A stretch of DNA of 59,560 nt from the NCBI GenBank assembly GCA_039648975.1, contig JBBWZK010000201.1:1-59560 (forward strand). The letters run 5' to 3'. Under the pieces are notes generated by a model. That model saw only the letters and a list, made by a program, of their open reading frames with translations. It was not told the DNA's origin and did not search any database. A program made the position numbers and the translations under genes. Below, piece after piece: positions 1-59,560 of the stretch. The stretch's first letter is position 1, and each line of letters opens with the position of its first letter. Origin of the DNA: Blastocatellia bacterium (GTDB taxonomy: Bacteria; Acidobacteriota; Blastocatellia; UBA7656).

Positions 1-30
1 GACGAATCCCGGAGCGCCGGCGTCGAATGA
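1..30 (+). CDS. Probable 3' end of a gene starting upstream of the window (DESRSAGVE*)
   Basis: Open frame from base 1 to TGA at 28-30, with a terminator about 85 nt downstream; product cannot be determined. Confidence 0.3.
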   Translation, partial: DESRSAGVE

Positions 31-115
31 ACTGACGGTGACAGAGAAGTGTCAGTAGACAAAAGCCGTGAGTGAGACTGGCGGTGCAAGCCGGCGGTCT
101 GACTTAGGGAACTCG

Positions 116-149
116 AAGGAGGGTCACAACGTGACCCTCCTTTTTCTTT
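116..149 (+). terminator. Intrinsic terminator
   Basis: Perfect 12-bp stem AAGGAGGGTCAC/GTGACCCTCCTT, 3-nt loop, followed by a T-rich tail. Confidence 0.85.
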
Positions 150-231
150 GCGCCTTATGCCGGTCGAGATAACGCGGCTTTTGTAAGCGATATAACATAT
201 CGTGTGCCTGCTATCGCCTTTGTCATCAAGC

Positions 232-260
232 TTGACAGAACGAGCGCAGGCATATAGTTT
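232..260 (+). promoter_or_regulatory. Probable sigma70 promoter of ffh
   Basis: TTGACA (232-237), then TAGTTT at 17 nt spacing (or TATAGT at 15 nt), about 30 nt before the ATG. Confidence 0.55.
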
Positions 261-292
261 ATTAGTTTCCGTCTTTAGGCTGGCAGTAGACT

Positions 293-1729
293 ATGTTCGA
301 GGCGCTTTCAGAAAAACTCAGAAAAGTCCTCAAAGACCTGCGGGGTCAGGGGCGACTAACGGAAGCTCACATCGAAGCGGCGATGCGCGAGATCCGCATT
401 GCGCTGCTCGAAGCCGATGTCAACTTCAAGGTCGTCAAGACCTTTATTGACCGCGTCAAAGAGAAGGCCCTGGGGCAAGAAGTCATGGGGTCGCTGTCGC
501 CCGCGCAGCAGGTCGTCAAAGTCGTTTACGATGAGATGGTCGAAATGCTTGGCGGCACGTCGACGCAACTGCTGTTTACCAAGCGCACGCCGAATGTGAT
601 CATGATCGTCGGCCTGCAAGGCTCCGGTAAGACGACGACGACCGGCAAGATCGCCAAGTTTCTTGCCGAAAAACAGAATCGCCGTCCCCTCCTGCTTTCC
701 GTTGACGTTTACCGGCCTGCTGCCCGCCAGCAACTTTCGATCATTGGCCAGGCCATCAGCCAGCCGGTTCTCGATGCACCCGATGCGAACGAGCCGCTTG
801 AATTGGTCCGCCGCGCCTTGCGCGAATGCCAACTCACAGGCTACGACACGCTGCTGATTGACACGGCGGGCCGCCTGCATATCGATGAAGAGTTGATGGT
901 CGAGCTGCAACAGATCAAGCAGGAAGCGTCACCCATTGAAATTCTTTTCGTTGCCGACGCCATGACCGGCCAGGATGCGGTGCGCTCGGCGCAGCAGTTT
1001 CACGACCAGATCGGACTAACGGGGGTCGTCCTGACGAAGATGGATGGCGATACGCGCGGCGGCGCGGCGCTGTCGATCAAAGAGGTGACGGGCCAGCCCA
1101 TCAAGTTTGTCGGCGTCGGCGAAAAGTACGATGCCATCGAGCAGTTCTATCCCGACCGTATCGCGCAACGCATTCTCGGTATGGGCGACGTCTTGTCGCT
1201 CATCGAAAAAGTTCAAGCCGAAGTCGACGAAGAGAAGGCGCTTGAACTGCAAGATAAGCTGGCGCGCGACAAGTTCTCGCTCGAAGATTTCCGCGATCAG
1301 CTTCGCCAGATGAAGCGCCTCGGCTCGCTCGATAAATTACTGGATATGCTGCCGGCAGGACTGCTCGGCGGTATGCGCATGACGCCTGAGCAGACGGCGG
1401 AGATGGAAGGCAAGCTCAAGCTCACGGAAGCGATCATCAATTCGATGACGCCCGAAGAACGACGCCATCACGACATCTTGAACGCCTCGCGGCGCAAGCG
1501 CATCGCTCGCGGCAGCGGCACCAGTGTTCAGGAAGTCAACCAGATGATTAACGAGTATATGGAGATGCGCAAGATGATGCGCATGATGACTTCGGGCGGC
1601 ATGGGCGGCATGATGGGCGGGCTTGGCGGCAAGCTCGCAGGTGGGCTGATGGGCGGCGGCTTGCCAGGTTTCGGGGCCGGCAATCGGCGCAAAGCGACCA
1701 AGCGCCGGAAGAAGAAAAAGAAACGCTAA
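293..1729 (+). CDS. ffh: Signal recognition particle protein Ffh
   Basis: ALLEADV, GLQGSGKTT, DTAGR and TKMDG motifs; Met-rich M domain; canonical neighbour rpsP. Confidence 0.98.
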   Translation: MFEALSEKLRKVLKDLRGQGRLTEAHIEAAMREIRIALLEADVNFKVVKTFIDRVKEKALGQEVMGSLSPAQQVVKVVYDEMVEMLGGTSTQLLFTKRTPNVIMIVGLQGSGKTTTTGKIAKFLAEKQNRRPLLLSVDVYRPAARQQLSIIGQAISQPVLDAPDANEPLELVRRALRECQLTGYDTLLIDTAGRLHIDEELMVELQQIKQEASPIEILFVADAMTGQDAVRSAQQFHDQIGLTGVVLTKMDGDTRGGAALSIKEVTGQPIKFVGVGEKYDAIEQFYPDRIAQRILGMGDVLSLIEKVQAEVDEEKALELQDKLARDKFSLEDFRDQLRQMKRLGSLDKLLDMLPAGLLGGMRMTPEQTAEMEGKLKLTEAIINSMTPEERRHHDILNASRRKRIARGSGTSVQEVNQMINEYMEMRKMMRMMTSGGMGGMMGGLGGKLAGGLMGGGLPGFGAGNRRKATKRRKKKKKR

Positions 1730-1743
1730 TGGTGATTTTTAGG

Positions 1744-1907
1744 TATAATGGGCCAGCAAGCCGGGCGCTTTAATACCTTAAACTTCATTCGCATGGATTG
1801 GTTCAACAAGCGGTTTATCCTGGTGGTTTCATCCGCAGGGAATCGAGATCAAACGGCGAACGAATCTCTATAGAGCCGTTTGATGTTAGTCAGTATGGAG
1901 GTGCATT
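1744..1907 (+). promoter_or_regulatory. -10 box and structured leader upstream of rpsP
   Basis: TATAAT at 1744-1749; perfect 10-bp stem 1848-1857/1875-1884; GGAGG before the TTG start. Confidence 0.45.
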
Positions 1908-2171
1908 TTGCTGTCGATCAGATTAACTAGAAAAGGGGCGAAAAAGAAGCCCTTTTATCGCATTGTCGTGACGGAGAAACGGTCAAAACGCGATGGCCGC
2001 TACATCGAGTCAGTGGGGTATCACGATCCACGCAATCCAACGGGTTTCAAGCTCGATCAGGAACGGGTGACTTACTGGATAGAACGCGGAGCGCAGCCGA
2101 CCGAAACGGTGCGCAGCCTCATCAAGCGCGCAGGCAAAGCCGCGAGCGCCGAACCGAGCGTCGAAGCCTAG
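1908..2171 (+). CDS. rpsP: 30S ribosomal protein S16
   Basis: IRLTRKGAKKKPFYRIVV...RDGRYIE; GAQPTETV. Confidence 0.98.
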   Translation: MLSIRLTRKGAKKKPFYRIVVTEKRSKRDGRYIESVGYHDPRNPTGFKLDQERVTYWIERGAQPTETVRSLIKRAGKAASAEPSVEA

Positions 2172-2268
2172 CCGAGCGCCAGAGATTGCCGTCGGGTGCC
2201 TGAAGGAATTCGTCTTGGCCGCGCCGCGCGTCCTTCCTTCTCATCACAAGCTCCGAAGGAGGTGACGT

Positions 2269-2514
2269 ATGAACGACGGTTCATTGAAGGAGGTCATCGA
2301 GACGATTGCGAAAGCCCTCGTCGACTCTCCTGATGAGGTGACGGTACGCGAAATCGATGGCGAAATGACGACCGTGCTCGAACTGAAAGTCGCGCCCGGC
2401 GATCTCGGCAAAGTGATTGGCAAACAGGGACGCACGGCGCGCGCCATGCGGACATTGTTGCGCGCTGCCGGCATGAAGTTGAAGAAGCGATTTGTGCTTG
2501 AGATTCTCGAATAG
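2269..2514 (+). CDS. khpA: KH-domain RNA-binding protein
   Basis: [13 protein letters not shown] GxxG motif; located between rpsP and rimM; AGGAGG RBS. Confidence 0.93.
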
Positions 2515-2517
2515 AGA

Positions 2518-3057
2518 ATGGAAGAAGGTCGAAAGCCATCTCCGATTGAAGATGTCGTAATCGCCCGCATCGTCAAAGTGCGCGGCATACGCGGCGAAGT
2601 CGCAGGCAACATAGAGACAGACTTTCCCGAACGCTTCGAGCAGTTGGAGCGCGTCACGGTGTGGATGCCGAACGATGTGCGCCTGTCGCTGACGCTGGAA
2701 GATCACTGGTTCCACAAGGGCCGCGTGATATTGAAATTCGCCGGCTATGACACGATGACCGCCGCCGAGCAGCTTGTCGGCGGTCGCCTGATGATTTCAG
2801 AAGCCGAGGCGTTTGAACTCGAAGAAGACGAGTTCTACGAATACGATTTAATCGGCGCAGCGGTGGTCACGGCTGAAGGACAGCCGGTCGGCAGCGTCGT
2901 GCGCTTGCTGCGAACCAGCGGCGCGGATTTGCTGGTGGTTGAAAGCGACGACAAACGCGAATTGCTGATTCCGTTCGTCGACGAGATTTGCACGGCGGTT
3001 GATCGTGATGCCCGGCGTATCACGATCAACCCGCCGGCAGGGTTACTTGAATTGTAG
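2518..3057 (+). CDS. rimM: 16S rRNA processing protein RimM
   Basis: [15 protein letters not shown] and LLIPFV motifs; synteny. Confidence 0.96.
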
Positions 3058-3066
3058 AGCCGAACC

Positions 3067-3173
3067 GATTTTGGATTTTAGATTTGGATTTTGGATTGAT
3101 CGAACACGCGCGGCTCATTGCGTCGTCAGTCCAGCTTCTGTAATCCAAAATCCAAAATCTAAAACCCAAAATC
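3067..3173. repeat. Inverted pair of heptamer tandem arrays (GATTTTG / CAAAATC)
   Basis: About 4 units at 3067-3097 and about 4 reverse-complement units at 3142-3173, between rimM and trmD. Confidence 0.85.
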
Positions 3174-3178
3174 GAGCG

Positions 3179-3919
3179 ATGCGGTTCGACATTATCACGA
3201 TTTTCCCGGAGATATTCCGCGGGGTCTTTGAATTTGGAATCATTCGCCGCGCGGTCGAGGCCGGTCTGATCGAGATCAACCTGCACGACTTGCGCGACTA
3301 CACGTTTGATCGCCACAGGCAGGTGGATGATCGCCCGTTCGGCGGCGGCGCGGGGATGGTGATGAAACCGGAGCCGCTGTTTCGCGCCCTCGAAGCCATC
3401 ACGCATCATGCCACGGATGCGACAATCGTGATGCTATCGCCGCAGGGCCGGCTATTGACGCAGCGCGTCGCCGAAGAACTGGCGCGTCGTGAGCGCGTCG
3501 TGTTGATCTGCGGGCGCTATGAAGGCGTCGATGAGCGCGTCGTCGAACAATTCGCCAATGACGAAATCTCCATCGGCGATGTGGTGCTGTCGGGCGGCGA
3601 GATTCCGGCGATGGTGTTGGTGGACGCAGTGACGCGATTGATTCCCGGCGCGCTCGGATCGAGTGAATCCGCCGAGCGCGATTCATTTGCCGACGGCTTG
3701 CTCGATTATCCGCACTACACGCGGCCTGTCGAATATCGCGGCTTGAAGGTGCCGGATGTGCTGGTGAGCGGCCACCACGGCGAAATTGAAAAATGGCGGC
3801 GACGCCAGGCGATGCAAAAGACGCTCAGCCGCCGGCCCGATTTGCTCGAACGCCGCACCCTCAGCGAAGAGGAGCGTCGCTTGATTGCAGAGATTTTACG
3901 AGAGATGGACAGGCAGTGA
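3179..3919 (+). CDS. trmD: tRNA (guanine-N1)-methyltransferase
   Basis: [11 protein letters not shown] start; [23 protein letters not shown] and [11 protein letters not shown] motifs. Confidence 0.97.
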
Positions 3920-3992
3920 GGTTGCGGCGACTGGCTGAGATTTTTGAGCCGCAGCCTGAACTCCAAAGATTAAGCAGCGAGAGGTAAGTATC

Positions 3993-4445
3993 ATGAATCT
4001 AGTAGTGCAAGCGGTCGAAGATCGCCAGCTTCGCGATAATATTCCAGCTTTTCAGCCTGGGGATACGGTTCGCGTTCACGTCAAGATCAAAGAAGGCGAC
4101 AAAGAGCGTATACAGGCATTTGAAGGCGTCGTCATCGCGCGCAAGCATTCGGGCGTGCGCGAGACGATCACCGTGCGCAAGACCAGCTTCGGCGTCGGCG
4201 TCGAGCGCATCTTCCCACTTCATGCGACCGTGATTGATCGCATTGATGTGGTGCGTCGTGGGCGCGTGCGTCGCGCCAAGCTTTACTACCTGCGCAAACT
4301 GCGCGGCAAAGCGGCGCGCATTCGCGAGCGCGATACGCGCGGCGAGCGTGCCGCCGTAGTGGCAGCGGCAGCGCAATCGCGTGCCAAGAGCGCTCCCGCC
4401 GAACCGGTTCAACCGACGGCTGAAGTCGAGCCGCCGACGGAATAG
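3993..4445 (+). CDS. rplS: 50S ribosomal protein L19
   Basis: GDTVRVH, FEGVVI, GVERIFP and [10 protein letters not shown] motifs. Confidence 0.98.
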
Positions 4446-4556
4446 CCTTAATCCGGGTCTCCTTGGAAAACCTGGTTTTGCAAGCGGGCGCATTTGCCGC
4501 AATGGGCTCGTTTGTAACTTTCATTTCTTTAATGAGAGACCGGCAAGGAGCAAGGC

Positions 4557-4655
4557 GTGACGATCATTTCATTATTGATCTGGTTGTACGGGGCGGCGCT
4601 CTTCGTGCTGGTTGGCGCGTTCTATTGGCATGCGGCGCGGGATTACCGCGCTTGA
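4557..4655 (+). CDS. Small 32-aa single-TM protein (MTIISLLIWLYGAALFVLVGAFYWHAARDYRA)
   Basis: AAGGAG RBS 6 nt before GTG; about 22 hydrophobic residues; below the ORF-track size cutoff. Confidence 0.55.
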   Translation: MTIISLLIWLYGAALFVLVGAFYWHAARDYRA

Positions 4656-4752
4656 GGCAGCCGGCGAGCCGCGACATTGATGGCAGAGTAGAGTAGCGCA
4701 GGCTTTGTGGCTTGCGCTACTTTCGTTTGCGCGGGGTTGTTGAGGCAAACTA

Positions 4753-5064
4753 ATGAAGAGCCGCAGAGAGATGCTCGAAGAATTTCTTGCCGCTGATCCG
4801 GCAGACGTTTTCTCGCGCTATGCACTGGCGCTTGAACTGGAGAAAGCGCAGCGCCCGGCGGAAGCCATCGCCGCGTTGCGCGAAGTCATCGGGCGCGATG
4901 CCGGCTACGTCGCGGCCTATTATCATCTTGGCCGGATGCTGGCGCGGGCAGGAGAAACGGCGGAGGCCCGCGAGGTTTACCGCGCGGGCCTTGATCTGGC
5001 AGCGAAAGCCGGTGATCGCCGCACACGCAGCGAAATTCAGGAAGCCATAGAGTCGCTGGATTAA
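4753..5064 (+). CDS. Small TPR-repeat protein
   Basis: DPADVFSRYALALE...YVAAYYHLG TPR pattern. Confidence 0.85.
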   Translation: MKSRREMLEEFLAADPADVFSRYALALELEKAQRPAEAIAALREVIGRDAGYVAAYYHLGRMLARAGETAEAREVYRAGLDLAAKAGDRRTRSEIQEAIESLD

Positions 5065-5086
5065 AGTCTAACCGCTGGCCTGTGGA

Positions 5087-5326
5087 TTACTGCTGCGATT
5101 CCTGTTCGCTTAATTCGTTTTCGCCTTCTTCTTTAAGTTTTCGGCCCTCGCGCTCAAGCTCTGTATTTTGCATGCCCTGTCCGGCGCGCTCTTTGGCATT
5201 GCCTTCCAGGCGTTTCATCTCAGCCTGTACGCGGTCTTCAATCTGATCTACGGCTGCCGTATCATTTGCCGTATCGTTTGCCGTATTCGGGTTGCTCGTT
5301 TGGGTCTTGTCTCGATCTGTATTCAT
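5087..5326 (-). CDS. Small hydrophilic CsbD-like stress protein
   Basis: EGNAKERAGQGMQNTELEREG resembles the CsbD motif. Confidence 0.6.
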   Translation of the reverse strand: MNTDRDKTQTSNPNTANDTANDTAAVDQIEDRVQAEMKRLEGNAKERAGQGMQNTELEREGRKLKEEGENELSEQESQQ

Positions 5327-5487
5327 CCCATATCCTTGTTCGCCAGGTCTTGCAAGCTGTCCACGATTCATGGTCTCATTGCCTGCACCGCGCGGTCAAA
5401 CCGACACGATGCGGGCAGCCGGGATGTGATAAACTGACGCGGCGTTTTTCAGTGGATAGATGATTCCATGTTGGAGAGAACGCTCAT

Positions 5488-7488
5488 ATGAGAAAACTCG
5501 TGCCTCTTACTCTGCTCGTTCTGTTGCTTGCCTCACTCGCTTTGGCGCAATCCAGTAAAACACCGACCATCGAGCAGTCGCTCGGCATGAAGAGCGTCGG
5601 CAGCCCGCGCATCTCGCCGGACGGACGACTGGTGGCCTATCAGGTGCAGGAGGCTAACTGGGAAGAGAACGCCTTCGAGAATGAGATATGGATTACAATC
5701 ATCGCCACAGGCGAGCGTTATCAACTGACGAACGCGAAAAAGTCGAGCACGAATCCGCAGTGGCCGTGGGATTCCAAGCGCCTCGCCTTCGTCTCTGATC
5801 GCGACGGCAAACGGCAGCTTTACGTAATTGCGCCGACCGGCGGCGAGGCCGTGCAGTTGACCAGTCTGGAGACCGGCATCAACGCCTTTGCATGGTCGCC
5901 CGATGGCCGTCACATCGCTTTCACTGCCGCCGAACCGGAAAGCAAAGCGCGCAAGGATCGCAAAGAAAAATACGGCGAGTTTGAAATCGTCAGAGGCGAT
6001 TATGTGATGACCCACCTGTGGATGATCGACGTCGCTGACGATAGCCTTGCCAAGAAGCCGGAGCCCGCGCGGCTCACCGAAGGCACGGCCTTCAGCGTCG
6101 GCGGATTCAACTGGTCACCGGATTCAACGCGCATCGCTTTTAGCGCAACGAAAAACCCCGAACTCAGTTCTTCCGACACCAGCGACATCTATGTGCTGGC
6201 CGTGGGCGACCGGAGCCTGAAGAAAATCGTTGAGACGCGCGGGCCGGACACGAATCCCGTCTGGTCGCCCGATGGCGGGCAGATCGCTTTTGAAACGGCG
6301 GATGCGCACGATTTTCCTTATTTTGAAAATAGCCGCATTGCGATGGTCGCAAGCGCAGGCGGCCCGCCGCAGGTGTTGACCGCGAGCTTTGACGAAGACC
6401 CGATGTTGATTGCCTGGTCGCCCGGCGGCATCTATTTCACAAGCCAACAGAAAACTTCGTCGCACCTGTTTCGCTTGAATCCAACAACGAAAGCGATTGA
6501 ACCGTTGAGCCATCCGGCGAGCTTTGCCTCGTCGCAGTATTCGTTCACGCGCGATTACCAGCAAGCCGCCTTCGTTGCCGCCGGGCCGAATGAATATGCG
6601 GAAGTGTACGTTTCGCCACTTTCGGGATTCGCGCCGCGAAAGCTCACAGCGATAGGCGAGCAGTTCAAAGATTTCCAGTTGGCGAAGCGCGAAGTGATTC
6701 AATGGAAATCGACCGACGGCACAGCTATCGAGGGCGTGCTCATCAAGCCTGCGGACTTCGATGCGACGAAGAAGTATCCGCTGCTGGTCGTCATTCATGG
6801 CGGCCCGACCGGCGTGGATATGCCTTTGCTGCGCGCCGACCGCACCTATCCGCTTGAGATGTTCGCCGCCAAAGGCGCGGTGATTCTGCGTCCCAACTAC
6901 AGAGGCTCCGCCGGCTACGGCGAAAAGTTCCGCTCATTGAATGTGCGTAATCTCGGCGTCGGCGATTACTGGGACGTGATTTCGGGCGTCGATCATTTGA
7001 TCGCGCAGGGCTTCGTTGATCGAGATCGCGTCGGCGCGATGGGCTGGAGCCAGGGCGGCTATATCTCTGCGTTCATTACGGCGAGCAGTGATCGCTTCAA
7101 AGCGGTGTCGGTAGGCGCAGGCATTTCCGACTGGGTGACTTATTATGTCAACACAGACATCACGCCGTTCACGCGGCAGTATTTGAAGGCGACGCCGTGG
7201 GACGACGCGGAAGTTTATCGTAAGACTTCGCCTATCTCTTACATCAAGAACGCGCGCACGCCGACGTTGATTCAACACGGCGAACTCGATAAACGTGTGC
7301 CCATCCCGAATGCTTATGAATTGCGACAGGCGCTTGAAGACCGGGGCGTGCCGGTGAAGATGATCGTCTATAAAGGCTTCGGTCATGGCATCGATAAGCC
7401 CAAGCAACAGCGCGCCGTGATGGAGCACAACTACGAATGGTTCAGCCAGTGGATTTGGGGCGAGAAACCGGCGCAGGAAGGCCGATGA
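5488..7488 (+). CDS. Secreted S9-family peptidase (TolB-like propeller plus prolyl-oligopeptidase catalytic domain)
   Basis: Signal peptide; WSPDG repeats; HGGP, GWSQGG nucleophile, D(KRVP) and GHG. Confidence 0.93.
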   Translation: MRKLVPLTLLVLLLASLALAQSSKTPTIEQSLGMKSVGSPRISPDGRLVAYQVQEANWEENAFENEIWITIIATGERYQLTNAKKSSTNPQWPWDSKRLAFVSDRDGKRQLYVIAPTGGEAVQLTSLETGINAFAWSPDGRHIAFTAAEPESKARKDRKEKYGEFEIVRGDYVMTHLWMIDVADDSLAKKPEPARLTEGTAFSVGGFNWSPDSTRIAFSATKNPELSSSDTSDIYVLAVGDRSLKKIVETRGPDTNPVWSPDGGQIAFETADAHDFPYFENSRIAMVASAGGPPQVLTASFDEDPMLIAWSPGGIYFTSQQKTSSHLFRLNPTTKAIEPLSHPASFASSQYSFTRDYQQAAFVAAGPNEYAEVYVSPLSGFAPRKLTAIGEQFKDFQLAKREVIQWKSTDGTAIEGVLIKPADFDATKKYPLLVVIHGGPTGVDMPLLRADRTYPLEMFAAKGAVILRPNYRGSAGYGEKFRSLNVRNLGVGDYWDVISGVDHLIAQGFVDRDRVGAMGWSQGGYISAFITASSDRFKAVSVGAGISDWVTYYVNTDITPFTRQYLKATPWDDAEVYRKTSPISYIKNARTPTLIQHGELDKRVPIPNAYELRQALEDRGVPVKMIVYKGFGHGIDKPKQQRAVMEHNYEWFSQWIWGEKPAQEGR

Positions 7489-7635
7489 GCCGAACAGAAG
7501 TTCATACACTGTGATTGTTGTCACAAAGCAGTTGCACTGTCTTACCGCCTCTTCGACAGCCGTCGCTCCCGGCTCACGTCCTTTGAGATAGGCGATCAAG
7601 GGGCTGGTGTCTATGCAGAGGTTTGTGATTCCCAT
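7489..7635 (-). pseudogene. Truncated PIN/VapC toxin (N-terminal ~49 aa only)
   Basis: MGITNLCIDTSPLIAYLKG...TTITVYELLFG is a PIN N-terminus; the frame then runs into the antisense strand of the peptidase gene. Confidence 0.75.
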
Positions 7636-7865
7636 TCTTTCCAAGATTGATTGAGTTGTTCAATTGCTCGGTCGAAGTCCTCATCTTCTGCCAGTGCGCC
7701 GCGCAGGCTGAGAAACTTGTCGAGGCGCGTGAGCCGTAGCCGCTCGCCTTCGACGATGGCCTTAACCTCGTCGCCTTCGCGCAGTTGCAGTAACGCCATC
7801 AACTGGGCGGGAATCGCTATCTTGTCTTCATCTGAACTTATGATTATCTTTGTCATCGAATCCAC
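7611..7865 (-). CDS. AbrB/MazE/SpoVT-family antitoxin
   Basis: KIAIPAQLMALLQLREGDEV swapped-hairpin motif; overlaps the PIN start. Confidence 0.8.
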   Translation of the reverse strand: MDSMTKIIISSDEDKIAIPAQLMALLQLREGDEVKAIVEGERLRLTRLDKFLSLRGALAEDEDFDRAIEQLNQSWKEWESQTSA

Positions 7866-7898
7866 CCCCGTGCTGGCTGAGATTATAACACAAGAATT

Positions 7899-8594
7899 TT
7901 ACTGCCCGGCATAAACCAGCGGGTCGCGCGCGCCGGCTTCCATAAAGCCCTTTTGTCTGAGCAGACAGCTATCGCATTTGCCGCACGCCAATCCTTCCGG
8001 CGTCGGGTCGTAGCAACTGTGGGTCAGCGAATAGTCGACGCCAAGCGCAAGCCCTTTGCGGATGATCTCGGCTTTCGACATGGCAATCAGCGGCGTGTGA
8101 ATCTTGAGTTGCGTGTGGCCTTCGACGCCTGCTTTAGTGGCGAGATTGGCCAGACGCTCGAAGGCTTCAATATATTCAGGACGACAATCGGGATAGCCGG
8201 AATAATCAAGCGCGTTGACGCCGATGAAGAGGTCTGCCGCGCCAAGCACTTCGGCCCATCCGAGGGCGAACGACAGAAAGATCGTGTTGCGCGCCGGCAC
8301 ATACGTCACCGGAATCCCCGTAGACATCTCTGCGCTTGAACGCGACTTCGGCACGTCGATTTCATCTGTGAGCGCCGAGCCGCCTATCGCTCGCAGATCA
8401 ATATCGATGATGAGATGGCGCGCGACACTCATCGCCGCTGCCACGCGGCGGGCGCTCTCAAGCTCTACGGAATGGCGCTGCCCATAACGAAACGACATCG
8501 CGTAAACCTGATAGCCTTCGGTCAGGGCGATTGCCAGCACGGTCGTTGAATCCAGCCCGCCGCTCAACAGCACTACTGCGCTTTTCTTTTCCAT
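7899..8594 (-). CDS. queC: 7-cyano-7-deazaguanine synthase
   Basis: SGGLDS, TYVPARN, SGYPDCR and CGKCDSC motifs. Confidence 0.96.
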
Positions 8595-8694
8595 TCGCTT
8601 CGGCTCCTCAAGGTGTTATCGCACAGTGCCTGCCTTGATTCAACCTGACAATTGGCGGTCGTCGTGTTAATCTTCGCGGCTGACGAAGGAGACC

Positions 8695-9786
8695 GTGATG
8701 AGCTATCAAACTTATCAGCACACGCGCAACTACGGCTGTCGCATCACTGAATTCATTCTCGCCGGGCATCGCGCGGTGGCGCTTGAAAACGAAAAGCTGC
8801 GCGTCACATTCATCGCCGATAAAGGCACAGACGTTTACGAATTTCTCTATAAGCCGCGCGATGTCGATTTCATGTGGCGCACATGGGCGGGCTTGCGCGA
8901 CCGCTCGCTTTACTGGCAATCCAGCCCGCGCAGTGCAGGGCCACACACCGATTTTTATGAAGGCGGCTGGCAGGAATTGTTTCCGAATTGTGGCGCGCCT
9001 TCCGAGCATCAGGGCGCGGAAATCGGCCAGCATGGCGAAGTGCTGTTGCTGCCCTGGCGCTACACGATCACCAAAGACGACGTCGAAGAAATCGAAGTGC
9101 GCTTCGATGTCCGCACCGTGCGGACGCCGTTTCATCTGGTCAAGACCGTCAGCCTGCGCCGCAATGAGGGCGTGCTGCGCATACACGAGCGCGTCACCAA
9201 CGAGGGCGGCCAGGACGTAGACTTCACCTGGGGCCACCATCCAGCGTTCGGCTGGCCCTTTCTTGACGAGAGCTGCCGCATTGACCTGCCCGCCTGCCGC
9301 ATTCGCACCATCGAAGATTACACGCCGCCGTCTTCGCGCTTGAAATCAAAACAGCTTCGCGACTGGCCGATGGCTGAAGCTGCCGACGGCGGCCTGATTG
9401 ATCTGTCGCGCATTCCCGGCCCTGACGCGGCGGCCTCCGACATGGTTTTTCTCGAAGGCATCACCGACGGCTGGTATGCAGTAACGAATGCTACAAAGCG
9501 CGTCGGCTTCGCGTTGCGCTATCCGGCGGACGTCTTCAAGGTGCTCTGGTACTGGCAGGTCTATCGCGGCGGGCGCGATTACCCCTGGTGGGGCGCGACT
9601 TATAATATCGCCCTGGAGCCGTGCGCCAGTTACCCGATGCTGATGTACGCGGCGGCGCGCGGCGAAGCGCTATCACTCAAGCCCGGCGAGAGCCGCGAGA
9701 TCGAGTTGCTGGCCATTGCTTACGAAGGATTAGAACGGGTCGGATATGTCAGCGATGACGGTAAGGTGGAAGACAGTAGGCAGTAG
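8695..9786 (+). CDS. Galactose mutarotase-like (aldose 1-epimerase superfamily) protein
   Basis: LENEKLRV, GGWQELFP, HGE, WGHHPAF and ALEP motifs. Confidence 0.8.
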   Translation: MMSYQTYQHTRNYGCRITEFILAGHRAVALENEKLRVTFIADKGTDVYEFLYKPRDVDFMWRTWAGLRDRSLYWQSSPRSAGPHTDFYEGGWQELFPNCGAPSEHQGAEIGQHGEVLLLPWRYTITKDDVEEIEVRFDVRTVRTPFHLVKTVSLRRNEGVLRIHERVTNEGGQDVDFTWGHHPAFGWPFLDESCRIDLPACRIRTIEDYTPPSSRLKSKQLRDWPMAEAADGGLIDLSRIPGPDAAASDMVFLEGITDGWYAVTNATKRVGFALRYPADVFKVLWYWQVYRGGRDYPWWGATYNIALEPCASYPMLMYAAARGEALSLKPGESREIELLAIAYEGLERVGYVSDDGKVEDSRQ

Positions 9787-9995
9787 GCAGGAAGCAGTAG
9801 GCAGGAAGCAAGCAAAGTATAGCTCTGTTAGGAGCGTAATGTTTATAGTTGGCAGCGTCATAAAGAACGTAAGCCCCGTAGGGGCGCAATGTTGACATTG
9901 CGCCCCTACGGGGCTTGCAGAACCAACCTGCTGGATAGCTATAAACATTGCGTCCCTAACGGGACTGGGAACTGCCTACTGCCTATTGCCTACTG
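9774..9995. repeat. Inverted heptamer arrays (CAGTAGG / CCTACTG) enclosing palindromic element copy 1
   Basis: Arrays at 9774-9809 and 9972-9995; they contain the TAG stops of both convergent genes. Confidence 0.85.
9821..9966. repeat. REPIN/MITE-like 146-bp palindromic element, copy 1
   Basis: Layout: hairpin-AATGTTTATAG, 22 nt, hairpin-AATGTnnACATT-hairpin, 22 nt, CTATAAACATT-hairpin; same layout at 23091 and 29333. Confidence 0.9.
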
Positions 9996-11063
9996 TCCCT
10001 GCGGCTTCGTTTGCTTGAGGCGATCGATGCCGCCGCGCGCGGTTTCGTCTTTGTGGCCGGACGCTTCATAGGCGCGCTGGTAAGCGGCGAGCGCTTTGTC
10101 GTATTGCTTATCACTTTCGTAGACGTAGCCCAATTCAAGGTTCGCACCTAGGTTGGTCGGTTGCAGCTTGATTGCCTGTTCCAACGCTTCGGCGGCGGGC
10201 TTCCATTGATTCGAGCGCGAATAAGCAACGCCGAGGTTGTACCATGCCGGAACCGAATCCATGTGCAAGCGCGCGTACTTGTCCAGCAGCGGCGCGGCCT
10301 TCTGAAACTGCTTGTCGAATAGATAGGCCTGGCCGAGCAGCGCCCACGACCGCTCATCATTGCGCACCTGAATCAACCGCTCGCCGAGGGTAATCGCCTG
10401 CCGCACCGCCGCCGGGTTCTGCTTCATCTGCGCGAAGTAAATCTCTGTCAACAGCGCCAGCGCGTCCGGCTCTTTCGGGTCAACGGCCAATGCCTGATTC
10501 AATGCCGTCGTCGCCGGCTCGATGTGATTCAGCTTATACTGCGCAAAGCCGAGCAGGTAATAATTCGAGGCATTGGTCTTCATCTCGGCGGCGGCAACCG
10601 AGAGCGGCTCAACCGCTTCGGCGTACTTCTGTGTGAAGATGTAAGCGCGGCCCAGCGCGCCGCGCGCCGTCACGTCTACCTTTTCATTGCCCTTTACGGC
10701 GAGCGCGATATATTGCGTGAATTCGGGGATGGCTTTGTCGTAATGCTGCAATTGATATTCGGCCCAGCCGAGAAAGTAATGGCCGGTGATCTGCGCCTTG
10801 TCGTCTTTGGCGGCGGACTTCAGATAGTTGTTGAACGAGTCAACCGTGTCGGCATACTCCTGCAATTGATAATGGCCGAAGCCTATGTAATACCAGGACT
10901 GCCAGGCATCAGGGTTGACTTTCAAGACGGCATGGAATTCTTTGATGGCGGCGCGGGTTTGTTTCTGATTGAACAGCGAAACGGCGTGCTCCCAGTCCTG
11001 CGCCAGCGCCGGCGCGGCCATGCACGTCATGAAGGCGGCGATTGCAAGAAGCTTCTTCATCAT
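9990..11063 (-). CDS. Secreted TPR-repeat protein
   Basis: Signal peptide (MKKLLAIAAF...ALAQ); multiple TPR units such as AWYNLGVAY. Confidence 0.88.
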   Translation of the reverse strand: MMKKLLAIAAFMTCMAAPALAQDWEHAVSLFNQKQTRAAIKEFHAVLKVNPDAWQSWYYIGFGHYQLQEYADTVDSFNNYLKSAAKDDKAQITGHYFLGWAEYQLQHYDKAIPEFTQYIALAVKGNEKVDVTARGALGRAYIFTQKYAEAVEPLSVAAAEMKTNASNYYLLGFAQYKLNHIEPATTALNQALAVDPKEPDALALLTEIYFAQMKQNPAAVRQAITLGERLIQVRNDERSWALLGQAYLFDKQFQKAAPLLDKYARLHMDSVPAWYNLGVAYSRSNQWKPAAEALEQAIKLQPTNLGANLELGYVYESDKQYDKALAAYQRAYEASGHKDETARGGIDRLKQTKPQGQ

Positions 11064-11321
11064 GATGCTCTCCATTCTTTCGGCGGGCTGGCGGGCCCGG
11101 ATGCCTCGATTGAAATTCTAGCGACCCGTGCGCCCGCAGCACAAGGGATCCGTATATCCAGAAGCTGAGACTCAAAACGGCGCGTCCGGCGTTGCCTGCG
11201 AATTCGGGAAACAGGCAATCCCCTAGCTTGCAATGGTGCCAGCGATACCGCAGAATGTCTTTTGCCGTTCGAGCCGAGCGCTCGCAAACCGGCGCTGAAT
11301 CCACATTCAACGAGGTCATCC

Positions 11322-12329
11322 ATGAAGTCGAAATCAGTTGCCGTCACACAGGCCCTGGCGGCGTGCGCGCTCGTGCTGGCGTTTGCCGCCCTCGCTTTGG
11401 CGCAGGAAAAACCTAAAGCGCCGCAGGTCTCGAAAGGCGAGCAAGAGGCCATAACGAAAGTGCAGACCGCCGCCGACCCTGCGGCCAAGCTCAAAGCCGC
11501 CGACGAGTTCATTAAGAAGTATCCCAAGAGCACCAACCGCGCCGGTATTGTCAGCCATGTGATTGGCGAGATCAGCAATGTGTCGGATCCTGCCCAGAAG
11601 ATCACGCTGCTGGAAAGTTCGCTGACGGTCTTCAAAGACCCAGCCGATTCGGACATCATCACGCCGGTCTTGCTGAACGCCTACATTAACGCCAAGCGCG
11701 TCGATGATGCCTTCAGCTTTGCTGAAAAGGCGCTTGCCAAAAATCCCAACGATGTCACGGCGCTGACCCAGGTGACCATGCTCGGCGCTGAACAGGCGAA
11801 GCAAAGAAATGCCAAATACGTGCCGCAGAGTCAGCAGTATGGCATGCGCGCTATTCAAGTCATCGAGTCCGGCAACAAGCCCGCGAGCATGACGGATGAA
11901 AGCTGGAAATAGTATCAAACGCGCTGGCTGCCGCAGCTTTATCAGGTCGAGGGCCTGCTCTCGCTGTTGACCGGCAATAATGCCGATGCCAAAACCAAGC
12001 TCGACAAAGCGGCCTCGCTGAATGCCAATGATCCGTTTACGTTTTATCTGCTCGGCTCGCTGATCAACGACGACTATCAAAAGATGGCGGAGAACTATCA
12101 GAAGCAGACGCCGGGGCCGCTCAAGGATTCGCTGTTGAAGGAAGCGCAGGCGAAGATGGATGAGATCATCGAGATATGGGCACACGCCATCGCGCTGGCG
12201 CAGGGCAATGCGCAGTACCAGACGTTTGCCGATCAACTGCGCCCTGAGCTTGAAGGCTATTACAAATTCCGTCATGGCGGCTCGACCAAGGGCCTTGATG
12301 ATGTGATCGCCAAGTACAAAAAGCAGTAG
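11322..12329 (+). pseudogene. Secreted TPR-like protein interrupted by an in-frame TAG at 11910-11912
   Basis: ORFs 11262..11912 and 11967..12329 share one frame; the sequence reads ESWK*YQTRWLPQLYQ continuously; 335 codons if read through. Confidence 0.75.
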
Positions 12330-12413
12330 TCAGAGGTCAGAGATCAGAAGTCAATAGCTAGTAATTATTTTTGCTGAGAACAACTGACCTTTGATCTCTG
12401 ACCTCTGACCTCT
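12329..12413. repeat. Inverted heptamer arrays (GTCAGAG / CTCTGAC)
   Basis: Arrays at 12329-12353 and 12384-12413. Confidence 0.85.
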
Positions 12414-12428
12414 AGCTTGTGAGGAGCA

Positions 12429-12902
12429 ATGCCCGTCAGCAAGGATGAATTTCGCAGCGCCATGAGCCGCTTTGCCAGTGGTGTAACCATCGTTACAACC
12501 AGGGCTGAAGATCATCAGCCGAACGGCCTCACTGTCAGTTCTTTCGCGTCGCTGTCGCTTGAGTCGCCGCTGGTGCTGGTCTGCATAGACAAACATGCTT
12601 CGATACATGGTCTGCTGGTGGAAGGGCGTTACTTCGCGGTGAACGTTCTGGCCGAAGACCAGGAGATCCTCTCGCGCCGCTTTGCTTCGCGCGACGCGGA
12701 TCGCTTCAGCGGCACAGGCTATGTGGACGGCATGACCGGCGTGCCGATTCTCAGTGACGTGCTGGCGGCGATTGAATGCCGTATTGTTCACACCTATCCG
12801 GGCGGCGATCACACCATCGTCGTCGGCGAAGTCGAACATGCGATAGTTCACGACGGCAAGCCGCTCGTGTACTTTCGCGGCGGCTACGCGCAACTTGCCT
12901 GA
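12429..12902 (+). CDS. Flavin reductase-like protein (HpaC/RutF family)
   Basis: FRSAMSRFASGVTIVT, SLSLESPLVLVC and GDHTIVVGEV motifs. Confidence 0.92.
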   Translation: MPVSKDEFRSAMSRFASGVTIVTTRAEDHQPNGLTVSSFASLSLESPLVLVCIDKHASIHGLLVEGRYFAVNVLAEDQEILSRRFASRDADRFSGTGYVDGMTGVPILSDVLAAIECRIVHTYPGGDHTIVVGEVEHAIVHDGKPLVYFRGGYAQLA

Positions 12903-12905
12903 ACG

Positions 12906-13649
12906 TCACGGCAAGCCTGTGAATAAATCCGTTTCAAGCTCAGGCAAGTTGGCGACGACCGATGAGGCGCGGTAATAGACCTCCTGGTGGCGATTGGCCT
13001 CGATCCATTCCTGAAGTTTAGTCATCCATTGCTGCTGGCTGCGGTGAAGGCGGAACGCGGCGATTTTCGCCTCCACAAAATCTGCAATATCAATGACGGT
13101 CGTGACGGGCAGGAACGCCTGGCGCATCTCGCCCCAGGGATTGCTGTAGCCGGTCATGTAATAAAACTTGCTGACCAAATGTGGCGTCAGCCCCTCGGTT
13201 AGTTGCGCCTTGAATTTCTCAGGATCAGCGGTGCTGGCAACCGCTTCCGTCGCAATGCGCGATATGCGCTGATGGTCGCGGTGTTCGTTGCCAGCGCCTT
13301 CGGGGCCGAACGTCACCACCACATCGGGCTGCTCTTCACGAATGCGGCGCACCACCTTTTCTTCGACCTCTTCTTCATCAACCTGATCGAGCCTGCCGTC
13401 CATGTAACCGAAAAAATGAATCGCTGCGATCCCCAGGCTAGCGGCAGCGTCGCGCGCTTCCTGCTCGCGGACACGGCCAAGTTCTTCAGGCGTAGACGCA
13501 AGTCCGGCTGTGCGGCCCGCCTGACCGCTTGTCGCCGTGATGACTGTGATACGCACGCCGTCGCGCGCGTATCTGGCAATCGTGCCGCCTGGCCCGAAGG
13601 TTTCGTCGTCCGGGTGGGCCAGCACAAACATTAAAGAGCGTTTCGCCAT
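12906..13649 (-). CDS. PIG-L family deacetylase
   Basis: AHPDDE, HRDH and HRSQ motifs. Confidence 0.92.
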   Translation of the reverse strand: MAKRSLMFVLAHPDDETFGPGGTIARYARDGVRITVITATSGQAGRTAGLASTPEELGRVREQEARDAAASLGIAAIHFFGYMDGRLDQVDEEEVEEKVVRRIREEQPDVVVTFGPEGAGNEHRDHQRISRIATEAVASTADPEKFKAQLTEGLTPHLVSKFYYMTGYSNPWGEMRQAFLPVTTVIDIADFVEAKIAAFRLHRSQQQWMTKLQEWIEANRHQEVYYRASSVVANLPELETDLFTGLP

Positions 13650-13681
13650 AACAGTATCCTCAGCGCCCAGTCGGCACTCAT

Positions 13682-14476
13682 TCAGGCTTCGAGCGATTTG
13701 ATGAACTCAATCAGCGCCGCGTTGAACTTCTGCGGACGTTCGAGGTTGGATAGATGGCCCGCGCCGTCAATGACCTGCAAGCGCGCGCCGTGTATGCCGT
13801 CGTGCATGCTCTCGGCTTCGGCGACAGGCGTAAGCCCGTCTTCTGCGCCGACAAGAATGAGCATCGGAAAATTGATTGCCGGCAGGCTGTAGGTCGCATC
13901 ACGTCGTGCTGCCATAGCGCGCTGCGCGGCAGCGATGCCTTGCGGCGAATTGCCTTCGATCATCCGGCGCACGCGAGCCGGAATGTCCGGGCGCGTCTCC
14001 TGTGTCGTCTTGCCGAGCAGCAACGGCGTCATGTCATCGGCAATCGCCGCTGCGCCTTCGCGTTCAGCCTTCTCAGCAGATTGCAGCCGGCGCTGGCGTG
14101 CGGCGTGCGTGTCGGCGCTGGCCCGCGTATCGGCAAGCACCATTGCGCGCACGGCATCTGGATACTCACGATAAAATGCCAGCGACACATAGCCGCCCAT
14201 CGACAGACCGACGAGCGTCGCCCGTTCAATATCAAGCACAGACATCAAGCCGCGCACGTCTGCCGCCATCTGCTCCATCGTGATAGGGCCATCAGGAACA
14301 TCGGAGCCGCCAAAGCCGCGCAGGTCGAGCGTGATCGTGCGGCAATGATGGCTCAATGCGGTTAGCTGGTCGTCCCACATCGTCTGGTTGAGCGGGAAGG
14401 CGTGAATGAAGATGACGGGCTCGCCGCTTCCCTGATCTCGATAATCGATGTTTATATGATTGATCGTCGCTTTCAT
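13682..14476 (-). CDS. Alpha/beta hydrolase (enol-lactonase-like)
   Basis: HAFP, DLRGFGGS, GLSMGG, GAED and GHLS motifs. Confidence 0.9.
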   Translation of the reverse strand: MKATINHINIDYRDQGSGEPVIFIHAFPLNQTMWDDQLTALSHHCRTITLDLRGFGGSDVPDGPITMEQMAADVRGLMSVLDIERATLVGLSMGGYVSLAFYREYPDAVRAMVLADTRASADTHAARQRRLQSAEKAEREGAAAIADDMTPLLLGKTTQETRPDIPARVRRMIEGNSPQGIAAAQRAMAARRDATYSLPAINFPMLILVGAEDGLTPVAEAESMHDGIHGARLQVIDGAGHLSNLERPQKFNAALIEFIKSLEA

Positions 14477-14717
14477 TACGTTTGCCTCGCTGGATTGAGT
14501 TGCAAAGCAGCAGATGAATCTTATGGACAGGACAATTCTATCAAAGCGCGCCACGCGGTTCATCTCAATCGCCAATGAACCGATGCGATAAGTGCAGCGA
14601 GTCTTGGATTCAGCTAATAATCTCAACAACGTCGGGGTAAGTGCTCGTGGCTAGCAAAGATCAAGGTGGGCGAGTGCAAAGGTTCAGTCACTCCTTAGCC
14701 CGATGAATTGGGGCCAA

Positions 14718-14901
14718 TAGGCCAGCCGTTTTACGGCTGGTTGACGAGGTGACAACAATCTTTTAGCGCGCTTCAGCGTGCTTATTCGGCTCGGCTTTAG
14801 CCTCAATAGTAGCGATATGGCTAAAGCCATTAAGGAGAAGGACGTTGAAACGCCCTTAAAGAATCATCGCCTCACCAACCAGCCGTAAAACGGCTGGCCT
14901 A
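14718..14901. repeat. 184-bp long imperfect palindrome (REPIN/MITE-like)
   Basis: Perfect 26-bp terminal inverted repeat TAGGCCAGCCGTTTTACGGCTGGTTG, degenerate arms, inner GGCTTTAGCC/GGCTAAAGCC. Confidence 0.85.
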
Positions 14902-14977
14902 GTTGCCCTTCGGGAAAGCAGCCTGAAGGCCGCTGGGAAATCACAAATTCAAGAGGCTTGCGGTCTTTTATGATTGT

Positions 14978-17317
14978 CTATTCTTCCGGCTGGTTGTTCG
15001 ATTCACCATTGCCCCTGAGCAGCGGCAAACGCTTGTATGATTCGATCATCAGCTTCAGGAAATTATCTTCAGAAAGGCGGTCGTCGTTGCGCAACTGCAT
15101 TGCCCCGGCCACGCCTATTGCCAGCAATGCGCCAACGATGATGACGCCAGTCATGACTCCCGCCGTCACCGAAACCCATCTGCTAATCGCCACTGCCGCG
15201 CCGACGATTGCGGCAAGCACAATGACAAACCCAAGGACAAACGACATGAGCGAACTCGCCGGATTATTTTTCGACGGTGGAGCAGGCGGCTGTGATTTGG
15301 GCTGAATCTCTTCAGGCATGCGTGGTAGGTATCTCCCTTCGTTCAAGTCGCGTTCGCGGCGGGCCAAGCGGGCGCGCAACTCTTCGACGCCATCGATCAA
15401 TTCTCTGACCGGGAACTTCTTCCTCAATTCTGGGATAACGATTTCCTGTTCGCCCATCTCTTCGTGGACGAGCAGTTCTTTGTACGAGACCAGCACGTGC
15501 GGAAAGCCGGGCACAGGGATCATCTGCTTGATCTCGATTTTGAAGTTGCTGTTGATTTCGTCAAAGGCTGAGCGGATGACCGCGAGGAAAGCGCGGCGAG
15601 TCTGTTCTTTGCCGATGATCGAGATGAAGATTTTACGGTCTACCAGATCGGCTTTGATCTTGGCGCGATTCTCGCCACTGTGCAGGAAGACGCCGTTCTT
15701 CCAGTAATACTGTTTGGTGATGTACTGGTTCATCCGCACGATGAAACGCGAGATGACAGAATCGGGCAGCGTTTCGACATAATGGTATTGAAACTTCAGC
15801 GCGTCGGCGTCGTCCCACGGAATGTCCAGTTCGTTGTCGTGTAGGTGACGCGGGATCAGGTAATGGCCCTGCCGGTCGGTGAACTCAAAGCACAACTGGA
15901 AATGCTTCATTACGTCAATCAACCGGCGATGCGTGTGTGAAGGGTAACGGCGTTGAGCGTCCGGCAAGCCAGCCAGGATTTCGCCCACGTCTTTTAGATC
16001 GAACTGGCCTTGCGCTTTGACCAGTTGTGCTGAAGTTAGCAATCCATAAACGCCCTGCGTCACCCAGCGCGGATTGAGCACTTGCGTGTCGCCCGGAAAG
16101 CGTATGACCGTGCCCAAAACGTGGAGAATGTCCAGCAAAGACTGGCGCAGGTCTTCGTCCTTCAATTTTTCTTCGCCACAGATTTCCAGATACTTTTCGA
16201 CCGGAATGTAATCCGCATGCATTTCTTTCAATCGTCGTTTGATGGCGAGCCATTCGCGTGGCCAAATGTCGTGTACGTGCTTCATCTGTTCGATCTCGCA
16301 GGCAATCGTCGCTTTCAATGCCGGAATGCCTTCGCCCGTCGGGCACGAAGTTTCAACGAAATCCTTGATGTTGTACTTCTCCTGCAAAGCCTTGCGATCC
16401 AGATTGAGCGGACGCTGGCCTTTCAACTGGTCAATCTGGTTGATGACGACGATGATGGGAGACGCGCCGCCGAAACTTTCGATCAGCTTCAGCCAGTATT
16501 CGATATTGCTGATCTGATCGCCTTTGCGCGCATCCACCACCAGCAGGTAAAGGCTGCGCGTGGTCAGAAAGAACTGGTGCGTTGAATGCTGAATCTCTTG
16601 CCCGCCGAAATCCCAGATGTTCAGTTTGACCGGCTCGCCCTCGCCTTTCACCTCGCTCTGGACGACCTTCATCTCATCGTTGATCTCGACGCCGAGCGTT
16701 GTCTGTTTCTGCGGATTGAAAGTGCCATAAATCAACTGCTCAACCACAGAGCTTTTGCCGACCTTGCCATCTCCGACCACCAGCATCTTCGCCTCATTCA
16801 ACCGCTCTCCGCTTTTCAATCCGGCAATCGCGGCAAAGATCGCTTTTACGTCTTGCGGATTGGCTAGCGTTTCAGGCGGAATAGGCAGTAGATTGTCGCT
16901 GAGGTTGAGTGTGGTCAGGTTAGTCAACTTGGTGATCTCCAGCGGCAGGCTCTTCAGGTGATTACTTCCGAGGCGGAGGCTGGTCAGGTTGGATAGCTTG
17001 GTGATCTCTGGCGGCACGCTCATCAGGTGATTGTAGCTGAGATTGAGGTGGGTCAGATTGATCAGCTTAGTAATCTCCAGCGGCACGCTCGTCAATTGAT
17101 TGAAGCCAAGACGAAGGCTGGTCAGGTTAGTCAGTTTAGTGATCTCCGGCGGCAAGCTCGTCAGTTGATTGTTGCCCAGATCAATGCTGGTCAAGTTGGT
17201 CAGCTTCGTGATCGCCGGCGGCAAACTCCTCAGTTGATTGTCTCTGAGGTCGAGTTTCGTCCAACCTTCCTTTGCCGCCCGTTCAATCAGTTTTAGAATT
17301 TTCTGCTCGTCGGCCAT
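14978..17317 (-). CDS. Roco-family protein: LRR-Roc GTPase-COR with two C-terminal TM helices
   Basis: 23-aa LRRs (LTSLPPEITKLTNL); GDGKVGKS, TLGVEI, WDFGGQE and NQID motifs; COR LNPRWVT; hydrophobic C-terminus. Confidence 0.92.
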   Translation of the reverse strand: MADEQKILKLIERAAKEGWTKLDLRDNQLRSLPPAITKLTNLTSIDLGNNQLTSLPPEITKLTNLTSLRLGFNQLTSVPLEITKLINLTHLNLSYNHLMSVPPEITKLSNLTSLRLGSNHLKSLPLEITKLTNLTTLNLSDNLLPIPPETLANPQDVKAIFAAIAGLKSGERLNEAKMLVVGDGKVGKSSVVEQLIYGTFNPQKQTTLGVEINDEMKVVQSEVKGEGEPVKLNIWDFGGQEIQHSTHQFFLTTRSLYLLVVDARKGDQISNIEYWLKLIESFGGASPIIVVINQIDQLKGQRPLNLDRKALQEKYNIKDFVETSCPTGEGIPALKATIACEIEQMKHVHDIWPREWLAIKRRLKEMHADYIPVEKYLEICGEEKLKDEDLRQSLLDILHVLGTVIRFPGDTQVLNPRWVTQGVYGLLTSAQLVKAQGQFDLKDVGEILAGLPDAQRRYPSHTHRRLIDVMKHFQLCFEFTDRQGHYLIPRHLHDNELDIPWDDADALKFQYHYVETLPDSVISRFIVRMNQYITKQYYWKNGVFLHSGENRAKIKADLVDRKIFISIIGKEQTRRAFLAVIRSAFDEINSNFKIEIKQMIPVPGFPHVLVSYKELLVHEEMGEQEIVIPELRKKFPVRELIDGVEELRARLARRERDLNEGRYLPRMPEEIQPKSQPPAPPSKNNPASSLMSFVLGFVIVLAAIVGAAVAISRWVSVTAGVMTGVIIVGALLAIGVAGAMQLRNDDRLSEDNFLKLMIESYKRLPLLRGNGESNNQPEE

Positions 17318-17388
17318 GGCATCCTCTTGCGCTGAAATGTAGAGGGATATTACTTCGGCAGGATGCGAGATTACAATCTTTATTCAGA

Positions 17389-17497
17389 AGTGACAAGTGG
17401 CAAGGAGGTGAACAGTGACAAGTGACAAGAGCAGAGGAGCAGAGGGGCAGAGGAGACAGATGATGGCGAGTCCACTGCTCCTTCTTGTTACTTGTCA
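17389..17497. repeat. Short tandem arrays (AGTGACA, AGGAGCAG) with a partial inverted copy
   Basis: Intergenic between Roco and permease 1; same AGTGACA unit as at 57919. Confidence 0.65.
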
Positions 17498-20215
17498 CTC
17501 ATAATGCAATGCCGTCATCGGATCGATCTTTGTGGCGCGTCGTGCTGGGACGTAGCAGGCGGCGAGGGCAATCAATAACAGGCCGAGGGCAACTATAACG
17601 AACGTCAACGGGTCGGTAGCTTTCACTTCATAAAGTTGACTGGCCAGCAAGCGCATCAAGGCGAATGCACCCGCCAATCCGATGCCTAATCCGACCATCG
17701 CCGGCTGCATGCCCTGACGAATGACCAGCGCCAGCACGTTCGTTTGCTGTGCGCCCAAGGCCATGCGTATGCCGATTTCGCGCGTCCGCTGGTTGACTCC
17801 GTAAGCTACCACGCCGTAGAGTCCCACGACGGTCAACAGCAGCGCCGTCAGCGCGAACAGACCGAGCAATAATGTGCTGAAACGTGGCCGCGCCACCGCG
17901 TTCGTTACTAGTTGCTCCATCGTGCGGTAGTTGGCTACGGGCAGCGCCGCATCGAGTTGTTTGAACTCTCGCTGGATCGCGCTGCGCAGTGAAGGCAGCG
18001 CCGATACATCGGCGCGCAGCACCATCGCCATCTCGCTCCACGACTCCTGTGCGTGAGGATGATAGATCTGCGGACGCGCCTGCACCTCCAGAGCAAAACC
18101 GCGCACGTCGCGGACGACGCCAACAATCGTCCTCCAATCATTATCATCCAATATCCGTTTGATGCGCTTGCCCAGGATATTGCCTTCGGGGAAAAACTGC
18201 CGGGCCAGCGTCTCGTTGACGATAGCGACGAGCGGCTTACTCGCGCTGTCGGTTGCATCGAAGTCGCGCCCGCTCACCAGACTTACTCCCATGGCCTCGA
18301 AATAACCGGGGGTAATGGCGCGGTCTTCTGCCATTGGCTCTTTGCCGCGCGGCACCGGCGCAGCCTCTTCGATGGAAAAAGGTTCCATACTTTCATTGCC
18401 GCCGAGCGGCAGATTGGAGACCGCCCCGACCGCGCGCACGCCGGGCAGTCCGCTCAATCGCGCTCGCGCCTGCTCGAAGAATTGTGCTCGCGGCTCGCTC
18501 TCACGGTAGCGCTCGCCATGCAACGATACGACGAAGGAAGCGACACCCTGCGGCTTGAAGCCCGGATCAACTGCCAGCAGCCGCCGAAAACTTTGCAACA
18601 TGAGAACTGCGCCGATGAGCAAGATAGCAACCAGCGCAACTTCAACAGTCACCAGCACGCTGTGGCTGCGGATGCCGCGCCCCGCAGAGTTCGTGCGCCC
18701 GGCGTCCTTGAGCGCTTCAGCAAGATTCACCTTTGACGCATGCCAGGCCGGCACCAGCCCGAACAGCACGCCGGTCAGCATAGAGATCAACGCCGTGAAG
18801 AGAAAAACATTTGTGTCTAATGCTACATTTTGCAAGCGCGGCACATTTGGCGGGATGAACTTCAACAACATAGCCAATCCCCAATAGCCGAGTAGCAGCC
18901 CGAAGCCGCCGCCGAGCGCCGCCAGCAACAAACTCTCAGTTAGCAACTGGCGGATGATGCGTGCGCGCCCTGCGCCGATGGCGGCGCGCACAGCCATCTC
19001 CCGCCGCCTTGCCGCCGCGCGCGCCAGCAGAAGACTGGCAATGTTGGCGCAGGCGATCAGCAACAAAAAGCCCACCGCGCCGAGCAGCACTAGCAGCGGC
19101 GTGCGCGTCTGGCCGACGACTTGATTGAAGAGCGGCGTCAGCCACACACGCCAGCCCTCGTGCGTTTGCGGATCAGCGACGGCTTGACGAGCGGCCAGGC
19201 TGTCCATCTCGGTTTGCGCCTGTGCAGGGGTGACGCCCGTTTTCAGGCGTCCAATCAGGATGAGCTGCCTTTGTATATGGTTCTCCCAGAACCTGGCCTC
19301 TCTGGCCATCGGCGTCCAGAGATCAGCCCTTTCCGGCAGGTTGAAGATTTGCGGCATCTCAATCGCTCGCGGAAAGATGAAGCCTTCAGGCATGATGCCG
19401 ATCACCGTGTGCGGCACACGATTGAGGATGATCGTCTTGCCGATAATCTCTGCATCTCCGCCGAAGCGCCGCTGCCACAGCGCATAACTGATGATCGCCA
19501 CGCGGTCTTTGCCGGGCTGCTCTTCTTCGGCTGAAAACTCGCGGCCCAGCAGCGGCTGGACGCCCAGCAGGGGCAGCAGATTAGCCGATATATCAACCCC
19601 GCCAACCCGTTCAGGATCACCGTCGTCGGATAGATCAGCAAGATGGGACTGGAAGGCGGCAATTTGCTCAAAGGATGTTGCCGATGCACGCCACTCCGGC
19701 AGATCAGAGTTGGCCGGCGGCAGTTCGTGAAAGCCGAGTTGCCAGGTCGGATTGTCCGTCCAGAGCATGAAGAGGCGATCTGCATCGTGAAACGCCAACG
19801 GTCTGAGCAACACGCCATTGATGATGCTGAAGATGGCGGTATTCGCGCCGATGCCGAGCGCCAGTGTAATGACCGCTACTAAGGTAAAACCGGGTGTGCG
19901 GCGCAGCATGCGCGAGCCATAGCGTAAATCATGCCAGAAGTCTGCCATCAGATTTTTCCTTTCTGCTCCCATGACCACAGGTTCACGAACCATCGGGCGT
20001 TCAACCCGCCGCAACTCTCGCTGAAACATCTCGTGCTCGCTCAACTCGGCGAGCGCCGCCGCGTAAGCCTCTGCATCGGTTGCGCCGCCGGCCCGCAACT
20101 CGGCATAGCGGTCTTCAAGATGCTGTGACATCTCCTCGATGATCTCGATTTCGCGCGTCGCCTCAAGCCGCAACTCAGCCAGCCGCTTGCTGATCTCATC
20201 TCTCCACACAGGCAT
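17495..20215 (-). CDS. ADOP/MacB-FtsX-type duplicated ABC permease 1 with N-terminal helical prefix domain
   Basis: DLRYG..LRRTPGF, LGIGANTAIFS, LLIACANIA, RTREIGIRMALGA and PARRATKIDP motifs; GGAG RBS before ATG 20215. Confidence 0.93.
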   Translation of the reverse strand: MPVWRDEISKRLAELRLEATREIEIIEEMSQHLEDRYAELRAGGATDAEAYAAALAELSEHEMFQRELRRVERPMVREPVVMGAERKNLMADFWHDLRYGSRMLRRTPGFTLVAVITLALGIGANTAIFSIINGVLLRPLAFHDADRLFMLWTDNPTWQLGFHELPPANSDLPEWRASATSFEQIAAFQSHLADLSDDGDPERVGGVDISANLLPLLGVQPLLGREFSAEEEQPGKDRVAIISYALWQRRFGGDAEIIGKTIILNRVPHTVIGIMPEGFIFPRAIEMPQIFNLPERADLWTPMAREARFWENHIQRQLILIGRLKTGVTPAQAQTEMDSLAARQAVADPQTHEGWRVWLTPLFNQVVGQTRTPLLVLLGAVGFLLLIACANIASLLLARAAARRREMAVRAAIGAGRARIIRQLLTESLLLAALGGGFGLLLGYWGLAMLLKFIPPNVPRLQNVALDTNVFLFTALISMLTGVLFGLVPAWHASKVNLAEALKDAGRTNSAGRGIRSHSVLVTVEVALVAILLIGAVLMLQSFRRLLAVDPGFKPQGVASFVVSLHGERYRESEPRAQFFEQARARLSGLPGVRAVGAVSNLPLGGNESMEPFSIEEAAPVPRGKEPMAEDRAITPGYFEAMGVSLVSGRDFDATDSASKPLVAIVNETLARQFFPEGNILGKRIKRILDDNDWRTIVGVVRDVRGFALEVQARPQIYHPHAQESWSEMAMVLRADVSALPSLRSAIQREFKQLDAALPVANYRTMEQLVTNAVARPRFSTLLLGLFALTALLLTVVGLYGVVAYGVNQRTREIGIRMALGAQQTNVLALVIRQGMQPAMVGLGIGLAGAFALMRLLASQLYEVKATDPLTFVIVALGLLLIALAACYVPARRATKIDPMTALHYE

Positions 20216-20232
20216 AGATGACTCCATTAAAA

Positions 20233-20308
20233 GCGACGCGGCGACAGGGGAAGAGATTCAATCGTAGGTCTGTCGCCGTGTCACCCCTTCGCCGCATCTC
20301 CGCGTCGC
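20233..20308. repeat. Inverted octamer-type arrays (GCGACGCG / CGCGTCGC)
   Basis: Same unit family as at 38816-38900 and 59511-59547. Confidence 0.65.
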
Positions 20309-23028
20309 TATTCATAGCGCAGCGCCGCCATCGGATCGACCTTCGTCGCGCGCCGCGCCGGCAGGTAACAGGCTGATAGCGCGACCACCGCTAGCAGCAA
20401 TGCAAGCAGCGCGAAAGTCGCGGGGTCTGTGACACTGACTTGATAGAGAAAACCCTCCAGCACGCGCGTCAGGGCATACGCACAGGCAAGGCCGATGACC
20501 AGCCCCGTAAGCACTAGCTTCATTCCTTGAGTGACGACCAGCTTCACCACATCAGCGGTCTGCGCGCCCAACGCCATGCGTATGCCGATCTCATGTGTGC
20601 GCTGGCTGACCGAGTAGGAGATCAAGCCGTAAATCCCCGCCGCTGCCAGGATCAAGGCCAGCGTTGAGAAGCCGCCGAGCAGGAGCGTATAGAAACGCGG
20701 GTCGGCGACCTTCTGCGCGATCACCTGCGGCATCCCGGCGACATCGTAGAGCGGCAGGTCTTTGTCTACGGCTTGCAATTCGCTGCGCAGGCCGGCGGCA
20801 AACTGCGGCGGCTCGCCAATCGTGCGCACGACGAACGTCATGTCGCCGAGCATCCAGCGGCGCGAATCGAGTACCTGAAGATACGGTTGATAGATCGCCT
20901 GTGCGAGCGGTGCGCCAACTTCATCCTGTCTGACATCGCCAACCACGCCGATCACTTCGCGCCACGTCTCGCCGCGAAAGCCTATGTTGAGGCGTTTGCC
21001 GAGCGCCTCTTCATCGGGCCAGAGACTGCGCGCCAGCGACTCGCTGATGATCAGCACGCCCGGCGAGTTTTCCGTGTCGCGCTCATTGAAAAGACGGCCT
21101 TTCAGCAGAGGAATGCTCATCGCCTGAAAGTAGTCCGCGCCGATGGCCAGCTTGCTGGCGCTGACGCCGTCGCGCTCGGCGGCTTCGCCTTCGACCAGCA
21201 GGTCGCCTTGAATGCGCGCGCCATTCTTGCCGAGCGGCAGCGCACTGACGATGCCGCTTGCCTGCGCTTCGGGGCGCGTTGCCAGACGAGCGAGCGATTG
21301 CCGATAATAAGCTTTCACCTGCGTCATTGTAGGATATGTTACTTCGGACAGCGTGACGCTGGCGGTCAACACGCGATCAGGATTGAAGCCCAGGCTGGTC
21401 TCGCGCAGCCGCGTAAAGCTCTTCAGCAGCAGCCCCGCGCCGATCAGCAAGACCAGCGCCAGCGAGACTTCGGCAATGACCAGCAAGCCGCGCAAACGAT
21501 GGCGGAACGTGCCGCCTGTCGCTTGCCTGCCGCCGTCTTTGAGCGCCGTATTGAGATCGGGCTTTGATGATTGCAGGGCCGGCGCGAGTCCGAAGATGAT
21601 ACCCGTCAGGATAGAGATCAGCAGCGTGAAGCCAAGTACCCATCGATCAACGGCAATGGCATTCAAGCGCGGAATCTCCTGTGGCGCAACCGCGACCAGT
21701 AGATTGAGACCCCACGATGCCAGCAGCAATCCGAGACCGCCTCCGAGCAGAGCAATCAACAGACTCTCGGTGAGCAACTGCCGCACGATACGCCAGCGGC
21801 TCGCGCCCAGTGCCGTGCGAATGGCCATCTCTTGTTGACGGCCAGCGGCGCGCGCCAGCAGCAGATTGGCCACATTGGCGCATGCGATTAACAATACAAA
21901 ACTCACTGCGCCGAGAAAGACCAGCAGCGCTGTGCGCACGTCGCCGACAATGTAGGTTTGTAAGGGAACAAGGTTGACGCCCAGGCCGCGATTCGTTTGC
22001 GGAAACTCTTGCTCCAGACGGCTGGCGATAGTTGCCAGTTCAGCCTGCGCCTGTGCTTCGGTCACACCCGCTTGCAAGCGAGCGATGACGCGCAGGAAGG
22101 CATTATCTCGCTTGGCGCTCAACGCCGCAGGCAACCACACTTCCGCTTCATTGGGGAAGTTAAAGCCGTCGGGCATCACGCCAATCACTGTGCAGCTATC
22201 GCCTTCAATTCGAACTGCCCGGTCAATGACTGACGGGTCGCCGGCGAAGCGCCGCTGCCAGAGGCTATAACTCAGTATCACCGCCAGTTGGCCGACCGGC
22301 GGACTATCATTGCCGAACAGAGAGCGCCCGGCTTCTTCGGGCAAGAATGTGCGCCCCAGCACAGGCTTGACACCAAGCGTGGCAAACAAGCCTTCAGTAA
22401 CGCGCGCCACACGGACGCGCTCAGGCTCGCTGCCGCCGGTCAGATTAGCGGGCCACGTTCCAATATAAGCGGCCATCTGCGCGCAGGTTCGGCATTGCTC
22501 GCGCCACTCGATAAAGTCAGGGCCATACGCGGCGTTGATTTTTGCGACCTCGCCATCGCGCTCGATAGCGGTGAGGATCATCATCAGGCGGTCGGGCTCA
22601 GTGTAAGGCAAGGGGCGCAGCAACACGGCATTGACGACCGAGAAGATGGCCGTCGTTGCGCCAATCCCTAAAGCCAGCATCAGGACGACCGCCGCGCTGA
22701 AGCCAGGACGGTTGCGCAGCATTCGTTGACCATAACGTAAGTCTTGTAATAAACCTTCCATTACGTTGCTCCTCCTTGCGCCCAACACAATAGGCTCTTG
22801 CGACACCGCGCGCTCAACGCGCCGCAGTTCCTGCCGCAGTATTTCGCTCTCGCTCAATTCGGCGAGCGCCGCGCGGTGCGCCGCTTCATCCGTCGCGCCG
22901 TAAGCCAACAACTCTGCATAGCGATCATCGAGATGCTGCGCGAGTTCCTCGATGATCTCGTCTTCGCGCGTCGGCTCAAGCCGCAAGCCGGCCAGCCGCT
23001 TGGTGATTTCATCTTTCCACTTCGGCAT
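20308..23028 (-). CDS. ADOP/MacB-FtsX-type duplicated ABC permease 2
   Basis: Same motif set; start MPKWKDEITKRL chosen by homology with the paralogs. Confidence 0.93.
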   Translation of the reverse strand: MPKWKDEITKRLAGLRLEPTREDEIIEELAQHLDDRYAELLAYGATDEAAHRAALAELSESEILRQELRRVERAVSQEPIVLGARRSNVMEGLLQDLRYGQRMLRNRPGFSAAVVLMLALGIGATTAIFSVVNAVLLRPLPYTEPDRLMMILTAIERDGEVAKINAAYGPDFIEWREQCRTCAQMAAYIGTWPANLTGGSEPERVRVARVTEGLFATLGVKPVLGRTFLPEEAGRSLFGNDSPPVGQLAVILSYSLWQRRFAGDPSVIDRAVRIEGDSCTVIGVMPDGFNFPNEAEVWLPAALSAKRDNAFLRVIARLQAGVTEAQAQAELATIASRLEQEFPQTNRGLGVNLVPLQTYIVGDVRTALLVFLGAVSFVLLIACANVANLLLARAAGRQQEMAIRTALGASRWRIVRQLLTESLLIALLGGGLGLLLASWGLNLLVAVAPQEIPRLNAIAVDRWVLGFTLLISILTGIIFGLAPALQSSKPDLNTALKDGGRQATGGTFRHRLRGLLVIAEVSLALVLLIGAGLLLKSFTRLRETSLGFNPDRVLTASVTLSEVTYPTMTQVKAYYRQSLARLATRPEAQASGIVSALPLGKNGARIQGDLLVEGEAAERDGVSASKLAIGADYFQAMSIPLLKGRLFNERDTENSPGVLIISESLARSLWPDEEALGKRLNIGFRGETWREVIGVVGDVRQDEVGAPLAQAIYQPYLQVLDSRRWMLGDMTFVVRTIGEPPQFAAGLRSELQAVDKDLPLYDVAGMPQVIAQKVADPRFYTLLLGGFSTLALILAAAGIYGLISYSVSQRTHEIGIRMALGAQTADVVKLVVTQGMKLVLTGLVIGLACAYALTRVLEGFLYQVSVTDPATFALLALLLAVVALSACYLPARRATKVDPMAALRYE

Positions 23029-23090
23029 TGGCGATCCTTGAAACATCAGCCCATCGGTGAGCCTGATTCTCAGAGCGAATTTTTGAAATG

Positions 23091-23236
23091 AGTGCCATAG
23101 GCACGCAATGTTTATAGAACGATCAGTAATTAGTTTGACCAAGCCCCGTAGGGGCGAAATGTTCACATTACGCTCCTAACGGAGCTTGGAATCTTATTAG
23201 CAATGGTGACTATAAACATTGCGCTCCTACGGAGCT
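23091..23236. repeat. REPIN/MITE-like palindromic element, copy 2
   Basis: Same layout as 9821-9966; spacers of 23 and 22 nt. Confidence 0.9.
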
Positions 23237-23290
23237 GACTGCTCAGATATACTCTCAAGACTCGCCAGACTCTCAAGACTCGATAGACTG

Positions 23291-25957
23291 TTATTCATAG
23301 CGCAGCGCCACCATCGGATCGACGTGCGTCGCGCGCCGCGCCGGGATATGACACGCCAGCAAGGTGATGACGGCGAGAATCAGTGGCACGCTGGCAAACG
23401 TCATCAGGTCGGTCGTGCTGATCTCGAACAACATCTTCGAGATGACGCGGGTCAAGAGCAGCGCCCCGGCCAGACCTATCGCTACCCCTATGAGCATCAG
23501 CCTCACCCCCTGCCGCAGAACCAGCTTCAAGACATCCGCCGGCTGTGCGCCGAGCGCCAGGCGTATACCGATCTCGTGCGTGCGTTGCGCGACAGAATGC
23601 GACATGACGCCGTAGATGCCGACGGCGGCCAGCAGCAGAGCGACAGCCGCAAACACCGCCAGCAGGAACATCAACCCGCGACGGTCGGCTATCGAACTCG
23701 TCACCGCCTGGTCGAGCGTCGTCGTCCAGGCAATGGGCAGGTCTTTATCGATGGCTTGAATGGCGCTCCTCGCGGCATTCGTCAGACTCTGTGGATCACC
23801 GTCGGCGCGCACAAAGAAAGTCAGCGCCGGGTGCGCGCCTTGAGCATGCGGCACGTGTATCTCCGGCTGCACCTCTTGATCCAGGCTGCCTTGCCTGACA
23901 TCGCCCGCGACCCCGACGATCTCCAGCCAGGGCGGCTGTGGATCACGCGAACTGTAAAATCGAATACGTTTGCCGATCACCTCTTCGCCCGCAAAGAAAC
24001 GCCGCGCCAGCGCCTGATTGACCATCGCGACGCCGGGGGCCTGTAGGTCATCTTGTAAGGTGAACTCCCGTCCGGCAATGAGCGGGATAGCGAGCGTGCG
24101 AAAGTACGCAGGACTGTCCGAGATGTAGTTTGCAAAATTTTCCTGGCCGGGTTCGGGCAACGGCTGTCCCTGAATCGCAAATCGCCGCGACGAGGTGCCC
24201 ATCGTCCAGTAATTGAAAGCCGCCGAAGCTACCGACTGCGCCTGCGGCATCGCTTCCAGTCGTTCAATCGTCTGTTGGATAAACGTAGCGCGTTGACTTC
24301 TTTCGGCATACCGCGCCTGCGGCAGCGTCACGTTGATGCACAACACGCCTTCAGGTCGAAAGCCCGGATCGACCGATTGAAGTTTGAGAAAGCTTCTGAG
24401 CATCAGCCCTGTGCCAAGCAACAGGATGAGCGACAGGGCGATTTCGGCGACGACCAGAGCGCTGCGCAGACGTTGCCGCGCGAGGCTGGCGCTCGCGCGA
24501 CCGCTGCCTTCTTTGAGCGCATCGCGCAAGTCTCTATCCGAGAGCCGGAAGGCTGAAAGCGTGCCGAAGATCGTTCCCGTCAACAAGACGATCAGCGATA
24601 GAAATCCCAGCACGCGGCTATCAATATGGACTTCGGCGAGGCGCGGAATGCGCATAGGACTCAGACTGATGAGCAGATCGAGACTCGATGTCGCCAGTAA
24701 CAAACCGAGCGCGCCGCCGAGCAGAGCCAGCAACAGGCTCTCGACGAGGAATTGCCTGAACAAACGAAAAGGGCTTGCGCCCATCGCCGTGCGCACCGCC
24801 ACTTCTTTCTGTCGGCCTGCGGCGCGCACCAGCAGCAGGTTGGCGACGTTGGCGCAGGCAATCAGCAGCACGAAAGCAATCGCGCCGAGCAACACCAGCA
24901 GCGGCGTCCGCGTATCGCCGGTCAATTGTTCGCTGAGCGGCACCACATTCACTGAAATCGGGTTGGGGTACTGCGGCTGCAAGACGGTTTGCAGATTGGC
25001 CGCGACCTGCGCTATCGGCACGCCGGGCTTGAGGCGCGCAATGACGTTGAGAAAGTTATTGCCGCGCGGCGTGCCGGGATTGTTAGGATCAAACGCGGCG
25101 TTGGCCCAGAGCTGCGTTCCTGTCGGCACAAGCGGAAACTCGAAGCCCTGCGGCATGACGCCGATGACCGTATAGGCTTGCCCGTCGAAGCTGAGTGGTT
25201 TGCCGATAATATCAGCATCGCCCTTGAAACGCTGCTGCCAGAATCGATGATTCAACACGACCGCCAGCGCCGCCCCGGGCTTATCTTCATCCGGCAGAAA
25301 CCCGCGCCCCAACAAAGGCTTGACGCCAAGCGCGGCCAGCGTGCCGGCGGAGACAGTTGAACCCTGTATGGCTTCCGGCTCGCCTTCGCTCACAAGATTG
25401 AAGACGCTGTAGATCGTGAACGTCCCCATCTGCTCGCAGGTCTGATTCTGGTCGCGCCAGTCGACGAAGTCCGGCACAGAGGCCGAGAAGTTGGTGTTCT
25501 TATAAACTCTGACCAGTTGCTCAGGCTCTGTATAAGGCAGCGGCTTGAACAAGACTGCATGAACCAGTGTGAAGATCGCGGTGATCGGCCCGATACCGAG
25601 CGCCAGGGTCAGCACGGCAATCAAGGTAAAGCCGGGCTGCCTGCGCATACTGCGAAATCCGTAACGTAAGTCTTGCCACAAATCTGCAATCATATTGATC
25701 CTCCCGGCTCCTAACACGACAGGCTCACGCATCACCTGGCGCTCGGTACGGCGCAACTCATGCGATAACACAGGGCTGTCGCTCAATTCGGCGAGGGCCA
25801 GACGATAGGCTTCATTCGCTGTTGCGCCGCCCTGTCGCAATTCGTCGTAGCGGTCATCGAGATGCTGCGACAGTTCTTCGATGATCTCGACTTCGCGGGT
25901 CGGCTCAAGCATCAGCCCGGCCAATCGTTGTTTGATCTCATCTCTCCACTTCGGCAT
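23291..25957 (-). CDS. ADOP/MacB-FtsX-type duplicated ABC permease 3
   Basis: Same motif set; GGAGG RBS before MPKWRDEIKQRL. Confidence 0.93.
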   Translation of the reverse strand: MPKWRDEIKQRLAGLMLEPTREVEIIEELSQHLDDRYDELRQGGATANEAYRLALAELSDSPVLSHELRRTERQVMREPVVLGAGRINMIADLWQDLRYGFRSMRRQPGFTLIAVLTLALGIGPITAIFTLVHAVLFKPLPYTEPEQLVRVYKNTNFSASVPDFVDWRDQNQTCEQMGTFTIYSVFNLVSEGEPEAIQGSTVSAGTLAALGVKPLLGRGFLPDEDKPGAALAVVLNHRFWQQRFKGDADIIGKPLSFDGQAYTVIGVMPQGFEFPLVPTGTQLWANAAFDPNNPGTPRGNNFLNVIARLKPGVPIAQVAANLQTVLQPQYPNPISVNVVPLSEQLTGDTRTPLLVLLGAIAFVLLIACANVANLLLVRAAGRQKEVAVRTAMGASPFRLFRQFLVESLLLALLGGALGLLLATSSLDLLISLSPMRIPRLAEVHIDSRVLGFLSLIVLLTGTIFGTLSAFRLSDRDLRDALKEGSGRASASLARQRLRSALVVAEIALSLILLLGTGLMLRSFLKLQSVDPGFRPEGVLCINVTLPQARYAERSQRATFIQQTIERLEAMPQAQSVASAAFNYWTMGTSSRRFAIQGQPLPEPGQENFANYISDSPAYFRTLAIPLIAGREFTLQDDLQAPGVAMVNQALARRFFAGEEVIGKRIRFYSSRDPQPPWLEIVGVAGDVRQGSLDQEVQPEIHVPHAQGAHPALTFFVRADGDPQSLTNAARSAIQAIDKDLPIAWTTTLDQAVTSSIADRRGLMFLLAVFAAVALLLAAVGIYGVMSHSVAQRTHEIGIRLALGAQPADVLKLVLRQGVRLMLIGVAIGLAGALLLTRVISKMLFEISTTDLMTFASVPLILAVITLLACHIPARRATHVDPMVALRYE

Positions 25958-26020
25958 CGCAAACCTCCGGTTTGCGGTTTCTAAATTAAACCGCATGAGA
26001 AAGGGAGTGCGGCAGCATTT

Positions 26021-26090
26021 GGAGTGCGGCGACTTGTCGCCGCTTTGTTCGATAACGATGATGCAAAGCGGTGACCAGTCACCGCACACT
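26021..26090. repeat. REP-like inverted doublet (GGAGTGCGGCGAC family)
   Basis: GGAGTGCGGCGACTTGTCGCCGCTTTG...CAAAGCGGTGACCAGTCACCGCAC; related unit at 42950-42983. Confidence 0.7.
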
Positions 26091-26147
26091 ATATAAGAGA
26101 GTCTGCCATTCCCTTGCCGTCTGATTTAGGAACCAGAAACCAGAAAC

Positions 26148-28910
26148 CTATTCATCTCTCAACGCCACCATTGGATCAAGTCGCGAAGCCCGCCGCGCAG
26201 GCACATAGCTCGCCACTGCGGCGATCACAGCCAGCAGAGTCACAGCCATTACGAAGGTCGCCGGATCATGCGCCTGTAACCCGAAGAGCAGCGCACTGGC
26301 TGTCTGGGCGACCACCAGCGCCAGCACGGTGCCAACCGTCAGGCCAACTATCAGCAGGGTCGCGGCTTCACGCATAACGATCATCAGGACGTTGCGCCGG
26401 TTTGCGCCCAAGGCCATGCGTATGCCGATTTCGTGTGTCCGCCGCGCCACCATGTACGAGATCACCCCGTACAGGCCGATGCTGGCCAGCAAGGCGGCGA
26501 GAAAACCGAAGAAGCTGGACAACGTCGCCATCAGGCGCTCGCGTAGGAGTGAGTCGCGAATCTGCGTTTTGAAGACCTGAAATCGAAATCGTATGTCCGG
26601 GTTGATTTCCGTGAGCGTGGACTTCACAGACGCGATGAGGCCGGGCAGCGGCGTATTTGAGCGAATCATGATCTGACCCGATGGACTGGGGCGCGGATTT
26701 TGGGATACAGGGAGAAAGACAATGGGCGAGAAGGTTTCCTGAAGGCTCAGGTATTTCGTGTCCTTCACCATGCCGACGATTTCATAAACCGTTTCCGGGT
26801 CATAAGGCGTCGCCTCGACGCGGAATCTTTTTCCTATCGGGTTGGCTCCATTGGCCAGTTGACGGGCGAAGGTCTCGTTGACCAGGGCGACCGTCGGCGA
26901 CATCGCCGTATCACGGGCATCGAACTCTCGACCTGCGAGCAGCGGGGTATCCAGAGCCCTGAAGTAACCTGGCCCAACCCGACTGATCAGCGTGTTGGTT
27001 CGTTGTTCTGAATCGGCACCGTCCATCCACACATTGTTGCTCGTCCCGTTGCCGCTGATGGGAACGATATTCGTCTCGGCAGCCGCATAGACTCCGGGGA
27101 TTGCCTGAAGCCGTTCGACTAACTCCTGCTTAAACGCTGTCCGGCGTTCGACCGGAAGATTGAGGCGGCTCAGTCCTACATTAGTGATCAAGATGCCGTC
27201 CTGCGGAAATCCTGTATCCAGAGTCAGCAAATTCCGCAAGCTGCCGGAAAACAGCAGCGCGCCGACCAGCAGCACGAGTGAGAGAGCCACTTGCAAGACG
27301 ACGAGCGCGCGCCGCAGGCTGAAGCGTTCACGGCTTGTGGTTAGCCCACGGCTACTCGCCTTCATCACAACGCCAGGGTCTGTGCGCGTCGCACGCAGGG
27401 CCGGGACTAATCCGAACAGCACACAAGTCGACGTGGCCAGTCCCAGCGTAAACGCCAGCACGCGCCAGTCTGCGTTCAAATTCAGGAATAGCGGGTTGCC
27501 CTCTGTGCTCAACAGCGAGACGAGAAACTGGCTTAACACGCGCGCCAATAATAAGCCTAAGCCAGCGCCTATGGTGGCCAGCAAAATGCTTTCAGCCATC
27601 AACTGGCGGATGAGGCGGCTGCGCGACGCGCCCAGAGCCAGCCGCACCGCCATCTCCCTTTCGCGCACGCTCGCACGAGCGAGCAGGAGATTCGCCAGAT
27701 TGGCACAAGCAATCAACAGCACCAGCCCGGCAAGCGCCAACAGCACCCAGAGGGGGGCAGTATAGTTCGCGCGCAATTGCGATTCGCCCTGGCGGGCGGG
27801 AATCGCCGCCAGTTTGAAGCCCAGGTAGTTTGGCACATTGACGGCAGGATAATTCGCCGGCAGCGTCGCTTCAAAGATGCCGGGCGAAATAGAATCCAGA
27901 TGTTTTGTAGCTTCCGCTATAGATTGGCCTGGTTTCAAGCGACCCATGACGCTGAGCCACCAGGAGGTGCCGGCGTCGAGCCGGCTGTTCTTGCCACGGA
28001 CGATAGCTTCTGCGCATATGGGCACGGCAACATCGAAAGACTGGCCGATTTCAAGGCCGAAAAAACTGGCAGGCGTGACGCCGATGATCTCAAGCGACTG
28101 ACCATCGAGCGCCAGTGTGCGACCGATCACCGCCGGGTCGCCGCCAAATTCGCGCTGCCAGAACGCATGACTGATGACCACGCCCGCCGCGCCGCAGCCG
28201 CGCTGATCGTCAGCCAGAGTAAAGACGCGGCCCAGAACAGGCTGTACGCCAAGTACCGTAAAGAAATTTCCGCTGACCCAGAGGCCGCGAACGAGACGGG
28301 CTTCACCACTCGGCGAGATGTTGAAGCCGTCGCTGCTCCAGGCGAAGAGGCCGGAAAACGCTTGTTGCTGATCACGTATGCGCTCCCAGATCGGATTCGT
28401 CACCGCCGGATAGGGGCTGTTGAAACTGCCGCGCGCGCCCGTCATGTCGGTGATTTGAATCTCGGCAATTTCTTGCGGGTTGGCCACCGGCAGCGAGCGT
28501 ATGACGACCGTGTTGAGCAATTGAAAGATCGCCGTATTCGCGCCGATTCCCAGCGTCAGCGATAGCACAGCAACCAGCGTAAAGCCGGGGCTCTTACGTA
28601 ACATGCGCATGCCATAGCGCAAATCCTGTCCAAAGTCTGTCAGCATATTTTTCCTCCCTGCTCCTAAAACAACCGGGTTGCCCTTTACCGAGCGCTCGAC
28701 CCTCTTGAGTTCCTGCGCCAGTAGATGACCGCCGCGTAACTCTGCCAGCACCAACCGCTCTGCCTCGTCGGCAGTCGTACCGCCAGCCAACAACTCGTCG
28801 TGGCGGTCATCGAGATGCTGTGAGAGTTCCTCAATGATGTCGGCTTCGCGGGTCGGCTCAAGCTTAAGGCCGGCCAGCCGCTCGCGGATCTCTTTTTGCC
28901 AATCAGGCAT
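26148..28910 (-). CDS. ADOP/MacB-FtsX-type duplicated ABC permease 4
   Basis: Same motif set; start MPDWQKEIRERL overlaps the PadR stop (ATGCCTGA). Confidence 0.93.
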   Translation of the reverse strand: MPDWQKEIRERLAGLKLEPTREADIIEELSQHLDDRHDELLAGGTTADEAERLVLAELRGGHLLAQELKRVERSVKGNPVVLGAGRKNMLTDFGQDLRYGMRMLRKSPGFTLVAVLSLTLGIGANTAIFQLLNTVVIRSLPVANPQEIAEIQITDMTGARGSFNSPYPAVTNPIWERIRDQQQAFSGLFAWSSDGFNISPSGEARLVRGLWVSGNFFTVLGVQPVLGRVFTLADDQRGCGAAGVVISHAFWQREFGGDPAVIGRTLALDGQSLEIIGVTPASFFGLEIGQSFDVAVPICAEAIVRGKNSRLDAGTSWWLSVMGRLKPGQSIAEATKHLDSISPGIFEATLPANYPAVNVPNYLGFKLAAIPARQGESQLRANYTAPLWVLLALAGLVLLIACANLANLLLARASVREREMAVRLALGASRSRLIRQLMAESILLATIGAGLGLLLARVLSQFLVSLLSTEGNPLFLNLNADWRVLAFTLGLATSTCVLFGLVPALRATRTDPGVVMKASSRGLTTSRERFSLRRALVVLQVALSLVLLVGALLFSGSLRNLLTLDTGFPQDGILITNVGLSRLNLPVERRTAFKQELVERLQAIPGVYAAAETNIVPISGNGTSNNVWMDGADSEQRTNTLISRVGPGYFRALDTPLLAGREFDARDTAMSPTVALVNETFARQLANGANPIGKRFRVEATPYDPETVYEIVGMVKDTKYLSLQETFSPIVFLPVSQNPRPSPSGQIMIRSNTPLPGLIASVKSTLTEINPDIRFRFQVFKTQIRDSLLRERLMATLSSFFGFLAALLASIGLYGVISYMVARRTHEIGIRMALGANRRNVLMIVMREAATLLIVGLTVGTVLALVVAQTASALLFGLQAHDPATFVMAVTLLAVIAAVASYVPARRASRLDPMVALRDE

Positions 28911-29256
28911 TTTCGGTCTCGGTGATGCGATTGATCGCGGCAACGAAGGACTGCCATGTGCTGCGCTGCGCCGCCAGCACCTTGCGGCCTTCTTTGGTTA
29001 GCTTGTAATAGCGCCGCCGCCGCTGTCCGGCCTTCTCCACCCAGCGACCCTCGATCCAGCCGCGCTTCTCTAAGCGGTAGAGCAGCGGATAAAGCGAGGC
29101 GACGTTGAAGCGTAGCGTGCCTTCCGAACGCGACTCGATCAGCTTGCTGATTTCGTAGCCGTGCCGGGGCCGCGTCTCGACCAGAGAGAGGATCAATAAC
29201 TCGGCGCTGCCTTTCTTCAATTCGCGGTCGAGCATTTTAGAATTTTTATGTTGCAT
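28903..29256 (-). CDS. PadR-family transcriptional regulator
   Basis: LKKGSAELLILSL, HGYEI, SLYPLLYRLE and RRRYYKLT motifs; alternative start at 29235. Confidence 0.95.
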   Translation of the reverse strand: MQHKNSKMLDRELKKGSAELLILSLVETRPRHGYEISKLIESRSEGTLRFNVASLYPLLYRLEKRGWIEGRWVEKAGQRRRRYYKLTKEGRKVLAAQRSTWQSFVAAINRITETENA

Positions 29257-29259
29257 AGC

Positions 29260-29290
29260 GACATATTACTTAGAAACAGGAATATGTCAA
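29260..29290 (-). promoter_or_regulatory. sigma70 promoter of padR overlapped by an inverted repeat (putative operator)
   Basis: Minus strand TTGACA-16 nt-TAATAT; perfect inverted repeat GACATATT-N13-AATATGTC at 29260-29288. Confidence 0.65.
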
Positions 29291-29332
29291 GGGGCGGAGA
29301 AGGGAAGCCCGCCTGCGTTACTGAAGTCGCAG

Positions 29333-29477
29333 AGTCCTGTAGGGACGAAATGTTTATAGATATAGAGGCTATAGTTGCCGCAAGCCCCGTCGGGGCGAAA
29401 TGTCAACATTGCGCTCCTAACGGAGCTTATCGGTTGGTGAAACGATGTTTCTATAAATATTCCGCCCCTACGGGGCT
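29333..29477. repeat. REPIN/MITE-like palindromic element, copy 3
   Basis: Same layout as 9821-9966; both spacers 22 nt. Confidence 0.9.
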
Positions 29478-29492
29478 AAGCTAGAGAAATCC

Positions 29493-29957
29493 TTATCGCC
29501 TTGCTTCAGGCTCTTTCAAGGTAAGGGTGGTGTGTTCAGTAACCGAGGGCATGTCGATGAGATGATCGGTCGCCGGCGCGGCGGCGAGTTGCGCGGCCTC
29601 GCTTGCCGCCAGCGCTTCATCGCCGGCTTCTGGCGGCGAACTCAGAGCGCGTTTGGCGCGACCGAGGCGAAAGATGCCTGTGACGATGAGCGGCACCGCG
29701 ATGATCAGCAGCAGCAACAGATTGAAGATGACGCCGAGCTTCGACGGGCTGAAAATGAGATTGAGGAGAAGATTGAGCTTGACGATGCCGACGACGATCA
29801 GGCCGATGGAGACCAGCAGCGAGCCGCTCTTGATATGCGTGCCGGCATCCTCCACTTTGCCTTCCATGGCGAGCCGATGGCTTGCCAGGCCGTGGCCACA
29901 GCCGCGACAATAGCGTGGCTCGTTGAGATTATTCGCGCCGCATTTCGGGCAAAACAT
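29493..29957 (-). CDS. Zinc-ribbon, two-TM membrane protein
   Basis: MFCPKCG...YCRGCG, two hydrophobic segments, C-terminal SVTEHTT. Confidence 0.85.
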   Translation of the reverse strand: MFCPKCGANNLNEPRYCRGCGHGLASHRLAMEGKVEDAGTHIKSGSLLVSIGLIVVGIVKLNLLLNLIFSPSKLGVIFNLLLLLIIAVPLIVTGIFRLGRAKRALSSPPEAGDEALAASEAAQLAAAPATDHLIDMPSVTEHTTLTLKEPEARR

Positions 29958-30036
29958 TTTACCTGCCTCCCCGCCCTCGTTTATGATTTTCACTCAGCAT
30001 AAGTGGGTTACGCCGCCACGACAAGGAGAGTTCACG

Positions 30037-30807
30037 ATGTCGACAATCGCCGCCGCGCCGCTGGTCTTGAGCGAACGCCAGGGGGCTATCCTCCGGCTGA
30101 CGCTCAACCGTCCTGATAAGAGCAACTCGCTGCACCCCGATCTGGTTCGGCAACTCGCTGACGCGCTCGCGGCTGCCGCAATCGACGACTCGGTAAATGT
30201 AGTCGTCATTACTGGCGCGGGCCGCAGCTTCTGTGCGGGCCTTGATCTCGGATTGCTCGTCAATTGGACGATGGAAGAGAAGCTTGAGTATCTCGGCGCC
30301 GTCACCAAGGTCTTTCGCGCTATCTGGGAATTGCCGCAGCCGGTGATTGCGGCAGTCAACGGGGCTTGCATTGCCGGCGGCTTTGATCTTGCGGCCTTCT
30401 GCGACATACGGCTCGCCGCCGACGAAGCCATCTTTGGGCAGGCGGAGATTAACATCGGCCTGACGCAGATCATTCATCCACTCTACAAAACCATCGGCCT
30501 GGCGCGGGCGAAAGAACTTGCTCTGACCGGCCAGAACATCAACGCGGCGGAAGCCTACCGCATCGGCCTGGTGAATCACGTTTATCCACAGGCCGAGCTG
30601 CTGCCGCAGGCTCTACAGCTTGCCGCGCTGCTTGCCGCCAAGTCGCGCATGGCGCTCGTTGAAACCAAGCGGCTGACGCGCGAGTTGATCGATCTGGACA
30701 CCGCCAGCGCGCTTGCCGAGATCGGGCGCACCTTCCGCCGCTGTCTTGAAAGTGACGAACATCACCAGCGAGTCGCCGAGGTTTACGCGAGCATTCACAG
30801 GAAGTAA
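30037..30807 (+). CDS. Enoyl-CoA hydratase/isomerase (crotonase) family protein
   Basis: LTLNRPDK, FCAGLDL, PVIAAVNG and AEINIG motifs; AAGGAG RBS. Confidence 0.93.
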   Translation: MSTIAAAPLVLSERQGAILRLTLNRPDKSNSLHPDLVRQLADALAAAAIDDSVNVVVITGAGRSFCAGLDLGLLVNWTMEEKLEYLGAVTKVFRAIWELPQPVIAAVNGACIAGGFDLAAFCDIRLAADEAIFGQAEINIGLTQIIHPLYKTIGLARAKELALTGQNINAAEAYRIGLVNHVYPQAELLPQALQLAALLAAKSRMALVETKRLTRELIDLDTASALAEIGRTFRRCLESDEHHQRVAEVYASIHRK

Positions 30808-30808
30808 A

Positions 30809-30890
30809 AGTCAGGAGTCAGAATGGAAAGGGAAGTCGGCTGTCGCCTCCAATTTTATTCTGACTTCAGTCTTCTGACTCCTGGCTTCCT
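30809..30890. repeat. Inverted heptamer arrays (AGTCAGG / TCTGACT)
   Basis: Arrays at 30809-30824 and 30857-30890. Confidence 0.7.
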
Positions 30891-30898
30891 CTTAAGCT

Positions 30899-32608
30899 AT
30901 GAAACCTGAAGACCTGAAACTCATCGAGCTTTTGCAGATCAACGAAGAGGCGGGGACGATCTATTTCAATAATCGTCGCATGCTGATCTTCGACGCCGAC
31001 GCCATGGGATTCTTGCGCCGCGAACTCATCGAGCGGCTGGGGGTGGCGGGCGCGCGCAAGCTTCTCGTGCGCTTCGGCTATGCGCGCGGCTACCGCGATG
31101 CGATGACCTCGAAAGAGTTGTTCAACTGGGCGACGCTCGAAGAGTGGTGGCGGGCCGGCGTCCGCTTGCACGCGCTTGAAGGGATCACCGATTCGCGTCC
31201 TCTGCTTCACGAATTCGATCAGGAGAAGGGCCTCTTTCACGCCGAAAGCATCTGGACAACCTCCTATGAAGCCGAGCAGCACTTGAAGCACATAGGCCAG
31301 AGCGACACGCCCGTCTGCTGGTCGCTCACGGGTTATGCGGGCGGTTATTCGACTGCCGTGTTCGGCAGCGACATTTTTTATTTTGAGACCGAATGCGTCG
31401 GGCGTGGCGATGCGCACTGCCACGTGGTCGGCAGGTCGCTCGGCGGCGAGACGAACGATGCCAGCAACGCCGCTCGCGAGTATTATCAAATCGAGGACTT
31501 CGAGCAACAACTGCCGCAGATCGTCAGCGAGCGTGTAGAGATGCAGCAGTTGATGGAAGAACTCGACCGCCGCGCCAACGATCTTGAAGAAGAGCGTGCG
31601 CGGGTTGCGGCGCTCGAATCACAGGTCTTCTATCTGCAAGAAGCCATCAATCAAAATTACAACATCGAAGAACTGGTCGGCGTCAGCCCGACATTCAAGC
31701 AGGTGATGCGGGATGTCGAGCGCGTTGCGCCGACGGACACGACCGTGCTGGTTACCGGCGAGACCGGCACCGGCAAAGAGTTAGTCGCCCGCGCCATACA
31801 CGTGCGCAGCCTGCGCCGGTCGCGCCCGCTGATTACAGTGAACTGCGCGGCGCTGCCTTCGGGGCTGGTCGAAAGCGAACTCTTCGGCCACGAGCGCGGC
31901 GCGTTCACCGGCGCTGTGCAGCGCAAGCTCGGACGCTTCGAGCTGGCCAATCACGCGACGATCTTTCTCGATGAAGTCGGCGAACTGCTGCTCGACACGC
32001 AGGCGAAATTCCTGCGCGTGCTTCAGCAGGGCGAGTTCGAGCGCGTCGGCGGCACGCAAACCATCAAGGTTGACGTGCGTGTGATTGCCGCTACTAATCA
32101 ACCGCTGGCCCGGCTGGTCGAAGAAGGCAAGGTCCGTGCGGATTTGTATTACCGCCTCAACGTCTTTCCGATCAACATACCGCCCTTGCGCGAGCGCGGT
32201 GACGACCTGGTGCTGCTGGTGAATTATTTCGCGCAGAAGTTCCGCGCCCGCTTCAAGAAGAAGATCACCTCGATCAGCCAGGAATCGCTCGAACGCCTGC
32301 AACAGTACTCGTGGCCCGGCAACGTGCGCGAGTTGGAGCACATCATTGAGCGCGCCGTGTTGCTTGCCGAAGGCGAAGTGCTCCAGATCGATCTGCCGCT
32401 CAGCGATGAACGGCGCGCGCCGTCCAAGCCGGCATCGCCAACCGCAGGACAACGGCTGGTGACGCTCGACGAGATGGAGCGCGATTACATCGAGCAGGTC
32501 TTGAAGCACGCCGGCGGCATGATCGCAGGCCGTGGCGGCGCGGCAGAGATACTCGGACTGCCCGCTTCGACCCTGCGCAGCCGCATGAAGAAACTCGGCA
32601 TCAAGTGA
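30899..32608 (+). CDS. XylR/DmpR-type sigma54-dependent activator (XylR_N-V4R-AAA+-HTH)
   Basis: V4R Cys/Glu pattern (PVCW...ETEC...HC); [22 protein letters not shown]; Fis-type HTH. Confidence 0.95.
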
Positions 32609-32708
32609 TGCGTGGTGCGTGGTGCGTGACCGGAAGGATTGGGAGTGACAAACGGTTATTTACACACGGTCTCGTTGCTGATCACGCACCACGCATCACG
32701 CACCACGC
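32608..32708. repeat. Inverted heptamer arrays (TGCGTGG / CCACGCA)
   Basis: Arrays at 32608-32629 and 32682-32708. Confidence 0.8.
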
Positions 32709-32719
32709 CCTTTCTATTT

Positions 32720-32758
32720 CGCCGCGAAATGTCGTGCCGGGCGCGGTATTTCGCGGCG
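32720..32758. promoter_or_regulatory. Putative enhancer (UAS) for the sigma54 activator
   Basis: Perfect inverted repeat CGCCGCGAAAT-N17-ATTTCGCGGCG, about 110-145 bp upstream of the -24 element. Confidence 0.5.
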
Positions 32759-32865
32759 CTTTCCTCGATTTATGCCAGGAATAGGTGCGCTCTGGTTTGC
32801 CTGAAAATGCGATTTTGCTAAGGTTTTCGGCACTTTTCGCGCAGTCAGATGCAGGCACGACGGTG

Positions 32866-32880
32866 TGGCCGGACACTTGC
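32866..32880 (+). promoter_or_regulatory. sigma54 -24/-12 promoter
   Basis: TGGCCGGACACTTGC (GG-N10-GC), 30 nt before the STAS ATG and directly downstream of an EBP gene. Confidence 0.7.
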
Positions 32881-32909
32881 CTTAATCAAAGTGGAAGGAG
32901 CATCGCACT

Positions 32910-33191
32910 ATGGACATTCGCATTTCGCAATCGGAAGACAAGGATTCGGGACGAGTCATTCTGCGTGTTGAAGGACGGTTGACGCGTGACGCTGCAGAAT
33001 TGCTCGAAGGCGTCTGCACGCGGTTTCTCAATCGTTCGCATGCCAACCTCCGTATCAACGTTGACAGTATCAACTTTATCAGCGAAGACGGCGCAAAGGT
33101 GTTGAGCCGCCTGAAGCATCTGCCGCAGGTGCAACTCGACGGTTGCAGCCTGTTCACCGAGCGCGTTGTTGAACAGATAAAGGCGTTATAA
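32910..33191 (+). CDS. STAS-domain protein
   Basis: LRVEGRL...INVDSINFISEDGAKVL STAS pattern; AAGGAG RBS. Confidence 0.8.
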   Translation: MDIRISQSEDKDSGRVILRVEGRLTRDAAELLEGVCTRFLNRSHANLRINVDSINFISEDGAKVLSRLKHLPQVQLDGCSLFTERVVEQIKAL

Positions 33192-33264
33192 CGCGCGCCG
33201 AAGTTTCGTCAACAAACGGCCCGCCTTCGTCGTAATCCTTAACGTGATAGTTGGGTTTTCATCA

Positions 33265-34074
33265 ATGAACAACGGGAACAGGGTAACAGCTTTCATCAAG
33301 CGTAATGTGGTATTTGCCGCCGTGCTCATCGCCTTGACGAGCACAAGCGCCTTGGCGCAGACGCGCAAAGCCTCCTCACGCACACAGACCGCCAGTTCAC
33401 AGGCGAAGCTCAAGAGCGAAGCGGCTGCCGCCAAATCAGAACTGATCAAAGCGACGGCTGAGTACAAGTCGAGCCTGGCCACGCTGGTTTCGATGTACGA
33501 AGCCGAATTGAAAAGCGCGCAGCAACAACTGGAAACCCGCAAGCCGCTTCTGGCGCAGGGCATCATCTCGAAGAAAGAACTTGACGACAGCGAAAAGAAG
33601 ATTGCCGAAGCGCAGGCGAAGATCAACGGCTCGCGCAAGCAGATGGCTGAAGCCGACGACCTGATCGCCGAGTCGAGCGTCGTCGAGGAGGACGAACCGA
33701 CACGCGCGCCTAGCCTGACAGGCCGCTATATGGCGACGCCGGCCTTGATTCGCTATACGGGCACGGCTCACTGGGCGCTTGCCGACGCGGCGAAAGTCGG
33801 CAGCTACTTCATCAGCCACTTCGGACATCAGATGCCTATCAGCGCCTACGGGCAGACGGCGACGCACGACCGGCTGGGTTTCGATCATCGCAACTCGGTT
33901 GACGTGGCCGTGCATCCCGACAGCGCCGAAGGGCAGACGTTGATGGCTTATTTGAAGAGCGCCGGCATTCCTTTCATCGCCTTTCGCCATGCCGTATCCG
34001 GCTCAACCACCGGCGCGCATAACCACATCGGCTATCCTTCACACCGCATCGGCGTTTCTGCCTCGGCGCGATGA
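33265..34074 (+). CDS. Secreted coiled-coil protein with a putative Zn-peptidase (M15/LAS-like) C-terminal domain
   Basis: Signal peptide; coiled coil; DHRNSVDV and TGAHNHIG His/Asp motifs. Confidence 0.6.
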   Translation: MNNGNRVTAFIKRNVVFAAVLIALTSTSALAQTRKASSRTQTASSQAKLKSEAAAAKSELIKATAEYKSSLATLVSMYEAELKSAQQQLETRKPLLAQGIISKKELDDSEKKIAEAQAKINGSRKQMAEADDLIAESSVVEEDEPTRAPSLTGRYMATPALIRYTGTAHWALADAAKVGSYFISHFGHQMPISAYGQTATHDRLGFDHRNSVDVAVHPDSAEGQTLMAYLKSAGIPFIAFRHAVSGSTTGAHNHIGYPSHRIGVSASAR

Positions 34075-34113
34075 TTGAAGTTGCGCCAGCCACAATGTAA
34101 CTTCGATCATCCG

Positions 34114-34995
34114 TTAATGTTGCCCGTTCATTTCTTGCTGAACGAGGACAGGCGCAGTTACTGCATCACCCAACCCACTGGCGGCACCACCGCCGCTGCC
34201 ACTTGCTTGTTGAACAGAGGGTGGCGGAGTTACTCCGCCACCTCCAATTCTTTGTCGACTATATGTTCCAAAAAGATAAGCCCCTGCTGTCACAGCAAGA
34301 TGGAATGCTATAGCTCCAGAGATAAAGGCTTCGGCTTCAGTCCAAATCAAATCTTGCTTAATCAAATCTTGTTTAATTGGGTCAGGAAGATAGCCCTTGA
34401 ATGCTCCTTCCAAAATATCCTCCACTAGATGTCCTGTTTTATGGAAGGCATGGAACCCGATTAGCAAAAGAATGATACCAAGTCCAATGCATGTGGGCCA
34501 ATTAATGTATAGGCTTGCAATCCTTATAAATACTTTTTCCTCTTCAATAACCCACTTAATCATCCGCCCATCCCAATAGATAAAGTAGGCGAACAGAAAA
34601 AATACAATTATTAAATGTGTGACGGGTGAATGAGGCGCGACCAGCAAGTTGCAGGCACCAAAAAGGATTAATATAGTAAGAGCATTCAAAATGATGATTT
34701 CGTTCTTATGAATAGACTGACTGCTTTTCTTCATCTGCTCGATACAGGTTAGAAAACCTATTACGAAAGTAAGCATTGGGGCAACAAACATGGGCCATCT
34801 GTCAGCAAGTGGCCAGATCTCATGATATACATTGACGTAAGCTATAACTATGAATATTACAACTGCTATAAGAAGAACTACGATCTCCCACAAATGTCTC
34901 CTTAGAAATCCACTCGCAGTTGCGAACAGCAAAATCACTATAATAAGAATTACAACTACCCACCAATACTGCTCCACAAGCTGGTAAACGGTCAT
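34114..34995 (-). CDS. Multi-pass membrane protein of unknown function
   Basis: About 7 hydrophobic segments; starts 3 nt after the SBP stop. Confidence 0.75.
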   Translation of the reverse strand: MTVYQLVEQYWWVVVILIIVILLFATASGFLRRHLWEIVVLLIAVVIFIVIAYVNVYHEIWPLADRWPMFVAPMLTFVIGFLTCIEQMKKSSQSIHKNEIIILNALTILILFGACNLLVAPHSPVTHLIIVFFLFAYFIYWDGRMIKWVIEEEKVFIRIASLYINWPTCIGLGIILLLIGFHAFHKTGHLVEDILEGAFKGYLPDPIKQDLIKQDLIWTEAEAFISGAIAFHLAVTAGAYLFGTYSRQRIGGGGVTPPPSVQQASGSGGGAASGLGDAVTAPVLVQQEMNGQH

Positions 34996-34998
34996 CGG

Positions 34999-36009
34999 TT
35001 ATTTTTCCCGTAAGTAGTCGTTTGTAAAACAGTCCGTAAGATTTAGATCAGGCCTTAAGTTACCATGACGAACCAGAATTTCGTTGGTGGATTGCCATTG
35101 CGCAATGTCCATCGGGAACACTCCAAGATAGGTTGGCCTTTCTTTCTTAATGAAGTCCAAGATTGCATTAAGCTTTGCTAGAAGCACCGTCTTATCTGCA
35201 TCTGCAACGTAACCATTAAGTATATCCACTGCTTGATTCGGATTATCATTAGCCAATAACCAGCCTCGTTTCGCCCCTCTTAGAAAAGCCTTGACCATCT
35301 CCGGTCTGTTTTTCAAAGTTTCCTCGGTCGTAAAATACAAGTTGCCAAACGCCAGCGAGACGCCATAGTCGTGTGGGTCTATGATATTGAGTTCCATTCC
35401 CTGTTTTCTTAAATCCACAGGCTGATCAATAATGTAGACTGGAAGTACATCTATCTCCCCGGCAATGAATGGCAAAGGATCAAATTTCACAGGTATGCGC
35501 TTGAAAGAATCCAAAGCGATACCCAGTTTAGCGCATAATGCCTCCAGAGTGATTTCGGTGTGTGTGCCAAATTGAGCCCCTATTTTCTTGCCTACAAAAT
35601 TTTGAGGAGTTTTGATGCCAGATTCTTTCTTGGCTATCCAGCCAATCGGGCTTCTAGGAATCACAGCGCCAATTGCCACAATCGGAACCCCGCTAGCTCT
35701 GGCCTGAAGTAATTGCGGGCCACTTGTAATTCCGAACGTATCTGCGCCCGCAGCAACAAGTTTGATCGCATCTTGTTCAAAGCCACCTGGGTTCAGGCTG
35801 ACTTCAAGTCCTTCTTCCTTCCAGAAACCTTTCTGTAGGGCTACGTAGTCGCCAGTAAATGTAGCACCGGGTATCCATGCTAATCTCACAGAAGCCTGGG
35901 TTGGCTGCTTAATACCATTATCTTTATTCTTACCTCGCCATACTAAAATTCCCCCGACAAGGATTCCAATTATCGCAGCTATGATAATGATCAGAGATTT
36001 CCTGTTCAT
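34999..36009 (-). CDS. ABC substrate-binding protein, NMT1/THI5 (SsuA/TauA-like) family
   Basis: N-terminal anchor; VRLAW...YVALQKGFWKEEGLEV, GIKTP..FVGKKIG and VKAFLRG motifs. Confidence 0.9.
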   Translation of the reverse strand: MNRKSLIIIIAAIIGILVGGILVWRGKNKDNGIKQPTQASVRLAWIPGATFTGDYVALQKGFWKEEGLEVSLNPGGFEQDAIKLVAAGADTFGITSGPQLLQARASGVPIVAIGAVIPRSPIGWIAKKESGIKTPQNFVGKKIGAQFGTHTEITLEALCAKLGIALDSFKRIPVKFDPLPFIAGEIDVLPVYIIDQPVDLRKQGMELNIIDPHDYGVSLAFGNLYFTTEETLKNRPEMVKAFLRGAKRGWLLANDNPNQAVDILNGYVADADKTVLLAKLNAILDFIKKERPTYLGVFPMDIAQWQSTNEILVRHGNLRPDLNLTDCFTNDYLREK

Positions 36010-36935
36010 ACAGTGTTCTTCCTCCTAAACACAAACATCTTATCGATGCTCTTGAAGGTGATTCCTTCCGAAACTGGAACGAGTAATTCCAACAGCTTGG
36101 TCTTTCCAATTGCCAGCAGATCATCATGACGGAGCCTGAACATAAAGGCCAGAAAGTGAAGCAACGAGCTATTATTATTTTTATCTTGCAGAACTTCCAT
36201 TGCTTCAAGAACATCTCCTTTCGAAAACGTAATGTCCGCAGAGATAATTTGCCGTTCCCATGTATGACCAATCTGGTACAGGACATTCTCCAAATCCTCA
36301 GCGAAATATTCATAGCCATATCTGGTGTGCATCTTTGGTAGATTTGCGCGGTCCTTTGCGCTTTCAATCTCATCCTGTACGCGATAAATATCTGATTGCC
36401 GAGATACTAAATTCACCACCAGGACTCCGCCAGGACGCAAAGCATTCATTAAACCGTCAAGGACGCATTTCCAATTTTTGAGTTCGATATGGTAGAGCAT
36501 ATGACAACATACTATTGCATCGTAAAGCCTCCCCCCACCACTTAGAAAGTCCTCTATAGCTATTTGTTGCGGTCGGAGCAAAGTCTTTGCCCCCTCGGCT
36601 TCTATGGCTACCTGCTGAATGAGCTTAATTCCATCAGAGCAAGGCTCAATGCAGTCAACTGAAATTCGACACTCATGAAATGGTTTATGAGTAAGATCCT
36701 GATGAAGGCGGCGGCATACCTTATTGATGATCTTGGCGTTGCCACTCCCGATGTCTAAAATATGCATGGATGTCTGGTTTGGGTCGAATGCTTCCAAAAC
36801 ATTCTGCGCAATCTGAGTGATTATTTGCTCGTCTTTAGAAGCAAGATAGGGCTTGCATTCCAAGAATGTATCAAAGTCAAATTCAGTAAGATCAGTAAAT
36901 GGGTACGGAGTAGCTAAAACTGTACTTTCTCGCAT
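36006..36935 (-). CDS. Class I SAM-dependent methyltransferase
   Basis: ILDIGSGNA motif I, DCIEP, YDAIVCCHMLYHI and LRPGG. Confidence 0.88.
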   Translation of the reverse strand: MRESTVLATPYPFTDLTEFDFDTFLECKPYLASKDEQIITQIAQNVLEAFDPNQTSMHILDIGSGNAKIINKVCRRLHQDLTHKPFHECRISVDCIEPCSDGIKLIQQVAIEAEGAKTLLRPQQIAIEDFLSGGGRLYDAIVCCHMLYHIELKNWKCVLDGLMNALRPGGVLVVNLVSRQSDIYRVQDEIESAKDRANLPKMHTRYGYEYFAEDLENVLYQIGHTWERQIISADITFSKGDVLEAMEVLQDKNNNSSLLHFLAFMFRLRHDDLLAIGKTKLLELLVPVSEGITFKSIDKMFVFRRKNTV

Positions 36936-37668
36936 ATTTCTCTCCTATGAGTTGGACTGTTTTGAAAAAGAAAAACGTTGCTAACGAAGTTAGACTCAAA
37001 ACGGCGAATAGCATCGGAGTTCTAAATTCATATGAGGCTCTCACGATCAAGTATCCAACTCCTTTGCTAGCACCTGCTAGTTCGGCAACGACTGCGCCAA
37101 TTGTACAAAGCGAGGCTGAAACTTGGAGAGCAGACATAATGCCAGGGATAGCCGAAGGGAGGCGCAAAGTTTTGAATATTTGCCACCAGCCTGCCCCCAT
37201 AGATTCTAGAAGCAGAAGCCCATCACGATTGACTTTTGTAAAGCCGTCAGTAGAAATGACAGTGGCAGGGAAGTAGCATATTAGTCCAGCCATAATAGCC
37301 TTTCCTGTTATTCCCGAACCAAACCATATTATTATAAAGGGCGCGAGTGCGACAACCGGAACTGCTTGCATTCCAACGACTATAGGATAAAGCCCTTGTC
37401 GAGCGGGCTGACAACTGCTGAAAAGAAATCCAAATAAGATGGCACATATATTACCGCCTATAAATCCTAGAATGGCTTCCGATAAGGTGATTGCAAGATG
37501 ATCCAAAATTAATGGAAACTTACTCCATATCTCCAAAATAACAATGCTCGGCGTCGGCAGCAAGTATTCTGGGAAGCGCGAAATTCTTATAAATAATTCG
37601 ACCATCATTAGTATTCCTAGCAGGTATAACCATGGAACGAACCATTGATAGAACTTATATGCGCGCAT
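36892..37668 (-). CDS. ABC permease, NitT/TauT family
   Basis: YLLPTPS, QAVPVVALAP, MGAGWWQIF..LRLPSAIP and GAVVAE motifs. Confidence 0.92.
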   Translation of the reverse strand: MRAYKFYQWFVPWLYLLGILMMVELFIRISRFPEYLLPTPSIVILEIWSKFPLILDHLAITLSEAILGFIGGNICAILFGFLFSSCQPARQGLYPIVVGMQAVPVVALAPFIIIWFGSGITGKAIMAGLICYFPATVISTDGFTKVNRDGLLLLESMGAGWWQIFKTLRLPSAIPGIMSALQVSASLCTIGAVVAELAGASKGVGYLIVRASYEFRTPMLFAVLSLTSLATFFFFKTVQLIGEKYARKYSFSYSVPIY

Positions 37669-38434
37669 CTTTCACCTTTCCTCGAACGCATTTCAATGTA
37701 TGGCGTATTTCATCTACGAGTTCAATAAAATGGCTGTCATGTCGAATGGAAGGTTCTCTTGGTCTTTGAAAGGGAACTTGGTAGCTCTTAATTACGGAGG
37801 AGGGTTTTGGTGTCATCATCATGATATAGTCAGACATAAAAACGGCTTCTTCTATGCTGTGGGTGATAGATACAACTGACATGTTTTTATCGAGCCAAAT
37901 ATTCTGAATATCTATGTTGATTTCTTCCCTTAAAGCCTCGTCGAGATAGTTAAAAGCTTCATCGAGAAAAAGGTATTGAGGTTCATGTATTAAGGCTCGA
38001 ACAAGTGCCGCTCGTGAGAGCATTCCTCCAGAGAGTTCATGAGGGTAGCTTTTTGCAAATTTTTCAATGCCAAATCTCTTTAAGAATTTATAGGCTTGAT
38101 CAGTAATATTAGTCAAACCAGATATTTTGGCCGGGAGTGTTACATTGTCGAGTACGGTCATCCATTCAAAAAAAACCGGTTTCTGAAATACAAAGCCAAA
38201 CTTATGCTGTTGGCGGGCTTTATCTGGAGATATACCATTCAGAATAATGGAACCTCTTTTAACATCAACCAAGCCTGCCAGACACAACAGCAGTGTGGTT
38301 TTCCCACAACCAGATGGGCCAATTATAGAAGTATATCTTTCGCTCTCAACTTCAAAAGATATGTTTTGGAGGACCGATAAATCCTCACTAGATGCCAATT
38401 TGTATTTGAACGAGAGTCCAGATACGAGCAACAT
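37655..38434 (-). CDS. ABC ATPase, NitT/TauT family
   Basis: GPSGCGKTT, YPHELSGGM, FLDEAF and THSIEEAV motifs. Confidence 0.95.
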   Translation of the reverse strand: MLLVSGLSFKYKLASSEDLSVLQNISFEVESERYTSIIGPSGCGKTTLLLCLAGLVDVKRGSIILNGISPDKARQQHKFGFVFQKPVFFEWMTVLDNVTLPAKISGLTNITDQAYKFLKRFGIEKFAKSYPHELSGGMLSRAALVRALIHEPQYLFLDEAFNYLDEALREEINIDIQNIWLDKNMSVVSITHSIEEAVFMSDYIMMMTPKPSSVIKSYQVPFQRPREPSIRHDSHFIELVDEIRHTLKCVRGKVKDARI

Positions 38435-38441
38435 TAGTTAA

Positions 38442-38510
38442 TCAGGAGGCTAACGACCAGCCCTTTCTCCTTATTGTTCTTCTGAAGATGATTAGCACGA
38501 TGATTGCCAT
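38442..38510 (-). CDS. Putative 22-aa peptide MAIIVLIIFRRTIRRKGWSLAS
   Basis: AGGAG 3 nt before the ATG; in-frame stop just upstream; ends 7 nt before the ATPase start. Confidence 0.3.
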   Translation of the reverse strand: MAIIVLIIFRRTIRRKGWSLAS

Positions 38511-38620
38511 TAACTCCTATAATTAAATTCCTGCGAGAATAACATTCCGTAGGGGGTACATCAAGAGAGATTGCGATTTTGCTTGGACGATGACAGCGGG
38601 ATAACGAAAAGGAGGGCTAC

Positions 38621-38807
38621 GACTTCTTTAACCTGGACATCACGCCGTCGACGATCCTCTGGCCGATCATCATCAGCGGGCTGGCGATGGGTTTCATCTT
38701 CGTACCGCGATAACTTCTACCTGCTCGGCATCATGTGCTTGCTGTGCATTCCGACCGTGTTGTTATTGAAAAAGGCAAAGGCGCGCGGCCCTGTCGCGGC
38801 GCACTAA
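38621..38807 (+). pseudogene. Remnant of a DHA2/EmrB-type MFS efflux gene (two fused fragments)
   Basis: FNLDITPSTILWPIIISGLAMGFIFVP joined out of frame to DNFYLLGIMCLLCIPTVLLLKKAKARGPVAAH*; host-like GC. Confidence 0.7.
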
Positions 38808-38815
38808 ACCACAAA

Positions 38816-38900
38816 GGAGACGCGGGGAGAGAGGGAAACAGTCATCATCTATTCTTCTCCTTCGCCGCGTCGCCGTGTCGCCGCGTCCCCGCGTCTCCTT
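38816..38900. repeat. Inverted octamer arrays (GAGACGCG / CGCGTCGC)
   Basis: Located between convergent gene ends. Confidence 0.7.
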
Positions 38901-38904
38901 TGCC

Positions 38905-41900
38905 CTAGCCGCCGGGGCGCGTGAAGTTGAACACAGGCGAAACCGCGTTGTTCGCATTGCGCACCTGTAGATTCACCATCTGGCCGGGCGCGATCTTCTT
39001 CGCCACTTTTTTGCCTCGCAACGTCGTCGGGTCGGCGTCATCGTGAGTCGTCTTCTGGCGCTCGCCATTGAGCAGGATCACCGCACCGCTATCGAAATTT
39101 TCACCCCTCACGATCAAGTGTTTGCCGGCGATGGAGACGGCAATGATGACCGGGTCGGTTCCCGCCTGCGCGACCGTCAAGGTCTGCTCGGCAATCGTCA
39201 ACGTGCCTGTGCGCGCCGCGTGACCATCATAGGCGGCAACCGTATAACTCACTGCGCCGTTGCCCTTGCCTGTGCTGCCTGAAGCGATGGTAATCCAGTC
39301 GGCGTTGCTGGCGGCGGCCCAGTTGCAATCGCTGTTTGTAGTGATCGTCACGCTGCCTGTGCCCCCCTTGGCTTTGAAAGACTGGCTGGCGAGCGACAGC
39401 AGGAAATTGCAATTCGATCTTTCGATATGGACGCAGTCGGCAAACTCAGACGTATTGCCCGCCGCATCCGTGGCCGTAGCCGTCAGCCAGCCGCTCGTCG
39501 TGCCGGCAGGCAAGGTGAAGAAGAAGGTGAAATTGACATTGCCGCCGGTATCGGTCGTCACCGATTTTTCACCGCGCAGGATCGGCGCGCCATCGATCAG
39601 TTGATGGCTCTGACGGTTGCTGCCGTAGAAGAACTGTAGCGTACACGCGGCGCTGGCTGCGGTGTTCAGCGCGCCGCTGACTTTGACGCTTGCCGATGTA
39701 GCGGTGGCTGAAGCGAGCACAGGAAAATTCTGTAAGTCGTTGGCTCCAGCATCCGCATCCATCGCGTCATTGTCGGTCACTCCGGCAGCGCCCAGATCAA
39801 TGCCGAGCGATTGGTTGGAGTGAATGGCATTCGCCGCAACGGTGATGCGGCGACCGGGGAAGGCAGACGGCGGGTTCGGTATGTTGATGCCGCTGCCGCC
39901 GTTGAAAGCGATCAGGTTGTTCTCGATTTTACACTGCCAGGCGCTTGTGCCGACGAATATGCCGTCCGCATGGTTGGCGAGCGCATGTGCGCCTGTGGCA
40001 TCGGTGCCGATGTAATTCCCCTCGACGCGCACGCCGATTCTGCCGGCGGTCGCCGAAACCGCGCCGGCAATCACCAGTCCATAAGTCTGGCTGGCGGCGA
40101 TGACGTTGCGGGCTTCCGGTATCGCGCCGCCGATGGTGATGTCTTCGCCTGTGCGCAGTATCTCAAATGAGGCCGTGCTGATCGACAGGCAGATGCCGCC
40201 TCTTTGCGGACGATAGGGATTGAATTCAATGGGCGGCGCGCCCGCGAGGTTGTTTCCTACAGGCAGCAGGCCGCTCGCATCCGTGCCGATGTAGTTGCCC
40301 TGTATCAGCGTGCCGCCACACAAATCCTCAACTGAGTCGACCAGAATGCCTGCACGCTGACTGCCGGAGATAATGTTGCGCGCAGCGGGCGAGGTGCCGC
40401 CAACCGTGTTGTCCGAGCAATTGCTGATGCCGACGTTGCCGCCCAGCGCGACCGCGCCGGTCACGTCGGTGCCGATGTAGTTGCCTTGAATCAGATTGCC
40501 GAAGACGTGATGCGGATAGGCCGGTGCGCCTGGGCCCGCAAGTCCATCGGCCATGCCTGCCGTGCCGGCAATCACATTGCGCGCGCCAGCGGTCGTCCCG
40601 CCCAGCAGATTAAACGTTGAATTGAGTAGAGCGCCGGAACCCAGATCATAGCTGAATGCCGGATCGTGGCCGACGATTGCAGCCGTGCCGTTAAGGTTCG
40701 TGCCGATGAAGTTACCTTGAATAATATTATTTGCGCCGTACAGCACGTTGACGTAGCCGAGGATGACGTTTCTGGCGTTCGCGGTGGTGCCGCCGATGCG
40801 ATTTTCCGGTGAATCCAGGTGGGAATAGATGCTGGTCGGATTGCTCAACCACGTCGTTGCATTTCCATCTGTGCCGATGAGATTGCCCTCGACGATGTTG
40901 TGGCCCTGATCGATGAGCAAGATCGAACCGCCGGCAAAGCGGAAGCTGTTGCCCTCCTGCTTTCGCCAATCGAAGCGATTGATGACGAGGCCGCGCAAGG
41001 TGCTGTTGCCGCCTCTGACTCGCAGACCTATAGGAGTGTATGGCGCCGGCTCATCATTAGGAAACTGCACCTGCGCGCCGTTCAATTCAACTCGGCCCGC
41101 CGATTGTGTGGTGCCATCGATGGTGATCGCTTCGTTGATGTCCGGCAAAGGACTGAGCGGCGCAATCGTCGGCACACCGCTGCCGGGTATCTGAAAGTTG
41201 ATCGTATCAGCGCCGGCATTGGCGTTGGCGTCGAGCATAGCCTGCCTGAGCGAGCCTGGGCCTTGATCGTTCGTATTGGTGACGGTGAACGTCGACTGCG
41301 CCTGTGTCTGCACGATGGCGAGCGGCGCGGCGGCTGACTTGAGTATCACTAGATCGCTCAAGGCATCCGTGTTCAAGCGCATAGGCAAGACGGCGGCCAC
41401 GTCTGCGCCAACGTCGAGTGTGGCGAGCGGCGTTGCCTGCCCGTGAGTTGCTGAAGCGATGCGCGCATCGCCGCTGACGATTTGCAGTTGATGCGCCGCC
41501 GAATCGGTTATCAAGAGGCTATCGACCGCATCGCTCGACAGCCGTGCGCGCACCAGTTGTGTGGCTTCAGCGGTTAAGCCGCCGGCGATGCTCTGGCTCT
41601 GCCATTGCGCAATCGTTGCAGAGGCGCTTTGATGGTTAGGGTCTGCCGCGCGGCTGATGATTTGCAGCGCGCCGACGGTTGACAACACGGCGACATCATC
41701 GGCGTGATGGCCTGTGAAATCTCCTGTGGCTAGGGCGCGAATCGCAAACGGCAGCCTGCGCCGCTGAATGATTGGCCGGGGAACTATCGCTTGCGCCCTG
41801 GCATCTAGCGTCAGCCGCCGGTCGCGCCCGTAGATCACCAGCAGGTCATGCCCTGCGGCTGCGGCCATGTCTATCGTGTGATCATCGTCGAATCGTCCGA

Positions 41901-42756
41901 GCGCGAAAGCCGTAGCCGCCGCAGGCAAAGCGACAACTTCGGCTGGCGCTCTGAAGGCGCCTTGCGGGCCTTCAAAGATCAGCGCCTGCGGCCCGTCTGC
42001 GCCGCTGATCGCCACCAGAAGATCATCAAGGCCGTCGCGCCGGTTGATGTCGCCGGCCAGCAGCGCCGTGACCGTGCCTGGCAAAGCGATTTGCCGCGCC
42101 GCGCCGAATTCTCCTGACCCATCTCCCATAAGAAAATGCAGTGTGCGACCGCCGCGAGTTGCCGCGACGACATCCCAGTGGCCGTCTGCGTCGAAGTCGC
42201 CGACGCCTAGAAAATCCGCCGCTTCGGAGACAGGCGAGAGGCGCGCGGGCGAAATAAACGGCGCGATGTTCAGCGCAGCATCGAGCCTGCGTTGCCTGGC
42301 TTCAACGGAATTCGGATAGAGGAAATCGACGTTGCCGCGATGCAGGGCAATGATCCCGCTGCCGGCATTCGCATAACCGCAAACCAGATCAGGCATGCCG
42401 TCTTCATCAAAGTCAGCCGTTGCCAGAACGCGAGGCCGCGCTGTGCCCTGCTCGATAGCTTGCTGGTGCTGTACGCTGCCGCTATAGGCGGTGAGCAGAT
42501 CGCGGCCCTCAGACAGATTGATGGATGGACTGGCCAAGCCGGAGCGATGAATGCTGACCGACGCAGATAAAAAGGCGGTAGGGGTGAATGGCTGCGATGC
42601 AGCTTGAATGATTGCAGGCGAGTGCAGCGCCGTGTGCAGCAGGCCAACCAGCACCGCCGCAAGCAGAGCCGTCAGTGAAACGGCGCGGGCCGCTTTTGCC
42701 ATCGAAAACATCCCGCTATCTGCAAAGCGATGGCGCTGTCTCCTTGAACTTCTCAT
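38905..42756 (-). CDS. Large exported protein: FG-GAP repeats, parallel beta-helix, BACON-like and Ig-like C-terminal domains
   Basis: ADFDEDGMPDL and GDFDADGHWDV repeats; VTNTNDQGPGSLRQA; repeated GNxIGTD; CNWAAASNADWITI; AAGGAG RBS. Confidence 0.85.
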   Translation of the reverse strand: MRSSRRQRHRFADSGMFSMAKAARAVSLTALLAAVLVGLLHTALHSPAIIQAASQPFTPTAFLSASVSIHRSGLASPSINLSEGRDLLTAYSGSVQHQQAIEQGTARPRVLATADFDEDGMPDLVCGYANAGSGIIALHRGNVDFLYPNSVEARQRRLDAALNIAPFISPARLSPVSEAADFLGVGDFDADGHWDVVAATRGGRTLHFLMGDGSGEFGAARQIALPGTVTALLAGDINRRDGLDDLLVAISGADGPQALIFEGPQGAFRAPAEVVALPAAATAFALGRFDDDHTIDMAAAAGHDLLVIYGRDRRLTLDARAQAIVPRPIIQRRRLPFAIRALATGDFTGHHADDVAVLSTVGALQIISRAADPNHQSASATIAQWQSQSIAGGLTAEATQLVRARLSSDAVDSLLITDSAAHQLQIVSGDARIASATHGQATPLATLDVGADVAAVLPMRLNTDALSDLVILKSAAAPLAIVQTQAQSTFTVTNTNDQGPGSLRQAMLDANANAGADTINFQIPGSGVPTIAPLSPLPDINEAITIDGTTQSAGRVELNGAQVQFPNDEPAPYTPIGLRVRGGNSTLRGLVINRFDWRKQEGNSFRFAGGSILLIDQGHNIVEGNLIGTDGNATTWLSNPTSIYSHLDSPENRIGGTTANARNVILGYVNVLYGANNIIQGNFIGTNLNGTAAIVGHDPAFSYDLGSGALLNSTFNLLGGTTAGARNVIAGTAGMADGLAGPGAPAYPHHVFGNLIQGNYIGTDVTGAVALGGNVGISNCSDNTVGGTSPAARNIISGSQRAGILVDSVEDLCGGTLIQGNYIGTDASGLLPVGNNLAGAPPIEFNPYRPQRGGICLSISTASFEILRTGEDITIGGAIPEARNVIAASQTYGLVIAGAVSATAGRIGVRVEGNYIGTDATGAHALANHADGIFVGTSAWQCKIENNLIAFNGGSGINIPNPPSAFPGRRITVAANAIHSNQSLGIDLGAAGVTDNDAMDADAGANDLQNFPVLASATATSASVKVSGALNTAASAACTLQFFYGSNRQSHQLIDGAPILRGEKSVTTDTGGNVNFTFFFTLPAGTTSGWLTATATDAAGNTSEFADCVHIERSNCNFLLSLASQSFKAKGGTGSVTITTNSDCNWAAASNADWITIASGSTGKGNGAVSYTVAAYDGHAARTGTLTIAEQTLTVAQAGTDPVIIAVSIAGKHLIVRGENFDSGAVILLNGERQKTTHDDADPTTLRGKKVAKKIAPGQMVNLQVRNANNAVSPVFNFTRPGG

Positions 42757-42949
42757 GGAGAACTCCTTTGGCAATAGAATGATTTGGGCACGTTCGCTGC
42801 AAGTTCAAATGGAGATAAGAAGTGTGCTCGACTAGGTGCGCTGAACCGGGTCGCAAGCCGGGGCTATGATAACACAACCGCATAGATATAGTCCTGTCAG
42901 GATAGTTTGTTTGAATGTGTTCGGACGTGATTAGAGGTGGGATGCAGCT

Positions 42950-42983
42950 TATGGAGTGCAGCGACCTGTTGCCGCACTCCATA
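42950..42983. repeat. REP-like hairpin
   Basis: TATGGAGTGC...GCACTCCATA. Confidence 0.6.
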
Positions 42984-43060
42984 GATTTGCGATTGGCAAA
43001 CTGGCTCAACTGGGCGAGCTTTATTCAACCGGGCGAATGCGTTACTCTTGAAGCCCGACG

Positions 43061-43660
43061 ATGAGCGCGCAAAAGAAAAAAGGCACGTCGCCCACGAAGC
43101 TTTTGAAACGGCTGATCGCCGCGCCGTTTGTTTTTCTCGCTGCCATCATCATCCTGATCGAAGACTGGCTGTGGGATGATCTGGCGCGGCTGGCTGCCGC
43201 CATCGGGCGCTTGCCGGTCTTTCATCAAATCGAGACATTGATTACAAAACTCCCGCCCTACGCGGCGCTCGTCTTCTTTGCCGTGCCGTCGCTATTGCTG
43301 GTGCCGGTCAAGCTCGTCGCCTTGTACTTCATCTCGCACGGCCACGCGGTCTACGGATTTCTGACGGTCGTCGGAGCGAAAATCGCCGGCACCGCCTTAG
43401 TCGCCAGAGTCTTCACCTTGACCCGGCCCAATCTCATGCGCATTGGCTGGTTCGCCTGGCTTTACCAGCGCTTCATCGCCTTCAAGGCGCGCGTCTACAA
43501 GGTCATCAAATCCACAGCTCTCTACAACACCGCACGTCAACAGATTGTGCGCCTGCGCGCCGCGCTGAAGCTCTGGAAAGCAAAGCGAAAAAGCATTTGG
43601 CGCAGACGCTGGAACGCGGCGCGCAAATTCTCGCGCCGGCGCAAACCCGCGCAGGAATAA
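43061..43660 (+). CDS. Hypothetical membrane protein with a basic C-terminus
   Basis: About 3 hydrophobic segments; host-like codon usage. Confidence 0.75.
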   Translation: MSAQKKKGTSPTKLLKRLIAAPFVFLAAIIILIEDWLWDDLARLAAAIGRLPVFHQIETLITKLPPYAALVFFAVPSLLLVPVKLVALYFISHGHAVYGFLTVVGAKIAGTALVARVFTLTRPNLMRIGWFAWLYQRFIAFKARVYKVIKSTALYNTARQQIVRLRAALKLWKAKRKSIWRRRWNAARKFSRRRKPAQE

Positions 43661-43897
43661 AAGCCCCGTTGGCTTTGCCATGCGCCGGCTCGTATCTGGC
43701 AAGCCGCGTTGGGCGATAGCGCCAGAGCGCAAGTTTGACTTTGTTGCGCCCCTGACAGACAATGGTGCAGCTATAGATGTAATTTGTATAACCGGTTTGT
43801 CGCAGAGCCAGCGCGGCGGCTCAGTCACCCCCAACAGGCAATCGAGATCGCCATGTTCTCGCGCCAACCAGGTCAGCAGGCAACCGCAGGAGGATAT

Positions 43898-44740
43898 ATG
43901 CCGGTGAGTTCCCGCAAACAAACGCCACAAGCAAACTTCATTTTTCAGGGCACGGTTCAAAAGCTCAACGCCGCGTCGATGAAGAATGTGCCGGTTGATG
44001 ATCGCACGGCGGTGGTTCGCGTTGATCAGGTCGTCGAGTCGCCAAAAGCCATGGCCGGCTACGACGGTCAGAATATCACCGTCCGCCTGGCGGGACGCCA
44101 GAAGGTCAAGGAAGGTCAACAACTGCTCTTTCACGCGCAGGGCTGGATCTTTGGCGATGGCATTGCCGTGCAGTCGTTCAGCCAGGAACCTATCAAGCCG
44201 ATGCACGCCGCTTTGCTCAGTCGCGGCGGCGACCCGGTCGAACACCGGCAACGCCGCGAACTGCGGCAGCGCTATGATAGCGCCGATGTCGTCGTTTCGG
44301 GCGTCGTCTCTTCCGTACACCTGCCGGCGGACGCGCATGAAAGGCAGGCGAGCCGTACATTGCTGGACGCAGGAGCCGCGCCGCCGCGCCCTCGCCGCAT
44401 CAGCGAGCATGACCCCAGGTGGCGCGAAGCGGTCATCGATATCGTCGATGTGCATAAAGGCAGTCACGCAAAGAAGCAGATCGTCGTTCGCTTTCCTGCG
44501 AGCAAGGATGTGCGCTGGTACAAGGCTCCGAAATTTCAGCCCGGACAGCAAGGGTTATTCATGTTACGCAAAGCCAAAGCAGACAAGGCGGCGGCAACGG
44601 GCGGCGCACATCTGGCGATAGCCGCAGGCGCAGAACCGGAAGTCTTCACGGCGCTGCATCCGAACGACTATCAGCCCATTGATCAGCCGGACGGGATCAA
44701 ATCGCTGATCGAGGCGCCGCCGCCAAACAAGGATGAGTGA
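43898..44740 (+). CDS. Hypothetical protein, possibly with tandem TIMP/NTR-like OB folds
   Basis: AGGAGG RBS; two similar units (FIFQGTV...GQQLLF and VVVSGVV...GQQGLF). Confidence 0.75.
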   Translation: MPVSSRKQTPQANFIFQGTVQKLNAASMKNVPVDDRTAVVRVDQVVESPKAMAGYDGQNITVRLAGRQKVKEGQQLLFHAQGWIFGDGIAVQSFSQEPIKPMHAALLSRGGDPVEHRQRRELRQRYDSADVVVSGVVSSVHLPADAHERQASRTLLDAGAAPPRPRRISEHDPRWREAVIDIVDVHKGSHAKKQIVVRFPASKDVRWYKAPKFQPGQQGLFMLRKAKADKAAATGGAHLAIAAGAEPEVFTALHPNDYQPIDQPDGIKSLIEAPPPNKDE

Positions 44741-44819
44741 ACCGGCTCGATCACTGGGCGTTCTTCATCAGACTGAATGAGGCGTCAAGCCTGCATGTTA
44801 TAAAAGGAGAAAGGCAATC

Positions 44820-46280
44820 ATGGCCGCTGCGAAGACCCGCAAGAAAGTCGCATCTTCATCCTCTTCATCGTCCCACCGCAAGGCCGCCAAGAAGACCAGC
44901 AAGAGCACGAAAGCATCCGGCCCGACGATTCTGCTCGTCAACATGATTCCCAAATCGCTCAGCGGCGAAGACCACCAGGACAGCGAGCCATCGATTGCCG
45001 TTAATCCCGCCAACCCTATGCAGATTGCCGGATCGGCTTTCACACCGGATCCGGGCGAAGGCCCACTGGGGCCGATTTTTATGTCGACGGACGGCGGCCA
45101 GACCTGGACGCTCAATGCGATTATCCCCGGCGCAATTCCAGGGTTCGGCACTTTCGACGTGACGCTGCAATTCGGCACGAAGACCAACGTCTTGTATGCA
45201 GGCATCCTGCGCGCCGACGCGCCCGGCGATACGATGCGCCTGAACATTCTGCGCACCAAAGACTTCACCAGCGCGACGCCGATGACCGTGCTGGTTGATC
45301 GCACCAGCGTCGATCAACCTTATGTGATGGCGGCTACGGTGGCGAGCGGCGCGGATGCCGGCAAAGATCGGCTTTACGTCGGCAATAACGATTTCAAAGC
45401 GCCGGGCGGGCGCACCGCCACCATCGACCAATCGCTGAATGCGGCAATCGCCAAGCCGAGCTTCAAATCCCTGCGCATCGAATCGCGCAAGACGCCGGAG
45501 CAGGATGGGCCGCCGGTGCGCCCGGTCATCCACGCGGACGGCACCGTCTATGCGGTATTTCAATCGTGGCGCACAGAGACGAGCGCCGACATCGTTGTCG
45601 TGCGCGATGATCGCGGCGGCTCAGGCGCGACCCCTTTCACCGATCTACTTGATCCAGGCGATGGCAAGCCAGGCATACGTGTCGTGCAGAACACGGCATT
45701 CAATTTTGCAGGCTTCCTAGGCCATCAACGCACCGGCGGCGATGTCGCCATGACTGTCGATCCGACGAACAGCGACAATGTGTTTGTTGCTTATAACGCC
45801 GATCAGGGCAGTGATTACATCTTGCACCTGTTGCGCTCAACGGATCGCGGCAAGACCTGGTCTGAGGTGCGGACGATTCGCAACGCCTTGAATCCGGCGC
45901 TGGCGGTCAATAGCGACGGCAAGCTCGGCTTTCTCTATCAGCAGCTCAAGGGCACGGGCGCGGCTGAACGCTGGATCACGCAGTTCGAACTCGCTCCGGA
46001 TGGCGCGAGCCGCAGAACATTCGTGCTGGCCAAAGTGCCGACCAACCTGCCCGACTATAAATTCGATCCCTACCTTGGCGACTACGACCACTTGATGGCG
46101 GTCGGCAAAGATTTCTATGGCGTCTTTTCCACCAACAACACGCCAAAAATGGCGAACTTCCCCAACGGCGTCAAGTATCAACGCAACGCCAATTTCACGA
46201 AAGGCACGCTACTCGGCGTCGACAATGCGACGCCTGTGCAGTCGTCCATCGATCCCTTCTTTTTCAAAGTGACCCTCTGA
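44820..46280 (+). CDS. Asp-box (BNR/sialidase-like) beta-propeller protein
   Basis: SEPSIAVNPANP; Asp boxes STDGGQTW and STDRGKTW; LGDY. Confidence 0.8.
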   Translation: MAAAKTRKKVASSSSSSSHRKAAKKTSKSTKASGPTILLVNMIPKSLSGEDHQDSEPSIAVNPANPMQIAGSAFTPDPGEGPLGPIFMSTDGGQTWTLNAIIPGAIPGFGTFDVTLQFGTKTNVLYAGILRADAPGDTMRLNILRTKDFTSATPMTVLVDRTSVDQPYVMAATVASGADAGKDRLYVGNNDFKAPGGRTATIDQSLNAAIAKPSFKSLRIESRKTPEQDGPPVRPVIHADGTVYAVFQSWRTETSADIVVVRDDRGGSGATPFTDLLDPGDGKPGIRVVQNTAFNFAGFLGHQRTGGDVAMTVDPTNSDNVFVAYNADQGSDYILHLLRSTDRGKTWSEVRTIRNALNPALAVNSDGKLGFLYQQLKGTGAAERWITQFELAPDGASRRTFVLAKVPTNLPDYKFDPYLGDYDHLMAVGKDFYGVFSTNNTPKMANFPNGVKYQRNANFTKGTLLGVDNATPVQSSIDPFFFKVTL

Positions 46281-46286
46281 TTCAAG

Positions 46287-46443
46287 GCGGTTGCAAAGTT
46301 GGTTGTCAAGGAATGCATGTAGGGGCGACCCTCTGTGGTCGCCCCAGCGTGGGATGTACGGAATTTTAAGAATCAGCCAACTTCCAGTCTGGGGCGACCC
46401 TCTGTGGTCGCCCCTACATGACCATCAATAACTTTGCAACCGC
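46287..46443. repeat. GTAG-type REP doublet (REPIN-like) with an outer 14-bp inverted repeat
   Basis: CATGTAGGGGCGACCCTCTGTGGTCGCCCC ... GGGGCGACCCTCTGTGGTCGCCCCTACATG; flanks GCGGTTGCAAAGTT/AACTTTGCAACCGC. Confidence 0.88.
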
Positions 46444-46453
46444 AACGGCCATC

Positions 46454-49400
46454 TCATGCCTTGACGGTCGCCTTGCGTTCCAGCTTGTTCCACCCTACGG
46501 CGATGCCGCGCAATGAAGCGAACGTCGATTTGATGGCGACGTAGTACATCAACTGGCGATAGAAGAACCGCTGTAAGAAAAGCCACACCAGCAATCGGCG
46601 ATTTTCTTTATACTCCAGCATGAAAGCCAGCGTCGCCGACAGAAACTCCATCGTCATGAAGATCGCGTAGTAAAACAAAGCGCGCTTCAACGAATCTGCC
46701 GAAAACTCATCCGGGTGCTGCCAGCGGTCGACCGCCGTCATCACCATCGTCACCAGCATCAACATATCCATGGCCGGCGAAATCAGCGGGAAGAGAACCT
46801 GAAAGATGAAGATGTTCGGCAGCGCCACAAATCCCAGCGAGCCATAGCGCGGACGAAACAGCGCGTCTTTGTGTTTCCAGGCCGCCTGTAATGTTCCATA
46901 CATCCAGCGATAGCGTTGCTTGACGAAGCCGCGCACCGTGTCGGGCGCTTCGGTCAGCGCCATGGCTTCGTCTTCGTAGACAATCGAATAGCCGATTTTG
47001 CGTATGGCCATCGTCAGGTCGGCGTCTTCGGCAAGGGTTTCGTCGGTGAAGCCGCCCGCCTTGACCACCAGTTCGCGCCGCCACGCGCCGACCGCGCCCG
47101 GCACCACCGTAATGCAGTTCAAGAGGTTGAAGGCGCGACGGTCGAGGTTCTGGCTGGTGATGTATTCGAGCGCCTGCCAGCGCGTCAGCAGGTTCAGCCG
47201 GTTGCCGACTTTGGCATTGCCGGCAACCGCGCCGATTTGCGGATCGGCGAAGTGGCGCACCAGTTTGCTGATCGTGTCGCGCGCGAAGATGGTGTCGGCG
47301 TCCAGAGCAATGACGATCTCTGCCTGCGTGTGCGTGACGCCGAAGTTCAGGGCCGCAGGCTTGCCGCCGTTCGTTTTGTTGAAGAGGCGGACGCGCGGCT
47401 CGTCGCTGAAGGCTTCTTTGACGCGGTTGCAGGTCTCATCTTTCGATCCGTCATCGACGACGACGATCTCGAAATTCGGCGGATGATCCGACGCCAGCAG
47501 CGAGGTGATCGTCTGCACGACGACTTTTTCTTCATTGTACGCCGGCACGATGACGGCGACCGTCGGACTGTAGCCTGGATCATAAACGGCGTGGCGCTCG
47601 CGCTGGTGCTCGATGACCGCGAGCGTGCCGATGAACAGCAGACGCGCGATACCCAGGATGATGCCGATGTGGAAGAGCCAGCGGATCAGCCGTATGCCGT
47701 AGTTAATTACGTCGAAGGCGGCGCGGTCGGCCATTGCACGCCACTGCGAACGCGTGTCGATGAGCGGCATCACTTCGTCGCGCGACTTGCCGAGCAGGTC
47801 TGAGACGAGGACGAATTCAAAGCCGCGCTTACGCATTTCGCTGATCAGCACCGGCAACGCCTCGATGGTCTCAGAGCGGTCGCCGCCCGAATCATGCAGC
47901 AGTATGATATTGCCCGGTTCTTTCGGGTCAGTCGCGCCCTGAATGATTGCATCAACGATACGGTCGACGCCGGGCCGCTGCCAGTCTTTTGAATCGATCT
48001 TCATGCCAACCGTCAGATAGCCGCGATCCGAAACGGCTTCGAGCGGGCGCACCTGATCGGGCGTCACCGGCTCGGCGTCTTCAGCGTAAGGCGGGCGGAA
48101 CAGATAGGTGCGGCGACCGACGATGCTCTCCATTAACACGCGGGTTGCCGATAGCTCAAAGCCGAACTGTGCGTTGCTGATGTTGGCGATGTTCGGGTGC
48201 GTGAAGGTGTGATTGCCGAGTTCATGACCTTCGGCGACTTCGCGGCGGATGAGACCAGGATACTGCTCGGTGTTCAAGCCAATGACGAAGAAGGTCGCCG
48301 GCGCGTTCGCCTGTTTAAGTGCGTCCAGAATCCTGGGCGTCCATTCAGGGTCGGGGCCATCATCAAACGTCAGCGCCAGCTTGCGCGGCGCATAGCCATA
48401 GCGTTCGATGACATACGGCGACGGCATATTGGCGCGGGCGATATTTTCAGAGGTGATGAAGCCGCGCGCAGCGTCGAATTGAATGGTGCGCGAGCCGTCT
48501 TTAGGTTGCGCTTCGACGCGCAGGATTTCGCCCTGATTGATATAATCGAGGTCGTAACCATAAACCATGTTGGCAAGCTGCGCGGCGGCGTTGGCATCAA
48601 GCGGCACGTCACGGCCAAAGAAATTCCAGAGCGACGGGTCTTCGCTGCCCAGCCGCCAGAGCGCCACGCCGCGCGCCGCGTACGAATTGGCCACCGCCAC
48701 CTGATTGAAGGCCGACACGCCATCGAGCATCCAGACCGTGTGCGATTCCGGCTTATCCGGTTTATCGTAGCTTATATAACGAAACGTCGGCGTCAGCGAA
48801 GCGGCGTCGAGTTCGACCTCATCAACCTCGTTTTCGCGTGCATTCGTCAAGGCTTCCTGAAAGGTGAGAGTTTTCGGGACACTGCCGTCCGGCCAATCGT
48901 AAGCGTAATTCCCGATGGCGACGATCATCTTCGCCGCCGGCACGTCCTTTTGCCGCATCGTCAGGATGTCTGTGAACCAGTCAATGGCGGCAACCGGGCC
49001 GGACTCTTTCGAGCTGTAATGCTGGTCGTAGACCATCAGGATAACGTAATCGACGAGGTCGGAAATTTTGGCATAATCGAACGAATCGTTATTGGCCGGC
49101 AGGTTGATGGAAATCTCAAGCCCTGCGGGCTGCAAGGCGGCGCGTAGCTCGGTCAGGAATTCGAGCAGAAACGGCTGGCTTTTATCGAGGACATTCTCAA
49201 AGTCTATGCTGACGCCTTGCAACTTGTACGCCTGCGCCGTATCCAGCAGTTGCCGGATTGAGCGCGCTCGCGCCTGCGGGTTTTCGAGCATGGCATCGAG
49301 CCGGTCGCTTTCAAACTCAGAGGTTTCGCTGTTGAAGTTGTTGACCAGCGCCATCACGCGCGTCTCTGGCCGCGTCGTGCGAATGAAGTTCAGCGCCTCC

Positions 49401-49888
49401 TTCTTGACGTCGAGATAAGCCTCATCGCTCAACGTGCCATCATTGTTTTCGAGCCGCAGCCATTCGGCGATGACGACATCAAGGCCGATGTCAGGATTGG
49501 TCAAAGTGGTTTTGAGCGAAGAGGGGCTGGCGTCATCCCAGGGAACGAAGAAGGCGACCGTCAGCGGATTGCTCGCCGGTTTGGGGTTGGGGCGCACGCG
49601 GACGGCCTGCGCGCGTTTCAGACGTTCAGCTTCGAGTTTTTGTTTGTCGACGCGCAGGCGGCGCTGCACCTGGGTTTCGATCTTCGGATCAGGCAAGGTC
49701 ACATGAGCGCTCGATTCCTGCCCAGGAAATTTTAGCGGTAGCAGCGCCGGGCTGATCAGTATGCTCAGGATCAACATGCCGAACAGCACGGTCAGCGCCA
49801 GGCCGGTCAAATAGACGCCGCGACGCAGGCGCGGCCAGCGTTTGTTGTTGGGATCAAAAAATACGGGGTGCGCGCGATTCTTGCTCAT
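46454..49888 (-). CDS. GH18-like + polysaccharide deacetylase + GT2 (PgaC/IcaA-like) fusion protein
   Basis: GVSIDFE; TFDDGP, HELGNHTFTH, LLHD; DDGS, DADT, AED, QRYRW. Confidence 0.93.
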   Translation of the reverse strand: MSKNRAHPVFFDPNNKRWPRLRRGVYLTGLALTVLFGMLILSILISPALLPLKFPGQESSAHVTLPDPKIETQVQRRLRVDKQKLEAERLKRAQAVRVRPNPKPASNPLTVAFFVPWDDASPSSLKTTLTNPDIGLDVVIAEWLRLENNDGTLSDEAYLDVKKEALNFIRTTRPETRVMALVNNFNSETSEFESDRLDAMLENPQARARSIRQLLDTAQAYKLQGVSIDFENVLDKSQPFLLEFLTELRAALQPAGLEISINLPANNDSFDYAKISDLVDYVILMVYDQHYSSKESGPVAAIDWFTDILTMRQKDVPAAKMIVAIGNYAYDWPDGSVPKTLTFQEALTNARENEVDEVELDAASLTPTFRYISYDKPDKPESHTVWMLDGVSAFNQVAVANSYAARGVALWRLGSEDPSLWNFFGRDVPLDANAAAQLANMVYGYDLDYINQGEILRVEAQPKDGSRTIQFDAARGFITSENIARANMPSPYVIERYGYAPRKLALTFDDGPDPEWTPRILDALKQANAPATFFVIGLNTEQYPGLIRREVAEGHELGNHTFTHPNIANISNAQFGFELSATRVLMESIVGRRTYLFRPPYAEDAEPVTPDQVRPLEAVSDRGYLTVGMKIDSKDWQRPGVDRIVDAIIQGATDPKEPGNIILLHDSGGDRSETIEALPVLISEMRKRGFEFVLVSDLLGKSRDEVMPLIDTRSQWRAMADRAAFDVINYGIRLIRWLFHIGIILGIARLLFIGTLAVIEHQRERHAVYDPGYSPTVAVIVPAYNEEKVVVQTITSLLASDHPPNFEIVVVDDGSKDETCNRVKEAFSDEPRVRLFNKTNGGKPAALNFGVTHTQAEIVIALDADTIFARDTISKLVRHFADPQIGAVAGNAKVGNRLNLLTRWQALEYITSQNLDRRAFNLLNCITVVPGAVGAWRRELVVKAGGFTDETLAEDADLTMAIRKIGYSIVYEDEAMALTEAPDTVRGFVKQRYRWMYGTLQAAWKHKDALFRPRYGSLGFVALPNIFIFQVLFPLISPAMDMLMLVTMVMTAVDRWQHPDEFSADSLKRALFYYAIFMTMEFLSATLAFMLEYKENRRLLVWLFLQRFFYRQLMYYVAIKSTFASLRGIAVGWNKLERKATVKA

Positions 49889-49921
49889 TACATCATACGG
49901 CCATCGCTGCCGTGCGCTTTT

Positions 49922-49994
49922 CTGGGAGCGCGGGCGTCTCGCCCGCAGTTCCTCGGATGCAAAAGACTAGCGGGCGAGACGCCCGCGCTCCCAG
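49922..49994. repeat. REP doublet (REPIN-like)
   Basis: Perfect 25-bp inverted repeat CTGGGAGCGCGGGCGTCTCGCCCGC, each arm itself a hairpin. Confidence 0.88.
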
Positions 49995-50087
49995 GTTCAG
50001 TCAAGATTGTTGCTTGCAACGGACGGTCTTCAACCTGCAAGAGGCCCGGCAGATACTCGCTAAAAATTCATGATACACTAATCGCAG

Positions 50088-52001
50088 ATGAGCGGTCAGC
50101 CGAAATTCTTCACCAAAAAACATCTCGCGGTTGCTCTGTTGTTGACGCTCTTTGCGCTCGGCTTTCGCCTGTTCATCGCGCTCAAACTGCCGACAGATGA
50201 ACCGGACGATGGCCGGCTCTATGCGCGCATCGCTAACAACGTGCTCGACCAGCAGAGCTTTTCAATTGCCACCGAAGCGCCTTTCGAGCCGACCTACATA
50301 CGCCTGCCCGGTTATCCGCTGTTTCTCGCGGCGGTCTACAAACTGTTCGGGCGCGACAACAACACGGCGGTGCGCGTCATTCAAGCGGTCGTCGATACGC
50401 TGACCTGCTGGCTTGTGGCCTGGCTGGCGCTTGCGTGGACGCCCGCCGCGTGGGAACCCGAGAAACGCCGCCGCACCTTGCTGATGGCGCTAGGGCTGGC
50501 GGCGACCTGCCCTTTCCTGGCCATCTACGTGGCGACGTTGCTGACCGAAGTTTGGACGGCCTGCTTTGCGACGCTCTGCGCGCTGGCCGCCTCATGCGGA
50601 TTGCGCAGCCGCAGCGCGAAAAAACAAATTGCATGGTGGGCGATGGCCGGCCTGGCGGGCGGCGGCGCGACCAGCTTTCGCCCAGACGGCGGCTTGTTCG
50701 TTGCGGCAGTCGGCGGCACGCTGGCGCTGGTTGGTTTGTATCGCGCTGTCAGGCAATGGCGTGCGGCGAAAGAAAGTAATGAATCAGACAAAGCCATTGA
50801 AGCGCGGCGCACGGCGCGGCAGTTGATGGCGAAAACCATTTTGCACGGCACAGTGCTGACGCTCGGCTTTGTCCTAGCGCTTGCGCCGTGGACGACACGC
50901 AACGCGCGCGTCTTCGGGGTTTTTATGCCCATCGCGCCGGCGCAGGCGAACATGCCTGATGAGTTCGTGCCGCGCGGCTTCATTCTCTGGCTGAAGACCT
51001 GGGTCGACGATGTGAAGTACACCGAAACCGTCGAGTGGGCCGAGGACGTGCGCGCGATTCACATTGAGCAGGTGCCGGCTTACGCTTTCGATTCGCCAGA
51101 CGAACGCGACCGCGTCGCCGCTTTGCTGGCGCGCTACAACAACGAGACACAGCCGCCGCCCGCGCCATCGGCGCAGCCTGAGATTGAAGACGAGACGGCT
51201 GCCGCGCCAACGGCGAACGCGCCGCAATCGCCCGGCAACAGCAACGTCACCAATCAAGCTCGCGCCGCCGCGCCATCGCCGGCGTCGCGCCCGGCGAATT
51301 CAGCCAGCCGGAACAGCGCGACGACTGCAAGCTCGCCGAACAAAAACACTCCGAATAGCAATGTAGCAAGCAATACAGAATCCGCAGACGCAGACAACTC
51401 GGCGGATGATTCATCAGGCGATGACGAGTCGCAGAGCGATGCGGCATCAAGCGACGATGATTCGTCGAATGACAACGAGCCGGAAGAGGCCGCCGAGCCG
51501 CCGAAGTTCGAAGGCGAGATGACGCCCGACATTGATGCAGGGTTTCTGGAGATTGCCCGCGAGCGCATCAGTCGCCATCCGTTTCGTTTCTACATCATCA
51601 TGCCTTTGCGCCGCGCCGCCTCATTGTGGTTCGACACACACTCGCAGTATTACCCGTTTCAGGGCGAGTTGTTGCCGCTCAAAGACCTCGACCACGATAC
51701 GCGCCAGCACATCTGGCTGCCGTTGTTCGCGGCGTTGACCTGGATCTACACATTGCTTGCCGCGCTGGGTGCGTGGGTGATGTGGCGCGGCGTTGATTCG
51801 CGTGCCTGGCTATTGATGTTCGCCTTGCTGATCTTGCCGCGCATCGCTTTTCTGTCGACGCTCGAAAACCCTGAGCCGCGTTATATCGTCGAGTTGTTCA
51901 CCTTCTTGATGGCGGCAGCAAGTCTGGGCCTTGCCGGCCCGCTGTGGAGCGGCGCGGCGAAACTATTCCACAAACGGCAGAGCAACTCGCCGGCGAATTG
52001 A
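50088..52001 (+). CDS. GT-C (PMT/ArnT-like) membrane glycosyltransferase with a low-complexity insert
   Basis: DDGRLY, RLPGYPLFLA, LLTE, RPD, PWTTRN and EPRY motifs; multiple TMs. Confidence 0.8.
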   Translation: MSGQPKFFTKKHLAVALLLTLFALGFRLFIALKLPTDEPDDGRLYARIANNVLDQQSFSIATEAPFEPTYIRLPGYPLFLAAVYKLFGRDNNTAVRVIQAVVDTLTCWLVAWLALAWTPAAWEPEKRRRTLLMALGLAATCPFLAIYVATLLTEVWTACFATLCALAASCGLRSRSAKKQIAWWAMAGLAGGGATSFRPDGGLFVAAVGGTLALVGLYRAVRQWRAAKESNESDKAIEARRTARQLMAKTILHGTVLTLGFVLALAPWTTRNARVFGVFMPIAPAQANMPDEFVPRGFILWLKTWVDDVKYTETVEWAEDVRAIHIEQVPAYAFDSPDERDRVAALLARYNNETQPPPAPSAQPEIEDETAAAPTANAPQSPGNSNVTNQARAAAPSPASRPANSASRNSATTASSPNKNTPNSNVASNTESADADNSADDSSGDDESQSDAASSDDDSSNDNEPEEAAEPPKFEGEMTPDIDAGFLEIARERISRHPFRFYIIMPLRRAASLWFDTHSQYYPFQGELLPLKDLDHDTRQHIWLPLFAALTWIYTLLAALGAWVMWRGVDSRAWLLMFALLILPRIAFLSTLENPEPRYIVELFTFLMAAASLGLAGPLWSGAAKLFHKRQSNSPAN

Positions 52002-52112
52002 CGAGAGTCTTTTCTTTGGTTTTGGCTTGCGAAAGAAGAACTGGCGGCGCTTGTCTTGTCGCGTATTCTCGGCTACTATCACGGCACTTCATTGAGGCTT
52101 TGAGGTTCCTCT

Positions 52113-54335
52113 ATGCTCGAAGCGAACACCGTAGTGCAAGGACGTTATCGCATCATCAGCCAGATTGCCAAAGGCGGAATGGGAACGGTCTATCTTGCAA
52201 GAGATGAAAACCTCGGCGTTACGGTCGCCGTCAAGCAGAATTTTTTCAACGACCAGCGATTGATCGAAGCGTTCAAGCGCGAAGCGCGGCTGCTCGCCGG
52301 GTTGCGACATCCGTCGCTGCCGCAGGTCAAAGATTACTTCATCAACGATGTCGGCCAGTTTCTCGTGATGGAGTACATTGCGGGCAACGACTTCGGCGTT
52401 ATTCTCGAAAAGCGTCGTGAGAAGATCGCGCCCATCGGCGAAGCCAAGCCGTTTGAAGTTAGCGAGGTCATACAATGGGCCGAACAGTTGCTCGACGCGC
52501 TGGATTATCTGCACACCTTGCCCGAACCGGTGGTTCACCGCGACATCAAGCCGCAGAACCTGAAGCTCGCCGGACGCAATCAAATCATCCTGCTCGATTT
52601 CGGGCTGGCTAAGGGGAAGCCCCAGTGGATGTCGCGGGTGACCTCGTCAGGGAGTATTTATGGTTACACACCGAACTATGCGCCGCTCGAACAGATTCGC
52701 GGCCTGGGAACAGATCCGCGCTCGGATATCTACGGCCTCGGCGCAACGCTTTATCATTTGATCACCGGCGTGCCGCCGGTAGATGCGGCGACGCGGGCAG
52801 ATGCGTTTATCGGCAACGAGCCCGACCCACTGCATACCGCCAATGAGGTGAACCCGAAAATCCCGCGCGAGATGGCGGCGGTGTTGATGAAAGCGATGGA
52901 GCAGCATCGCAACAAGCGGCCCACATCAGCAGCCGAGATGTTAGAGATGCTGCGCGCCGCAAAACTCTCGACGGTGATTGATCGCTATGGCGACGAAAAC
53001 GCCGAGTCAGGGTACGCGGTTGAGTTTGAGGCTCAAGCAGACGCCTGGCTGCCGACAGAGATCGGACTAAGTCAACAGGCTGAACAAGAGGAGCGCGAAG
53101 CACAGCAGGAAGCCGAAAGCAGGCAACGCGCCGAGCAGGAACGCCGCGCCGCAGAAGCCGCCGCCGCGTTACAATTGGAGCAGCAGTGGCAGGCGCGAGA
53201 AGCCGCCGAAGGGCAGCGACCGTCTGAGACACAATTATCAGAGCAACGCGAAGAACAACTGCACGAGTCGCAAGCAGAAGCGCCAAGCGAGCCGCAAAGA
53301 AAAGCCACGCGCCATTGGAAAGCGGTTGTCGCCGCCATCGCCTGTGTAGCGCTGCTGGTGGTGGTGAGTTGGGCACTCATCGCCGGGTTGAGCAAATCGG
53401 ATAAGCCAAAGGCAAGCTCCCAACCCGATGACGGGTCAGGCGGCACGCAGGCGGCAGAGCGATTGAAAGCAGCCGTGCTTCCCATCCCCAACAAAGTATA
53501 TGAAGTGTCGTTCAGCGATGATGGCCGGCAGCTCGCTTCGGCAGGCGAAGAAGCGGTTGTTCGCTTATGGCAGACAGACGGCGAGAAGCAGTTATCCGGT
53601 CGCAGGGGAGTCGGCAAGTGCGTGGCGATCAGTCCGGATGGCCGGCTCCTGGCTTCAGGCGGTAACGATAATGTGATTTTTTTGTGGCGTGCCGCCGACG
53701 GGCAGATGCAGAGAATCCTCACCGGGCATTCAGGTCTGGTTTTCAGCATCGGCTTCAGCCCCGATGGGCAGACGCTTTTTTCTGCAAGCTATGATAGAAC
53801 GATCAAGCTCTGGCGCGTCAGCGACGGCGGCTTAATCAAGACCGTGAGCACGCCGGAGAAGGGTTATTTGATTGTCACGGTCAGCGCGGATTTGCGGTTG
53901 GTCGCCTACTATCGCGCCGCAGGCTCGTTCAAACTGTGGTCGCTTGACGCAGGCAACCAGATACGGCTGCTCAGTGGCGACGTGCCGGCGGTGAATTGTG
54001 GCGCATTCAGCCGTGATGGGCAGGTGCTGGCGCTCGGCAGCCGCGACGGCGACGTGCAGTTGTGGCGCGTCAGCGATGGCCGAATGATGCAGTCGTTAGG
54101 TAAGTTTGGCGCAAGTGTCATGAGCATCGCTTTCAATGCGGACGGCAAAATGATGGCCGCAGGGTTTGGCAACGGCACGATCAGGCTCTGGCGCATGAGC
54201 AGCGGCGAGTTGATGGATCGGCTCACGGGTCATACGGAGTCGGTCAACAGCCTGTCGTTCAGCGCCGATGGCCGCTCGCTGGCATCAGGCAGCGATGACA
54301 ACACGGTGCGGATTTGGGAAATCGCAGCGAATTGA
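52113..54335 (+). CDS. Hanks-type Ser/Thr kinase with TM helix and WD40 propeller
   Basis: GGMGTVY, VAVK, HRDIKPQN, DFG and YAPLEQ motifs; about 7 WD40 repeats. Confidence 0.95.
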   Translation: MLEANTVVQGRYRIISQIAKGGMGTVYLARDENLGVTVAVKQNFFNDQRLIEAFKREARLLAGLRHPSLPQVKDYFINDVGQFLVMEYIAGNDFGVILEKRREKIAPIGEAKPFEVSEVIQWAEQLLDALDYLHTLPEPVVHRDIKPQNLKLAGRNQIILLDFGLAKGKPQWMSRVTSSGSIYGYTPNYAPLEQIRGLGTDPRSDIYGLGATLYHLITGVPPVDAATRADAFIGNEPDPLHTANEVNPKIPREMAAVLMKAMEQHRNKRPTSAAEMLEMLRAAKLSTVIDRYGDENAESGYAVEFEAQADAWLPTEIGLSQQAEQEEREAQQEAESRQRAEQERRAAEAAAALQLEQQWQAREAAEGQRPSETQLSEQREEQLHESQAEAPSEPQRKATRHWKAVVAAIACVALLVVVSWALIAGLSKSDKPKASSQPDDGSGGTQAAERLKAAVLPIPNKVYEVSFSDDGRQLASAGEEAVVRLWQTDGEKQLSGRRGVGKCVAISPDGRLLASGGNDNVIFLWRAADGQMQRILTGHSGLVFSIGFSPDGQTLFSASYDRTIKLWRVSDGGLIKTVSTPEKGYLIVTVSADLRLVAYYRAAGSFKLWSLDAGNQIRLLSGDVPAVNCGAFSRDGQVLALGSRDGDVQLWRVSDGRMMQSLGKFGASVMSIAFNADGKMMAAGFGNGTIRLWRMSSGELMDRLTGHTESVNSLSFSADGRSLASGSDDNTVRIWEIAAN

Positions 54336-54403
54336 TGAGGCAGCAAATGATTCGACAGAGATGTACTATTTTGCGGGCATTGATCCGGTGGTGTGGCGCA
54401 GAT

Positions 54404-55351
54404 ATGAAACGCCATCGGCGCGCTAGTGTAATTATGCTGACTGCGTCGGCGACGGTGATCGGGTTACTGTTAATGCTCGCGCCGCCGCGAGCGATGAGTC
54501 GGCAAGTCGGTGTCAAAGCGCCGCCTCCCCCTGCCAAGAGCAACAGCCCAAACCCAGTGAAACCGCGACAAATGACGAAGCCGCCCGCCAGAAAACCACC
54601 TGCGCCAAAGGCTCAGACATTAAGCGATGAGCAGCGGGCGAAGATTCTGACGGGGTTGAGGAACAGCTTTGTAAAAATATCCGCCGGTGAATTCATGATG
54701 GGTTCGGATGATGAAAAGCCTGTGCATCGCGTGCGCATCAGCCAGAGCTTTGAGATGGGCAAGTACGAAGTCACACAGGCACAGTGGGAGGCCCTGATGG
54801 ACAGCAACCCCAGTGAATTCAAAGGCGCGAATCTGCCGGTCGAGAATGTATCCTGGTACGATGCACAGAAATTTGTCGATAAGCTGAACGCGCGAAATGA
54901 TGGATACATTTACCGGCTGCCGACGGAGGCGGAATGGGAGTACGCGTGCCGCGCGGGAACAACGACTGAATTTGCTTTTGGCAATAGTTTGAACTCAGAG
55001 CAGGCAAATTTTAATGGTAACTTTCCTTATGGCAATGCGCCGAATGGGAAAAATCTTGGACACTTGGCAGTGGTGGGTAGTTACAAGCCGAATGCTTGGG
55101 GGCTATACGATATGCACGGGAATGTAGAGGAGTGGTGCGAGGATAGGTATGACGAAAACTATTATGCGCAGAGCCCAAACAGCGATCCACCGGGACCTGA
55201 AAAGGAGAGCTACTACAAAGTAGTACGCGGCGGTAGCTATCTCGACGGTGCCGCAAACTTGCGGTCGGCGGGCCGCGGATCGAGTACGGGAATCCCCATC
55301 TCTTCAGAGAAGCGGAAGATCGGCTTCCGCCTCGTGAGGACAGGGCGCTAG
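54404..55351 (+). CDS. FGE-sulfatase (SUMF1/CLec-fold) domain protein 1, exported
   Basis: GEFMMGS, YRLPTEAEWEYACRAG, NAWGLYDMHGNV, RGGS and GFRLVR motifs; start approximate. Confidence 0.9.
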   Translation: MKRHRRASVIMLTASATVIGLLLMLAPPRAMSRQVGVKAPPPPAKSNSPNPVKPRQMTKPPARKPPAPKAQTLSDEQRAKILTGLRNSFVKISAGEFMMGSDDEKPVHRVRISQSFEMGKYEVTQAQWEALMDSNPSEFKGANLPVENVSWYDAQKFVDKLNARNDGYIYRLPTEAEWEYACRAGTTTEFAFGNSLNSEQANFNGNFPYGNAPNGKNLGHLAVVGSYKPNAWGLYDMHGNVEEWCEDRYDENYYAQSPNSDPPGPEKESYYKVVRGGSYLDGAANLRSAGRGSSTGIPISSEKRKIGFRLVRTGR

Positions 55352-55484
55352 GCGCTTTGACTGCGTTATAACTTGGAAACGTTTTGGCGGGCCGGATGAT
55401 TCGCCAGGGACGAAAGTCTTTAGTCATCATTGGCTTTTGGTGTGCGAGCGATCAAGCGATTCGCTGGGCGAAAGAACGGATCTG

Positions 55485-56456
55485 ATGAAGCTGCCGGAAG
55501 AAAAAGAGAGAAGCCCGGAATATGGCGGGTACAGCAGCGAAGCGCTGGCGCGGCGACAGGCGTTGCTGCAAGAAGCCGAGCGTATACAAAAACGCTGGGA
55601 GGCTGGGCCACGCAAGACGACTCGGCTCAGAGTCGGCATCGCCCTGGCCTGGCTGGTTCTGATTCTTCTGGTCGCGGCCTTCTTCGCCAGAAGAATCTCT
55701 GTGCCTTCGTCTATTCCGCCGCCGACGGGCTATTCAACCGGCACAAACAGTCCGCCAGCCATCAGCCCGCAGGTCAACACCGAAAACGGCGCGCTGAAGG
55801 AATTGATGAATGGCTTCGTGCCGCTCCCCGCCGGCGAGTTTATGATGGGTTCGGAAAACGGCAGCGCCGCTGAGAAGCCTGTGCATCGCGTGCGCCTCAG
55901 CCGCCCATTCGAGATGGGCAAGTACGAGGTCACACAGGCGCAGTGGGAAGCGGTGATGGGAAACAACCCCAGCTATTTCAAAGGCAGCAATCGTCCGGTC
56001 GAGCAAGTCTCCTGGCATGACGTACAAGAATTCATTGAAAAACTGAACGCGCTCAATGACGGCTACGTGTACCGGCTGCCGACCGAAGCCGAGTGGGAGT
56101 ATGCCTGTCGTGCTGGCAGTAATGGAGATTACTCCGGCAAGCTGGACGCGATGGCATGGTGCGACAACAACTCAGACCAGATGTCGCACCCGGTCGGCGC
56201 GAAGCAACCGAATGCCTGGGGCCTTTATGACATGCACGGCAACGTCTTTGAGTGGTGCCAGGACTGGTACGACAATAACTACGCCGAGAGTCCGAGCCTT
56301 GACCCGCAAGGGCCCGCGTCAGGCTCGTTTCGTGTGAAACGCGGCGGCAGTTGGGCCTTTCCCGCCGCCTTTTCGCGGTCAGCGGCTCGCGACCTCTACT
56401 CGCCGGGCTACCGCTTCAACTTCCTCGGCTTTCGCCTGGTGAGGACGCCCCGCTAG
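55485..56456 (+). CDS. FGE-sulfatase (SUMF1/CLec-fold) domain protein 2, membrane anchored
   Basis: TM helix followed by the same motif set. Confidence 0.92.
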   Translation: MKLPEEKERSPEYGGYSSEALARRQALLQEAERIQKRWEAGPRKTTRLRVGIALAWLVLILLVAAFFARRISVPSSIPPPTGYSTGTNSPPAISPQVNTENGALKELMNGFVPLPAGEFMMGSENGSAAEKPVHRVRLSRPFEMGKYEVTQAQWEAVMGNNPSYFKGSNRPVEQVSWHDVQEFIEKLNALNDGYVYRLPTEAEWEYACRAGSNGDYSGKLDAMAWCDNNSDQMSHPVGAKQPNAWGLYDMHGNVFEWCQDWYDNNYAESPSLDPQGPASGSFRVKRGGSWAFPAAFSRSAARDLYSPGYRFNFLGFRLVRTPR

Positions 56457-56656
56457 GCGCTCCAGGCTTGCAGACCGGGCGCGCTTGAGCCGCCAAACTC
56501 CTCCTTTGATTCGGCCATTATCTGCTCATCGAATACGGCAAGCGGGTCGCAGCCATTATGTGCAAGTGATGGCTTTTTCCTGCACCTCTCTTTTGCCACC
56601 CGACAAATCACCGGCGTTTTTCGGTCATTTTTGCTGCTTTTCCATCTTTAGTTCAA

Positions 56657-56672
56657 TGGCACTGGCCTTGCA
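56657..56672 (+). promoter_or_regulatory. sigma54 -24/-12 promoter
   Basis: TGGCAC-TGGCC-TTGCA is an exact consensus match, 33 nt before the ATG at 56706. Confidence 0.8.
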
Positions 56673-56705
56673 CTTGGCTATAGCGGCACTTGTTGTGGAG
56701 AAGCT

Positions 56706-57134
56706 ATGGCAACCGCAGAGATCATCATCAACGAGCAGGACGCCAGGACAGTGGCGATCAAAGCTTGCACGGCGTGCAGCGGCCAGTTGCTCGAAAGCGA
56801 CCGCTTTTGCCGCTGGTGCGGCGAAGCGCAGACGGACGCGGCGAGCGGCGCGTCGGGCGCTGTGAATGTCCCAACGAGCCATCCGCTTGCCGTGGCGCGT
56901 TACACCACTTCTTTGCTGGTTGAAAAGAGAAGTAACTTGTATCACCGCGTCTCCGGGCCGCTGGTCAATGCCGTCATTGCTGGCGTGGCGAGCGGCGAAC
57001 TGCAAGATCAGAGCCGCTGGATGCGGCGAGCTATGCTGGCGCTCATCTCGCTGCCGATCTGGCTGATGATCGTCTTACTGTCGCCGCTTGATGCTTATGC
57101 GGCAGCCAGGAACCTGTTGAGAGAAAACCAATGA
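56706..57134 (+). CDS. Zinc-ribbon membrane protein
   Basis: CTAC...FCRWCG; C-terminal hydrophobic segment; GGAG RBS. Confidence 0.8.
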   Translation: MATAEIIINEQDARTVAIKACTACSGQLLESDRFCRWCGEAQTDAASGASGAVNVPTSHPLAVARYTTSLLVEKRSNLYHRVSGPLVNAVIAGVASGELQDQSRWMRRAMLALISLPIWLMIVLLSPLDAYAAARNLLRENQ

Positions 57135-57916
57135 CCACTGTGGATGAAATGCAAATCAAGCTGGCGGCAAGCCAGCCAATCTCTGATGCCGCAGGCGTGC
57201 AAGCCGGCAACTCAATCAGGCGCGACTCGCAATCGCCAGCCACGCTCTCCGGCAATGCCGAGTTCAAGAATGCGCCGCGCTTGCAGGCCAGTCTTACCGC
57301 AGCAGTCGAGCGCAAGGCTTTGAAGTATTTCGCCGAACGACTGCCGCGATGGGTCAACTCCGATCACCTGACCTTGCTTGGCCTGGCAGCGATGATTGCC
57401 GCAGGGGCTTGTTACGCGGCAGCGCGCTGGTGGCCGCCGGCGATGCTGATCGTCAATCTCTGGCTTATCGTCAACTGGTTCGGCGACAGCCTCGACGGCA
57501 CGCTGGCGCGCTTGCGCAACCGGCAGCGCCCGCGTTACGGCTTCTACGTCGATCACATCGTTGACGCGCTAGGCATTCTGGCGATTTTCTGCGGCCTTGC
57601 TTTATCAGGCTATATGAGCTGGATTGTGGCGCTGGCCTTTCTGGTCGCCTACTTCATATTGTCGATAGACATTTATCTGGCGACCTATACCATCGGCACG
57701 TTTCGCATGGCTTATTACAAGCTCGGCCCGACAGAGTTGCGCATCCTGCTGGCCATCGGCAACGTCGCCACCTTCCTGCATCCGCGCGCACACCTGTTCG
57801 GCGATCATCTCTTGTTCGATGTCTCGATGCTCATCGCCATCGCCGCGCTTGCAGTCATTACGATTACCTCAATAGCGCACAACACGGTGACGCTGTATCG
57901 CGCTGAAAGAATCTGA
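57131..57916 (+). CDS. CDP-alcohol phosphatidyltransferase family protein
   Basis: DSLDGTLAR...YGFYVDHIVD signature; ATGA overlap with the upstream gene. Confidence 0.92.
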   Translation: MTTVDEMQIKLAASQPISDAAGVQAGNSIRRDSQSPATLSGNAEFKNAPRLQASLTAAVERKALKYFAERLPRWVNSDHLTLLGLAAMIAAGACYAAARWWPPAMLIVNLWLIVNWFGDSLDGTLARLRNRQRPRYGFYVDHIVDALGILAIFCGLALSGYMSWIVALAFLVAYFILSIDIYLATYTIGTFRMAYYKLGPTELRILLAIGNVATFLHPRAHLFGDHLLFDVSMLIAIAALAVITITSIAHNTVTLYRAERI

Positions 57917-57918
57917 GG

Positions 57919-58013
57919 AAGTGACAAGTGACGAGTGACAAGTGACAAGAGGGGATAAGAGGAAGGGCAGAAGGTCGATCCCGGTTCTTTCTTGTCACTT
58001 GTCATTTGTCACT
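57919..58013. repeat. Inverted heptamer arrays (AGTGACA / TGTCACT)
   Basis: Arrays at 57919-57950 and 57990-58013. Confidence 0.8.
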
Positions 58014-58416
58014 ATCGGGATTGCGTTTGTCGAAATCCATCCTACATCGCTGGGCGAAGTTCAGCGCCGTCGGCGCGACGGGCATTCTTGTGCAGGCCAT
58101 TGCGCTTGCCGTTTTCTTGCGCCTCGTCGGCTTGCATTATCTGTTGGCAACGGCGCTGGCGGTCGAAGCGAGCGTGCTGCACAACTTCGTCTGGCATCGC
58201 CGCTGGACGTGGCGCGACCGCGAGCAATCACGATGGCTTGCGATGCTCGTGCGCTTCAACCTGACGAGCGGTATGCTATCGCTGGCGGGCAATCTGCTGC
58301 TGATGTTCGTCTTCGTCGGCGGCATGAAATTGAACGTCATTATCGCCAATTTCATCACCATCGCCATCTGCTCGCTGCTCAACTTCACGCTCGCCGACCG
58401 TTTCGTGTTCGTCTGA
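58006..58416 (+). CDS. GtrA-family flippase-like protein
   Basis: KFSAVG, HYLLA, NFVWHRRWTW and NFTLADRFVF motifs; 4 TMs; start uncertain. Confidence 0.9.
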   Translation: MSLSGLRLSKSILHRWAKFSAVGATGILVQAIALAVFLRLVGLHYLLATALAVEASVLHNFVWHRRWTWRDREQSRWLAMLVRFNLTSGMLSLAGNLLLMFVFVGGMKLNVIIANFITIAICSLLNFTLADRFVFV

Positions 58417-58435
58417 GCTTTCTAAAAAGAGATAG

Positions 58436-58531
58436 CCACAAAGCCACAAAGACACAGAGAGAACAATGAAGAATTACTTCAGTCTGACCAGATTTCTTTA
58501 TCTTCCTTTGTGCCTTTGTGCCTTTGTGGCC
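58436..58531. repeat. Inverted octamer arrays (CACAAAGN / CTTTGTGC)
   Basis: Arrays at 58436-58461 and 58506-58531. Confidence 0.8.
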
Positions 58532-58600
58532 AACCCTCTTTCTCAACGAACTCGCTAAACGATTGGAGCGAAGCGCTGCCGATTTGCTATAAACTGTTGG

Positions 58601-59560
58601 ATGCGTCAGCGAACTCAACTTATCGCGCTCGTCGGTTTGTGGGCCGTCATCTATATGGTCAGCGCGCCTTACCCGCCGGCTCTGCTCGACGACGCCGACA
58701 CCGTTCATGCGGAAGCGGCGCGCGAGATGGCCGAATCCAATAACTTCATCACGCTCTACGCCAACAATATTCGCTATCTTGAAAAAGCGCCGCTGATGTA
58801 CTGGATGGTCGCCGTCGCTTACAAGCTGTTGGGCGTCGGCGAATTCGCTACGCGCCTGCCTGTGGCGCTGGGGGCGCTCGCTCTGACGCTGGCGGTTTAT
58901 TTTTTCGGCAAGCATTTCTTCAATGAAAAAGCGGGATTTTATGCGGGCCTCGCCATCGCTTCGTGCGTCGGCATCTTTCTATTCACGCGCGTACTGTGGC
59001 CTGACGTGCTGCTGACCTGCTTCATCACGATGGCGTTTTATTGTTTTTTGCGAGCCGGCGAAGGCGAACGAGTCAGTGCGCGATGGGCTTATGGCATTTA
59101 TGCTTTTGCGGCGCTCGGCGTGTTGACGAAAGGACTGGTTGGCGCAGCCTTTCCGGCAATCATCATCGGCGTATTTCTGCTGGTGACCGGCGAGATTCGC
59201 CGTCTGTTTCAGTATCGCCTGCTTGGCGGCACGCTCCTGTTCCTGCTGATCGCCGCGCCGTGGCACATCGCCGCCGGTTTGCAGAATCCGGGCAGTTTGA
59301 TGACCGGAACGCCAAGCCCGACGCAGGGCCGAGGGTTTTTCTGGTTCTACTTCATGAATGAACATTTCCTGCGCTACATAGGCAAACGCTATCCGGTCGA
59401 TTACGACACGGTTCCGCTCGCCCTGTTTCTCGCGCTACATATGGTCTGGCTCTTTCCGTGGAGCTTCTTTCTGCCGCTCGCAGTGAAAAACGTGATCGAT
59501 ATCTTCAAGCGGAGACGCGGAGACGCGGCGACGCGGGGACACGGCGATATGGAGACACTA
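58601..59560 (+). CDS. ArnT/PMT-family glycosyltransferase, partial (runs off the window end)
   Basis: Translated by hand: MRQRTQLIALVGLW...LLDDADTVHAEAAREM...YLEKAPLMYW...TKGLVG; absent from the ORF track because it has no stop in the window. Confidence 0.9.
   Translation, partial: MRQRTQLIALVGLWAVIYMVSAPYPPALLDDADTVHAEAAREMAESNNFITLYANNIRYLEKAPLMYWMVAVAYKLLGVGEFATRLPVALGALALTLAVYFFGKHFFNEKAGFYAGLAIASCVGIFLFTRVLWPDVLLTCFITMAFYCFLRAGEGERVSARWAYGIYAFAALGVLTKGLVGAAFPAIIIGVFLLVTGEIRRLFQYRLLGGTLLFLLIAAPWHIAAGLQNPGSLMTGTPSPTQGRGFFWFYFMNEHFLRYIGKRYPVDYDTVPLALFLALHMVWLFPWSFFLPLAVKNVIDIFKRRRGDAATRGHGDMETL

Follow-up and report, generated by a model that had tools for sequence, protein, structure and literature searches.

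At this locus, four permease genes each carry a Shine-Dalgarno (SD) or SD-like sequence followed by an in-frame ATG at the point where an N-terminal prefix meets the permease, which raises the question of whether each gene encodes one protein or two. Few gene families in soil Acidobacteriota are as expanded as the ADOP permeases, for which we know of no substrates or regulation. The window, by which we mean the whole stretch of 59,560 nucleotides of Blastocatellia DNA that was analysed, carries on its minus strand an operon in which padR precedes four genes for ADOP permeases of the duplicated MacB/FtsX type, here D, C, B and A in that order (Table 1).

Table 1. Positions in the window of the genes, predicted short isoforms and candidate signals of the padR-permease operon. 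SD ranks are by anti-SD pairing across all in-frame ATGs of the gene.
Feature	Position	Strand	Detail
Inverted repeat, candidate PadR operator	29260..29288	.	11-nt arms, 91% complementary; overlaps promoter
Sigma-70-like promoter, padR-permease operon	29263..29290	-	TTGACA, 16 nt, TAATAT
padR	28903..29256	-	PadR-family regulator, 117 aa
Gene D long ORF	26148..28910	-	920 aa; HAAS-like prefix + ADOP duplicated permease
Gene D internal SD GGGAGG	28653..28658	-	Gly-Arg codons GGG AGG; 1st of 19 in-frame ATGs
Gene D predicted short isoform	26148..28646	-	internal ATG 28646..28644, codon 89
Gene C long ORF	23291..25957	-	888 aa
Gene C internal SD GGGAGG	25700..25705	-	2nd of 18 in-frame ATGs
Gene C predicted short isoform	23291..25693	-	internal ATG 25693..25691, codon 89
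Gene B long ORF	20308..23028	-	906 aa
Gene B internal SD AAGGAGG	22771..22777	-	codons AGG AGG; 1st of 16 in-frame ATGs
Gene B predicted short isoform	20308..22761	-	internal ATG 22761..22759, codon 90
Gene A long ORF	17495..20215	-	906 aa
Gene A internal SD-like AAAGGA	19957..19962	-	weak; not in top 4 of 26 in-frame ATGs
Gene A predicted short isoform	17495..19948	-	internal ATG 19948..19946, codon 90

Profile searching placed the padR product in the PadR regulator family (TIGR03433, 120.9 bits, cutoff 101.8; Pfam PadR PF03551, 87.5 bits, above cutoff). All four permeases matched the ADOP model TIGR03434 (A 996.5, B 974.5, C 957.4 and D 902.4 bits; cutoff 622.3) from model positions 1-2 to 803, each with two PF12704 (MacB_PCD) and two PF02687 (FtsX) stretches, and the start of this NCBIfam model fell at residue 93 or 94, three to five residues past the internal ATG. 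The perm_prefix_1 model NF038403 (cutoff 30 bits) was reached barely in B (30.2), C (32.7) and D (30.2) and was not reached in A (25.8). About 64 ADOP permeases are present in the source genome. The long forms of A, B, C and D share a conserved MP[VKD]W at their starts (20215, 23028, 25957 and 28910). These upstream starts had been read as having their own ribosome binding site (RBS) or coupling to padR, and this is what we found, with GGAG before A, AAGGA before B, GGAGG before C, and the padR stop overlapping the gene D start in ATGCCTGA.

Read on the minus strand, the four junctions are gaa AGG aaa aat ctg ATG (A), gca AGG AGG agc aac gta ATG (B), gcc GGG AGG atc aat ATG (C) and gca GGG AGG aaa aat ATG (D). 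The anti-SD used for ranking is an assumed sequence for the source genome, in which no 16S match was found; the canonical anti-SD tail was present in 5/5 same-family genomes searched. On the pairing ranks, the pattern is strong in B, C and D and marginal in A, where the SD is weaker than -6 kcal/mol. The sequence-only reading had placed an SD built from AGG arginine codons, with an in-frame ATG, some 88-89 codons into all four genes, in a background dominated by CGN codons. The position is confirmed by ATGs at codons 89 and 90, and so is the codon usage: of the five Arg codons lying no more than six codons from an internal ATG, every one is AGG, as against 25 AGA/AGG among 284 Arg codons (8.8%) outside the junctions. 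The element itself is present by sequence in all four genes, but the SD of gene A is weak. Other strong SD and ATG combinations inside the genes (C codon 821 and D codon 820 among them) were set aside as G-rich chance matches at non-homologous residues.

We collected 160 distinct homologous junctions, selected on prefix residues 1-80 only, with the junction itself not used; the homologs are kin and come mostly from metagenome-assembled genomes. A start codon was present within four columns around the site in 129 (ATG 109, GTG 9, TTG 11) and absent from 31, and an SD of -6 kcal/mol or stronger was present in 125 and absent from 35. SDs of this strength preceded 8.9% of 2510 other in-frame ATGs and 36% of annotated prefix starts (n=116), and the mean SD was -8.0 kcal/mol at the internal site versus -5.6 kcal/mol at the annotated prefix start. 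This wider sample shows that the four-gene pattern exceeds chance. The sequence-only reading had named loss of SD and ATG in wider homologs as grounds for refutation, and the feature came through that check, with SD and ATG kept in most homologs from the same bacterial family and class. Among the homologs sampled, the pair was seen in Blastocatellia-type genomes only, with 0/17 rows positive in Terriglobia, Vicinamibacteria, Verrucomicrobia and Gemmatimonadia (0/9 Acidobacteriaceae, 0/3 Vicinamibacteria, 0/5 other rows). The raw table of SD against start codon (116/9/13/22) is confounded by kinship and was not used as evidence; after correction for kinship, co-loss was not significant (15 independent pairs, of which about 3.6 changed in the same direction, 0.3 in opposite directions and 11 not at all; p~0.25). 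None of the prefix-only ORFs examined had a stop between the prefix and the internal SD-ATG, as a natural split would; these ORFs were contig ends, deletion remnants or, in one case (L134), a frameshift within the prefix.

Codon choice at the junction lay far above synonymous expectation. Synonymous resampling gave a null mean SD of -3.50 kcal/mol (sd 0.15) against the observed -8.01, and 97/160 genes fell within the lowest 5% of their own null. Among Arg codons up to six codons upstream of the start, 212/259 were AGR (37.7 expected), rising to 100/102 at codon -3, with 77/96 at codon -4. The 60-nt mRNA window at the site had a folding energy of -11.7 kcal/mol compared with -16.9 kcal/mol in controls, and was less structured than controls in 97% of 116 genes; the message is thus more open here than elsewhere in the gene, a difference due in part to the A/G-rich codons themselves (GC 0.51 vs 0.60). 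A programmed -1 frameshift was also considered for the A AAA AAC-type heptamer that follows the SD in some genes, and was rejected: the K-N codons are not general, and the SD adjoins the heptamer instead of lying about 10 nt upstream.

The junction pattern recurred in a second, unrelated prefix family, which gave no family match. Here, a start codon was found at 108/108 junctions (ATG 102, GTG 5, TTG 1), and 99% of the 108 had an SD of -6 kcal/mol or stronger. The junction of this family reads TTG GAG GAC GAG ATG; the Glu codon at -3 was GAG in 106/106 cases (background 0.50), and codon -4 ended in G in 106/108, with its residue variable (L, W, M, V). As a control, we used canonical perm_prefix_1 fusions from the same genomes, of which 3/31 had a start codon together with an SD of -6 kcal/mol or stronger.

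An SD-like sequence within a gene could act on elongation, slowing ribosomes at the linker to assist prefix folding or targeting of the first transmembrane segment without any initiation. The motif does lie in a linker modelled as disordered (pLDDT <50, residues 77-90) about 20 residues ahead of the first membrane helix, and nine junctions have the SD without a start codon. SD-driven ribosome pausing is itself disputed. A pause needs no start codon, yet ATG, GTG or TTG stood 6-8 nt past GGAG in 91/123 junctions (79 ATG, 8 GTG, 4 TTG), compared with 7% at GGAGs elsewhere (0.7+3.7+2.6, the ATG figure being 0.7% of 1526 other GGAGs in those ORFs). Val and Leu at the site also prefer GTG and TTG, with GTG used for 8/11 Val codons (background 0.37, p=0.017), and the second family has a start codon at every junction. 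We therefore regard a pause as an unlikely explanation.

The internal ATG falls in the column where about 38 prefix-less ADOP paralogs of the source genome have their start Met, six residues before the D of DLRY, and 38/38 of those paralog starts are preceded by an SD at or beyond -6 kcal/mol. Because of this shared column a fusion-relic origin fits, and the probable source of the element is the fusion of a prefix ORF to a permease gene through the 5' leader of the latter. The second-family junction is likewise similar to the leaders of prefix-less paralogs, whose translation is LLEELM, and the permease bodies of prefix-bearing genes are not a clade (AU test p=0.00015), which leaves room for frequent fusions or module swaps and for some recently formed junctions. 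All of this would suit an SD and ATG left over from fusion with no function of their own. However, prefix third codon positions differ by about 0.45-0.53 pairwise, while AGR and GAG at the respective -3 codons are almost or wholly invariant. Other conserved Arg columns use all CGN synonyms, and the type of SD follows the prefix family and not the permease body. The canonical perm_prefix_1 fusions indicate what a junction without upkeep looks like. On these comparisons the SD and ATG are neither chance nor simple inheritance, and a purely fossil element appears very unlikely. Of the fossil RBS that the sequence-only reading had offered as its alternative, the origin by fusion fits, and the lack of function is not supported.

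Conservation of the encoded residues offers another route to the same nucleotides, with G-x-x-R-R-x-N-M kept for protein function and the SD arising as a side effect; R is found in 82/114 and N in 62/114 alignment rows. However, AGR made up 82% of the junction Arg codons, against a share of 2-4% in five further conserved Arg columns within these genes (3/142, 7/159, 3/157, 3/119 and 5/136), although it reached 11/28 in a small control column (R/K at +16). This contrast means that the protein does not explain the codon choice. The disorder modelled for this segment and the constant last base of the variable -4 residue in the second family point the same way, and a protein motif as the cause is highly improbable.

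The prefix was modelled as four helices (residues 4-12, 19-42, 47-59 and 62-76) with a mean pLDDT of 78, and 83-93 over residues 1-60. Pairwise divergence at codon positions 1/2/3 was 0.29/0.21/0.53 for the window type and 0.26/0.15/0.45 for the second type, and no frame-0 stops occurred across 138 and 105 genes respectively; by this pattern of divergence, the prefix is a conserved coding region. The gene D prefix scored 18.4 bits against the Pfam HAAS family PF22564, below the gathering cutoff of 27, and 106/114 prefixes matched it at E<=1 (best E 6.6e-5). The G.P of the HAAS GxP motif was found between residues 31 and 80 in 2/114 prefixes, and padR lies directly adjacent, overlapping the start of gene D. 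A Foldseek search of the PDB with the prefix model returned no solved structure at E<=0.001, and a profile search of PDB sequences returned weak helical matches only.

The homologous loci collected contain 70 distinct PadR ORFs. The predicted prefix-PadR complex scored 0.63, compared with 0.02 for the best control; a mark of 0.63 was reached by 58/80 solved complexes and 2/110 mismatched pairs. Contact agreement between runs was at least 89%, and the pLDDT of the partners at least 79. The HAAS-like prefix is thus predicted to bind the winged-helix face of PadR. That the gene starts are mis-set, with the short protein the only product and the upstream frame an untranslated leader, would suit the stronger average SD of the internal site but is scarcely credible against the coding-type divergence without in-frame stops, the confident four-helix fold, the matches to NF038403 and, below threshold, to Pfam HAAS, and the predicted binding to the neighbouring PadR.

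Comparison across homologs shows that the RBS and start codon at the boundary are kept at the nucleotide level, beyond the needs of the encoded amino acids. We consider it likely that they form a working internal start maintained by selection, giving two proteins per gene from one mRNA. The prediction of two isoforms from each gene is partly supported: conservation, codon enrichment, the second family and the control family speak for it, and the weak site of gene A, the 0/17 rows in other groups and the non-significant co-loss of SD and start limit it.

The sole minus-strand promoter-like site found by a promoter scan of 17300-29500 was that of padR. With only 6 nt between the end of its -10 hexamer and the ATG of padR, a leaderless padR mRNA is predicted, and 31/39 homologous padR upstream regions have the same promoter layout. 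Inverted repeats of 8 or more matched pairs were present at 7/39 homologous padR loci, a low frequency that makes the PadR operator assignment weak. No internal minus-strand promoter for a short transcript was found within the permease genes, in a scan whose yield of 4 sites against 3.9 expected gives it little power.

With an internal start at the boundary, the long form would consist of a cytoplasmic four-helix HAAS-like prefix of about 88 residues plus the permease, and the short form would begin at the residue where prefix-less ADOP paralogs begin. The first long form, that of gene D, would be translationally coupled to the apparently leaderless padR, so that synthesis of the long forms may be low and linked to that of PadR. 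The stronger internal site would then supply most of the transporter without extra PadR-binding heads, and the balance of long to short forms would fix the amount of PadR that can be held at the membrane. The sequence-only reading had raised PadR sequestration as a possible use of the two products; it rests on the predicted complex and on the hypothesis put forward in passages of PMC11237479, and the regulatory role of long versus short forms is one that we infer.

These elements may be joined in a broader reading, which we put forward tentatively and consider doubtful as a whole. Prefix, RBS and ATG would together be a mobile module that has moved many times among ADOP permease bodies, creating permeases with two outputs. 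The scarce sensor form would grip PadR by its DNA-binding face, its output tied to leaderless padR by the start/stop overlap, and the strong internal site would yield an abundant transporter-only form. It would be the ratio of the two starts, and not transcription, that determines the gain of a one-component signalling circuit coupled to the transporter, and the two unrelated prefix families would have converged on this arrangement.

Passages of PMC11237479 describe the HAAS-PadR dyad, in which a standalone PadR gene adjoins one for a membrane protein whose N-terminal cytoplasmic domain is alpha-helical. There, HAAS is defined by three consecutive alpha-helices with a GxP kink in the third, always beside a standalone PadR-like wHTH gene. 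The fusions listed include HAAS joined to FtsX-like domains with MacB/PCD domains, and HAAS is proposed to relay a membrane signal to PadR, with the transporter as sensor. The window operon shares with this dyad the standalone padR beside a membrane protein with an N-terminal helical cytoplasmic prefix. It differs in that the window prefix, modelled as four helices, falls below the Pfam cutoff and lacks the GxP motif, and the passages on HAAS in PMC11237479 mention neither an internal start nor two isoforms. A literature search, covering texts without their supplements, returned nothing on internal initiation in permeases like these and no mention of TIGR03434, NF038403 or 'permease prefix domain'; the term 'duplicated orphan permease' does occur in PMC3914696 and PMC11573002, and the acronym ADOP was met in PMC3914696 and otherwise in unrelated senses.

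The predicted short isoforms are like prefix-less ADOP paralogs (TIGR03434) in start residue and domain order, but the window genes, unlike those paralogs, also encode an upstream in-frame prefix. Canonical perm_prefix_1 fusions, one of which is present in the source genome (L142:917-3586, NF038403 score 59.9), resemble the window genes as PadR-linked ADOP permeases with an N-terminal helical prefix. Unlike the window genes, they have no conserved SD and start at the junction, and the matches listed are mostly single per contig and not in long runs. If the conserved internal start is used, hundreds of genes each have one protein that is missing from current annotations. Such a start would also offer a testable handle on the dosing of the proposed HAAS-PadR pair relative to the transporter that it reads.

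In bacteria and archaea, in-frame internal initiation giving N-terminal proteoforms has other examples in ClpB, IF2, CheA and the MthK RCK domain. Retapamulin ribosome profiling has mapped alternative starts (bioRxiv 10.1101/520783), and Cas11b is produced from within a larger cas gene (PMC11899642). Like such genes, the ADOP permeases have one ORF with an internal SD and in-frame start, a predicted short product without the N-terminal domain, and an internal site that is probably a fusion relic still in use. Unlike them, the ADOP case is argued here from comparative sequence evidence, and the protein in question is a membrane transporter with an N-terminal domain predicted to bind a repressor. 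The ADOP element also recurs, again unlike them, in hundreds of paralogs and two unrelated prefix families. With a codon control built in, a second family as convergent replicate and a negative-control prefix family from the same genomes, it provides a clean computational example of an in-gene RBS that appears to be under purifying selection.

A single array of a promoter, padR and four large ORFs occupies the minus strand from 17495 to 29290 (see table). TIGR03434, the ADOP duplicated-permease model, scored genes A-D at 902-996 bits, far over its cutoff of 622. The match began at residue 93-94 in each protein, and each carries two MacB periplasmic and two FtsX domains. Against NCBIfam perm_prefix_1 (cutoff 30 bits), the first ~90 residues scored 25.8-32.7 bits, which places them at the cutoff or slightly below it. 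No adjacent ABC ATPase gene was present among the scanned neighbouring ORFs. The next gene downstream of the array encodes a Roco-type protein whose C-terminal part includes a hydrophobic stretch; its weak matches to type III effector families come from the repeats and lie far below cutoff. The low-GC region may be acquired DNA.

Features of the permease array and its surroundings (window coordinates)
Feature	Coordinates	Strand	Description
sigma-70-like promoter	29290..29263	-	head of array
inverted repeat	29257..29290 region		11 nt, overlaps padR promoter
padR	28903..29256	-	acidobacterial PadR model, 120.9 bits (cutoff 101.8)
gene D	26148..28910	-	ADOP duplicated permease ORF
C-D spacer			ggtttctggtttctggtt repeat
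gene C	23291..25957	-	ADOP duplicated permease ORF
spacer 5' of gene B	23166..23295		~22-nt element agctccgt..aggagcg.aatgt in two near-identical copies; gagtcttgagagt in two copies
gene B	20308..23028	-	ADOP duplicated permease ORF
gene A	17495..20215	-	ADOP duplicated permease ORF
Roco-type protein gene	14978..17317	-	779 aa; leucine-rich repeats, Roc GTPase, COR-A, COR-B
genes divergent from padR	29923..32608	+	enoyl-CoA hydratase; sigma-54 activator with XylR_N and V4R sensor domains
low-GC region	34001..38000		GC 0.445 and 0.425 vs ~0.58 elsewhere; NMT1/THI5-like gene, methyltransferase gene, ORFs without family matches

The sequence-only reading had described an SD and an in-frame ATG at the prefix/permease junction of each gene, predicting a long (prefix plus permease) and a short (permease only) product. 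When the minus strand was re-read, every motif and coordinate matched, with the internal ATG at codon 90 in A and B and codon 89 in C and D. The claimed use of AGG at the junction against CGN elsewhere also held: all five junction Arg codons are AGG, compared with 25 AGA or AGG among 284 Arg codons outside it. By anti-SD pairing, the internal site ranked first of 16 in-frame ATGs in B, second of 18 in C and first of 19 in D; the gene A site is weak by this measure. The upstream starts, too, are as had been stated: GGAG precedes A, AAGGA precedes B and GGAGG precedes C, and the start of D overlaps the padR stop in ATGCCTGA. Their pairing energies in A, B, C and D are -5.9, -5.0, -10.7 and -3.0 kcal/mol. 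Among the ~64 ADOP paralogs in this genome, 38 without a prefix begin at a Met placed exactly six residues ahead of the D in the conserved DLRY motif, and each of these starts carries an SD at least as strong as -6 kcal/mol (mean -9.6). The internal Met of A-D shares an alignment column with these start Mets, and the predicted short product would thus be an ordinary ADOP permease.

So that the junction feature itself played no part in the selection, homologs were gathered with an alignment limited to prefix residues 1-80; they comprised 62 loci from named genome records plus loci fetched from genomes of the window's family, 46 of 53 of which have window-type prefix matches, mostly in tandem arrays. 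An ADOP N-terminus followed the prefix in 196 of 198 prefix-bearing ORFs. These gave 163 distinct junctions, of which 160 were kept after removal of three whose ADOP match started past model position 5. A start codon lay within four columns of the site in 129/160 (ATG 109, GTG 9, TTG 11; none in 31). An SD of -6 kcal/mol or stronger was present at 125/160 junctions. The same strength was reached ahead of 8.9% of the 2510 remaining in-frame ATGs of these ORFs, at 10.5% of the 23909 codon positions that were sampled, and at 36% of the 116 prefix starts that are annotated. Synonymous codons were then redrawn from each gene's own usage with the protein sequence fixed; the null averaged -3.50 (sd of means 0.15) and the observed SD energy at the 160 junctions -8.01, and 97/160 genes fell within the lowest 5% of their own null. 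The AGG/SD enrichment over synonymous expectation that the earlier reading had proposed looking for was indeed found, with AGR in 212 of 259 Arg codons up to 6 codons upstream (37.7 expected), reaching 100/102 at codon -3 and 77/96 at codon -4. At five other conserved Arg columns in the same genes AGR made up 3/142, 7/159, 3/157, 3/119 and 5/136, and 11/28 in one small control column. Since the control columns use all four CGN synonyms, the AGR bias is local and not inherited.

The consensus at -12 to -6 was AGGAG(G/A)A. We also applied a fixed-site test, which reads the in-frame codon 6-8 nt past GGAG and so leaves no freedom in start choice. GGAG was found at 123/160 junctions, and the codon was ATG in 79 of these 123, compared with 0.7% of 1526 GGAGs elsewhere; GTG accounted for 8/11 Val codons (p=0.017) and TTG for 4/8 Leu codons (p=0.07). 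An SD that served as a pause site would leave this start codon at fixed spacing unexplained. Predicted mRNA folding in a 60-nt window at the site was -11.7 kcal/mol compared with -16.9 in control windows, and weaker in 97% of 116 genes, which is not fully independent evidence because GC at the site is also lower (0.51 vs 0.60). The canonical anti-SD tail was present in 5/5 same-family genomes searched; a search for 16S in the window's own assembly had no match.

A second, unrelated prefix family replicated the pattern. On another contig of the same genome, at locus L141, two N-terminally extended ADOPs (1298-4030 and 4033-6876) follow a divergent PadR-like gene; no Pfam or NCBIfam model matched their 86-residue prefix, and their junction reads TTG GAG GAC GAT ATG. 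This family was found in 42/53 family genomes and (L141 916..6876, L145-L194) forms long PadR-linked tandem arrays with up to 12 matches per genome. All 108 distinct junctions have a start codon (ATG 102, GTG 5, TTG 1), and in 99% the SD is at least as strong as -6 kcal/mol, with an observed mean of -9.54 against a synonymous null of -6.14 (sd 0.27). At codon -3 Glu is GAG in 106/106, against a background of 0.50, and at codon -4 the last base is G in 106/108 while the residue varies among L, W, M and V. A conserved protein motif at the junction would explain neither the codon choice nor a varying residue with a fixed last base. The Arg at codon -5 ends in A in 95/106 (AGA 66, CGA 29), which SD pairing does not explain. 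Canonical perm_prefix_1 fusions, found in 49/53 genomes and also PadR-linked (locus L142, same genome, 59.9 bits), combine start codon and strong SD at only 3/31 junctions, indicating that fusion of a prefix to an ADOP does not in general bring the pair with it. The codon controls, the replicate family and this decayed control family all contradict the view of the SD and ATG as a fossil without function.

Conservation in wider homologs, on which the earlier reading had staked its prediction, held for most homologs from the same family and class. SD and start occurred together in 75/83 same-family and 10/10 same-genus rows, in 3/4 window genes, in 11/15 and 11/13 rows labelled Blastocatellia and in 6/18 rows without a class label; the pair was found in 0/17 elsewhere (Acidobacteriaceae 0/9, Vicinamibacteria 0/3, other rows 0/5). 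Kinship-aware contrasts on the permease-part tree did not support joint loss of SD and start (15 independent pairs; p ~0.25): ~3.6 pairs changed in the same direction, 0.3 in the opposite, and 11 showed no change.

In trees of permeases from this genome and the collected loci, prefix-bearing bodies are interspersed with prefix-less ones. On 74 rows the window-type label has to change 37 times, and well-supported branches force no fewer than 24 of these changes; on a subset tree it fitted no better than shuffled labels; a single clade of window-type genes was rejected by the AU test (log-likelihood difference 1467, p=0.00015; 19 rows vs 36). Prefix type thus does not follow permease-body phylogeny, which points to repeated module exchange, gain or loss in a very large paralog family. 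Since SD type tracks its own prefix family and the bodies are scattered, prefix, SD and ATG appear to travel together as a module, with recombination in the conserved QDLRYG region as the probable route. Some copies are broken or rearranged and may be assembly errors or real decay: L134 has a frameshift within the prefix, with SD-ATG and permease intact behind it, L075/L096 an in-frame remnant joining prefix residues 1-39 to the final ~65 permease residues, and L137 a prefix stump with a short tandem repeat after it.

The predicted long form is probably real too, judging from the divergence of both prefix types as coding sequence. In the window type, pairwise differences at codon positions 1/2/3 were 0.29/0.21/0.53, and in the second type 0.26/0.15/0.45; stops were absent from frame 0, with 1.3-2.6 per block in the other frames. 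This high third-position divergence indicates that the conserved AGR and GAG codons do not stem from recent common ancestry. The gene D prefix (114 aligned sequences) was modelled as four helices (4-12, 19-42, 47-59, 62-76) followed by a low-confidence linker, residues 77-90 (pLDDT <50), which houses the SD and ATG. An untranslated prefix is contradicted by this coding signature and fold. The G-x-x-R-R-x-N-M of the disordered linker would most simply be a by-product of the RNA signal. Pfam HAAS (PF22564) matched 106/114 prefixes, but below its cutoff, and the GxP motif of the HAAS authors' description occurred in 2/114; on these grounds we describe the prefix as HAAS-like and stop short of assigning it to HAAS.

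Structure prediction supports binding of the prefix to PadR. A PadR dimer with prefix residues 1-80 scored 0.63 (runs 0.65, 0.63, 0.63), a mark attained in calibration of the method by 58/80 solved complexes and 2/110 mismatched pairs, and the best control scored 0.02; contact agreement between runs was at least 89% and partner pLDDT at least 79. The search for a solved structure similar to the prefix model found none, so the high score is unlikely to reflect memory of a known complex. An acidic, nearly invariant prefix helix around E24-R36 is predicted to contact PadR residues 32-34, 37, 51-61, 64 and 79-82, including the invariant Y56, P57, R79, R81 and R82 within the PadR domain. By analogy with the usual PadR layout, these would form the DNA-binding face.

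Between 17300 and 29500, the only promoter-like site on the minus strand lies upstream of padR. Its -10 hexamer ends 6 nt ahead of the padR ATG here and in 31/39 homologous loci (padR upstream regions of L001-L136), predicting a leaderless padR mRNA; an inverted repeat with at least 8 matched pairs occurred in only 7 of these 39 regions. In SD strength the internal site equals a true ADOP start and exceeds the prefix starts (means of -8.0, -9.6 and -5.6 kcal/mol, respectively). In the mechanism we propose, padR would be translated from a leaderless mRNA and the first long form, gene D, from a start overlapping the padR stop; long-form output would thus be low and tied to PadR. Most of the transporter would come from the internal site, with no additional PadR-binding heads.

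At the level of sequence comparison, these data establish that an RBS and start at the prefix/permease boundary have been kept by selection and that the prefix is coding and conserved. In-frame internal starts in general are already known; in our literature search, which covered articles outside their supplements, none turned up for ADOP, HAAS or PadR-linked permeases, and the comparative evidence for a conserved putative internal start in ADOP permeases of these two prefix families is strong. The canonical perm_prefix_1 junction, without SD and start, is quite unlike the window-type junction. Passages of PMC11237479 describe the HAAS-PadR dyad, including HAAS fusions to FtsX-like domains with MacB/PCD domains, and propose that it replaces a two-component system; as in that proposal, the transporter here would act as the sensor.
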